The position numbers were made by a program, and so were the translations under genes. 32,000 bases of DNA from an archaeon GW2011_AR10. Lineage in GTDB: Archaea; Iainarchaeota; Iainarchaeia; Iainarchaeales; GW2011-AR10. A model generated the notes under the pieces. It was not told the origin of the DNA. It made no database searches and saw only the letters and a program-made list of their open reading frames with translations. Numbering within the stretch: position 1 is the stretch's first letter; each line of letters begins with the position of its first letter. This document shows, one piece after another, positions 1 through 32,000 of this stretch. The DNA lies in NCBI GenBank assembly GCA_000830275.1, contig CP010424.1:120001-152000 (forward strand). Reading direction: 5' to 3'.

Positions 1-2829
1 TTTCTCAAGAAATTTTTCCATTTTTCCTTTCTTTTCAACTATTTTTGTGTTGGTTTCCTTTTCAATCTGCTTTCCGTACTTTTTTAGGAAACCGGCATCA
101 TTGCAGTGCAAAAACAGTTTTGCTTTCTGGCTTGGCAGAAGGTTCTTCTGCTTCCTCATTTCCTGAATGCGCCGCCTCAATTCAGTTAACTCCCATTCTT
201 CCTTCAACCCTGCATTTGCTTCCGTTTTCAAGTAAAGAACCGTTTCACCAAAAACTTTTTCAGCATAGGCGCCCTTCGGTGCAAAGCGTGATTCCTTTAC
301 TTCCTTTACGTTCGTCATCGAAGCGATTATTCCTTTTGCTTTTTTGAACTCATTGCCCGTCTTTGTTTTAATTGCAAGCTCCTTCAGTGGCCAGCGCAGC
401 CTCAGCTTTTCCTGCTCCCTTAGTGCTAGCACGCTTTGCATTAACTCTTTTGCTTCATCCATTTCTTTCTCCAGCTCCTTATCCACCAGTTTCTTGTTTG
501 GAAGCGGAAGAAACTGAAGGTGAATGGAATCAGCAGACCGTTTGCTTCTGAATTCCCTGTAAATGAATTCAGTTATGTGCGGAGCAATCGGTGCGAGAAC
601 TTTCAGCAAAGAGAACAGGGTTTCATTCAGCGTTGCGGTTACGGCTTTCTCGGTTTTTGTTCCAACCCTGTCTCGAACCAGTTTGATGTATGTCCTGCTC
701 AAGTCTTCAAGCACAAATTCTTCAATTGCTCCAGCCACTTTAAAGAAAGTGTACTTGTCGTAGTTTTCATTAGTTTCCCCAACCAATGAATTAAGCCTGC
801 TCAAAATCCACTTGTCTTCTTCCTGCAGGTTTTTCAGCTCAAACTTTTTCCCAAAATCCAGTTCCAGGTGCATGTTCACAAAATTGTAAGTGTTCCAGAA
901 AACATTGAAGAACCTGCTTATATCTTTGAATTCCTCCCAGTCAAACGCTATGTCAAGCCCCCTGGAATTCTTCACCAAGTAATATCGCAGGAAATCTCGG
1001 TTGAATTTTTCAATCACTTCTTTTGGGGAAACAATGTTGCCAAGGCTCTTGGACATCTTCTTCTTTCCCAAATCAGTTACCATTCCGTGCACCACAATGC
1101 TCTTGAACGGCTTTTCGTTAAAGCAGATTGTGGAAGTTATAAGCTGCGAGTTCCACCATCCACGGAACTGGTCTGTGCCCTCCAAGTTGAAGTCAGCTGG
1201 CCACAGCTCTTTAAACTGCTTTGAGTTTGTGCCTCCGAGCGCAGCCCAGCTTGAAACGCCGGAATCAAACCATACATCCAGCACTTCTGGCACGCGGCTC
1301 ATTTCACCATTGCAGCTGCACTTAAGTTTCACCTCATCAATTCCCGGTTTGTGCACATCAATTTTTTTCGCCCCACTCAATTTTTTCAGCTCTTCAATTG
1401 AACCAACCACTCTGCGCTTATCGCATTTCCCGCAAACCCAAATTGGGAGCGGCGCTCCCCAGTAACGCGCCCTCGAAATCGGCCAGTCACCCAACTGTTC
1501 AAGCCAGTTCTGCATCCTGTTCTTTGCCCATGCAGGCACCCAGTTAACCTGTTCATTTAGCTCAAGCATTCTTTTCTGGATGCTGCTTACCTTGAAAAAC
1601 CACTGTGGCACCGACACCATGAGCAATGGGCTCTTGCATCGCCAGCACAAAGGATAATCGTGGGTGTGCGGGTGCGAGTAAATCAATGCATGCTCATTAC
1701 GTAAATCCTCAATAATTTCCTTATCAACAACCCTTGCTTTTTTTCCAGCGTACTTTCCTGCTTCGCTGCTCATTAATCCATCCAATCCAATAGGCGAAAT
1801 TGCAGGCAGCCCTGCTTTTGTGCCTTCCTCCCAGTCCTCTTTTCCGTGGCCTGGAGCAGTGTGCACCAAACCGCTTCCCTCCTCTAGGTTAACGTAGCGT
1901 TCGCTTAAAATCACGCGGTAAGCCCTCTCAAGCTTTGGTAGCTTCAAGTGCTTTGCAAGCGGGTTCTCGTATTCCATGCTATCCAGTTCTCTGCCTGGAA
2001 ACTCTCTTCTGCTAGTGTAGCCCGCTTCAATTGCGTTCATTAAACCTTCAACTAATTCCTTTGCAATTATCCATCTTTCACCGTTGCTTAACTCGACTTC
2101 CACGTAAGTGAATTTTGGGTGCACCATTACCCCGGTATTGCCCGGCAAAGTCCAAGGAGTAGTGGTCCAAATAACCAAAAACGTGTTTTCTCTGCCTTTA
2201 ACCTTGAACTTCACATAAATTGATTCGTCTGTCAGCTTGGTGTACTCTATTTCGTTGAATGCAACTGCTGTTCCGCAGTGCGGGCAAACATGAACAGGGT
2301 ATTTTCCCAAGTACAGCAAGCCTTTTTCATCAGCTTTCTTGAAAGTCCACCAAATTGCCTCAACGTAATCATCAGTTAAAGTAAGGTAAGGGTTGCCCCA
2401 ATCCATCCAGACTCCGAGGTCATTGAATTCCTCATTCATCACGTCAATGAATTGTGTTGCAAATAACCTGCATTCCTCCACAAACTTTTTAACCCCAAAT
2501 TCTTCAATGTCCCTCTTGCTCTTGAACCCGTGCTTCTGCTCTATCTTGTTTTCAATCGGAACTCCGTGCGTGTCATAGCCCGGCCTGTCAAACACGCTGA
2601 AGCCCTGCATTCTCTTTGAGCGAATTGCCGCATCCTTTATTATCTTGTTCAATGCAGTTCCCATGTGGATGTGGCCGGTTGCATAAGGTGGGCCATCCAT
2701 GAAATAAAACTTTTTCTTCTGCTTCGCGCTCTGCGCCCTAACCCTTTCAGCGATTTTGTTTTTCTTCCAGAATTTGTGGATTTCTTCTTCCTTTGCCAAA
2801 GAATAAGGTTCCATTAATTTCTTTGCCAT
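1..2829 (-). CDS. ileS: Isoleucyl-tRNA synthetase (class I aaRS); C-terminus cut by the window edge
   Basis: The minus-strand frame is open from ATG (2829-2827) to position 1. It is absent from the ORF track because it has no stop in the window. N-terminus is MAKKLMEPYSLAKEEEIHKFWKKNKIAERV...KKFYFMDGPPYATGHIHMGTALNKIIKD (HIGH-type motif). DWPISRARYWGAPLPI lies at ~1440-1490 and KMSKS at 1045-1059. Spot checks at 1-60, 301-360 and 1441-1500 are open in the same frame. Confidence 0.93.
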   Translation of the reverse strand, partial: MAKKLMEPYSLAKEEEIHKFWKKNKIAERVRAQSAKQKKKFYFMDGPPYATGHIHMGTALNKIIKDAAIRSKRMQGFSVFDRPGYDTHGVPIENKIEQKHGFKSKRDIEEFGVKKFVEECRLFATQFIDVMNEEFNDLGVWMDWGNPYLTLTDDYVEAIWWTFKKADEKGLLYLGKYPVHVCPHCGTAVAFNEIEYTKLTDESIYVKFKVKGRENTFLVIWTTTPWTLPGNTGVMVHPKFTYVEVELSNGERWIIAKELVEGLMNAIEAGYTSRREFPGRELDSMEYENPLAKHLKLPKLERAYRVILSERYVNLEEGSGLVHTAPGHGKEDWEEGTKAGLPAISPIGLDGLMSSEAGKYAGKKARVVDKEIIEDLRNEHALIYSHPHTHDYPLCWRCKSPLLMVSVPQWFFKVSSIQKRMLELNEQVNWVPAWAKNRMQNWLEQLGDWPISRARYWGAPLPIWVCGKCDKRRVVGSIEELKKLSGAKKIDVHKPGIDEVKLKCSCNGEMSRVPEVLDVWFDSGVSSWAALGGTNSKQFKELWPADFNLEGTDQFRGWWNSQLITSTICFNEKPFKSIVVHGMVTDLGKKKMSKSLGNIVSPKEVIEKFNRDFLRYYLVKNSRGLDIAFDWEEFKDISRFFNVFWNTYNFVNMHLELDFGKKFELKNLQEEDKWILSRLNSLVGETNENYDKYTFFKVAGAIEEFVLEDLSRTYIKLVRDRVGTKTEKAVTATLNETLFSLLKVLAPIAPHITEFIYREFRSKRSADSIHLQFLPLPNKKLVDKELEKEMDEAKELMQSVLALREQEKLRLRWPLKELAIKTKTGNEFKKAKGIIASMTNVKEVKESRFAPKGAYAEKVFGETVLYLKTEANAGLKEEWELTELRRRIQEMRKQKNLLPSQKAKLFLHCNDAGFLKKYGKQIEKETNTKIVEKKGKMEKFLEK

Positions 2830-2994
2830 TCCACTTACACCACGCGATTTTTCAATTGGCGCACCTTGCCGGCTGATACAGTATTACCGCCCCTTCGAAG
2901 GAAGGATGCGTATTTTCAGCCGTTGCGAGGCTCTTAAGAGCCGAGCCAGTACTGCTGAAAGCAGTACGCTCTTCCGCCGCGAGCAGGCGGCGAA
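2830..2994 (-). other. GC-rich structured spacer between the tRNA-Ile 3' end and the ileS start (candidate leader or ncRNA)
   Basis: On the minus strand there are several strong local hairpins. CGCCGC-CTGCTC-GCGGCG lies right after the tRNA. GAGC-GTACTGC-TTTCA-GCAGTAC-TG-GCTC and GGCTC-TTAA-GAGCC follow. GGCTGA...TCAGCC encloses the CCTTCGAAGG palindrome. The segment is visibly more GC-rich than other intergenic DNA here. No convincing TATA box lies inside it. A GGTG ribosome-binding site precedes the ileS ATG. Confidence 0.35.
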
Positions 2995-3099
2995 TGGGCC
3001 CGGGCGGATTTGAACCGCCGACCCTTGGTGCTCTTACTTCCCCATTAACTCCGGAGAAGTTATAAGACCAATGCTCTGGCCAGGCTAAGCTACGGGCCC
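2995..3099 (-). tRNA. tRNA-Ile, anticodon UAU, with a 30-nt canonical 37/38 BHB intron
   Basis: The minus strand reads GGGCCCG-TA-GCTT-AGCCTGGCCA-GAGC-A-TTGGT-CTTATA|intron|C-ACCAA-GGGTC-GGCGG-TTCAAAT-CCGCC-CGGGCCC-A, a full cloverleaf. The anticodon TAT is at 3064-3062. The intron (3031-3060) forms hBHBh': a central 4-bp helix (CUUA/UAAG), 3-nt bulges UA|A and AG|C, and an outer 7-bp helix (CUUCUCC/GGGGAAG). The acceptor and D arm resemble archaeal tRNA-Ile. No CCA is encoded. Confidence 0.88.
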
Positions 3100-3388
3100 T
3101 TAAACTGAAGCCGCGGTTTGCACGGCATACGTCAAGGGTTTTCACTTTGTTCAAACCCTCATAAATATTTAAATTGTTGCCATCTTTTAAACTGAAGCCG
3201 CAGTTTACTAAATCTTTGGCAAAAGAAACAATAAAAAATGTTTCAGGTTGTGCAAGTATCTGCCTAGCATGCGTTAATTGGTTAAAAATAGATTTAAATG
3301 GGTTAGTAGCCGAAAAAGCAGAAAAATGGCTATCGGCGTATTTGTAAATCCCTTCCAAAAATTTTTCGATCCCTTCTGTTCATTGGCA

Positions 3389-3742
3389 TCACTTAACGTT
3401 AAGCTCTTTCTCGCTTAAGTTGTTTTTCTTGTTGACTTCCTTGACCTTTTCCTTGCTTTCCTGGAACTTGCCGAACCTTCCAATGTTCAAGCGCAAAGAG
3501 TTTTTGAAGAGGCTAGTGTAAGCGTTTTCAATCGCGTAGGTTTTGCCTTCCTCAACTTGGTCAATGGCTTCATCCCAAAGAGTCAAAAGAATAGCTCCTG
3601 TTTCATCTCCCACAATTGCTTCTGTAACTCGGTGTGAGGAGTTATCGAGCTTTGAACTCACTTCCCTGGTTTCGAGTTTTTCAGCAACTTTAACTGTCAA
3701 AGAAACCTTTTTTGCGAAAGGCCTTAGCTCTGAAACCTTCAT
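3389..3742 (-). CDS. ssb: Single-OB-fold ssDNA-binding protein (crenarchaeal/Sulfolobus SSB type)
   Basis: The 117-aa translation contains HRVTEAIVGDETGAILLTLWDEAIDQVEEGKTYAIENAYTSLFKNSLRLNIG. This closely parallels the Sulfolobus SSB core (EAIVGDETG..LTLW...IENA). A short charged C-terminal tail follows. Confidence 0.85.
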   Translation of the reverse strand: MKVSELRPFAKKVSLTVKVAEKLETREVSSKLDNSSHRVTEAIVGDETGAILLTLWDEAIDQVEEGKTYAIENAYTSLFKNSLRLNIGRFGKFQESKEKVKEVNKKNNLSEKELNVK

Positions 3743-3762
3743 TAAATCATTGGCTTTGATTC

Positions 3763-3773
3763 ATTATTTAAAT
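3763..3773 (-). promoter_or_regulatory. TATA-like box for ssb (leaderless arrangement)
   Basis: The minus strand reads ATTTAAATAAT, centred ~26 nt upstream of the ssb ATG (3742). There is no Shine-Dalgarno sequence. Confidence 0.4.
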
Positions 3774-3968
3774 CTATGGCAAACAGCCAATATTTTTGAA
3801 CTTTTTATTGCTGTTTGCTAGATGCAAAACGCAGTTTCAATGTTCAATTACTTAAGCGTTTTGCTATATGGCAAACAGCCCTGAAAAGTTCAATTGTTAG
3901 TGAAGCCAAACGTTTTGATTTTGCGAGCTACAAAATCAGCCATTAAAAATAGAAAAAGAAAGAGAAGC

Positions 3969-4652
3969 TTAGCTAACTTCTCTTTTCAGGTTCTGCACTA
4001 ATGCTTTTACGTCGTTCTTGAATGCCAATCCAAAGCTTATTCCCAGTATCAGCGCTACAACCAGCACAAACGCAGTGAACGCTATGAGGAATGCTTGCTC
4101 AAGAACACTGACATCAATGCCTACTCTGCGCAATCCGATTATCGCTGCAAGGTAAATAACCAAGATTTCCACTGCAACTGCAATTGTTCTCTTGTACTTG
4201 TGGTTCGTTGCCTCAATTTTGTTTCTGAGAAACTTTGCTAGCAGCAATCCAAGGACCACTATTATCAGCGCAGCCAGAACTATTGGGATATAGTAGACCA
4301 ATGCAAGCATAAATGTCCTGAGGCTTCCCAGTGCCACAAACTCTGCTGCCTGCGTCAGGAATATCAGGATAATGTACCACTTGATGAATGTTCCTGCTAG
4401 TTCTGACAAAGGCACGCCGCCTACTGATTCCTTGAGCTTGTGTTCCTTTGCCCACTCATCAAGCTTCGCTGTGTTCAAAACCTTTGCAACAAGTTTTTTG
4501 ATTGCATCTCCGAGTAGTGCTCCAATGATTATGAATATGATTGCCACAATCAATCCTAAAATCAGATTTGGCAGCCCCATAATCATGCTCGAAACAGCAG
4601 TGGTTAGACTGGCCAGTATTTGAGAGATTGTATCCTGAATTAAATCTGCCAT
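3969..4652 (-). CDS. Integral membrane protein, function unknown (several predicted TM helices)
   Basis: The 227-aa ORF has multiple long hydrophobic segments (LILGLIVAIIFIIIGALLG, WYIILIFLTQAAEFVALG, IPIVLAALIIVVLGLLLA, ILVIYLAAIIGL, AFTAFVLVVALILGISFGLAF). It possibly belongs to the 'conserved TM helix' repeat class seen N-terminal to MscS-like proteins. Confidence 0.7.
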   Translation of the reverse strand: MADLIQDTISQILASLTTAVSSMIMGLPNLILGLIVAIIFIIIGALLGDAIKKLVAKVLNTAKLDEWAKEHKLKESVGGVPLSELAGTFIKWYIILIFLTQAAEFVALGSLRTFMLALVYYIPIVLAALIIVVLGLLLAKFLRNKIEATNHKYKRTIAVAVEILVIYLAAIIGLRRVGIDVSVLEQAFLIAFTAFVLVVALILGISFGLAFKNDVKALVQNLKREVS

Positions 4653-4717
4653 CCTTCATCACCTTTTTTGCGCAACCCTGAAAAGAATTGCACTTAATTA
4701 AAAAAGCATTCAAGTAT

Positions 4718-5242
4718 TTAAATGTTTTGCACTAAACTCTCGATTTTTAGGTGCAATCCCTTCAAATCGCCCCTGTTTTCAATCAAAAAGTCCTTTTTGT
4801 TCAGAACTTTTCTGAGGCCTTTTTTCTCCAAGTCGTTGGAGTCGCGCTCAAAAAACTTTTTTTCTTCAACTGGGTCAAGAGGGCTTCTTCTCTCAAACCT
4901 TTTTTCCGGTGCAGCACGCACTTCAATAATTTTCGCTTCCGGAAATTTTTTCCTAATTGCAAGGATTTCTTCAATTGAACGCGGCCCAACAATAGCCAAG
5001 TTGCCTTTCTCCCTGATTTTTTTGAGCAGCCTTTCAGCAATGACTGCCATGCCGTGCTTTGCTCGAAGCTCATCCCCCAACAAATTCATGTTTTCCTTGC
5101 TTGCAATTTCGTTTCTGCGCTCAAGCTCTTCTGCAAGAACGTCGCTTAAAACGTATTTGGAAAAACCATGCCTTTCAGCCAAGTAATCCGCAACCGAATC
5201 TTTTCCAGAGCGCGCTAAGCCCACAACAATCAGCACTGCCAT
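4718..5242 (-). CDS. P-loop nucleotide kinase-like protein (archaeal UPF0200 / dNMP-kinase-like family)
   Basis: It has a Walker A-like motif VVGLARSGKDS at the N-terminus. The overall pattern (GDxLR..HG, IVGPRS..E, RFERR....FFERD..DL) matches my recollection of UPF0200 proteins. A TATA-like TTTATATTA lies ~25 nt upstream. Confidence 0.7.
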   Translation of the reverse strand: MAVLIVVGLARSGKDSVADYLAERHGFSKYVLSDVLAEELERRNEIASKENMNLLGDELRAKHGMAVIAERLLKKIREKGNLAIVGPRSIEEILAIRKKFPEAKIIEVRAAPEKRFERRSPLDPVEEKKFFERDSNDLEKKGLRKVLNKKDFLIENRGDLKGLHLKIESLVQNI

Positions 5243-5435
5243 ATATTAGGAAAAGCCGAACTAATATAAAAAAGAAATAGAAAGAATAAAGGAGAATAAA
5301 GGCAATAATTAGAATAAAGGATAAAGGAGAATAATAGAATAAAGGCAATAATTGGCCTAGTGAATGGAAAGAAAAGTTGTGAAAAAAACAAAGAAATTAA
5401 GGAAAAAAGAAGAAAGGAGGAATGCAGGCTCAAGC

Positions 5436-7076
5436 CTACATGTCCATTTCGCCCATGCCAGGAGGCATTCCGCCGTGGGGCATTGCCCCCGCCTTGCCTT
5501 TGCTGCTGCCAGCAATTATGTCATCAATCCTCAGCAGCATTTCTGCAACCTCTGAAGCAGAAGTCACTGCCTGAATTTTGACTCCAAGAGGCTCAATTAC
5601 TTTCAGTTTCTTCATGTCGTCAAGATATGCCTTGAATACGTTTACGCCTATGTACTTGCCGCCAGCGCTTGAGTGCTTTGAACGAAGACTGACAAGAGTG
5701 TCAATCGGGTCCATGCCTGCGGTTTCAGCCAGTGTTCTGGGTATCTCCTCAAGAGTTTCCGCAAAGCATTCAATTGCAAGCTGTTCCCTGCCGCCAACAG
5801 TTTTTGCGAACTCTCTTAGTTTCAGTGATACTTCTATTTCGCTTGCTCCTCCGCCTGCAACAACTTTGCCGTCTCTCAGTGCACTTGATGTTGAGCCTAT
5901 GGCGTCAACCACTGCGCGTTCTGCTTCGTCCACTACATGCTCTGAGCCGCCCCTCACAAGCAGTGAAACTGCTTTCGGGTTTTTGCAGCCTTCAACGAAC
6001 ACCATGTCATCGCCTGCAATCTTTCTTTCAACCACTGTGTTCGCTTTTCCAAGGTCTGAAGAACTCAAATCCTTTACCCTGCTTACAACCTTTCCGCCGG
6101 TTGCCCTTGCTAGTGCATTCATATCGGATTTCTTTACTCTGCGAACAGCCATGATTCCTTCCTTTGCCAGGAAGTGCTGTGCTATGTCATCAATTCCCTT
6201 CTGGCAGATTAGAACAGTTGCCCCTGAGTTCTTTACAGTTGCAACCATTTCTTTCAGCACTTTTTCCTCGTGGCCAAGGAGTGCCTCAAGCTCTTCAGGG
6301 GAAGAAATCTCAATCTTTGTGTCGGTTTCAGGTCCTTTGATTTCGAGGGCTGCATCCACCAACGCAATCCTGGCATTCTGGACCTTTTTCGGCATTCCCG
6401 AATGCACTACTTCCTTGTCAATGACAATGCCGTTTATCAGCTCCGAGTCAGACAGCGATGCCCCGACTTTTTTTTCAACCTTGATGTTGTCCTTGTCAAT
6501 AATTATTTTGCCGTTTTCTTCATCCGCAATCAATGTTACTGCCTTGACAACAAGTTTTGAGAGTTCCTCTGCGCCTTCAGTGCTTTTGCCAGTCATTGAA
6601 GTTAAGGCAATGCTTTCAAGCGTTTTAATGTCCTTGATGTCAACAGGGTCAGATAATTTCTCAAACAGCTCTTTTGTTTTCTTTGCTGCAATCCTGTAAC
6701 CCTTTATTATAACGCTGGGGTGAATCTCGTCATCGAGCAGCCTTTCAGCCCTTGCAAGCAGTCCGCCTGCAATTACTACTGCTGTTGTTGTGCCGTCTCC
6801 AACCTCGTCATCCTGCGTTTTTGCTATCTCCACCATCATTTTTCCAACCGGGTGGTCAATGCTCATCTCGCTCAAAATTGTTGCACCGTCGTTGGTGATG
6901 GTAACATCGCCCAAATCGTCAACAATCATTTTGTCCATTCCTTTTGGCCCAAGCGTGCTTTTAACAGCACTGGCCACTGCCTTGCCTATGAGAATGTTGA
7001 TTCTCTGCGCGTCCCTTCCTCTTGTTCTCCTCGTTCCCTCAGTCAAAAACACTACTGGTTGCTGTTGCTCAGCCAT
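5436..7076 (-). CDS. ths: Thermosome subunit (group II chaperonin, Cpn60/TCP-1 family)
   Basis: The 546-aa translation contains [37 protein letters not shown] and a C-terminal [12 protein letters not shown] tail. Confidence 0.97.
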
Positions 7077-7179
7077 AAAATACCAACCTCCTTTTCATCC
7101 AATCCAAAAAATAGTTGAATAATAAATTGCTGGATATAAGTGTTTAAAAGCCTTAGTGTTTTTTTGCTGGATATGGCTG

Positions 7180-7860
7180 TTAAGGGTTTCCTGTTTTTTC
7201 GAGTTTTTTTAGAACCTTTGAAAGCTCGTTTTTTTTCCTTCTGAGTTTAGTTTCTAGAATTATTATGTCTGCTCCAAGGTCCCTTAACCTGAATTCAGCA
7301 GTTGGGTTTTTTCCAGCCAATTTCTGTTCATTGTATTCTCTTGCACCTTTTTTTATTGTAATCGCGTCCTCCACTGATTTGATTTCTTTCCTAATGGCAG
7401 AAGCCCGGCTGGTTCTTTTCATTTCCATCGTTATTGGCTGTGAAAACCCTGCGCCCTGTGAGAACTGCAATGATTCCTCAGGAATAATGTGTGCGGCAAC
7501 AGCCTGCTTTCTAGTGGATTGAACAAACGCTGCGTAGCTTGCAGTAATTTCGATTGGGGCTCTTTTCGATAATTCATTGACAATTTCTAGATTTGAACGT
7601 TTTGGGTTTTCAATGAGCATTCTTATAATTTCTCCCTGAAGGCTCCCCGGCTTTGTACGTAGCGCTACTCTGTATCCTTTCTTGAAGCGCTCAATTCCAT
7701 TTTCTTTAAGCAGTGGTTTTCCTGTTTTTGCCACTGGTTTGCCTTCAACACCACTTACTTTGGCTTTTGGCTTTAGTGCTCTTGGCTGTTTTTCTTTTTT
7801 CTTTTGCCGTAGAGGCTGAACAGGCTTAAGCCGAAATCGTTTTGGGCCCATCAAAAACAA
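7180..7860 (-). CDS. Hypothetical basic protein (K/R-rich N-terminus, possible central wHTH, C-terminal coiled coil)
   Basis: The 226-aa ORF has coding-like composition. I recognise no family. The true start may be the second Met (MGPKRF). Confidence 0.55.
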   Translation of the reverse strand: MFLMGPKRFRLKPVQPLRQKKKEKQPRALKPKAKVSGVEGKPVAKTGKPLLKENGIERFKKGYRVALRTKPGSLQGEIIRMLIENPKRSNLEIVNELSKRAPIEITASYAAFVQSTRKQAVAAHIIPEESLQFSQGAGFSQPITMEMKRTSRASAIRKEIKSVEDAITIKKGAREYNEQKLAGKNPTAEFRLRDLGADIIILETKLRRKKNELSKVLKKLEKTGNP

Positions 7861-7920
7861 TAATAATGTGCTCCGAGAACTATTTAAACATTTTTTTGCT
7901 TTCCGCCTTTTTGTTCTATT

Positions 7921-8697
7921 TTATTTCACTATAATTATGTTTCCCCGGCCTTTCTTGAATTTCTTTACCTTGCCAGCATGCTCTAGTTCAGCTACAACAA
8001 GCGATGCCTTCGCCTCTCCATAAGGCAGTTTTTCTCGCAATTCCAGCTGGGTAAGCCTGCCGCCGTAGCGCTTTAACACTTCAAGGGCTTCTGTTGCTTC
8101 ACTGCTCAATGCATCCCCTGCTTCCTTGCCAGGCTGCCTTCCGCTTATCGGCTTTTCTGAATCGCTGCCAACAGCCATTTCGCTTTCTTTTACAGTTTTT
8201 GTTTCCGTAATTTTTTTTCTCCTGATTCTCGCGCCAGCAAAGAAAAGCGCAAGCGCAATGAGCACCAAAGCAAGGCCTGCTGTAATCGCCTTCAGGAATC
8301 CTGAGTCATTTGGTGTTTGTGTTCCATCAAAGTCTAAGCCAAGCTCGTTGAAGTCCTCGAACAAAAACTCATCCTCTCCCAGCGCAGGCAGCATTATCAA
8401 ATCCACCACAAAGTTGCCGTCACCTGATTCCAGTGTAATCGTTTCTATTGCCTCGTACTTGAGCTTGTTGTTCTCAAAGAACTGCGCGGTTAAAGTGTAA
8501 TTTCCCGGCGTGCTTATGCTGAAAGAGTAAGTTCCTTCAATTGCCACATCAGTCTGCTTTGGAGTTGTATTGATTTCCACAATAATGTTCTGCAGCGGTT
8601 CAAGCGTGTACCACTCAAATGCCGTGCCTGAAATTGTTGCAGCAAATGCTTGGTCTGCGAAAAGAAAAAGCAATAACAGGAGAGCCCCTGATTTCAT
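7921..8697 (-). CDS. Membrane-tethered winged-helix protein: signal peptide, beta-sandwich ectodomain, TM helix, cytoplasmic wHTH
   Basis: The N-terminus MKSGALLLLLFLFADQAFA looks like a signal peptide. A CarboxypepD_reg-like segment follows (ISGTAFEW...YSFSISTPGNYTLTAQF). The TM helix is ITAGLALVLIALALFFAGA followed by RIRRKK. The C-terminus is EVLKRYGGRLTQLELREKLPYGEAKASLVVAELEHAGKVKKFKKGRGNIIIVK (MarR/TrmB-like wHTH). Confidence 0.75.
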   Translation of the reverse strand: MKSGALLLLLFLFADQAFAATISGTAFEWYTLEPLQNIIVEINTTPKQTDVAIEGTYSFSISTPGNYTLTAQFFENNKLKYEAIETITLESGDGNFVVDLIMLPALGEDEFLFEDFNELGLDFDGTQTPNDSGFLKAITAGLALVLIALALFFAGARIRRKKITETKTVKESEMAVGSDSEKPISGRQPGKEAGDALSSEATEALEVLKRYGGRLTQLELREKLPYGEAKASLVVAELEHAGKVKKFKKGRGNIIIVK

Positions 8698-8781
8698 GAG
8701 AATAAATTGGACAAAAACAATTTTAATTCGTTTCTAAAGTTTTATGGCCCCCAATAAAGTTTTAATGACCAAACCGGGGCC

Positions 8782-8797
8782 AAATAAAGCTTTATTT
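8782..8797. promoter_or_regulatory. Perfect 16-bp palindrome AAATAAAGCTTTATTT flanked by CCGGGGC direct repeats in a divergent intergenic region
   Basis: The palindrome was read directly from the sequence. It lies between divergent genes 7921-8697(-) and 8874-10007(+). CCGGGGC occurs at 8774-8780 and 8801-8807. Confidence 0.35.
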
Positions 8798-8873
8798 TTT
8801 CCGGGGCTGAAAGAATGCTTTTAAATTTGCGCTCAGCATCTGTTTCAGGATTTTCCTTTCAGGAGGTGTTTTA

Positions 8874-10007
8874 ATGGAGAAAAAAGTTTTAGAAAAGAAA
8901 AATAAAAGGCTTTTGCTGCCAGCGCTGTTAATTGCTTTCTTGCTGGTTTTTTCATCGTTTGCGTTAGCGCGACTGAACACTGAGACTGGCTTGCGTGTTC
9001 AAAGTAGGGCGGCAGTAGAGGCAAATGTTCTTAATTCAACTGCTGCAGTAAACAGCAATAGTGTTCTTAATGAAGCAGATGACGACAATGATGCGGCAGA
9101 TGATGGAGTTGATTCAGGTGCAGGCATTGGAGCCAGAATAAGGGCTGAAATTGAGGGCGCCAAGGAAAAATTCGAGCAGAACAGGGAACGCTACCTTGAA
9201 ATAAGGGCAAACTACGTTGAAGCAAAGAGCAGGGTTGCAGCAAGCATTCAGAGCTTTAATGCAGTGAGGGCCAGAATTCGTTCAGCTGCTCCTGAAGACA
9301 GAAACCAGCTTGCAGTGCAGCTGAGGGTTCATGCGAGGGAAACTCTGCTGAACCAAGTGAATGCAATTCTCAACCACCTTGAAGCAATAAAGGACAAAGA
9401 GGTTGCTCCAGACAACATAGATGAACTTACAGAGTTCTTTTCAGAGGTTGAAGCAAGTCTTGAAAATGAGGAAATAACGCAGGAGGAACTCATTGAAATA
9501 TCAAGCGACATCAGGGTGTTCTGGAGAGAGCACCGCCTTGGGCTAAAGAAGGGAGTTGGCTTGGCAATCAATGCAAGGATTCAGGCTCATTTCCAGAAAG
9601 CAGAAACTTTTTCTGAACGGCTTTCAGAAATAATTGACAGACTGGAAGCTGAAGGAAAAGATGTTTCACTGCTTGAAAGGGGCCTTGCAAAACTGGATTC
9701 AGACATCGAAAAATTCAGGAGCGCATACGCAAGGCTCAGAGAGCAGTACTCTGAAGCAGATTCAAGGCAGGAATTCAACGATGTTCTAACAAAAGGCCAC
9801 AGGCTGCTGAAGGCAATGAATGAGCAGCTGAAAAAGGATTTCAGGCTAATGAATGCTCTCTTCAAGGCAACAAGGGAACTCATTGTGTCAGAGGAAATAA
9901 GCGGCTCAACTTCGGCAGACATAGAAGCCGGGGTTGAATCATCTGAAACAGAAATAGAGTTCGATGCTGCCCTGGCTGAATTTGTTGAGGTGACTGCCGA
10001 TGAGTAG
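8874..10007 (+). CDS. Secreted or membrane-anchored alpha-helical coiled-coil protein, unknown function
   Basis: A strong ribosome-binding site AGGAGGTG (8861-8868) precedes the ATG. The N-terminal hydrophobic segment is LLLPALLIAFLLVFSSFALA. The rest is E/R/A/L-rich heptad-like sequence. Confidence 0.75.
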   Translation: MEKKVLEKKNKRLLLPALLIAFLLVFSSFALARLNTETGLRVQSRAAVEANVLNSTAAVNSNSVLNEADDDNDAADDGVDSGAGIGARIRAEIEGAKEKFEQNRERYLEIRANYVEAKSRVAASIQSFNAVRARIRSAAPEDRNQLAVQLRVHARETLLNQVNAILNHLEAIKDKEVAPDNIDELTEFFSEVEASLENEEITQEELIEISSDIRVFWREHRLGLKKGVGLAINARIQAHFQKAETFSERLSEIIDRLEAEGKDVSLLERGLAKLDSDIEKFRSAYARLREQYSEADSRQEFNDVLTKGHRLLKAMNEQLKKDFRLMNALFKATRELIVSEEISGSTSADIEAGVESSETEIEFDAALAEFVEVTADE

Positions 10008-10230
10008 CGCTGCAGTTGCATTGCTGCTGCTTGCAGCTGTTTTTGTTTTTGGCTGCACGACTCCGCAGGAAAAAGCAACCACTCAAAACAGCTCCCTTCA
10101 GGAAATAGGTGATTCACAGCAGGAAATAGCAGTGCTTGACTCAGAAATTCAGGAGCTGGAGCAACTCTTGGCTGACTCAGAATACTCAGAAGAAGACTTC
10201 CTTGCACTGGATAATGGCACTTTCCAGTAA
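10000..10230 (+). CDS. Small putative lipoprotein
   Basis: The ATG overlaps the upstream stop (ATGAGTAG). MSSAAVALLLLAAVFVFGC has a lipobox-like FGC. The mature part is acidic. Confidence 0.6.
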   Translation: MSSAAVALLLLAAVFVFGCTTPQEKATTQNSSLQEIGDSQQEIAVLDSEIQELEQLLADSEYSEEDFLALDNGTFQ

Positions 10231-10276
10231 GTGCCTTAATCCTTCTTTTTCTTTTTTTATTTTACTTTTTTCTCAT

Positions 10277-10531
10277 TTATTCTAATTGTTGTGCAAATTT
10301 TTTTCGATGCAGTTCTTTTCTCAGTTGTTTCAAACGGCCCTCAAAGTTTTTTCGTCTGCCCACGTCAGTTAAAGGTGTTTTATTCAATTGCTTTTCAAGA
10401 TTTTCAATAATTTTCAAAATACCACTCGTGCTGTCTGCTTGTTTTGCCCGTTTTTGTTCTGTGGTTTTCTCTTTTGGCTTAATGGTTCCAATTCTTTTGA
10501 GAAAAGAATCAGGCACTACTATTCTTGGCAT
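10277..10531 (-). CDS. Small basic hypothetical protein
   Basis: The 84-aa ORF is K/R-rich. I recognise no family. Confidence 0.45.
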   Translation of the reverse strand: MPRIVVPDSFLKRIGTIKPKEKTTEQKRAKQADSTSGILKIIENLEKQLNKTPLTDVGRRKNFEGRLKQLRKELHRKKFAQQLE

Positions 10532-10633
10532 TTTTTCCCTAAATAAATTAATGTTAACTCGTTATTAATTCTATGGGTTTCTGCAATTATTGGGGCTGGT
10601 CAGCAAAAACTCTTAATTGTTATTTCCCACTTA

Positions 10634-11200
10634 TTGGTTATGCGCAAAAACCTTGAAGCATACCTCCATGAAAAAAAACTGCATTTTGTTGAAAAAATAT
10701 CCAAGGGTTACAGCAGTGAAGTTTTTCTGGTTGAAAACCGCAATGGAAAAAAGTTTGCCCTGAAACTCGAGAAGGAAAAAAGCCCGCGCGTAAACATGGT
10801 GCAAAAAGAAGCTGAAAACCTGAAGCTTGCAAACTCGTGTGGAATCGGCCCAAAACTTTTTGATGCTGATGACAAGCGGGGAATTGTGCTGATGGAATTC
10901 ATTGAGGGAAAAACTTTCAGTGAATGGCTGTTTGAGACAAATGTCTCAAAACATAAATTGCAGTCATTCCTAACTTATTTATTTGTGCAAGCAGAGCAAT
11001 TGGATAAAATTGGCCTTGATCATGGCCAGCTTGCAGGGAAAGGAAAAAACATTCTTGTTCGAAACAGCAAACCTGTAATAATTGATTTTGAGAAGGCATC
11101 GCACAACAGGAAGTGCAGGAATGTAAACCAATTAAAATCCTTGATTTATTTGAACCCCCACTCTGCAATACCGAAAATGGTGAAAGAGATTCTTGGGTAA
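10634..11200 (+). CDS. Small atypical protein-kinase-fold protein (RIO/Bud32-like), non-canonical catalytic loop
   Basis: Motifs are GYSSEVFLV (G-loop-like), KFALKLEK (VAIK-like Lys), IVLMEFIEG (hinge), LDHGQLAGKGKNILV (an HGQL where HxD is expected) and IIDFEKAS (DFG-like). The probable real start is ATG at 10640. Confidence 0.65.
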   Translation: MVMRKNLEAYLHEKKLHFVEKISKGYSSEVFLVENRNGKKFALKLEKEKSPRVNMVQKEAENLKLANSCGIGPKLFDADDKRGIVLMEFIEGKTFSEWLFETNVSKHKLQSFLTYLFVQAEQLDKIGLDHGQLAGKGKNILVRNSKPVIIDFEKASHNRKCRNVNQLKSLIYLNPHSAIPKMVKEILG

Positions 11201-11210
11201 GCCAAAAATA

Positions 11211-11513
11211 TTAAGGGTGTTTTGGGCTGTTTCCAATTTTTCTATTTCTGCGGTATGCAACCGGTTTTCTTCTTTTGCCTTTGCCAAGGTTCAGGTAAAG
11301 CTCAGAAGCAGTGCCGTAAATGAAAGGCTCTTTTCCAATGCCGAGTCTTGCCCCGACTTTTGGCTTCCATGCTCTTCTGTCAACCATTGCTGTGCCTTCA
11401 GGCAATGCAACCATTTTTACTTTTTTCTTTTTCTCGTTTTCTGTTATTTTTTCGAAATGGAAAATGGTGTATTTTTTTGAAAGATTTCTTGCCTTTTTGC
11501 TCTTAGACGGCAT
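11211..11513 (-). CDS. Hypothetical basic protein
   Basis: The ORF is 100 aa, or 67 aa from the internal MVALPEG. I recognise no family. It is convergent with the kinase-like gene. Confidence 0.4.
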   Translation of the reverse strand: MPSKSKKARNLSKKYTIFHFEKITENEKKKKVKMVALPEGTAMVDRRAWKPKVGARLGIGKEPFIYGTASELYLNLGKGKRRKPVAYRRNRKIGNSPKHP

Positions 11514-11798
11514 CCAAAACCTTTTTTTGAATTTTTTTACTTATAATTGTTTTTGCAATCACGATTGAAATTTTTTGAACATTTTCTTTGCAATTCTTAT
11601 CTCATTTTTTTTCTATTCTGCGGTCAATTATCTCCTAAGTTGTTTTTACTCTTTTTTTGAAAGCTTTTCATGTCTTTTCCTGCGCTTTGCCTGCTTTGCT
11701 GTTCCAAGGCCTCACCTTTCTGGACCATACAATAGATTAGTTCAAACCGCTATTTATTTCTTCCCCAAAGCTAAAAAAATAGAAAAATTGTTGACCGT

Positions 11799-12197
11799 TT
11801 ATTTTACGAATTTTCGGTCAACCTCAAGTATAAGCACGTCGCATGCTGCCTTGATTGCCTCAAGCTGCTTTATGATTCTCTCTTTTTCTTTCTCGATGTC
11901 CTGGATGTTCTCATAGGGTTCGATTGCTTCCCTGAGCATTGCGCCGTCAACGTAAGTGTAGGGGTGCGCGTCCATCTTCTTTGCAATCCGTTCAACCATT
12001 TTTCCTAGCCAGATGTTCATTTCGTCCTTAACTTGGCCCTTGATTTGCTTTCCGTTGCTTAAGTGCTTTCTGAGCATGTTCACAATCGTTGCTCTCGGAA
12101 AAGGGAGCTTTGATTCATCAACTTCCTCTCCGGATTCCTCGATTTCCTCAATTTCTTGTGCAGCTGTTTTCTCTTCCTCTATTTTTCCTTTAGCCAC
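11799..12197 (-). CDS. Histone-fold protein with an acidic N-terminal tail and an extra C-terminal helix
   Basis: LPFPRATIVNMLRKHL (alpha1), QIKGQ (L1), VKDEMNIWLGKMVERIAKKMDAH (alpha2) and VDGAMLREAI (alpha3) match the histone/NF-Y/NC2 fold pattern. A 30-aa E-rich tail precedes it. A ~35-aa helix IEKEKERIIKQLEAIKAACDVLILEV follows. Confidence 0.7.
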   Translation of the reverse strand: MAKGKIEEEKTAAQEIEEIEESGEEVDESKLPFPRATIVNMLRKHLSNGKQIKGQVKDEMNIWLGKMVERIAKKMDAHPYTYVDGAMLREAIEPYENIQDIEKEKERIIKQLEAIKAACDVLILEVDRKFVK

Positions 12198-12313
12198 CTA
12201 AACACCCCTTAAAGTGCATTTTTCCTCAACTTAACCCCAAAAATAGTAATACTAAAATCCTCTACCGTTCAGATTTTAAAGGCTACTATTGCGAATATAG
12301 TTGGGGTGATTTT

Positions 12314-12511
12314 TTGGCCAGAGTAATAATCCATGAAGATAAAAGCCCGGTTGAAGTCAGGGTTGGGGGAGAGAGCAGGTGGATTTGCCAGTGCGGCCTT
12401 TCAACTGCTAAGCCTTATTGCAGTGGCGCGCACAAAATGACTCAGGACGAGGAAGCAGGAAAACTCTACAAATACGAGAGCGGCAGAAGGACTGAAGTCA
12501 GAAGGCCTTAA
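12314..12511 (+). CDS. CDGSH-type iron-sulfur domain protein
   Basis: CQCGLSTAKPYCSGAHK fits C-x-C-x2-S-x3-P-x-C-[DS]-G-A-H. It has a TTG start with GGGGTGAT 5 nt upstream. Confidence 0.8.
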   Translation: MARVIIHEDKSPVEVRVGGESRWICQCGLSTAKPYCSGAHKMTQDEEAGKLYKYESGRRTEVRRP

Positions 12512-12526
12512 CCGCTTCTTCAGCTT

Positions 12527-12673
12527 TCAATTTTTTACCGCGTGCCTGATTATTTCAAGGTTGCATGACTTGTGAGCCTTGCACCATGCCTCACATTTTT
12601 CTGCCCAGCTTTTTTCTTTGTATTTCAGTTTACACTCTTCGCACTGGAAACCGCTCAATGTTTTTTTAACCAT
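12527..12673 (-). CDS. Unannotated 48-aa Cys-rich (putative zinc-binding) protein
   Basis: It is not in the ORF track (under 60 aa). The minus-strand translation is MVKKTLSGFQCEECKLKYKEKSWAEKCEAWCKAHKSCNLEIIRHAVKN, with CxxC, CxxxC and one further Cys. It lies immediately downstream of C/D sRNA copy 1 and its T7 run. Confidence 0.5.
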   Translation of the reverse strand: MVKKTLSGFQCEECKLKYKEKSWAEKCEAWCKAHKSCNLEIIRHAVKN

Positions 12674-12690
12674 TCAAATCATTTCTCTTT

Positions 12691-12697
12691 AAAAAAA
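12691..12697 (-). terminator. Oligo-T (T7) tract after C/D sRNA copy 1
   Basis: The minus strand reads GGCGTTTTTTTAAAG directly 3' of the sRNA terminal stem. Oligo-T tracts are the usual archaeal termination signal. Confidence 0.4.
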
Positions 12698-12704
12698 CGC
12701 CTTT

Positions 12705-12759
12705 TCAGTCCGCGCATCTTTCTTCACAGCTTGCGCTCCGAATCATCGTCAGTCATCAT
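12705..12759 (-). ncRNA. C/D-box sRNA (2'-O-methylation guide), copy 1
   Basis: The minus strand reads AUGAUGA (C) - CUGACGAUGAUU (12 nt) - CGGA (D') - GCGCAAGCU (9 nt) - GUGAAGA (C') - AAGAUGCGCGGA (12 nt) - CUGA (D). The core is 55 nt, both guides are exactly 12 nt, and GA dinucleotides are retained in all boxes. The short terminal stem is GCC/GGC. Confidence 0.7.
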
Positions 12760-12803
12760 CGGCAATAATAGATTTCCTAAATCATGTTTATCTTTGTTTC
12801 TTT

Positions 12804-14249
12804 TCAGCCATATCCATATTTTCCGATTGCCATTGATTTGAAGTTTTCAGGGTCTATTTCTTTTGTGAGAGACATTCTGGTTTCGAATAATTCTTTTGCG
12901 GTTAAATTAACACCGTCATAAGGCGGAGTGTAAAAGTTCCATAGTTCTGGATAATTGTCAATAGGGTATTTTGTGTTCATGTTCCTAAAAGTCGCTAAAG
13001 GAATAAGATTGAATATGCCGTAACGCGCAATTGTCCTGCCCTTGCTTTTGCTTTTCAACAGCAGCCTAATTTTTTTGTACTCTGAACGGATAGCAGCCAT
13101 GGTATTTTGATTTGCCTGAACGGGAAGTATCACACCAAAAGCGATTTCCGGAATTTGCTTTTTCGCAAGAGCAGAAATTATAGCATTCTGCACATCAAGC
13201 CCCTTCAGTTTATGATACTTTTCGCGCTCATCAAAAGTCTCTATAGGAAAGTATAACCTATAACAACCCTTTATTGCCCCACCAGTTTCTTCCCTAAAAA
13301 ATAATGCATTAAAGAGTTCCTCGTCAACCTTCCCATCACGAAAAAGCAGCCCTACCTCTAAGCCATTCGGGAACTCCCAGGCAAAACCAAGCCTTGCAAT
13401 TTCTTTAAACAACAGCATAACCTTTTTCCTCCCGTCAGGGGAAGCCGTTTGCAAAAGCAAATTGTCATCAACAATGTTTAGGGATTTTACCCCGCTTTCA
13501 CGATAAAACTCAAGGGAATTCACAGAGCTTTCAAGGTCAAGCGTATTGTATTTGCTCAGTCTCGATTCGCAAAAATCGCAGTCTCTCGGGCAGCCCTTCG
13601 TGAAATAAATGAAACCTATCGGAAAAGGAACGCCTTCAGGAACAGGCCCGTCATGGCTGTCCTTATACTCGTCAATATTCTCAAGCAAGCTGAAATCGGG
13701 CTTGCACAATTTTTTTAGAGGGTGAGGATAATTCCATACAATCTTCTGCTCGCTCCAGTCTTTATCCAATTCAACTGGGTTAAAGTCTTCAGTAAAAACC
13801 TTGTCAGCTCCGCATTGAAGGTAAAAACCAGGTCTTGCCTTGGCATCAGCACCGCCGACCATTATTTTTACATTAGGCTTTTTTGCTCTCGCATAGTGCA
13901 TGAACTCTTTCACAATAGAGGATTCAAAAGAAAAGTGGGTTGAAATGCCTATTACATCAGACCATTCGATAAGCTCTTCAGCCGAACTAAACGGTGCCCC
14001 AAACATGTAGCAATTTATTTTATAGCCCTCCCATTCGAATGTCCTGTAACGCTCTTTCCTGTCAGGCTCTTTTATTCGCAGGTCAAGAAGCCTTGCCTCA
14101 TACGTTGACTCGTTTTTTATTACCGAACCAACACGCAAAAGGCTAGCTGGCATGACCCTGTTGTAAACATTGTTCAGGAAAATAGGCGAGTCAAAGTAAC
14201 CTTTAAGCTCGAGGCCTAGGGCAGGAAGCTGGATAAGTCCAATGTTCAT
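12804..14249 (-). CDS. B12-binding-domain radical SAM enzyme (class B-like)
   Basis: The 481-aa ORF has an N-terminal Rossmann-like B12-binding-type domain (DVIGISTHFSFES...NVKIMVGGADAKARP). The CxxxCxxC cluster motif is FTKGCPRDCDFCES. The ATG overlaps the stop of the upstream MTase (ATGA at 14246-14249). Confidence 0.85.
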   Translation of the reverse strand: MNIGLIQLPALGLELKGYFDSPIFLNNVYNRVMPASLLRVGSVIKNESTYEARLLDLRIKEPDRKERYRTFEWEGYKINCYMFGAPFSSAEELIEWSDVIGISTHFSFESSIVKEFMHYARAKKPNVKIMVGGADAKARPGFYLQCGADKVFTEDFNPVELDKDWSEQKIVWNYPHPLKKLCKPDFSLLENIDEYKDSHDGPVPEGVPFPIGFIYFTKGCPRDCDFCESRLSKYNTLDLESSVNSLEFYRESGVKSLNIVDDNLLLQTASPDGRKKVMLLFKEIARLGFAWEFPNGLEVGLLFRDGKVDEELFNALFFREETGGAIKGCYRLYFPIETFDEREKYHKLKGLDVQNAIISALAKKQIPEIAFGVILPVQANQNTMAAIRSEYKKIRLLLKSKSKGRTIARYGIFNLIPLATFRNMNTKYPIDNYPELWNFYTPPYDGVNLTAKELFETRMSLTKEIDPENFKSMAIGKYGYG

Positions 14250-15031
14250 TTTTTCTTCACTAAGAATACGAAATCTCCAACGTTATTGTCACTGAAAATT
14301 TTCTCTTTGGGCCACACTTTTTTTACAGAAATAACTTCTAAATCGGCAGCAGCCAAGTGTTTCGTAAAAAGGCTGTAATGCGACTTCCATTCGTATTCTC
14401 TGTCCCTTTCATACTGCATTACCCGAGAAAGGAGCGATATTCGCTCATCTTTTATTTCATGATTATCAATGCAGTCGACTATTCTTTTTGCATAAAACTC
14501 AATGGCAGCAGAGTCCCTTTCTACTCTATTTGAATATTTTGGGATTATGTTCTCCATAAACACAACTATTCCGTCGTCTTTGAGATGGTTAAAAATGTTA
14601 TTCAAAAAATCAGGCTTGCGCTCATCCTCTATGTGGTGATATGCAGAACTAGCTATTATTACGTCAAACTTTCTTGGATGCCTGAAAAGAACAGCATCAT
14701 GATTTACCAACTCGAAGCGAGGGTCGGAACCGATTCTCTTCTTTGCATCATCAAGGTATTTCTGGCTTATGTCAACACCAACAAAGGACTCCAAACGATT
14801 TTTGAAATCAGAACTCAAAAAATCCAGTATCAATTCAGTGCCACAGCACACATCCAAAATAGATATTTTCCTTCCAACGCGCTTTGCGTAGTCAAGAAGG
14901 TGTTTAGAGCCTTGAATCAGCATTTCCCTTTCTCCGGGAATATCCTCCACTTTGTTATATAACTCAGCATTATCCTTGTACGTGAAATCAGCGGATATGC
15001 TGCCAGATACATAAAAATCTCTTGAATACAC
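14246..15031 (-). CDS. Class I SAM-dependent methyltransferase
   Basis: Motif I-like is ILDVCCGTELILDF, followed by VGVDIS (motif II region), FDVIIASSAYHHI and DGIVVFME. The track ORF runs to 15130, but its first 33 codons read like AT-rich promoter DNA. A GTG at 15031 preceded by GGGGG is the likelier start. Met69 is an alternative. Confidence 0.8.
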   Translation of the reverse strand: MYSRDFYVSGSISADFTYKDNAELYNKVEDIPGEREMLIQGSKHLLDYAKRVGRKISILDVCCGTELILDFLSSDFKNRLESFVGVDISQKYLDDAKKRIGSDPRFELVNHDAVLFRHPRKFDVIIASSAYHHIEDERKPDFLNNIFNHLKDDGIVVFMENIIPKYSNRVERDSAAIEFYAKRIVDCIDNHEIKDERISLLSRVMQYERDREYEWKSHYSLFTKHLAAADLEVISVKKVWPKEKIFSDNNVGDFVFLVKKK

Positions 15032-15140
15032 TAAAAACCCCCAATAATATAATTGGCCACGTCTACAAATATATAATTTTTGACCTAATTTTATAAAAAA
15101 ATAACAAAATTTATATTCTTTAATGTACATATTTTATAAT

Positions 15141-16136
15141 ATGAGGCATTTAGAGTCTGGGCTATTGGAACTTGATTCTGTTGACAAAAAAACCCTCCAT
15201 GAACTCGACTTAGACGCAAGAATGCCTATATCCAAGATAGCAAAAAATTTGCGCATTTCAAGGGTTGTTTCAGAATACAGGATTAGCAAAATGCAGGAAA
15301 CGGGCCTCATCAGGGCCTTTAGTTCAATGATGGATCCCTGCAAATTCGGTTTTTCAAGCTGGAAAGTCTACCTAAGATTCCACAACATGAAACAGGGAAT
15401 TGAAAAGAAAATGATTGACTATCTCGTTCAAAATAACAAAGTTTGGTGGGTCGTAAAATGTTATGGAAAATTTGACCTGCTTTACAGCGTGTTCGCAGAA
15501 AGCTTTTATGAGTTCAATGAAGTAATCAACAAATTTCACGAATTGTTTGGGGAATATATTCTTGACGAATCCATAAACAACCATCTTGAGCCACAATATT
15601 TCTCAAGAGGCTACTTAACGGAAAAGCCGCCAGAAGTTCTCTGTGAGCCATTCATGAAAAAACCAGTCAAAGAAAAAATTGATGAAACCGACATTAGTAT
15701 AATGAAAGAATTGGGAAAAAATTGCAGAATCCCCCTCACTGTGCTTGCAAGCAAACTGGGCATAACCCCTCGAATAGCAAGCTACAGAATAAAGGAATTA
15801 ATGGAGAAAAAAATAATCGTTTTCAACAGATTAAGCCTTGATGTGAATAAACTCGGAATGGACTTTTACAAAAGCTTACTATATCTGAAAAATATCGATG
15901 CCGAAAATTTTGAAAAGCTGGTTGCATATTGCAGGCAAAACAAGTTCATTAATGAATGCGTAAGATCTGTTGGGGAATGGCAAATGGAAATTGAGCTGGA
16001 AGTGAATGATTTCAAGCAATTCAATGAAATAATGGACGACATGAAAATAAATTTCCCAAACTTAATCATCAGAACTGAACCACTTTTATTGCACAAAGAA
16101 TACAAATCAGAATTCAATTTTTTGGATTATCTATAA
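15141..16136 (+). CDS. Fused tandem Lrp/AsnC-family transcriptional regulator (two HTH plus effector-domain units in one chain)
   Basis: There are two HTH_AsnC-like segments. The first is KTLHELDLDARMPISKIAKNLRISRVVSEYRISKMQETGLI. The second is ISIMKELGKNCRIPLTVLASKLGITPRIASYRIKELMEKKII. Each is followed by ~90 aa of RAM-domain-like sequence. The gene is divergent from the MTase-rSAM operon across a ~100-bp AT-rich region. The start could also be 15123. Confidence 0.8.
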   Translation: MRHLESGLLELDSVDKKTLHELDLDARMPISKIAKNLRISRVVSEYRISKMQETGLIRAFSSMMDPCKFGFSSWKVYLRFHNMKQGIEKKMIDYLVQNNKVWWVVKCYGKFDLLYSVFAESFYEFNEVINKFHELFGEYILDESINNHLEPQYFSRGYLTEKPPEVLCEPFMKKPVKEKIDETDISIMKELGKNCRIPLTVLASKLGITPRIASYRIKELMEKKIIVFNRLSLDVNKLGMDFYKSLLYLKNIDAENFEKLVAYCRQNKFINECVRSVGEWQMEIELEVNDFKQFNEIMDDMKINFPNLIIRTEPLLLHKEYKSEFNFLDYL

Positions 16137-16176
16137 TTTAATTCGCGAGGGTCCATAGAAAGTTTAAATGAAGGTA

Positions 16177-16196
16177 AGGTGAACATTCATGCTGTT
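16177..16196. repeat. 20-bp direct repeat AGGTGAACATTCATGCTGTT, copy A (flanks the TA module)
   Basis: It matches 16763-16782 perfectly, in the same orientation, 586 bp apart. Confidence 0.9.
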
Positions 16197-16207
16197 TATT
16201 GATGTGC

Positions 16208-16453
16208 TTATCGGTATACTTTCTCGCGGTGTTCGAACGTGTGAAATTCGATGCGGTTCTGTTTTGGTTCGAAAATCAACCGGAACGGCTTGATGCGAAT
16301 GCTTTTCTTTCCCGCTAGTTCGCGGCCCAAGAATTTTCCTTTAGCCGGATTAGACAAGACGCGTTCGACGGCTTTTTGGAGTTTTCGCATAGTGCCCTTG
16401 TCTTTGATTTTGGTCATCTGTTTTTTGAACTCGTCCGAAAAGACCGCGTCCAA
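16208..16453 (-). CDS. RelE/ParE-family type II toxin
   Basis: The 81-aa translation reads FKKQMTKIKDK....KAVERVLSNP..GKFLGRELAGKKSIRIKPFRLIFEP..NRIEFHTFEHREKVY, a typical RelE/ParE pattern. Confidence 0.8.
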   Translation of the reverse strand: MDAVFSDEFKKQMTKIKDKGTMRKLQKAVERVLSNPAKGKFLGRELAGKKSIRIKPFRLIFEPKQNRIEFHTFEHREKVYR

Positions 16454-16458
16454 AAAAA

Positions 16459-16680
16459 CTACCTTCTGAAGAATTCGTCCAGTTCTTTCTTGGAACCAAC
16501 CGTCGTGAAATGGCCTTCTTTGAAATCCTTTTCGCTTGCCTTGATGCTTTCCAGTAGGTTTTTATTGTTCAGTATTTCGGCGGTTTCAATCAGCGAATCC
16601 AACTCGTCACGCAACCGCTTGGCTTCTTCGATTTTCTTGGCTGGAATCAACACCGTTGCGCTGGTCGCCATTATCAACAC
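16459..16680 (-). CDS. Cognate antitoxin (RelB/Phd-like)
   Basis: It lies 5 nt upstream of the toxin. It contains IETAEILNNKNLLESIKASEKDFKEGHF, a pattern typical of archaeal antitoxins. The likely real start is ATG at 16671. Confidence 0.7.
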   Translation of the reverse strand: MLIMATSATVLIPAKKIEEAKRLRDELDSLIETAEILNNKNLLESIKASEKDFKEGHFTTVGSKKELDEFFRR

Positions 16681-16732
16681 CAGTAATACTGTGTGCCGTC
16701 CGGAATATAAGAATTCGCTTTTGGGAAATGTA

Positions 16733-16759
16733 TATTACGCTGAGCACTTCAGCGTAATA
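16733..16759. promoter_or_regulatory. Perfect hairpin/palindrome TATTACGCTGA-GCACT-TCAGCGTAATA upstream of the TA promoter (candidate operator)
   Basis: It has 11-bp arms and a 5-nt spacer. It lies ~25 nt upstream of a TTATATT TATA-like element that is itself ~25-30 nt from the antitoxin start. Confidence 0.4.
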
Positions 16760-16762
16760 GTC

Positions 16763-16782
16763 AGGTGAACATTCATGCTGTT
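16763..16782. repeat. 20-bp direct repeat AGGTGAACATTCATGCTGTT, copy B
   Basis: It matches 16177-16196 perfectly. Confidence 0.9.
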
Positions 16783-16826
16783 ATGTCCTCGGCCAGCTTT
16801 ATAGCTTTATTTTGATTTTTGCCTTT

Positions 16827-16881
16827 TCAGTCCGCCCATCTTTCTTCACAGCTTGCGCTCCGAATCATCGTCAGTCATCAT
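16827..16881 (-). ncRNA. C/D-box sRNA, copy 2 (one-nucleotide guide variant)
   Basis: It has the same C, D', C' and D boxes and spacing as copy 1. The D guide is AAGAUGGGCGGA (G instead of C). The terminal stem is a 7-bp UGCCUUU/AAAGGCA (16820-16826 with 16883-16889). AATTAAAAAC (16911-16920) is centred ~26 nt upstream of the stem, consistent with its own TATA box. Confidence 0.72.
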
Positions 16882-17061
16882 TAAAGGCAACATTAATTGT
16901 GCCCAAACAGGTTTTTAATTCTCACAGATTTTGTCCTGCGCAAAATGCCACAGAAGCCTGTTTTTCAGGGTTTTTAAGGCTTTTTCCTGATATTGCTTTT
17001 TAAATGTTTGTTGGTTGGATTGATATAATTCGTCATTGTTTGACGCTTAGGAGGCAAAATC

Positions 17062-17238
17062 ATGGGAGAAATTTTGGTTGTTGGATCAAAGGTAAAAGAT
17101 GCAATCAAGTCTCAGGGTTGCAATACTGCCGGAGACGCTGTTGAAGCTTTAAGCAAAGTCGTTGAAATGCATATCAAGAGGGCAGCTGACAGAGCCAAAG
17201 CAAACGGAAGAAAAACCGTTAGGGGCGTGGACTTCTAA
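17062..17238 (+). CDS. Unannotated 58-aa minimal histone-fold protein (alpha3-truncated, Bd0055-like class)
   Basis: It is not in the ORF track (under 60 aa). AGGAGG at 17049-17054 lies 7 nt upstream of the ATG. The translation is MGEILVVGSKVKDAIKSQGCNTAGDAVEALSKVVEMHIKRAADRAKANGRKTVRGVDF. The alpha1-L1-alpha2 layout and the NGRKTV L2 signature match archaeal histones (HMf: ARHAGRKTIKAEDI). The chain ends where alpha3 would begin. Confidence 0.7.
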   Translation: MGEILVVGSKVKDAIKSQGCNTAGDAVEALSKVVEMHIKRAADRAKANGRKTVRGVDF

Positions 17239-17302
17239 AAGAAGTTCCACCTTTTTCTATTTTTTTAGTCAAAAAAAAACCATTTAAATTAAAGTTTTGG
17301 GT

Positions 17303-17821
17303 TTAAGGTGTAATCCTTTCCAGCGAATAGTAGTTAATGTCGTTTTCTGCGTCAACAACTGCAATCAGTGCCTTTGTTTTCAGGTTCCCTGAAAGCCTCA
17401 CAATCCTGCTGAGTTCCGGCATTGAAAGCCTTTCATCATGCAATGCTACATGAATAACCCACTGTGTGTGCTCTTCTCCCGGCTTTTTGCCGCGGGGGTA
17501 AACGCGGAAGTCGAACCCAAATTTGAAGCCGGTTTTAATAACGTAGCCTCTGTCTCGTACATCCCTGAAAACAATGAATTTATTGTAAAAGTTTTTCTCC
17601 CGCTTTTCCGCTTGCTTGAGCAATTCCTCGAAAGAAACCTTTTCTCCGTTGCTGTCCTCTATTTCAATTTTGTCTTTCTCAAGCAAAAAAAGTGCTTCCC
17701 TCAGGTCAAGCACCAGCCTTGAGTTGTCACGCTCGCCGAAACCCTTCTGTATAAGCTGGTCCTTTACTTTTTTCTCTTCAACGAGAACCTTGTTTGCAGC
17801 AAGCAAAGCCATACTGTTCAC
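17303..17821 (-). CDS. endA: tRNA-splicing endonuclease (short, homotetramer-type size)
   Basis: The 172-aa translation contains VFRDVRDRGYVIKTGFKFGFDFRVYPRG....HTQWVIHV and SRIVRLSGNLKTKALIAVVD, the classical EndA catalytic-domain pattern. Confidence 0.9.
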   Translation of the reverse strand: MNSMALLAANKVLVEEKKVKDQLIQKGFGERDNSRLVLDLREALFLLEKDKIEIEDSNGEKVSFEELLKQAEKREKNFYNKFIVFRDVRDRGYVIKTGFKFGFDFRVYPRGKKPGEEHTQWVIHVALHDERLSMPELSRIVRLSGNLKTKALIAVVDAENDINYYSLERITP

Positions 17822-17985
17822 TGTTGACTAAGTTTCTTAACCCCTATTTTCTGACTTATTTAAGGTTGTTGAATACATTTACTTCATCTATATGGATGCA
17901 CTAATTAAGTTAATAAGTGTTCAACACCCTCATTTCACTAATAATACATTTATATATTAATTTATTTTATTTATGTGTGGGTAGC

Positions 17986-19089
17986 ATGGCAAGAATTGAT
18001 CCTTGGGGTTCAGGGCAGATAACCGATTACGAGCACGTGTTCAAGGAATTCGGCTTAAAACCTTTTCCAGAAAAATGGAGCAGCTCCCTTAAACATTACT
18101 TGTTTGAAAGGAACATTGTAGTAGCGCACAGGGATTTTGACTTGGTTTTCCAGAAAATCAAAACCAAAAAGCCGTTTGTAAATATGACTGGAATTGCTTC
18201 CTCCGGCCAGCTGCATTTAGGGCACAAAGCGGATTTGGATCTCTTTTTTTTCTTCAAGAAAAGCGGTGCACGCAACTACTTCAGTGTTTCTGACCTCGAC
18301 GCTTATCTTTCTAGGCCTGACTCTAGTGTTCCAAGCATTAAGAAAGCAAAGCAGAATGCGGTTGACAACCTGGCGCATGCACTGGCCTTGGGTTTGACAG
18401 AGAAAGACGTTTACGTTCAGAGCCAGGGCAGCAGGAAAAATCCAAGAAGATACTTTGAGTTCTCGCTGGAGTTAAGCAAAAAAATAACCAAGAACACCTT
18501 TGAAGCAGTTTATGGTCACGTTGACTTAGGCAAGGTTGCAGCAAACTTTTTGCAGTACGCTGACATAATTCACCCGCAGCTTGAAGAGTTCGAGGGAAAA
18601 ATGCCTTCAGTGACAGGAATAGGCATTGAGCAGGATCCTCACGCGCGCTTAACCAGGGATGTTGCAAGAAGGCTTCCCTATGATCTGGAAGTGCCGTCCT
18701 TTATTTACTTTCAGCACCAATCAGGATTGCGTGAGGGCAGCAAGATGTCTTCCTCGCTTCCTGAAACAGCTGTTTTCCTGAATGATTCCGCAAAAGATGC
18801 TGAACGAAAAATTAGGAACGCTTTCACTGGCGGCAGGCCGACAGCAGAAGAACAGAAAAAGCTAGGCGGCAACCCAGAAATATGCAAAGTATGCGAGCTG
18901 CTTCGCTTTCATTTCCCTGACTCCAAGAAACTAGGAAAACACATTGAGGATTACCGTTCAGGAAAAATTTTGGACAGGGAAAACAAGCAGTTTGCTGTTG
19001 ACTTCATGTTGCCATGGCTTGAAAAGCACCAGGAAAAAGCAAAAGAAAAACGCGAACTCGCAGAACAGATTGTTTCAGGCCAGAACTGA
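17986..19089 (+). CDS. trpS: Tryptophanyl-tRNA synthetase (archaeal/eukaryotic type)
   Basis: The sequence starts MARIDPWGSGQITDYEHVFKEFGLKPF. It has HIGH-like GQLHLGH and KMSKS-like KMSSS. FTGGRPTAEEQKKLGGNPEICKVCELLRFHF is TrpRS-specific. The track ORF start (17917, GTG) adds 23 AT-rich codons that look like promoter DNA. Confidence 0.9.
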   Translation: MARIDPWGSGQITDYEHVFKEFGLKPFPEKWSSSLKHYLFERNIVVAHRDFDLVFQKIKTKKPFVNMTGIASSGQLHLGHKADLDLFFFFKKSGARNYFSVSDLDAYLSRPDSSVPSIKKAKQNAVDNLAHALALGLTEKDVYVQSQGSRKNPRRYFEFSLELSKKITKNTFEAVYGHVDLGKVAANFLQYADIIHPQLEEFEGKMPSVTGIGIEQDPHARLTRDVARRLPYDLEVPSFIYFQHQSGLREGSKMSSSLPETAVFLNDSAKDAERKIRNAFTGGRPTAEEQKKLGGNPEICKVCELLRFHFPDSKKLGKHIEDYRSGKILDRENKQFAVDFMLPWLEKHQEKAKEKRELAEQIVSGQN

Positions 19090-19130
19090 CGGCGCCTAAA
19101 ATAATGCGTTCAATTTACGATTACAACGCT

Positions 19131-19262
19131 AATTCTTTACTTTAGATTTTTGGGGCAAAACTGATTCAGCATTAAATTCTTTACTTTAGATTTTTGGGGC
19201 AAAACTGATTCAGCATTAAATTCTTTACTTTAGATTTTTGGGGCAAAACTGATTCAGCATTA
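19131..19262. repeat. Perfect tandem repeat, 3 x 44 bp
   Basis: The unit AATTCTTTACTTTAGATTTTTGGGGCAAAACTGATTCAGCATTA occurs at 19131-19174, 19175-19218 and 19219-19262 with no mismatches. Each unit holds two small dyads, TTTTG-GGG-CAAAA and CTGA-T-TCAG. Confidence 0.97.
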
Positions 19263-19272
19263 AAGCAAAACA

Positions 19273-19281
19273 TTTATATTA
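19273..19281 (+). promoter_or_regulatory. TATA-like box for the PIN/UPF0175 operon
   Basis: TTTATATTA lies 23-31 nt upstream of the ATG at 19304, immediately after the tandem repeat. Confidence 0.4.
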
Positions 19282-19303
19282 CACTTGTAGTATAATATAT
19301 TAC

Positions 19304-19816
19304 ATGATTGTGGTTGATGCCTCACCTCTTATATTGACAGCCAAAACAGAGTTGCTGGACATTTTCCTGCAATCAAAAGAAAAAGCAATTATTTCAGAAG
19401 AGGTTGAAAAAGAGGCAACAAAAAAAGATTCTTTTGACGCCATTCTCATAAAACAACGGATCAAGGAAAAGAAGATAACAGTAAAAAAGGTAAAAGGAAA
19501 AAAGCAGGTTGAAAAAATCGCAAAGGATTTCAAGCTGCAAAAAGGAGAAGCGGAAACAATAATCCTTTGCATTGAAAACAAATGCAAAGGAATCGCAACA
19601 GATGATTATAACGCAATGAAAGCATGCACAGTGGTTGGAATAAAATATATATCAACACTGGCAATATTAGTAAATCTCGCAAAAAAAAGGAAACTCAGCA
19701 AAGAAGAGGCAATCCTTAAAATAGAACAACTTGCCAAATATGGAAGATACTCAAAAGAAATTATTGATGACGTTAAAAACAGGATAGGTGGTGCAAAAAA
19801 TGCAGAAAATACTTAG
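19304..19816 (+). CDS. PIN-domain protein (DUF3368 / PIN_3-like, VapC-type toxin)
   Basis: It contains MIVVDASPLILTAKTELLDIFLQ...ISEEVEKE...GEAETIILCIE......ATDDYNA. The acidic residues sit at the expected PIN positions. Confidence 0.75.
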   Translation: MIVVDASPLILTAKTELLDIFLQSKEKAIISEEVEKEATKKDSFDAILIKQRIKEKKITVKKVKGKKQVEKIAKDFKLQKGEAETIILCIENKCKGIATDDYNAMKACTVVGIKYISTLAILVNLAKKRKLSKEEAILKIEQLAKYGRYSKEIIDDVKNRIGGAKNAENT

Positions 19817-20096
19817 CATGAGAATAGACGAAGATGACCTGGAATTTGTCAAACTTGAGGCAAAAGAGGAGAAAGCAGACAAAGCAAAAATAATACGCGA
19901 ACTCATAGAAAAAGGCAGGCTCCAAGTATCTATAGAACAATACAGCAAAGGAAAAATATCGCTCGGAAAAGCAGCTGAAAAAGCAGGAATAACAATAAGC
20001 GAAATGATGGATAAACTTGCAGAACTAGGCATACAAAACCCCATGACAAAAGAACAATACCTGCAAGGACTCAAAAACGCGGAAGAAATGCTATGA
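19800..20096 (+). CDS. UPF0175-family antitoxin-like protein
   Basis: IEQYSKGKISLGKAAEKAGITISEMMDKLAELGI matches the UPF0175 HTH signature. The ATG at 19800 is preceded by GGTGGTG. It overlaps the PIN gene by 17 nt. Confidence 0.7.
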   Translation: MQKILSMRIDEDDLEFVKLEAKEEKADKAKIIRELIEKGRLQVSIEQYSKGKISLGKAAEKAGITISEMMDKLAELGIQNPMTKEQYLQGLKNAEEML

Positions 20097-20213
20097 AACA
20101 GAAAAAATAAGAAACTACATAAAACTAAGCAACAATTAATAGTTGAAAGCGCAAAGCATTTTCCATTTTTGAGATGGCCTCTCGCAGACTCTTCCACTGC
20201 TTGTTACTTCAGA

Positions 20214-20609
20214 TTAAATGACTTCAACTTCAAATTTTTCGTCCCTGAGTTTTCTAACCAGTTCCTCAAAGTAGTGGTTTTCCTGTTTTTTTAGCACAAT
20301 CCTGTCAACTTTCCTCAACTTTGCCGTGTTCTCTACTTTGGCAAAAGTGTCGCCCCACTCAAGTGCTTCATAAATTTTAATTTTTTTTCCGTTGGCGATT
20401 TCTTTTATTGAATTCATCAGGCTGTTGCACTGGCCTATCTGTGAGGTGGTGAAACCAAAGTTTTCAATTGTTGAGCTTGCGTCAACAACCACAAGCAGTG
20501 TTACCTCGTTTGCTCCCTGCAGTGCCTTATCCAGAAATGCTTCCTCGTTTTCCTGCCTTGAAAGCAACGGAATAAGCACTCTCAGCTTATGCTTTGCCAT
20601 TTGTGTCAC
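20214..20609 (-). CDS. Universal-stress-protein-like (adenine nucleotide alpha-hydrolase fold) protein
   Basis: The 131-aa translation reads LRVLIPLL....EAFLDKALQGANEVTLLVVVD ... WGDTFAKVENTAKLRKVDRIVLKK, a weak USP-like pattern. It overlaps the upstream gene by 4 nt. Confidence 0.4.
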   Translation of the reverse strand: MTQMAKHKLRVLIPLLSRQENEEAFLDKALQGANEVTLLVVVDASSTIENFGFTTSQIGQCNSLMNSIKEIANGKKIKIYEALEWGDTFAKVENTAKLRKVDRIVLKKQENHYFEELVRKLRDEKFEVEVI

Positions 20610-21364
20610 TCAATTATCCTGTATGTTTCCCTGCGCTTTTCAAGAATCTGCCCCTCCTCTGCAAGCAGAGTGCAGGCAATTTTCACCAGTGTTTTGGTTA
20701 AACTCAGGCTATTGCTTAGTTCCTGCAGCTGTGCCTGCTTCATTGTTTTAAGGTAAGCAAGAACGCTTTGAGACGCGGAATCAAACAATGCCGAGTCAAT
20801 AATGTAAAACATGCCGTCAAACGATTTTGTGCCGCGCACTTCCCCTTCCCTTATTTGCTCGCTTAACTCGTCGCTCAGCTTCTTTGCCCGTAACTCGTTT
20901 TTCACAACAAGGAAGCCGTCTTTCTCTAAAGTGAACTCGTCAAACGGCTTTTCAGTGTTGTCAAACTTTTTTACTGTTGCCTTGCTTTTTTCAGGCAGCT
21001 GGTAAACTGCTTTCTTGTATTTTTCGTTCAGCTTGAACTTTTCCACTTTTCCCTGCTTCAGCATTTCGCTGAATTTTTTCAGCTCGTTTTCGTTTAAGAG
21101 TTTCTCGAACGTTCCTTCAACCCTGTCCCGGAGCTGTTTTTTCTTCAAATAGCCAATAATGCGCTGCTCGGTTTCATCAATTGGCTCATCAGCTCTTTTC
21201 AATTCATCTGTTGTTTTGGCGGCTTCTTTTTCGAGCAAAATCCACACTCCTTCTTTTGCTTTCACTACATCGAACTCTTTCCCTGAGGAAAAACCAAGCT
21301 GTTCGGCTTCGTTCTTCGAGAGGTTCAGTGTGAACTCAGCGCCATTACTTTTGGCTTTAACCAA
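20606..21364 (-). CDS. Hypothetical protein with probable wHTH modules
   Basis: The 252-aa ORF has a C-terminal VLAYLKTMKQAQLQELSNSLSLTKTLVKIACTLLAEEGQILEKRRETYRI (wHTH-like). A second similar segment lies at IIGYLKKKQLRD...VEKFKL. I recognise no family. Confidence 0.55.
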   Translation of the reverse strand: MVKAKSNGAEFTLNLSKNEAEQLGFSSGKEFDVVKAKEGVWILLEKEAAKTTDELKRADEPIDETEQRIIGYLKKKQLRDRVEGTFEKLLNENELKKFSEMLKQGKVEKFKLNEKYKKAVYQLPEKSKATVKKFDNTEKPFDEFTLEKDGFLVVKNELRAKKLSDELSEQIREGEVRGTKSFDGMFYIIDSALFDSASQSVLAYLKTMKQAQLQELSNSLSLTKTLVKIACTLLAEEGQILEKRRETYRIIE

Positions 21365-21466
21365 TAAATCCCCAAAAAACTATGAAAAAAAGTGTTAATA
21401 ACCTTAATGAGTTTTTATAGCCACTAACAATCACCTTTTTATATTACTTTGGAGATATTTTTTTGA

Positions 21467-24400
21467 ATGAGTTCCAAAAGTTGGTTTCTGCTGGCAATCG
21501 TGCTGGTTTTTGCTTCAGCTGCAGCTGCTGCAGTTCCAACAGATTATCAGGGTTATTGGAAGTTTGATGACGGTTCTGGCTCAATAGCAAATGACTCTTC
21601 TGTGAATGGAAACGATGGGAATTTGTTTGGAAACCCTGTTTGGTCAACTGGAAAACTAAATGGCGCTTTACAGTTTGACGGTGTTGGCGATTACGTTAAT
21701 TTGGGCACAAGCAGTTTTGGCTTAACAAGCGGTTCTTCAACGCAGCTTTCAATTGTTTTCTGGGTTTATGTTGCTAATGTGGGCAACAACCAAACCCTAG
21801 TAACCCGCAGCTCTCTCGTTAAACCGTTTTTGGTTGAGTTTAATGGCGGCAGGCTTAGAACAGGAATTAGAACTGCTTCAGGTGCCAATTATTTGACTTC
21901 AAGTGCTGCCTTTCCCACAAACCAGTGGGTGCATGTTGCGTTGACTTATGATGGCAGCATGAGGCGAATTTACATTAATAGTGCTGTTGATGCTTCAGTT
22001 GCTTTGTCCGGCGCGGTTTCATTTGATGGAGGAGAAACAACAACTGTTGGCACAAGGCTTGGCAGCACACCACAATACCTTAATGGAACTCTGGATGAAC
22101 TGCAGATATACAACAGGGCATTAACTGGCACAGAAGTTTTGGATTTGTTTAACGCCGCAAGCCCTTCCCCTCCTGATACAACTCCTCCTTCTGTTTCTGT
22201 TACTTCTCCTTTGAGTGGTGCAACTGTTTCTGGTACTATTACTGTTTCTGCTAGTGCGAGTGATAATGTTGGTGTTTCTGGTGTTCAGTTTTTGGTTGAT
22301 GGCTCGAATCTCGGCACTGAGGATGTTTCTTCTCCTTATTCGGTTTCGTGGAACACTTCTTCTTTTGCCAATGGTTCGCACACTCTTACGGCTAGGGCGC
22401 GAGATGCTGCTGGCAACACAACCACTTCCTCTCCGGTTACGGTTAACGTGAGCAATGGTGCTCCGCCTCCTCCGAGTGGCACTTCGCATTATGTCACCCC
22501 TAATGGGGCCGGTTTTAGGAATGGCAATGATTGGAACAGTGCCTGGAGCATTTCAACAATCAGTTGGAGCAGTGTTTCCCCGGGGCACACTATTTATTTT
22601 GCTGGCGGGAATTATAATTCAGGAATAACCGTTCCGAAGGACGGTAGTTCGAGTGGCGGGAACATAACTCTCAAGAGGGCAACCCAATCAGAAACAGGGA
22701 GCGTTCCTGGATGGCAATCAGGTTTTGATTCAGTTGTTGAATTGCAGAATATTGTGTTGAGCGAAAGGAGCTATATCACTATTGATGGTGTTGTTGATAA
22801 TGGAATGAAAATAACTAGGGCTCCTTTGCCATTCTCACAGCAATTTGGGTCCAAGGTCATTGAATTTGGCGGGCCAGCTCCGGGTAGTACTACTGATATA
22901 ACATTGAAAAATCTTGAGGTTGTCGGCCTTGGCTATAACTTGTGCCAGGGCGGCTCGCTAATCGGCATTAGGGATGGGGGGCTTAGGCAACTGGACAATC
23001 TGCTGATTGATAATGTCAATTTCCATGATGAGATTCAGGTCGGATTGAGGTTAGAGGATCACACTAATGTTGTTCTGAGGAATTCGGATTTTTATAACAT
23101 GCAGTCAAACATAAGGGCTTGCCCGCCTTACCAGAACAATGGTTCCGGCGGAGGCATTCCCTGTTCTTCGGGTTGCCCAGCTGGAACTGCCTGTTATCAT
23201 GGCACTTTCTGTGCTGTGCTTAGGCCTTCGGGAAACCCCATGAGCTGCAGTGCAACCTCTCAATGCGGTTCTGCAAGCATGTTCAATTGCCTGAGCAACC
23301 AGTGTGTTTTGCTTGATAGTTTCAATGATTTCCAGCCCAAGTCATGCAGTGTCAGGGATGACTGTCCTGTCGGAAGCTTTAGCTGTGTTAATAACAGGTG
23401 TGTAGCCATAGACTTGTCTACTTCAAGTTCTAACCTTATTGCCTGCACTGCCGGCTCACAGTGCCCGGATGCGCAGTCGGATAACTGTGTTGATGGTTTT
23501 TGCAGGCCAGAGAACCCCCACGGAGAGCACATAGCCGCTTTTGGGGTGCTGAATGGGTTTGTGGTTGAGAATAACACATTCAGGAATCAGTATCTTGGGC
23601 CCTCGAGTCTTGGAGGCACTGGTATTTCATTTGCCGACACCACTGGAATAGTGGAAATAATCAATAATGTGTTTTTCCACATTAATAGTCCAGTATTCGA
23701 GAACTCTGATGGATTAGGCCCAGGTTTCCAATACATGAATATAGTTGGCAATACTTTTGTCGGGTACAGGATTCCTATATCTTATAACATCCCGATGAAA
23801 CTCTACAACAACATTTTTTGCAATGACGAGTCTCTTCATCCGAATTCAATTACTCGTTGGGCTCCGACCGATGCCTTGGAGTACGCTAACAACGCGTTCT
23901 GTGAAGATTCACGCTCAGTTCCCGGTGGGAATTACGATTACCCGCACGGCATTAATGGCGTGCTGATACCCCAATCAGAAATAGCTAACACGTTTGAGAA
24001 TATCATTGGCTTGGATTTCAGGTTAAAGCAGGGTTCCCTGCCAATTAATGCAGGTTTGAATATGGGTGCAGCATATGCATTTGATATCGATGGAACCCCT
24101 AGGCCACAGGGCTCAGCATGGGATATTGGGGCTTTCGAGTTTGCGAGTGGTGCTCCTGGTGATACTACTCCTCCAAGTGTTTCTGTTACTTCTCCTTTGA
24201 GTGGTGCAACTGTTTCTGGTACTATTGTGGTTTCTGCTAGTGCGAGTGATAATGTTGGGGTTAGTGGTGTACAATTCATGGTTGATGGTGTTAATCTTGG
24301 GGTTGAGGATGTTTCTTCTCCTTATTCGGTTTCGTGGAGCACTTCTTCTGTTGTGAATGGTTCGCATGCTTTGAGTGCTCGTGCTCGTGATGCTGCTGGC

Positions 24401-24634
24401 AACACTGCAACTGCTTCTGTAGTTGTGGACGTTAATAATGTTGTTGCGCCAGGCTGCAATGATTTGGTTCCTCTTCCTAGCGGTGATGGTGTTGTTAATG
24501 TGTTTGATTTGGTTTTCGTTGCCTCGAACATTTTTGCTTCGCCTCAGGACTTGGCGGCTGACCTTGATGGTGATGGTTTTGTTACTGTTGCTGACCTTGT
24601 TCTGATGGGGCAATCTATTGGTGAAACCTGCTGA
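21467..24634 (+). CDS. Large secreted multidomain surface protein: signal peptide, LamG/ConA-like, Ig-like, right-handed beta-helix with Cys-rich insert, Ig-like, dockerin-like
   Basis: The signal peptide is MSSKSWFLLAIVLVFASAAAAA. The LamG_3-like stretch is WKFDDGSGSIANDSSVNGNDGNLFGNPVW...LDELQIYNRALT. Two near-identical Ig-like modules read TTPPSVSVTSPLSGATVSG...ARARDAAGNT. Beta-helix-type repeats include NVVLRNSDFYN, VVENNTFRN, IINNVFFH, IVGNTFVG and LYNNIFCN. The C-terminus is SGDGVVNVFDLVFV...DLDGDGFVTVADLVLM (duplicated Ca-binding dockerin-type segments). Confidence 0.9.
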   Translation: MSSKSWFLLAIVLVFASAAAAAVPTDYQGYWKFDDGSGSIANDSSVNGNDGNLFGNPVWSTGKLNGALQFDGVGDYVNLGTSSFGLTSGSSTQLSIVFWVYVANVGNNQTLVTRSSLVKPFLVEFNGGRLRTGIRTASGANYLTSSAAFPTNQWVHVALTYDGSMRRIYINSAVDASVALSGAVSFDGGETTTVGTRLGSTPQYLNGTLDELQIYNRALTGTEVLDLFNAASPSPPDTTPPSVSVTSPLSGATVSGTITVSASASDNVGVSGVQFLVDGSNLGTEDVSSPYSVSWNTSSFANGSHTLTARARDAAGNTTTSSPVTVNVSNGAPPPPSGTSHYVTPNGAGFRNGNDWNSAWSISTISWSSVSPGHTIYFAGGNYNSGITVPKDGSSSGGNITLKRATQSETGSVPGWQSGFDSVVELQNIVLSERSYITIDGVVDNGMKITRAPLPFSQQFGSKVIEFGGPAPGSTTDITLKNLEVVGLGYNLCQGGSLIGIRDGGLRQLDNLLIDNVNFHDEIQVGLRLEDHTNVVLRNSDFYNMQSNIRACPPYQNNGSGGGIPCSSGCPAGTACYHGTFCAVLRPSGNPMSCSATSQCGSASMFNCLSNQCVLLDSFNDFQPKSCSVRDDCPVGSFSCVNNRCVAIDLSTSSSNLIACTAGSQCPDAQSDNCVDGFCRPENPHGEHIAAFGVLNGFVVENNTFRNQYLGPSSLGGTGISFADTTGIVEIINNVFFHINSPVFENSDGLGPGFQYMNIVGNTFVGYRIPISYNIPMKLYNNIFCNDESLHPNSITRWAPTDALEYANNAFCEDSRSVPGGNYDYPHGINGVLIPQSEIANTFENIIGLDFRLKQGSLPINAGLNMGAAYAFDIDGTPRPQGSAWDIGAFEFASGAPGDTTPPSVSVTSPLSGATVSGTIVVSASASDNVGVSGVQFMVDGVNLGVEDVSSPYSVSWSTSSVVNGSHALSARARDAAGNTATASVVVDVNNVVAPGCNDLVPLPSGDGVVNVFDLVFVASNIFASPQDLAADLDGDGFVTVADLVLMGQSIGETC
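22175..22419 (+). repeat. Intragenic direct repeat, copy 1 (Ig-like module)
   Basis: It aligns without gaps to 24161-24405 (offset 1986 bp). Perfectly identical blocks run up to 48 bp (22193-22240 = 24179-24226). Confidence 0.9.
24161..24405 (+). repeat. Intragenic direct repeat, copy 2 (Ig-like module)
   Basis: See copy 1. Confidence 0.9.
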
Positions 24635-24683
24635 TTTTCGCGTTCCATAACTTTAAATCAGTTTTTTCTGCAGTAATTAGTGT

Positions 24684-25712
24684 ATGGGCACTGATTTGGG
24701 GGATCTTGTTGGAAAAGAAGAAATTACTCTTGATTATCTGCAGGGAAGAAAGGTTGGAGTGGATTCCTATAACATCATTTACCAGTTCCTTGCAAGCATC
24801 CGGGGCCAAGATGGAACGCCGTTGATGGATTCGCATGGAAACGTTACCTCGCATTTGACTGGCTTGCTTTACAGAACAGTTAACCTGCTTGACAAGGGAA
24901 TTAAACCTGTTTTTGTTTTTGATGGAATTCCGCCGGAACAAAAAAGGAAAACCCTGGAGCAGCGCACCAAAATAAGGACCGAGGCAATTGCAAGGCACGA
25001 GAAAGCACTAAAGGAAGGAAATCTGGAGGAAGCAAAAAAGTATGGTTCGCGCGCACTGAAGCTGACTGACAAGATGGTGGAAGATGCAAAACAGCTTTTG
25101 GGTTTAATGGGGCTTCCTGTTGTTGAAGCTCCAAGCGAGGGAGAAGCCCAGATAGCCCAAATGGCTTTAAGGAAAGACTTGTATGGCTGCGTGAGCCAGG
25201 ACTTTGACGCACTGCTGTTCGGTGCACCAGTTCTGTTGCGCAACATTGCTGTTACCGGCAAAAGAAAGGTACCGGGAAGAGACTTATACATTGATGTTTT
25301 CCCGGAAAAAATCGAGCTTGAGGTAGTGCTGAAGCAGCTGGGCATTGACAGAAGAAAACTGGTCTGGATTGGAATCCTGATTGGAACTGATTTCAATGAA
25401 AAATTTCCTTCAGTTGGCCCGAAAACCGCGCTGAAGCTCGTGAAGGAAAACAAAAAATTTGAAAAAATAATAAATGCAACAGGGTTTGAGCCTGGCTTTG
25501 ATTACAGGGAAATAGAGAAAATTTTTTTGGAACCAAAGTTTTCTGAAAACTACGAACTCGAGTTCAGGGTTCCGGAAAAAGAAAAAATTTTTGACTTTCT
25601 GTGCGGAAAGCATGACTTCAGCGAGGACAGAGTAAAAAACGCTTTAAGCAAGCTCGAAGAAAAAGCACATGAGAAAGGCCAGCAGTCCCGCTTAGACAAG
25701 TGGTTACGCTGA
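24684..25712 (+). CDS. fen: Flap endonuclease 1
   Basis: The sequence starts MGTDLGDLVGKEEITLDYLQGRKVGVDSYNIIYQFLASIR. It also contains TSHLTGLLYRTVNLLDKGIKPVFVFDG, EAPSEGEAQIA and SQDFDALLFGAP. Confidence 0.96.
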   Translation: MGTDLGDLVGKEEITLDYLQGRKVGVDSYNIIYQFLASIRGQDGTPLMDSHGNVTSHLTGLLYRTVNLLDKGIKPVFVFDGIPPEQKRKTLEQRTKIRTEAIARHEKALKEGNLEEAKKYGSRALKLTDKMVEDAKQLLGLMGLPVVEAPSEGEAQIAQMALRKDLYGCVSQDFDALLFGAPVLLRNIAVTGKRKVPGRDLYIDVFPEKIELEVVLKQLGIDRRKLVWIGILIGTDFNEKFPSVGPKTALKLVKENKKFEKIINATGFEPGFDYREIEKIFLEPKFSENYELEFRVPEKEKIFDFLCGKHDFSEDRVKNALSKLEEKAHEKGQQSRLDKWLR

Positions 25713-25756
25713 ACAAGCATGATTGCTTGGAGCCTAATCTGTTTTTTTATTTATAG

Positions 25757-25843
25757 CAGGCGACATTAATTTTTAAACATTTATTGTCGCCTGATAGATA
25801 GCAAATGGCCTTATTTTGTTCAAATATTTTTGTCATTTGCTAT
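25757..25843. promoter_or_regulatory. Two adjacent inverted repeats between fen and the downstream surface-protein gene
   Basis: CAGGCGACA (25757-25765) pairs with TGTCGCCTG (25785-25793). ATAGCAAATG (25798-25807) pairs with CATTTGCTAT (25834-25843). Both pairings are perfect. Confidence 0.35.
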
Positions 25844-25917
25844 ATTAAGGATAAACAATAAGGAATACATTTAAATATTTGATAAATATTTCTATTAGTG
25901 GTACTGAGAAAGTGGCA

Positions 25918-28900
25918 ATGAGAAAGAGTATTGTAGCTGGGTTTTTTCTGTTTTTTTTAGCCATTGCATTGTTTGGTTCGCCTGCTTATGCCCAAGAGTG
26001 CATTCCGGGATCAAGAACCAGTCCACTGGCGGGTTCCCCCGCTGGTGAAGGCATTTGCTCTGAGACTAATTGGAAAACCTGCAATACAGCAACCTACCCA
26101 TATAATTCAGTTTTGAATGTAAAAAACAATTCCGGCGGTCACTTGTTTGAGGCTGTTTGTTATTATTCGACGCAGTATTCGATAGGGTTATGGGATGAAT
26201 GCAATGCTGACGGCACCCAAGAGGGAACAGGGCAATTGGATTCACCCAAACTCGCTGGAACTATAGTTGATTTTGGGGGAAACGATTATTTGTGCCACTT
26301 GTTTGAGGGGAAAGAAGCCTGGCTTAAGTGTGGTGGAACAGCTCCAGGGCCTGATGGAGCAAAAATTGACTCTGACTTTGGTATAACTGATTCAGGGGCC
26401 ACAGGGTATACTGGCTATGGAAGCGATTATTCATGCTGTCAAGGCAACCAGTGGATTGAAGGCCACTGCGGCGGAGTAGTTGATGTTGAACTTGACCCAA
26501 ATTCTAGCGGGGTATTCGTGCTGCTTGAAACAGGAGAGGTTGCTGGCATTGGCGGTGCAAGTGCTTCAAACCTTCTGGCTTCGGGGCAGCAGTTTCCTTG
26601 GTGGGCGCCAAGCGGTGATGCAAGAGCTGTTGGCCTTGAAATAATTTTTAATGGCAGGGGCGCGTACATTCTTGACAATTATGGAGGCAGGCATGCGGTA
26701 GGTCAAGCGCCAATAATTAACTGTCCGTTTTATCCTGGATGGGATATTGTCAGGGATTTAGAGTTCACTTACAACACTTTTGGAATAGTTGACGGCTTTT
26801 ATGTTCTTGATGGTTACGGGCTTGTTTATGCATGTGGCAACGCAGATTCAAGTCTTGTAGTAGGTGGATATTCCTGCGGGCAGGGAAATCTTTGTTACAC
26901 TTCTGGCGTTGACCAGTTTGTGGACATAGAGCTCTCACCTGATGAAACAAGAATCTATCAGTTGAGCAACAGGGGCGAAATATTTTATAGTGGTTCCTCT
27001 TCATCCCATCTTGCACCTGGCAGCGCTCCACTTTTTTCTGGCGGAGGAGCAACAGATTTAGAGTTGAACTTGAATGACAACAACGTTGTTGGAGTTTATG
27101 TGGTAAACGGAAACCACAGCCTTGGAAGGGTTGGGAGCACAAGAGGCTATGTTGATGCTCCCGGCGGTAATCCACCTACAGGCCTTTTCGTTGACTTGGA
27201 GTTTTCAGCTGACTTTGAAAAAATGTTTGTGCTCTCCTATGACGGCAATGCAGGCAACTTTGGAAATAATGACGGCGTGCAATTGCTGCAGGCAATCCAT
27301 GAAGACATTGATGGGGATGGAGTTGAAGACTCCGAGGACTTGTGCTCCGGCACTGCTTCTGGCGCAGTAGTTGATGGCTTTGGCTGCAGTTGTGCGCAGA
27401 AGCTTGCAAGCAGTGCTCCTTCCCAGGTTAGATGTGCTGTTCCCTCGGCTCAATGCGTAGTGGCTTCTTGCGTTGATTCAACTGGCACTGCTGTTTGCAG
27501 CACATCATCTGCGCCGGCCGGAACTGCTTGCACTGGCACGTGCACTTCAGGCAGCAGCTATTGCGGTGGAACCACAGGCGAAATTCCTTTTTCCTGCACT
27601 GCAACATGTAATAGTGCAGGAACCTGTAATACGGTAACGCAGCCGGGAACGATTTGCACTAGCTTTGACAACATGACTTGCTCCAACGGCAACTGTGCTT
27701 GTGAATCCGGCTACGCTGATTGTGATGGCAGCCAAAGCAATGGCTGCGAAATAAACATTAATTCTAGCAGGCTTAATTGTGGCCAATGCGGCTTAAGCTG
27801 TTCTGCTGGAAGGGAATGCATTAATGCGGTATGCGCTGGGCAGGCAAATGCTGAATGTGATGCTGATTCTGATTGCAGGGGTGATGAAACATGCTCAAGC
27901 AATGACCGGTGCGTTTCAATTAGCTGTGGTGCATGCGAAATTGCAAGAAACCATGCTTGTGTTTCAAGGTGCGCTTCCGGTGATGTTTGCAGGAGCAACG
28001 TGTGTGTGCCAGCTGGAGGAGAAGAATGTGACAGCGATTCCGATTGTGGTTCTGGGCAGGAATGTGTCAGTGGAGCTTGTGAAACAGTGGTTGTCAGTCC
28101 AACTTCCTGCGATAACGATGCTGACTGCCAGGATGATGAGAAATGCGATGAAGGTTTCTGTGAAGAAGTGGACTGCGGTGAATGCGGGAGAGCCCGCTCG
28201 CATCAATGCGCTGAATCAGATGACTTGTGTGCAAACAACGAGCGCTGCGAAAACTTGCAGTGCGTTCCACTGAATTGTCCTGAAGGGCAGGTTGTTTCTA
28301 ATCATGGTTGTGTTGTTTGCTCTGGTGTTGCTTGTGGTGGTGTTTGCAGGAGTGATGCTGGAGTGTGCTGCTTTGGCAAGTGGAATTCTGGCATTGAGTC
28401 CTGTGAGGCTTCTTCTGCTGCTGTGTTGGCTTCTTTGTTGGGCTCTGGTGAGGATGTGGATGCTCGTTCTTTTTATGATAAGGCTTCTGCTTCACAGCAA
28501 AGTGGTTTTGTTTTGAAGGCTGAGGCTGAAGCAAGAATAGGCATTGCGCTGTACAAGAAAAATGCGTTAGCTGGGGAAGGCAAGGACGTTTCAAGAGTTG
28601 TGTCCTTGATTGATTCAGCCAAGGCTTCTCTTGCAAGCGGTGACTTTGATGAAGCCATTGATTTCGCGCAGCAGGCAATTGATGAAGCTGCAAGGCTAGC
28701 TGGCGGTGACTGGATGGCACTTGCAGCATTTGCGGTCTTTTTTGTTGTTGCGGCATCTGTTTTGGGTGTTTTAGTTTACTTTATGTTTTTGAAGAAAAAG
28801 AAGGAACCCTTTGAGCCGAAAGAAGAAGAGCAACTGGGAAGGCCTAAGAAGCTGGAGGAGGAAAAGTGGCGCGAGTCGCTTTCAGCCGTTAAAGGGAAAC

Positions 28901-29214
28901 CGCTTCAGCCAAGTAAACCTTTGGTGAAACCGTTGATTAAAGCCAAGCCTGTTGAACGAAAGAAATCAGTTGAGGAACTCCTTGGAGATAAAAAACCAGA
29001 GGAAGAGGAACCAGAAGAAGAGGATATTGAAGAGTTGTTTGGTGCAACACCTGAAACACCTGAAACAGTTGAAGCTAAGGGTGAGAAAAAGGAACTAAAG
29101 AAAAAATTAAAGAAAGGCGAAGAAGACCAAGAAGAGGACCTCGAAAAAAAGAAGGATGACATTTTTAAGGAGGTTGAAGAGGAACTTGGCCGCGGAGAGG
29201 ATGAAGAAGACTAG
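25918..29214 (+). CDS. Very large Cys-rich, membrane-anchored surface protein with a K/E-rich cytoplasmic tail
   Basis: The signal peptide is MRKSIVAGFFLFFLAIALFGSPAYA. Six ~45-55-aa repeats ([VI]D/G-LE-[LFI]...YVLD..G) lie at nt ~26476-27300 and suggest a beta-propeller. DIDGDGVEDSEDLC is a Ca-binding-like motif. A ~350-aa Cys-rich region carries CD-x-DSDC-x5-C-x4-C modules. The TM helix is WMALAAFAVFFVVAASVLGVLVYFMFL, followed by KKKK and ~140 aa of K/E/P-rich tail. The track ORF start (25879, TTG) adds 13 codons upstream of a much better signal-peptide Met. Confidence 0.88.
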   Translation: MRKSIVAGFFLFFLAIALFGSPAYAQECIPGSRTSPLAGSPAGEGICSETNWKTCNTATYPYNSVLNVKNNSGGHLFEAVCYYSTQYSIGLWDECNADGTQEGTGQLDSPKLAGTIVDFGGNDYLCHLFEGKEAWLKCGGTAPGPDGAKIDSDFGITDSGATGYTGYGSDYSCCQGNQWIEGHCGGVVDVELDPNSSGVFVLLETGEVAGIGGASASNLLASGQQFPWWAPSGDARAVGLEIIFNGRGAYILDNYGGRHAVGQAPIINCPFYPGWDIVRDLEFTYNTFGIVDGFYVLDGYGLVYACGNADSSLVVGGYSCGQGNLCYTSGVDQFVDIELSPDETRIYQLSNRGEIFYSGSSSSHLAPGSAPLFSGGGATDLELNLNDNNVVGVYVVNGNHSLGRVGSTRGYVDAPGGNPPTGLFVDLEFSADFEKMFVLSYDGNAGNFGNNDGVQLLQAIHEDIDGDGVEDSEDLCSGTASGAVVDGFGCSCAQKLASSAPSQVRCAVPSAQCVVASCVDSTGTAVCSTSSAPAGTACTGTCTSGSSYCGGTTGEIPFSCTATCNSAGTCNTVTQPGTICTSFDNMTCSNGNCACESGYADCDGSQSNGCEININSSRLNCGQCGLSCSAGRECINAVCAGQANAECDADSDCRGDETCSSNDRCVSISCGACEIARNHACVSRCASGDVCRSNVCVPAGGEECDSDSDCGSGQECVSGACETVVVSPTSCDNDADCQDDEKCDEGFCEEVDCGECGRARSHQCAESDDLCANNERCENLQCVPLNCPEGQVVSNHGCVVCSGVACGGVCRSDAGVCCFGKWNSGIESCEASSAAVLASLLGSGEDVDARSFYDKASASQQSGFVLKAEAEARIGIALYKKNALAGEGKDVSRVVSLIDSAKASLASGDFDEAIDFAQQAIDEAARLAGGDWMALAAFAVFFVVAASVLGVLVYFMFLKKKKEPFEPKEEEQLGRPKKLEEEKWRESLSAVKGKPLQPSKPLVKPLIKAKPVERKKSVEELLGDKKPEEEEPEEEDIEELFGATPETPETVEAKGEKKELKKKLKKGEEDQEEDLEKKKDDIFKEVEEELGRGEDEED

Positions 29215-29220
29215 CTTTTT

Positions 29221-30456
29221 CTATTTGAATGACTTTAATGCTTCTGCAATAGTGTAAAGTGAACCTGTTACTAGCACTAAGTCATTTTTTTTTGCCTGCT
29301 TTACTGCGTTTTTTATTGCTTTTTTAACCGGAACAACAACTTTGTTTCCGATGAATTTTTCCTTCAATTCTTTGACCTTGAAAGCCCTGTCATTTTTTGG
29401 GGCTGTTAAAATTAATTCATCAGGCTTGAAGAAGCCAAGCATTCCCTCAACATTTTTGTCTTTTAGGGCACCGAAAACAAGGATTAATTTTTGGTAATTG
29501 AACAATTTCAGTGCCTTGCCAAGGCTTTCTGCTCCATTAGGGTTGTGAGCTGCATCAACTATGATTAAGGGTTGTCTTCGCAGCACTTGAATTCTTCCTG
29601 GCCAGAGCATTTTAGCGATGCCTTGCTTCCTGGCTTTCTTGGAAACATGGAATCCTTGCAGTTGCAGGCAGTGGACTGCTCCAAGCGCTAGCGAGGCATT
29701 CTCCACTTGGTGGAATCCAATCATTTTTGTTTTTATGCCGGTCAAATGAACTGGTTTAAGCAAATCAAACAGGTTTCCATGAGAGCTGACTTCAATTGCC
29801 TTAAATTCAGGTGAAACAATTTTTGTTTCCTTTAGTTCTGCCACGCTCCTTATGACTGGAAAGCCCGGGTTGCTTTCCAGTGCAACGCACATTGAGTTGC
29901 ATTTGATTATTCCTGCTTTCTCAGAGGCAATTTTTTCAATTGAACTGCCAAGGCTTTTTTCGTGCTCTAAGGCGATTTCTGTTATTACTTGTACTTTGCT
30001 TTCAATTATGTTTGTGGCATCAAGCCTTCCACCCATTCCAGTTTCAATTACCAAAAAATCAACATTTTTTTCTAGGAAGTGCTTGAATGCGAGTGCAGTC
30101 AAAAACTCGAAGTAGCTTGGCTTTTTCTTCATTTTACTTAAAACTTTTTTAATTTCAGAGGCCTCTGCAGCAAACCCTTCCCTTGAAATTTCGCGGTTGT
30201 TTGTTTTAATTCGTTCAGTGATTGAGAGGAGATGAGGCGACGTGTAAGTGCCAACAACGTAATTGTCTTCTATTAAGATTGAGGAAATAAATGATGTAAC
30301 GCTTCCTTTCCCGTTAGAGCCGGCAATGTGGACTGCGTTCAGTTTTCCCAAGTCAAGGCCAAGTGCCATGCACAGTTCCTTTACTGTAGCCAAATCAAAA
30401 TCCTTGTTTTTAACTTTCAGTGACTCAACAAATTTTTCTGCTTGCCCGAAGTTCAT
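29221..30456 (-). CDS. folC: Mur-ligase-family folylpolyglutamate synthase/dihydrofolate synthase-like protein
   Basis: It contains VHIAGSNGKGSVTSFISSIL (P-loop), GTYTSPHL, IETGMGGRLDATN and DAAHNP. The ATG overlaps the pcm stop (ATGA). Confidence 0.8.
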   Translation of the reverse strand: MNFGQAEKFVESLKVKNKDFDLATVKELCMALGLDLGKLNAVHIAGSNGKGSVTSFISSILIEDNYVVGTYTSPHLLSITERIKTNNREISREGFAAEASEIKKVLSKMKKKPSYFEFLTALAFKHFLEKNVDFLVIETGMGGRLDATNIIESKVQVITEIALEHEKSLGSSIEKIASEKAGIIKCNSMCVALESNPGFPVIRSVAELKETKIVSPEFKAIEVSSHGNLFDLLKPVHLTGIKTKMIGFHQVENASLALGAVHCLQLQGFHVSKKARKQGIAKMLWPGRIQVLRRQPLIIVDAAHNPNGAESLGKALKLFNYQKLILVFGALKDKNVEGMLGFFKPDELILTAPKNDRAFKVKELKEKFIGNKVVVPVKKAIKNAVKQAKKNDLVLVTGSLYTIAEALKSFK

Positions 30457-31106
30457 CTGAATCCGTGCTCTCCTTTAAGCGGAACAAAAACAAAGTAGCT
30501 TTCAAGATACTGTTCTTTCAGCGGCCTGCCATTTTTTTTCTTTAAGGTCTGCATTGCTTGAGTGAACTTGTCCCCGACAGGCGCAACAATTCTGCCGCCT
30601 TCTTTAAGCTGGTCAAACAAAGGCTTTGGAACAAAAGGGCAGGCAGCCGAAACAAGGATTCTGTCAAATGGCGCCTTTTCTTTCGAGCCCAGGGAACCAT
30701 CGCCTTTCACTATTTCAACGTTTTTGCAGCCTTGCTTATTCAAGTTTTTTTTTGACTGCCCTATGAGCTCTTCCTCCAGTTCCATTCCAGTAACGCGTCC
30801 ATTGCTTTCAACAATTTCGCTGAGGAGCGCAGCAACGTAACCTGAACCGCTGCCAACCTCCAAGACATTCATGCCTTTACCTGCTTCAAGCAGTTCAAGC
30901 ATTACCGCAATTGTTGTTGGCTGGCTTATTGTCTGGCCTGAACCAATCGGCAGGGCAGTGTCAAGGTATGCATCTTTTTCCATCCATTTTCCCAAAAACA
31001 GTTCTCTTTTCACTTTCAGGAATGCAATTTCAACTGCCGTGCTTTTAATTGCACCGGAGCCCTTCAGGAACTCTACAAGCTGCCTTCTTTTCTGCTCAAA
31101 GTTCAT
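30453..31106 (-). CDS. pcm: Protein-L-isoaspartate O-methyltransferase
   Basis: It contains GQTISQPTTIAVMLELL, VLEVGSGSGYVAALLSEIV, APFDRILVSAA and LKEGGRIVAPVG. Confidence 0.92.
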   Translation of the reverse strand: MNFEQKRRQLVEFLKGSGAIKSTAVEIAFLKVKRELFLGKWMEKDAYLDTALPIGSGQTISQPTTIAVMLELLEAGKGMNVLEVGSGSGYVAALLSEIVESNGRVTGMELEEELIGQSKKNLNKQGCKNVEIVKGDGSLGSKEKAPFDRILVSAACPFVPKPLFDQLKEGGRIVAPVGDKFTQAMQTLKKKNGRPLKEQYLESYFVFVPLKGEHGFR

Positions 31107-31989
31107 CCTTTTTTTTCTCCCGTGCCTTTATTATTTTCATTAGGTCCTTTGGCTTGGAAAGACTTTCAAGTTCCTCTTCCTCTACAACCGGAATGCTTTC
31201 AACGCTTTTCTTTTTCGACTCCTTTGCAAGAATCATTAAATGGCTTTCAAGGATTCCTTTGGTTTTTGCCAGTTTCAATGCACGGTGCCTTATTTCATGT
31301 TCTCCTTTCCCGATGCTAATGAGCAGGGAATCAGTTGGATGAGAAAACGCTTTGAATGGAGCGTGCTCAAACAATGCCAAGTCAAGGCCAAGCCTCTGCA
31401 CTTTTGAAAGCATCGGCTCATCAAGCTGTTTATCAAATATGTCCGCACCAGAAAACTTTTTTTCAAAGAGGTTTACTTCCTTTATCAGGCTTGTTTTCAG
31501 TGCCCCTTCAAGTTTTTCAGCTGTTTCAAGCGTGGAAGCACTGCCCTTCTCATACCTGTGAATTGACTCAGGGGCAGCACCAACTTTTTCAGCAAGCTCT
31601 TCCCTGCTTAGCCCCATGTTTTTTCTTTTCTGCACCAGCTTTTCAGCGTCAAGCTCAACTATTTTTCTTCCCTTAAAGTACTTTACGCTTGGCATTTCTT
31701 TTTCCAGAAATTTCTTAAAGCTTGAAATCGTCAGCACGGGAATTCCATAGCGCTCATAAACTACCTCGTCTTTCAGCTTAAATGCCTTGGTTTTTTCGCC
31801 GATTATTAGGGCGTTTGCGTTGAGGGCATTGCTCAGTTTCCCTAGTTCTTCTCCTTGCTCTTGCCTGATGGAGTCGATGTTGGAGTAAATTTTTATCAGC
31901 AGCACAAGACTTGAATGCCTTGCCGCGATGTCAAAGCAGTTGTTTGAGTGAAAAAATGAGCTGACCAAGAAACCCTTTCTTATCAGCAT
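31096..31989 (-). CDS. Conserved archaeal putative HTH-type (XRE-like) transcriptional regulator (MJ1164-type family)
   Basis: It contains FDIAARHSSLVLLIKIYSNIDS...ALIIGEKT......VVYERYGIPVLT, then an HTH GLSREELAEKVGAAPESIHRYEKG. This matches my recollection of that archaea-wide family. It overlaps pcm by 11 nt, giving an operon of regulator, pcm and folC-like gene. Confidence 0.75.
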   Translation of the reverse strand: MLIRKGFLVSSFFHSNNCFDIAARHSSLVLLIKIYSNIDSIRQEQGEELGKLSNALNANALIIGEKTKAFKLKDEVVYERYGIPVLTISSFKKFLEKEMPSVKYFKGRKIVELDAEKLVQKRKNMGLSREELAEKVGAAPESIHRYEKGSASTLETAEKLEGALKTSLIKEVNLFEKKFSGADIFDKQLDEPMLSKVQRLGLDLALFEHAPFKAFSHPTDSLLISIGKGEHEIRHRALKLAKTKGILESHLMILAKESKKKSVESIPVVEEEELESLSKPKDLMKIIKAREKKKDEL

Positions 31990-32000
31990 GGACGTTATTT

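Follow-up and report, generated by a model that had tools for sequence, protein, structure and literature searches.

A box C/D sRNA gene as a probable recurrent insertion hotspot in the archaeal genus Iainarchaeum

In the window analysed here, a stretch of 32,000 nucleotides, a block of accessory genes is bracketed by two direct repeats that are copies of one box C/D sRNA gene, and this gene is probably a recurrent hotspot of recombination and insertion in the genus Iainarchaeum. If this is true, a small methylation-guide RNA gene would be a recurring landing site for foreign DNA in this genus of DPANN archaea, of which the window represents a groundwater member. RNA-gene-associated insertion hotspots are already known, and what appears to be new is an archaeal box C/D sRNA gene that borders acquired cassettes. 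A sequence-only reading of this DNA had suggested that an sRNA gene may serve as an island boundary in the manner of tRNA genes, and the comparison with other Iainarchaeum loci given below strongly supports this idea.

A repeat search of the window placed the repeat pair at 12699-12759 and 16821-16881, precisely where the sequence-only reading had located it. The 61-nt copies share 60/61 positions (98%), are spaced by 4122 from start to start, and form the longest pair among the dispersed non-coding direct repeats in the window; their sole mismatch is a G at 12714 versus a C at 16836, both on the plus strand. Read on the minus strand, the repeat is a canonical archaeal box C/D sRNA, in which the C box AUGAUGA is followed in both copies by a 12-nt guide CUGACGAUGAUU and the D' box CGGA, then by a 9-nt spacer holding a GC/GCAA/GC hairpin and the C' box GUGAAGA, and finally by a second 12-nt guide AAGAUG[G/C]GCGGA, the D box CUGA and AAAGGC. 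In e-value mode, the leading Rfam matches were all CD-box families on the minus strand, and the top match of copy 2 was the archaeal C/D family sR2 at 32 bits, which is under the gathering score of 42. The sRNA is kept with near-invariant guides in more than 40 Iainarchaeum loci, and the family includes at least 42 sequences, namely the two copies in the window and 40 homologues from other loci, which make up our 42-row alignment. Terminal-stem covariation amounted to 97 double-change cells versus 40 expected, with a score of 0.62 versus 0.20 in shuffles that was reached by 0/500 of them, and all slid registers of the stem scored below the true one. Moreover, an (A/T)TTAAAAA motif occurs at about -37 to -30 from the C box in most of 30 aligned homologues, and a TATA-like box is conserved in the full copies. 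The sequence-only reading had equated the repeat with a complete gene; its assignment to the C/D sRNAs stands, whereas the repeat begins only at the C box and leaves out the promoter and the 5' half of the terminal stem (Table 1).

Table 1. Positions of the sRNA copies, the bracketed genes and the flanking genes in the window
Feature	Position	Strand	Basis
sRNA copy 2, complete box C/D gene, putatively ancestral	16821..16888	-	sequence, alignment, covariation, Rfam
Copy 2, 5' stem GCCUUU	16883-16888	-	
Copy 2, C box	16875-16881	-	
Copy 2, D guide	16831-16842	-	
Copy 2, D box	16827-16830	-	
Copy 2, 3' stem AAAGGC	16821-16826	-	
TATA-like box AATTAAAAAC, upstream of copy 2	16911..16920	-	motif at matching distance in homologues
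sRNA copy 1, limited to C box through 3' end	12699..12759	-	repeat search, alignment
B12-binding radical SAM enzyme, class-B-methylase-like, 481 aa	12804..14249	-	Pfam B12-binding + Radical_SAM
Class I SAM methyltransferase, 261 aa as publicly called; ORF extends to 15130	14246..15031	-	
Tandem Lrp/AsnC regulator, 337 aa, divergent from the methyltransferase-radical SAM operon	15123..16136	+	
ParE/RelE-fold toxin, 81 aa	16208..16453	-	Pfam ParE_toxin, E 4e-7
Antitoxin, 70-73 aa	16459..16680	-	weak DUF2683 match
Palindrome TATTACGCTGA-AGTGC-TCAGCGTAATA, likely toxin-antitoxin operator	16733..16759	-	
Nested 23-bp direct repeat, left copy	16760..16782	-	repeat search, 22/23 identical
Nested 23-bp direct repeat, right copy, just past toxin stop	16174..16196	-	
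48-aa Cys-rich protein, chromosomal flank directly downstream of copy 1	12527..12673	-	
Mini-histone, 58 aa, conserved flank on the copy 2 side, then endA and trpS	17062..17238	+	

Copy 2 is taken to be the ancestral gene because it combines the TATA-like box, which sits in the spacer common to copy 2 and the divergent mini-histone gene, with a 6-bp stem whose strands match and with GAUGGGC, the D guide that the 40 homologues from other loci have. Copy 1 is located 45 nt past the stop codon of the radical SAM gene and 25 nt ahead of the start of the gene for the Cys-rich protein. Its D guide reads GAUGCGC, which is found in this copy only (1/42 aligned sequences); the underlying G-to-C change at 12714 affects guide position 6 from the D box and adjoins the predicted methylation position. 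The 5' flank TTGCCG of copy 1 represents the stem type of other family members and does not pair in the family register with its own 3' AAAGGC, as this 3' strand matches the 5' strand of copy 2 rather than that of copy 1. Copy 1 is a mosaic: its 5' flank and 5' stem motif are typical of the family and come with a TATA-like stretch of their own, but are joined to the body and 3' stem strand of copy 2. Judged from the guide mutation and the missing 5' stem strand, copy 1 is probably impaired or redundant. Beyond the 61 bp, the two copies show no significant similarity: local alignments of the flanks stayed inside the shuffle null, and an anchored upstream alignment gave p ~0.05. An integration scar is not supported as the origin of the 61-bp identity, since gene conversion between older paralogues could equally have produced it and fits the mosaic structure at least as well.

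The support for a hotspot comes mainly from other Iainarchaeum loci. Further full or partial sRNA copies are present at 12 (at least) of the 47 distinct loci with a full sRNA, several of the partial ones having weak nhmmer scores (E 0.01-1) that were supplemented by eye, and 12/13 further copies lie on the same strand as the main sRNA. The cassettes between the copies range from 0.2 to 5 kb with one to five genes, are mutually unrelated, and mostly consist of toxin-antitoxin pairs, including MNT-HEPN (three times), a RelE-like pair, a DUF3368-PIN/UPF0175 pair and a pair with a weak sub-threshold AbiEii match, besides an AAA_14 ATPase, arsR-ACR3 and small unknowns. In locus L173, which has the highest endA identity (71%) among the relatives with the locus examined, the same syntenic slot between the mini-histone gene and HF132 holds a different block of 5.1 kb, bracketed by a 41-nt, 83% identical repeat that runs over the promoter of the sRNA, its 5' stem and its C box. 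In addition, synteny between close relatives breaks at the sRNA: DNA homology between L021 and L023 begins about 10 nt inside the sRNA, that between L036 and L031 stops at the sRNA 3' end, and the sRNA of L023 is itself a chimera of two sequence types.

An ordinary sRNA duplication, in which copy 1 would be a duplicate of recent origin placed behind the radical SAM operon and the accessory genes would have arrived independently, has precedents: duplicated, composite and transposed C/D sRNA genes as well as MITE-like sRNA elements occur in Pyrobaculum (PMC6009581), and duplicate C/D sRNA genes in Methanopyrus kandleri (PMC4644070). Many archaeal sRNAs also lie in 3' UTRs, and copy 1 starts shortly past a stop codon. 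However, we consider this explanation improbable, as it does not account for copies that bracket exactly the lineage-specific genes, for the same-strand copy-cassette-copy layout at 12 loci, for the different block that sRNA-derived repeats flank in the L173 slot, or for synteny that breaks at the sRNA. The present data also point towards an excess of cassette-flanking duplicates at this sRNA relative to other sRNA genes.

The gene content is as the sequence-only reading had described it, with a CDGSH protein and a histone-fold protein also outside the repeats on the side of the Cys-rich protein, and the bracketed genes indeed proved to be accessory. The genes for the radical SAM enzyme, the methyltransferase and the tandem Lrp regulator are missing from the syntenic region (±10 kb, TrpS-anchored) of 35/35 related species, most of which keep the mini-histone-endA-TrpS order, and the toxin-antitoxin pair is present in only two of the 35, at other positions. 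In L047 and L172, homologues of the Cys-rich protein are encoded downstream of the sRNA and on its strand. To the sequence-only reading, the interior had looked AT-richer than its surroundings; the direction is correct (GC 0.393 versus 0.430 and 0.435 in the flanks), whereas the difference is only mild, and with a tetranucleotide deviation at rank 10/112 overlapping 4-kb windows (z ~1.6) the compositional signal of the block is weak.

A single arrival of the cassette is not supported, as the interior is composite and consists of a toxin-antitoxin pair with its own flanking repeat and an Lrp/methyltransferase/B12-radical-SAM module. The trio recurs as a unit elsewhere, in L050 and L051-L053, where the methyltransferase gene is linked to the radical SAM gene at 39-45% identity and the tandem Lrp gene occupies the matching divergent position (51% identity in L050, 40% in L051); in the window, the methyltransferase gene overlaps the start of the radical SAM gene by 4 nt. 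The best radical SAM matches outside its own 100% cluster reached 63% (L050) and 55% (a protein whose name gives a Parcubacteria MAG as its source), and none of the matches with a source name in this set was from Diapherotrites or Iainarchaeum; no NCBIfam equivalog was found for this enzyme. The toxin and antitoxin have homologues of 82-85% and 71-74% identity in L015 and L016, where TrpS identity is 71-72%, so that the pair is at least as conserved as TrpS and yet differs in position there. A palindrome homologous to the likely operator occurs ahead of the pair in L016 and behind it in L016 and L015. The trio was probably acquired horizontally, and the toxin-antitoxin pair is probably mobile. 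It was noticed post hoc that ATGTTCACCTGAC in the left 23-bp copy resembles an sRNA 5' fragment, with a variant C box and the first D' guide nucleotides; this 13-mer is also found in the half copy of L025 and in the second copy of L172.

Site-specific integration would be the classical route for such a block. A tyrosine-recombinase-type enzyme, acting in trans or since lost, would use the sRNA gene as attB, like archaeal elements at tRNA genes, with the 61 bp as the att identity block, copy 2 as attL and copy 1 as attR. Exact-edged direct repeats of att-like length around foreign genes agree with this, and the closest radical SAM module, the trio in L050, adjoins a Phage_integrase gene and TraG/VirB4-like genes for conjugation-type ATPases. 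Besides, four independent 5' fragments (L039, L173, L016 and the 23-bp repeat in the window) end right after CTGAC and three C-box-less copies (L114, L171, L065) begin at CTGAC, which is the pattern that a common crossover core would leave. Cassettes at six loci are closed by a conserved element some 45 nt long that has the sRNA 3' end as its own end, and L132 contains this element three times. Nevertheless, the junction in the window is the C box and not CTGAC, and the repeats differ in extent among loci, running from the promoter to CTGAC or from CTGAC to the 3' end, covering the 3' end alone, or being full copies. The sRNA-promoter-like and stem-like sequence of a different allele type ahead of copy 1 would be superfluous for a plain attP; in IMG/VR, no matching attP was found and no element carried the sRNA or the conserved 3' element. 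As the sequence-only reading had remarked, an integrase is missing: no recombinase, transposase or integrase was called within about 10 kb on either side of the cassette, and the other sRNA loci that we examined showed none either. Site-specific integration thus appears rather unlikely to us, though less so than duplication.

In the preferred hotspot reading, copy 2 is the ancestral working gene, downstream of which accessory DNA has probably gathered in at least two steps, one bringing the mobile ParE/RelE pair and the other the horizontally acquired Lrp/methyltransferase/B12-radical-SAM module, with copy 1 marking the far end of the block. Most likely, DNA would enter or be exchanged by recombination within sRNA-derived sequence, either through single-crossover insertion of sRNA-bearing DNA or, where the slot already has an sRNA-derived repeat on each side, through exchange between the two. 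The near-identity over 61 bp may reflect the last such exchange or a gene conversion confined to the stretch common to both copies, which would account for the sharp stop of identity at the C box and at the 3' end. Copy 1 would have gained its guide mutation later. These DPANN loci are plastic in general, and some variability near the sRNA is expected anyway; the heterogeneous repeat boundaries, moreover, cannot all be accounted for by one simple mechanism.

Several known systems share parts of this arrangement. Archaeal islands and integrative elements that target tRNA genes (with SSV-, pNOB8-, pTN3- and pT26-2-type tyrosine recombinases) resemble it in having a conserved small structured-RNA gene at the boundary, foreign DNA flanked by direct repeats made of part of that gene, and an intact upstream copy expressed from its own promoter, here a predicted one. 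In contrast to those elements, the gene targeted here encodes a box C/D sRNA, the integrase is absent, the cassettes are tiny and the repeat boundaries heterogeneous. The attachment-site sections of a review of archaeal integrative elements name tRNA genes, protein-coding genes and intergenic sites only, and the words sRNA, snoRNA and non-coding RNA are absent from it. Integron cassette arrays and Acinetobacter pdif modules are small, mostly co-oriented, toxin-antitoxin-rich cassettes bounded by a short conserved repeat. The mostly co-oriented, toxin-antitoxin-rich small cassettes seen here, likewise bounded by a short conserved repeat and downstream of a promoter-bearing platform, are functionally analogous, whereas here intI is not beside the platform and a functional RNA gene is the origin of the repeat; inspection of the sRNA repeat revealed neither RYYYAAC/GTTRRRY attC cores nor Xer/dif-like arms. 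Bacterial sRNA, tmRNA and 4.5S RNA genes likewise serve as att sites or insertion hotspots, presumably including Salmonella ryeA/ryeB as a hotspot at sRNA genes, and phage phiEf11 is described as integrating into ffs (PMC12540744). In contrast to those phage-sized, integrase-encoding cases, the host here is an archaeon, the arrays are cassette-sized and no recombinase was seen. The C/D sRNA duplications of Pyrobaculum and Methanopyrus kandleri come close as well, with full-length duplicates that have unrelated 5' flanks, half-gene recombinants akin to the L023 chimera, and guide drift (PMC6009581, PMC4644070). Both papers treat duplication as sRNA evolution, though, and describe no acquired protein-coding cassettes between duplicates, and the word stem 'integrat' is absent from them.

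The sequence-only reading had also envisaged excision of the cassette, for which we found no sign. All fetched contigs of the species carry the cassette and both copies, and an empty site, an excised or deleted variant or a circle junction was not found among them. Nor did public data yield an empty site, as 5.8 billion proteins included no endA between 71% and 100% identity. Within the population sampled, the block is fixed, and it shows no sign of present mobility. A chimeric join through the 61-bp repeat, with a cassette that belongs elsewhere, was considered too, as short exact repeats can mislead assemblers and a run of Ns stands behind the duplicated sRNA 3' end in L030. Such an assembly or binning artefact is extremely improbable and is excluded as the source of the arrangement by 14 contigs (NCBI MAG, JGI and ENA records) that share it at 99.9-100% identity. 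Some of these span 74-86 kb, the radical SAM protein is also on record on a 1.24-Mb contig, and the private G/C difference between the two copies is retained in every contig fetched for the species.

The 61-nt direct repeat recovered by a repeat search of the window (12699-12759, copy 1; 16821-16881, copy 2) is identical at 60 of 61 positions with a spacing of 4122 bp, which confirms the observation of the sequence-only reading in coordinates and identity; extension of the alignment into the flanks was tried and gave no significant similarity past 61 bp. Read on the minus strand, the repeat shows every element of an archaeal box C/D sRNA in order, and guides of exactly 12 nt give the spacing C-12-D' and C'-12-D, and the copies differ at guide position 6 counted from the D box (16836 in copy 2, 12714 in copy 1). 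Upstream of copy 2, GCCUUU (16883-16888) pairs with the 3' AAAGGC of the same gene, whereas copy 1 has UUGCCG at the 5' stem position and forms no terminal stem in the family register. The repeat thus begins at the C box and runs to the 3' end, which makes it slightly less than a whole gene; the proposal that it equals a complete C/D sRNA gene holds for the layout and fails for the 5' stem strand, which falls outside the repeat.

Features of the sRNA gene, of the cassette between its two copies, and of cassettes at comparison loci (L-numbers, from relatives and metagenomes)
Feature	Locus	Position	Strand	Remarks
C box AUGAUGA	window, both copies	near 5' end	minus	matches RUGAUGA; nearly invariant across 42 aligned homologues
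D' guide CUGACGAUGAUU	window	between C and D' boxes	minus	12 nt
D' box CGGA	window		minus	family mostly CUGA
Spacer, 9 nt	window	between D' and C'	minus	contains small GC/GCAA/GC hairpin
C' box GUGAAGA	window		minus	one mismatch from consensus
D guide AAGAUG[G/C]GCGGA	window		minus	12 nt; G/C is the sole difference between copies
D box CUGA, then AAAGGC	window, both copies		minus	CUGA nearly invariant across 42 aligned homologues
B12-binding radical SAM (rSAM)	window	12804-14249	minus	between copies
Class I methyltransferase	window	14246-15031	minus	its end overlaps rSAM start
Tandem Lrp/AsnC regulator (Lrp2)	window	15123-16136	plus	divergent
ParE/RelE-type toxin	window	16208-16453	minus	ParE_toxin, E 4e-7, 30.9 bits vs curated cut-off 23
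Antitoxin	window	16459-16680	minus	5 nt from toxin gene, precedes toxin
Palindromic operator	window	16733-16759		upstream of toxin-antitoxin (TA) pair; 11-bp arms
Nested 23-bp direct repeat	window	16174-16196 and 16760-16782		22/23; brackets exactly the TA pair
MNT-HEPN pairs	L030, L055, L120	between copies		
RelE-like pair	L168	between copies		same pair after single sRNA in L047
DUF3368-PIN/UPF0175 pair	L114	between copies		
Gene pair	L065	between copies		weak sub-threshold AbiEii match
AAA_14/DUF4143 ATPase	L022	between copies		
arsR + ACR3	L025	between copies		
Small secreted protein	L036	between copies		
Proteins without assignment	L132, L172	between copies		
IS transposase	L020	abuts partial sRNA copy		
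~45-nt element	L036	6156-6200		distal cassette end
~45-nt element	L020	5870-5914		distal cassette end
~45-nt element	L055	1360-1404		distal cassette end
~45-nt element	L120	1655-1701		distal cassette end
~45-nt element	L168	1030-1075		distal cassette end
~45-nt element	L132	1401-1449, 3617-3665, 4836-4884		three copies

The window comes from a groundwater member of Candidatus Iainarchaeum (Diapherotrites, DPANN), and homologues of the sRNA were gathered from metagenome contigs as well as from 35 species-level relatives. In a 42-sequence alignment the cores of both guides are invariant or nearly so, and the 8-bp terminal stem covaries (97 double-change cells versus 40 expected, a value reached by 0 of 500 shuffles), with slid stem registers all scoring far lower than the family register. 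Common to full copies, including copy 2, is a TATA-like (A/T)TTAAAAA about 30-37 nt upstream of the C box. Searches with Rfam at gathering score returned no match at the repeat, the sole match in the window being an intron-bearing tRNA elsewhere; in e-value mode every leading match was to a CD-box family on the minus strand, and archaeal sR2 (RF01139) ranked first, with 32 bits over the full model length (gathering score 42; E 6.5e-6). Judged from sequence conservation, the repeat is a real, conserved box C/D RNA gene. A weak nhmmer match at window 27844-27893 was treated as noise.

The D guide reads GAUGGGC in every other aligned member and GAUGCGC only in copy 1, so that copy 2 is ancestral and copy 1 derived. 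On E. coli rRNA used as proxy, the best site of the ancestral D guide is 16S C1402 (9 bp, one G-U), which is lost by the guide variant of copy 1; as 55 of 300 shuffled guides equal this match, it is not significant, and the D' guide has no significant site on the same proxy. A motif scan of all 1.5 Mb of collected sequence found no rRNA, and a guide-target search of about 0.76 Mb of collected sequence matched only the antisense strands of the sRNA genes themselves. Mka sR114 and Sac sR122 share this guide core, and neither has a target assigned in the supplementary data of the pan-archaeal guide paper.

We consider it rather probable that the sRNA gene is a hotspot at which DNA would enter or be swapped through recombination within the sRNA sequence. 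A full sRNA is present at 47 distinct loci, of which 12 have further sRNA copies nearby; 12 of the 13 further copies lie on the same strand as the sRNA, and L055 and L132 were added as clear multi-copy cases below the E-value cut. Direct repeats of parts of the sRNA gene flank DNA in L173, L022, L025, L030, L036, L055, L065, L114, L120, L132, L168, and L172, and this cassette DNA differs from locus to locus, is typical accessory cargo, and has most of its genes oriented as the sRNA. Plain duplication of the sRNA, with the cargo independent of it, would leave such recurrence unexplained, and we regard it as very improbable.

The hotspot reading is also consistent with where synteny breaks. L173, whose endA identity of 71% is the highest among relatives with an examined locus, shares the macro-synteny of the window (TrpS, endA, mini-histone, variable block, sRNA, histone-fold gene, RIO kinase), and its variable block of 5.1 kb is entirely different (P-type ATPase, NhaP, and a CBS protein) and is bracketed by a 41-nt repeat, 83% identical, that spans the sRNA promoter, 5' stem, and C box. 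Homology between L021 and L023 starts about 10 nt inside the sRNA, and that between L036 and L031 stops at the sRNA 3' end. Two sRNA sequence types are intermixed on the TrpS+endA tree, with L023 a chimera of both. The sRNA-derived direct repeats that recur around unrelated cargo and the synteny breaks at the sRNA are direct observations, and together with the 12 of 47 multi-copy loci they strengthen the earlier suggestion that the sRNA serves as an island boundary; the mobility, single-event origin, and att scar that accompanied this suggestion gained no such support. At L173 8810-9928, the TrpS beside endA is only 32% identical to that of the window, with endA and mini-histone at about 71%, which suggests that TrpS was displaced by a different type.

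For the window, homology-driven events and gene conversion would be the favoured route, since copy 1 is a mosaic and the identity ends exactly where the genes cease being alike: on its 5' side copy 1 is typical of the family, with the TTGCCG stem motif and a correctly spaced but weak TATA-like stretch, yet its body and 3' stem strand are those of copy 2. The same mosaic leaves the 61-bp repeat unsupported as an att scar. A trans-acting site-specific recombinase working at the sRNA is a serious rival, which we nevertheless hold to be unlikely. It would find support in the CTGAC junction, directly after which four 5' fragments end and at which three C-box-less copies begin, and in the conserved terminal element of about 45 nt (consensus GTAATTAA...TTCATCTTTCGG...GATGGGCGGACTGAGGC), which terminates with the sRNA 3' end and forms the end of cassettes at six loci. 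This element contains neither C nor C' box and can fold into a CATCT/AGATG hairpin, in which the guide-like part would be sequestered; recombination site, terminator, and decayed sRNA are candidate roles. However, repeat extents are heterogeneous, no recombinase is present in any locus examined, and no attP-bearing element was detected in IMG/VR, where scans for the sRNA and the conserved 3' element gave chance matches only, in contigs of 55-57% GC. As the sequence-only reading had noted for the cassette, no Phage_integrase, transposase, or related Pfam family occurs among the genes called about 10 kb on either side; only L050, an unrelated locus that has the rSAM module, carries an integrase.

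The cassette is a composite of two parts, a three-gene module (rSAM, methyltransferase, and Lrp2) and a TA pair. By fold, gene order, and upstream palindrome, the latter is a predicted type II TA system of the ParE/RelE superfamily. Related pairs in L015 and L016 stand at other positions, with toxins 82-85% and antitoxins 71-74% identical, so the toxin is more conserved than TrpS (71-72%). In L016 the pair lies between copies of its own operator-containing repeat, and in L015 an operator copy is seen downstream only. With the block composite and the TA pair possessing its own nested repeat, a single arrival of the block gains no support. The nested 23-bp repeat contains ATGTTCACCTGAC, which matches a variant C box and the first D' guide nucleotides as they occur in the half copy of L025 and in the second copy of L172; upstream of the homologous pair in L016 lies an sRNA 5' fragment together with its promoter. 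A toxin pseudogene polymorphism, suspected from differing gene calls, proved wrong, as the 14 contigs of the species all agree at 100% identity across the 550 bp of the TA region; a candidate relic of the 3' element between toxin and Lrp2 was rejected (alignment score 14 versus a null 95th percentile of 15).

Within the module, the rSAM protein carries an N-terminal B12-binding domain (32.9 bits versus cut-off 32.1), a Radical_SAM domain below its cut-off (26.4 bits versus 29.5), and the motif CPRDCDFC (CxxxCxxC); it reached no NCBIfam-type equivalog, and domain and motif together assign it, at the level of sequence, to the class B (B12-binding) radical SAM methylases. The longest methyltransferase ORF (14246-15130, 294 aa) overruns the opposite-strand Lrp2 start by 8 nt, and the public start at 15031 (261 aa) leaves a 91-nt divergent promoter region before Lrp2. 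The three genes are found together again, in the same orientation, at two other places, L050 and L051-L053; regulator, methyltransferase, and rSAM are there 40-51%, 39-45%, and 55-63% identical to the window proteins, respectively. The L050 module, which has the closest rSAM (63%), adjoins a Phage_integrase gene (tyrosine recombinase) and TraG/VirB4-like genes, and the rSAM homologue encoded in L051-L053 carries a Parcubacteria MAG as its source name in NCBI; outside its own 100% cluster, none of the rSAM matches with a source name is from Diapherotrites or Iainarchaeum. No informative flanking repeats or tRNA genes surround the module in L050 and L051, and PADLOC assigned it to no defence system, giving just generic MTase and HTH matches. 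The module neighbourhood in L050 lies at 6799-7947 and 12239-13617, and the sample of this locus (ERR15087771) also yields an Iainarchaeum-like contig, L175 (endA 69%).

The interior of the cassette is AT-richer, as had been judged by eye, with a GC content of 0.393 versus 0.43 in the flanks, and the difference is mild, as is the tetranucleotide deviation (z ~1.6). The order mini-histone, endA, TrpS is kept across the 35 loci anchored on TrpS, none of which has rSAM, methyltransferase, or tandem Lrp within 10 kb on either side; the relatives without the cassette mostly have a single sRNA copy, their TrpS identity is at most 76%, and their downstream flank differs. A search for endA homologues among 5.8 billion public proteins returned no organism whose identity falls between 71% and 100%. 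For the species itself 14 contigs were retrieved; all match the window at 99.9-100% identity and carry both sRNA copies, the same G/C difference, and the cassette. Their concordance excludes an assembly artefact and provides no information on an empty site. In the search for an empty site, an exact-protein look-up of the mini-histone and of Cys48, the 48-aa Cys-rich protein beyond copy 1, recovered only near-clonal contigs, all with the cassette, and neither a circle nor a deletion junction occurs among the 14 contigs. With the cassette present in 14 of 14, the mobility once proposed for it was not observed.

For archaeal integrative elements the sites used are tRNA genes, protein-coding genes, and intergenic sites, and the words sRNA, snoRNA, and non-coding RNA are absent from the review of their recombinases (PMC8371274). 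Pyrobaculum and Methanopyrus are known to have C/D sRNA genes that are duplicated, composite, or MITE-like, which are not described there as borders of acquired cassettes (PMC6009581; PMC4644070), and in bacteria small-RNA genes such as ffs can serve as att sites (PMC12540744). The locus resembles an integrative element at an RNA-gene att site in that repeats from part of an RNA gene flank inserted DNA, but it differs from an integrase-encoding one in that the window locus is without an integrase. It differs from an integron in that no integrase adjoins the sRNA in the examined loci and, by inspection only, the repeats have no RYYYAAC or GTTRRRY cores. Taken together, the locus works like an RNA-gene insertion hotspot and is neither an integrase-encoding integrative element nor an integron. 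We tentatively see a modest chance that Iainarchaeota possess an integron-like cassette system, in which the C/D sRNA would be a promoter-bearing platform and the sRNA-derived repeats would be sites for an unlinked host or mobile recombinase. The recurrent CTGAC junction and the conserved 45-nt terminal element would then act within recombination sites, small and mostly co-oriented cassettes (TA pairs, resistance genes, enzyme modules) would be captured, stacked, and swapped, and the 4.1-kb block of the window would be one array with a complete distal repeat.

Small structured-RNA genes are classic landing sites of mobile DNA, and DPANN archaea have tiny genomes dependent on exchange with their community. 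Were a C/D guide RNA gene such a landing site, the principle would be extended to a second RNA class, and sRNA duplication with guide drift, known from thermophiles, would be linked to cassette acquisition. The hotspot would also offer a concrete locus for watching DPANN gene flow, which may include a module with a close homologue named from a CPR-bacterium (Parcubacteria) MAG, and the arrangement sRNA-cassette-sRNA would be a practical marker for accessory genes and TA cargo in uncultured archaeal genomes.

Several further features of the window were recorded. A perfect 44-bp unit is repeated three times in tandem at 19131-19264, just upstream of a DUF3368-PIN/UPF0175 TA pair (19304-20096), and its copy number varies among contigs that are otherwise 99.9-100% identical. 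In one population variant (L009, ENA scaffold_7566), a short deletion affects the Cys48 gene region (window 12607-12643) and an insertion splits endA into ORFs of 82 and 139 aa (window 17461-17489). The region of a 1055-aa Laminin_G_3/Big_7 surface-protein gene is the most tetranucleotide-deviant part of the window, and inside this gene lies a 264-nt repeat (22169-22432 and 24155-24418; 84% identical, 1986 bp apart) that is probably an internal domain duplication. The tRNA gene at 2995-3099 on the minus strand, missed by ARAGORN and matched by Rfam with 57.5 bits, has a 31-nt intron after the anticodon loop, which fits with the endA gene at 17303-17821.

Follow-up and report, generated by a model that had tools for sequence, protein, structure and literature searches.

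What a radical SAM enzyme and a class I methyltransferase (MTase) made from one operon modify, and under whose control, is the question raised by a small cassette in the genome of archaeon GW2011_AR10 (Iainarchaeota), found in the 32,000-nucleotide stretch of contig CP010424.1 (positions 120,001 to 152,000) that was analysed as a whole and is called here the window. A preliminary description of this DNA had proposed that two modification enzymes form an orphan module beside a divergently oriented tandem-Lrp gene, and this proposal is supported: the three open reading frames, for a radical SAM enzyme, a class I MTase and a tandem Lrp/AsnC protein, are all present. That the whole is a small-metabolite tailoring cassette, in which an MTase and a B12 radical SAM enzyme act under Lrp control, is a reading to which about an even chance is assigned.

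Organization of the cassette

12804..14249, minus strand: radical SAM enzyme with an N-terminal cobalamin-binding-type Rossmann domain, 481 aa (open reading frame, Pfam, homologue alignment, AF2, Foldseek)
14246..14249, minus strand: ATGA stop/start overlap of the MTase and radical SAM genes (sequence read)
14246..15031, minus strand: class I SAM-dependent MTase of an MM_2633/CysG/BelI-like subgroup, 261 aa, GTG start (Methyltransf_25, gene call P0100, alignment, AF2)
15032..15122, no strand: AT-rich divergent intergenic region with presumed promoters and presumed Lrp operator (sequence)
15123..16136, plus strand: tandem (double) Lrp/AsnC-family protein, 337 aa (two HTH_AsnC, NCBIfam and PDB matches)
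16208-16453: ParE toxin, adjoining the Lrp gene
16459-16680: DUF2683-like partner of ParE, near the Lrp gene

The overlap of the MTase stop with the radical SAM start, previously reported, is confirmed as ATGA at 14249-14246 of the minus strand. The MTase has 261 residues, not about 294: the maximal frame (14246-15130) does encode 294 residues, but homology begins only at about residue 44-48 and the deposited gene call P0100 has 261 residues from a GTG at 15031 that is preceded by a GGGGG run, and the gene is therefore taken as 14246-15031. This start leaves a 91-bp intergenic gap in place of an 8-bp head-to-head overlap of the maximal frames; the gap is 105-140 bp in homologous cassettes. It contains several imperfect AT-rich inverted repeats, in DNA too AT-rich for these to be gauged against chance. 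Of the claim that the module is embedded among toxin-antitoxin genes, the ParE/DUF2683-like pair beside the Lrp gene stands, but the wider flanks are housekeeping (TrpRS, tRNA-splicing endonuclease, thermosome), and the same flanks surround a stable cassette in four assemblies. No substrate gene lies within the cassette, as had been observed.

The radical SAM enzyme

Residues 214-367 match Pfam Radical_SAM (E 9e-6, 26.4 bits; below the gathering score of 29.5), and residues 96-155 match Pfam B12-binding (E 6.6e-8, 32.9 bits; gathering score 32.1). The CxxxCxxC motif is formed by C220/C224/C227, and these three are the only cysteines that are invariant across 23 homologues, which show neither auxiliary-cluster cysteines nor the conserved N-terminal cysteines of a MiaB-type cluster domain. 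The AF2 model (pLDDT 89.6) has a Rossmann plus TIM-barrel architecture, and its Foldseek matches are headed by OxsB, with CysS and TokK, at E about 1e-9 and TM-scores on the query of 0.45-0.58, all three aligning over both domains; many other radical SAM barrels are matched, MiaB among them. The motif and the predicted partial TIM barrel thus place the enzyme in the radical SAM superfamily, and the predicted N-terminal Rossmann-type cobalamin-binding domain places it by architecture in class B. Cobalamin binding itself is suggested by the borderline Pfam match and the fold.

That the enzyme might stand outside the characterised housekeeping families is borne out by searches of several kinds. 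An NCBI entry from a Candidatus Diapherotrites archaeon, named "cobalamin-dependent protein", matches it at 100% identity. No NCBIfam equivalog accepts it among the characterised class B families considered (PhpK/Sden_1168 P-methylases, HpnR, BchE, QCMT/MJ_0865, KedN5, BzaD and ArsL), the highest score being 33.3 bits for Sden_1168, whose cutoff is 575, while PhpK gives 24.6 bits and would need 600. QCMT (MJ_0865) gives no NCBIfam match for the window enzyme at E<=0.01, and representatives of its sister clades, which likewise fail every class B cutoff, reach at most 65 bits against the QCMT cutoff of 360. A phmmer search of the PDB matched no radical SAM enzyme, and a profile of the family (A1) found such enzymes there only weakly and partially, at E >= 1e-3 (TokK E 0.0036, CysS E 0.21). 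On sequence and model, therefore, the enzyme is a member of an uncharacterised class-B-like family.

The methyltransferase

The MTase matches Methyltransf_25/12/11 at E 1e-11 to 6e-15 (Methyltransf_25 E 5.6e-15), and its AF2 model (pLDDT 92.1) gives 1264 MTase-type matches in the PDB at E<=1e-3 with Foldseek, the best being MM_2633 (3dtn) and CysG/BelI at TM-scores of 0.58-0.64; the same proteins are found by HMM. It is accordingly taken as a class I SAM-dependent MTase with the Rossmann-like seven-strand fold. Motif I, previously described as degenerate, does read ILDVCCGTE, but D-x-C-C-G-T is kept throughout the family (D60, C62 and G64 are invariant) and is a family signature, not a sign of decay. 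D87 is conserved, SAYHH is invariant in the family alignment, and the model carries an extra helical insertion at residues 169-228.

CysG has an HHD metal site formed by His122-His123 and Asp191, and its Arg22 binds the substrate carboxylate (PMC11408123). The family-invariant HH of the window MTase aligns with His122-His123 through SxxxHH(I/L)E, the Asp191 and Arg22 positions falling outside the sequence alignment. Since HH pairs are common in class I MTases, the analogy to CysG serves as a lead only.

The tandem Lrp protein

The divergent protein (337 residues, or 331 from the alternative start M7 at 15141) does consist, as first described, of two complete Lrp/AsnC units fused in tandem, each with HTH and RAM parts, at about residues 11-165 and 180-337. 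Both HTH_AsnC stretches are strong in Pfam (E 1e-15), the RAM domain is detected directly in the second unit only (E 5e-4), and Lrp-type NCBIfam profiles (AsnC, LrpA) match over almost their full length at residues 16-135 and 186-306. Between the two halves the identity is 24% (E 2e-13). The best NCBIfam matches of both halves are genuine regulators (56-70 bits), as are the best PDB matches, FL11/PH1519 and LrpA. The protein thus belongs by sequence to the Lrp/AsnC transcription regulators, and DNA binding is predicted.

The suggestion that the regulator is dedicated to the enzyme pair does not hold strictly. Tandem-Lrp homologues do lie beside the MTase-radical SAM pair in loci L001, L035 and L036, and beside a sister radical SAM gene in L021, but homologues at 50-67% identity occur without the pair in other DPANN contigs, and the tree mixes members that are linked to it with members that are not. 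The tandem-Lrp family as a whole is confined to DPANN/CPR-type metagenomes.

Conservation of the triad and contexts of the radical SAM family

The triad is co-conserved outside the source genome in at least three other lineages and in both domains. The full layout, including the 4-nt overlap, is found in Parcubacteria bacterium GW2011_GWA2_48_9 (identities of 55% for radical SAM, 45% for MTase and 40% for Lrp), in a Nanoarchaeota archaeon (46%, 42% and 35%) and in Logan metagenome contig L035 (63%, 39% and 51%); the overlap lies at 8001-8004 in L001, 4169-4172 in L035 and 5764-5767 in L036. It appears that the cassette may have moved as one unit between DPANN archaea and CPR bacteria.

The radical SAM homologues (41-63% identity) are mostly bacterial and occur in three contexts, of which the DPANN/CPR triad is one. 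In Alphaproteobacteria a divergent single Lrp is followed by radical SAM and LysE/RhtB exporter genes; the LysE/RhtB/LeuE-type exporter is directly downstream of the radical SAM gene in all six loci of this type, and the single Lrp is present in all four that have upstream sequence. In Acidobacteria and other soil bacteria the gene lies in clusters with NRPS, PKS, thioesterase, P450 and SAM-synthetase genes: NRPS C-A-T modules, A-T modules or type II thioesterases adjoin it in L045, L053, L047, L046 and L043, L052 is a phosphonate-like cluster, and one acidobacterial cluster encodes an SfmD-type peroxidase, an O-MTase, two P450s, two CMAS-like MTases and MetK. The bacterial small-molecule contexts concern homologues at 41-50% identity and need not hold for the archaeal enzyme.

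The family is patchy, with 3 clusters at 50% identity and 80 representatives at E<=1e-30 among 1.84 billion. Sister clades are present in Woesearchaeota, Nanoarchaeia, Micrarchaeota and Doudnabacteria contigs and in a MAG labelled Methanosarcinales, so that the earlier remark that such a module is not expected in a streamlined archaeal genome was overstated. Nor is the MTase-radical SAM pair an obligatory unit, since in most lineages the radical SAM enzyme stands without this MTase.

Proposed pathway and substrate

The preliminary description had listed nucleic acids (in a defence or anti-defence role), lipids and peptides as candidate targets. The neighbourhoods instead favour a free amino-acid-like metabolite, because of the Lrp proteins, the LysE/RhtB exporters and the NRPS clusters, and a free amino acid or similar small acid is the most likely substrate. 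Among these an aromatic amino acid or chorismate-derived acid is put forward, with low confidence, as the leading candidate class. The aromatic links are weak, yet recurrent: trpEGDCFBA lies beside the Parcubacteria cassette, TrpRS is encoded at a distance of 1.8 kb in the window, genes for DHQS-II and an isochorismatase-like protein lie beside a Micrarchaeota homologue, a chorismate mutase forms part of the sister-clade fusion protein P0159 (29% identity), and SfmD is encoded in the acidobacterial cluster. An aromatic-pathway gene is found within about five genes in 3 of 5 DPANN/CPR loci, against some 16% expected by chance on a rough estimate.

The tandem Lrp protein would act as a single-chain pseudo-dimer of the feast/famine type that binds the 91-bp AT-rich region and tunes transcription of the operon to an amino-acid-like effector. 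The MTase and radical SAM enzyme, whose genes overlap at ATGA, would be made together by translational coupling. By analogy to TokK and CysS, a [4Fe-4S] cluster on CxxxCxxC would cleave SAM to give the 5'-deoxyadenosyl radical, which may take hydrogen from an unactivated carbon of the free amino acid or closely related small acid; the methyl group of methylcobalamin would then be passed to that carbon, as in class B methylases. The MTase would put a second methyl on a heteroatom, most plausibly a carboxylate oxygen and possibly an amine nitrogen. The two steps could take place in either order, but because most bacterial homologues lack the MTase it probably acts after or alongside the radical SAM enzyme and does not make its substrate.

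Alternative explanations

An unlikely alternative is that the methyl group placed by the radical SAM enzyme goes onto a tRNA or rRNA nucleotide, or onto a residue of a ribosomal or other protein (as with Mmp10 and QCMT, both on MCR), and that the MTase adds a second methyl there. The DPANN/CPR enzymes and their sister clades lie near genes for TrpRS, EndA, GluRS/GlnRS-type (class Ic) aminoacyl-tRNA synthetases, RNase HII and ribosomal-protein-like frames, the last recognised from N-terminal sequences only, and such housekeeping neighbours would fit a macromolecular target too, as would the match to MiaB, with an N-terminal Rossmann-type domain, and the cassette's want of a substrate gene. Against this are the lack of auxiliary-cluster cysteines, the patchy distribution, the negative QCMT result and the absence of Mmp10 from the NCBIfam matches, and such a target is hard to square with Lrp-type regulation, LysE exporters and natural-product clusters. 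It is rather unlikely that the enzyme is not a methylase at all and instead carries out a cobalamin-assisted rearrangement, cyclisation or oxidation, like OxsB or BchE, on a substrate that the MTase has esterified. OxsB is the top structural match, weak BchE matches are returned by P0099 (E 7e-4) and sister-clade representatives, the MTase gene is upstream and apparently translationally coupled, and the MTase is similar to CysG/BelI, which install a methyl ester as a temporary protecting group (PMC11408123); all these similarities are remote, however, with TM-scores of at most 0.58, the frequent lack of the MTase speaks against a dependence on it, and MetK adjoins the radical SAM gene in two acidobacterial loci, which fits heavy use of SAM as methyl donor.

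Peptide tailoring, in which the precursor would be an unrecognised small frame such as the 48-aa Cys-rich one at 12527-12673, is improbable: this frame does lie 130 nt downstream of the radical SAM gene on the same strand, class B enzymes are frequent in RiPP pathways and sister-clade representatives weakly match RiPP C-methyltransferases in NCBIfam, but it has no counterpart downstream of the gene in the Parcubacteria or Nanoarchaeota cassettes, no cassette encodes a RiPP recognition element, protease or transporter, and the alphaproteobacterial trio has an amino-acid exporter and no peptide gene. Methylation of membrane lipids (isoprenoid, GDGT or hopanoid-like) is very improbable. It is suggested by JGI auto-annotation, a weak HpnR match (24.9 bits, E 7e-6) and the abundance of the family in Acidobacteria and soil metagenomes; that score is far under the cutoff of 650, the flanks examined (L001-L023, L035-L056) hold no lipid-biosynthesis genes, the AF2 secondary structure has no predicted membrane segment, and the exporter, Lrp and NRPS contexts point elsewhere. 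The tandem Lrp might also be an enzyme or chaperone subunit of the AhbA/B or NirDL type in a trio that modifies a tetrapyrrole or other cofactor, since NirDL too is a fusion of two Lrp-like units, about 330 residues long, and siroheme decarboxylase acts ahead of radical SAM enzymes in both the Ahb and the heme d1 pathway (PMC4145669). A siroheme decarboxylase identity was rejected on scores below cutoff (AhbA 30.7 bits against 140, AhbB 18.3 against 125; NirDL-like HTH weak at E 0.006) and on the absence of tetrapyrrole genes from the window and related loci; with the higher scores of genuine regulators, two strong HTH motifs, a divergent rather than co-operonic gene and ordinary single Lrps in Alphaproteobacteria, this explanation has only a very slight probability. 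Slighter still is that of a part in anti-phage defence, or in anti-defence, by modification of nucleic acids or nucleotides, a role that the adjacent ParE-type pair, the integrases and TraG-like ATPase adjoining the L035 cassette and an MTase match to the PADLOC mad2 model might suggest but that is unsupported: the mad2 match is to a generic MTase domain, the radical SAM enzyme has no meaningful PADLOC match (best E 0.0098, 12.7 bits), the flanks are stable, and genes for a nuclease, a helicase or another effector are absent.

Comparison with known systems

The window radical SAM enzyme, read as a methylase of a small metabolite, shares with TokK (7KDX), CysS (9N1B-D) and the non-methylase OxsB (5UL3) a Rossmann-type cobalamin domain followed by a CxxxCxxC barrel, but it is only 11-14% identical to these enzymes and has 481 residues, with a small distinct C-terminal region, compared to their 620-730. 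That OxsB and BchE share the architecture yet do not methylate counts against the methylase reading. TsrM, a tryptophan 2-C-methyltransferase with B12 and radical SAM domains, is a class B enzyme that acts on a free amino acid. The free, possibly aromatic, amino-acid substrate proposed here would resemble that of TsrM, a likeness that is functional speculation only, as TsrM was absent from all sequence and fold searches with the window enzyme.

In BchM/BchE and BioC a "methyl-ester first" logic applies, in which a class I MTase precedes later chemistry on the masked carboxylate. BchE is the B12-domain radical SAM partner in this logic (PMC13598231). The window pair is of the same composition, but the relation is remote at best (P0099 E 7e-4; BchM E 0.0097) and there is no tetrapyrrole context. 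By structure and sequence the MTase is best matched by the carboxyl O-methyltransferases CysG and BelI, of the cystargolide and belactosin pathways, and by MM_2633 (3DTN), from which it differs in its 17-19% identity, in a motif I of DxCCGT where they have DLGAGTG, and in the helical insertion. The tandem Lrp resembles FL11/PH1519, LrpA and LysM in having HTH_AsnC and RAM in each half, unlike these proteins combining two complete units in one chain. Its gene is divergent to the presumed target operon as in Lrp-exporter pairs such as Lrp-BrnFE, an arrangement of single Lrp and LysE/RhtB exporter that the alphaproteobacterial relatives of the cassette use.

The cassette and its chromosomal setting

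The three ORFs claimed in the preliminary description are all found as described: a B12-domain radical SAM enzyme (rSAM), a class I SAM-dependent methyltransferase (MTase) and a divergent tandem Lrp/AsnC protein. The ATGA stop/start overlap reported for MTase and rSAM is read in the sequence at 14249-14246. The features of the region are as follows:

12804-14249 (-), rSAM, ORF of 481 aa
14246-15031 (-), MTase, 261 aa per deposited gene call; start GTG 15031 behind a GGGGG run
15032-15122, AT-rich intergenic stretch of 91 bp between MTase and the divergent Lrp gene
15123-16136, tandem Lrp protein, 337 aa
16208-16680 (-), ParE-family toxin (81 aa, E 4e-7) and upstream 73-aa DUF2683-like partner, 72 bp past the Lrp stop codon

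The maximal MTase ORF is 14246-15130 (294 aa). Because homologues align only from residue 44-48 onwards and the deposited call starts at GTG 15031, the gene is taken as 14246-15031, which leaves a 91-bp AT-rich gap to the Lrp gene. A scan of this gap for a conserved operator gave only imperfect AT-rich inverted repeats, whose chance occurrence is not assessable in such AT-rich DNA.

An NCBI protein from a Candidatus Diapherotrites MAG matches the rSAM at 100% identity, and the rSAM is present on 21 contigs, the longest of 1.24 Mb. The cassette is flanked by genes for tRNA-splicing endonuclease, TrpRS (TIGR00233, 185 bits, over cutoff), a CDGSH Fe-S protein, a RIO-type kinase and thermosome. 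Four independent assemblies have this neighbourhood in common, and GC content gives no hint of an island; the cassette is thus part of the stable chromosome, with a single toxin-antitoxin (TA) pair adjoining it. Of the earlier statement that it is embedded among TA genes, the pair next to the Lrp gene stands; the cassette is not embedded in a mobile region. A second TA-like pair, DUF3368 + UPF0175 (precomputed Pfam), lies at ~19304-20096.

Other features of the window include a tRNA at 2995-3099 (-) found by Rfam (57.5 bits, 105 nt for a 71-position model; none by ARAGORN), probably an archaeal tRNA with an intron; the gene for the tRNA-splicing endonuclease lies at 17303-17821 (-). Two very large ORFs, 21467-24634 (+) of 1055 aa, with Laminin_G_3 and Big_7 domains (precomputed Pfam), and 25879-29214 (+) of 1111 aa, are probably surface/adhesion proteins typical of DPANN episymbionts.

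The radical SAM family

Pfam B12-binding matches rSAM residues 96-155 (E 6.6e-8) barely over its gathering score, and Radical_SAM matches residues 214-367 (E 9e-6) slightly under its own. In an alignment of 23 homologues the CxxxCxxC residues C220, C224 and C227 are the sole invariant cysteines; there is thus no sign of an auxiliary cluster. The AlphaFold2 model built from this alignment (pLDDT 89.6, pTM 0.90) finds as its best PDB matches the cobalamin-dependent radical SAM enzymes OxsB, CysS and TokK, together with MiaB, at E ~1e-9, TM-scores of 0.45-0.58 and 11-14% identity.

Sequence searches reach no closer. The rSAM passes no NCBIfam cutoff: its top score, with the Sden_1168 P-methylase model, is 33 bits where 575 are required. 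Representatives of sister clades likewise pass none. A phmmer search of the PDB returned no radical SAM enzyme, its few weak matches (E >= 0.006) being unrelated proteins, and the family profile reached TokK at E 0.0036 only. Membership in a characterised family was rejected, since the NCBIfam, PDB phmmer, PDB profile and Foldseek results are all remote and sub-threshold, and no housekeeping family with the MTase as known partner emerged, in line with the preliminary description. A profile search of 1.84 billion representatives gave 2013 relatives at E<=1e-3, 216 at E<=1e-10 and 80 at E<=1e-30; at 50% identity the tight family forms three clusters. On the basis of these comparisons the rSAM belongs to an uncharacterised, fairly small, class-B-like family (class B being the cobalamin-dependent enzymes). 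Literature on cobalamin radical SAM enzymes with LysE/Lrp, SfmD, DPANN/Diapherotrites or chorismate mutase yielded nothing relevant; a lipid-divide paper deals with Tes/MSS, a different radical SAM family.

Conservation of the cassette

The three window proteins were compared by tblastn with related loci, together with precomputed gene calls. The same layout, a divergent tandem Lrp gene of 326-340 aa, an MTase of ~270 aa and then the rSAM, is found in three further places, confirming that the triad is co-conserved outside the source genome, and the 4-nt MTase/rSAM overlap is kept in all three.

Other complete cassettes, with identity to the window proteins
Parcubacteria GW2011_GWA2_48_9 (L001-3, L006, L042): rSAM 55%, MTase 45%, Lrp 40%
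Nanoarchaeota MAG (L010, L036): rSAM 46%, MTase 42%, Lrp 35%
Logan contig, no taxon assigned (L035): rSAM 63%, MTase 39%, Lrp 51%

Two proteins whose Logan contigs are equal in length, P0074 and P0101, are a probable fifth MTase-rSAM pair, and a Woesearchaeota contig joins a distant sister rSAM (28% identity) to a divergent tandem Lrp (26% identity). The Micrarchaeota homologue is an exception without triad: with neither partner beside it, it sits among pur genes; an isochorismatase-like gene comes after it and, two genes further, a DHQS-II gene.

In the closest cassette and its surroundings (L035 2199-6529 and 6799-15295), the MTase carries an N-terminal DUF711/UPF0210 fusion (657 aa), a domain for which the literature consulted gave no characterised function; 3' of its rSAM are a 183-aa gene without known family and a DUF4430 gene (B12-binding-like/transcobalamin-like). 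Two integrases and a DUF87/TraG-like ATPase next to this cassette suggest an integrated element. A short contig from the sample series of the Parcubacteria cassette (L065 114-2354) has a tandem Lrp (39% identity) and then broken rSAM-like fragments, either a frameshifted/degraded cassette or an assembly error. Iron-sulfur genes also occur nearby: the CDGSH-type protein of the window, 12314-12511 (+), is convergent with rSAM, and in the Parcubacteria cassette a ferritin and a DUF1858/HesB-type Fe-S assembly gene lie behind the Lrp gene (L001 4949-6016). These proteins may be candidate cluster-supply or redox partners.

The methyltransferase and the tandem Lrp protein

The MTase family is small (17 database matches), and both D-x-C-C-G-T (motif I) and S-A-Y-H-H are conserved throughout it. 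The motif I that had been called degenerate is thus a signature of the family. Among PDB structures the AF2 model (pLDDT 92.1) comes closest to MM_2633 (3DTN) and to two carboxyl O-methyltransferases, CysG and BelI, at TM-scores of 0.58-0.64. In a sequence alignment that compares two of the three CysG ligands, the family's invariant HH pair, H132-H133, coincides with His122-His123 of CysG. In that enzyme the substrate carboxylate is held in position by a Ca2+ site of the His-His-Asp type, to which both residues belong (PMC11408123). O-methylation of a carboxylate by the MTase is a lead and not a demonstration, since HH pairs are common among class I MTases.

The Lrp protein contains two HTH_AsnC stretches; Lrp-type NCBIfam profiles span residues 16-135 and 186-306, nearly end to end, and the two halves share 24% identity. 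In the PDB it comes closest to true regulators, FL11/PH1519 and LrpA. The tandem family has 22 members, among which pair-linked and unlinked proteins interleave in a neighbour-joining tree. The three close homologues examined (67%, 52% and 50% identity) are all on DPANN contigs without the MTase-rSAM pair. The preliminary description had proposed a dedicated regulator: its divergent tandem arrangement is borne out, and its exclusivity to the pair was rejected, none of the three adjoining the pair.

Neighbourhoods of the homologues

Some 95 full-length rSAM homologues (41-63% identity) are mostly bacterial. In their neighbour-joining tree DPANN/CPR sequences are basal, the alphaproteobacterial loci form one clade and soil sequences a large crown. 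Six loci are of the Alphaproteobacteria type: Polycladidibacter, two Salinarimonas, Pelagibius, Azospirillum and one further metagenome contig. Each has, directly 3' of rSAM, an exporter of the LysE superfamily whose best NCBIfam matches are of the RhtB/LeuE type, and the four with upstream sequence all have a divergent single regulator of the Lrp/AsnC family.

A third class of context occurs in Acidobacteria, Thermoanaerobaculia and soil metagenomes, where NRPS C-A-T or A-T modules (L045, L053, L047), type II thioesterases (L043, L046) or a PKS (L041) lie beside the homologues. One cluster (L004) holds an SfmD-type peroxidase, catechol-type O-MTase, two P450s, two CMAS-like MTases and SAM synthetase; another (L008) holds an O-MTase, amine oxidase, SDR and MetK. 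At L052 1250-11773 a homologue of 44% identity is found with a phosphonate-like set (Fe-ADH, phosphonopyruvate-decarboxylase-type TPP decarboxylase, D-2-hydroxyacid dehydrogenase, aldehyde dehydrogenase and glutamate-synthase-like proteins) that may be a phosphonate or phosphinate pathway. The Haliangium homologue has two divergent LysR-type regulators, no MTase and no exporter. The neighbourhoods imply that in most lineages the rSAM works without this MTase. The surroundings of a sister-clade rSAM from a MAG labelled Methanosarcinales (L019 12966-16360) are of the methionine/SAM-cycle kind, with a core-MetE-like methionine synthase, CBS-HTH regulator and MetK.

Substrate, proposed mechanism and alternatives

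Regulators that sense amino acids, exporters that carry them and NRPS lines all suggest that the rSAM takes or makes a free amino acid or a related small acid. An aromatic amino acid or chorismate-derived acid is the leading candidate, and a tentative one. Its five links are independent and individually weak: the trpEGDCFBA operon adjoins the Parcubacteria cassette; TrpRS is 1.8 kb away from the window cassette; DHQS-II is near the Micrarchaeota gene; an SfmD/O-MTase tyrosine-tailoring set occurs in Acidobacteria; and the sister-clade protein P0159 (616 aa; 8.3-kb Logan contig), which aligns at 29% identity over residues 68-464, has a C-terminal type II chorismate mutase domain (CM_2, E 1e-12, 48.5 bits, over gathering score). 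Judging by the L052 context, the family may act on other amino-acid-like scaffolds too.

In the proposed mechanism the tandem Lrp protein would sense an amino-acid-like ligand and govern divergent promoters within 15032-15122, and the overlapping MTase and rSAM genes would be co-translated. The rSAM would methylate an unactivated carbon using its [4Fe-4S] cluster, SAM and methylcobalamin, the MTase would add a methyl to a heteroatom of the same molecule, and the product would be a doubly methylated amino-acid derivative. A bolder, speculative reading, which we consider rather improbable, is that the family carries out a hitherto undescribed C-methylation by radical chemistry on a free proteinogenic amino acid (an aromatic one, perhaps, or the chorismate-derived precursor of one), and that ultra-small DPANN archaea and CPR bacteria hold it in a cassette, exchanged across domains, that makes a doubly methylated product from a scavenged amino acid.

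A rival that is retained makes the rSAM not a methylase at all, so that it would act on a methyl ester produced by the MTase; OxsB and BchE are precedents for such a non-methylase. It may also be that the DPANN enzymes modify a macromolecule. RiPP tailoring by the pair, lipid methylation, an AhbA/NirDL-type enzymatic role of the Lrp-like protein and anti-phage defence were considered as well, and neither these nor the macromolecule has positive support comparable to that for a free amino-acid-like substrate. With regard to defence, PADLOC was negative and this role was rejected for the rSAM. For a RiPP, a 48-aa Cys-rich ORF (MVKKTLSGFQCEECKLKYKEKSWAEKCEAWCKAHKSCN...) lies at 12527-12673 (-), on the strand of rSAM, 130 nt beyond its 3' end and behind a T-run, with a weak, sub-threshold DUF7128 match; it has no counterpart 3' of rSAM in the Parcubacteria and Nanoarchaeota cassettes and, not being conserved, was rejected as a precursor peptide.

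Significance and comparison with known systems

On the bolder reading above, the doubly methylated product could be a signal, antimetabolite, compatible solute or shortcut to an otherwise unmakeable amino acid, and the cassette a B12-dependent piece of "minimal metabolism" in symbionts reliant on external cobalamin. For DPANN/CPR the cassette would mean a B12-requiring tailoring reaction kept in otherwise minimal genomes, a cassette of regulator and enzymes common to archaea and bacteria, and a single-chain tandem Lrp family with an identifiable ligand. Should a methylated amino acid feed the NRPS lines of Acidobacteria, the rSAM would be useful for natural-product engineering. The rSAM family is compact and well delimited, and its neighbourhoods (Lrp sensors, LysE exporters, NRPS clusters) converge on amino-acid-like substrates; with homologues in cultured Alphaproteobacteria such as Salinarimonas rosea DSM 21201 and Polycladidibacter stylochi its function is directly testable, and the question is thus tractable.

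Difficult methylations are the chemistry of class B radical SAM enzymes, and very few of these are known to use free primary metabolites as substrates. Finding one more uncharacterised class B family is the less surprising because many exist. Taken singly, the class B rSAM, the class I MTase and the Lrp regulator are all familiar kinds of protein. New here are the uncharacterised rSAM family with its conserved MTase partner bearing the DxCCGT/HH signature, the single-chain tandem Lrp protein, and a cassette common to ultra-small archaea and bacteria.
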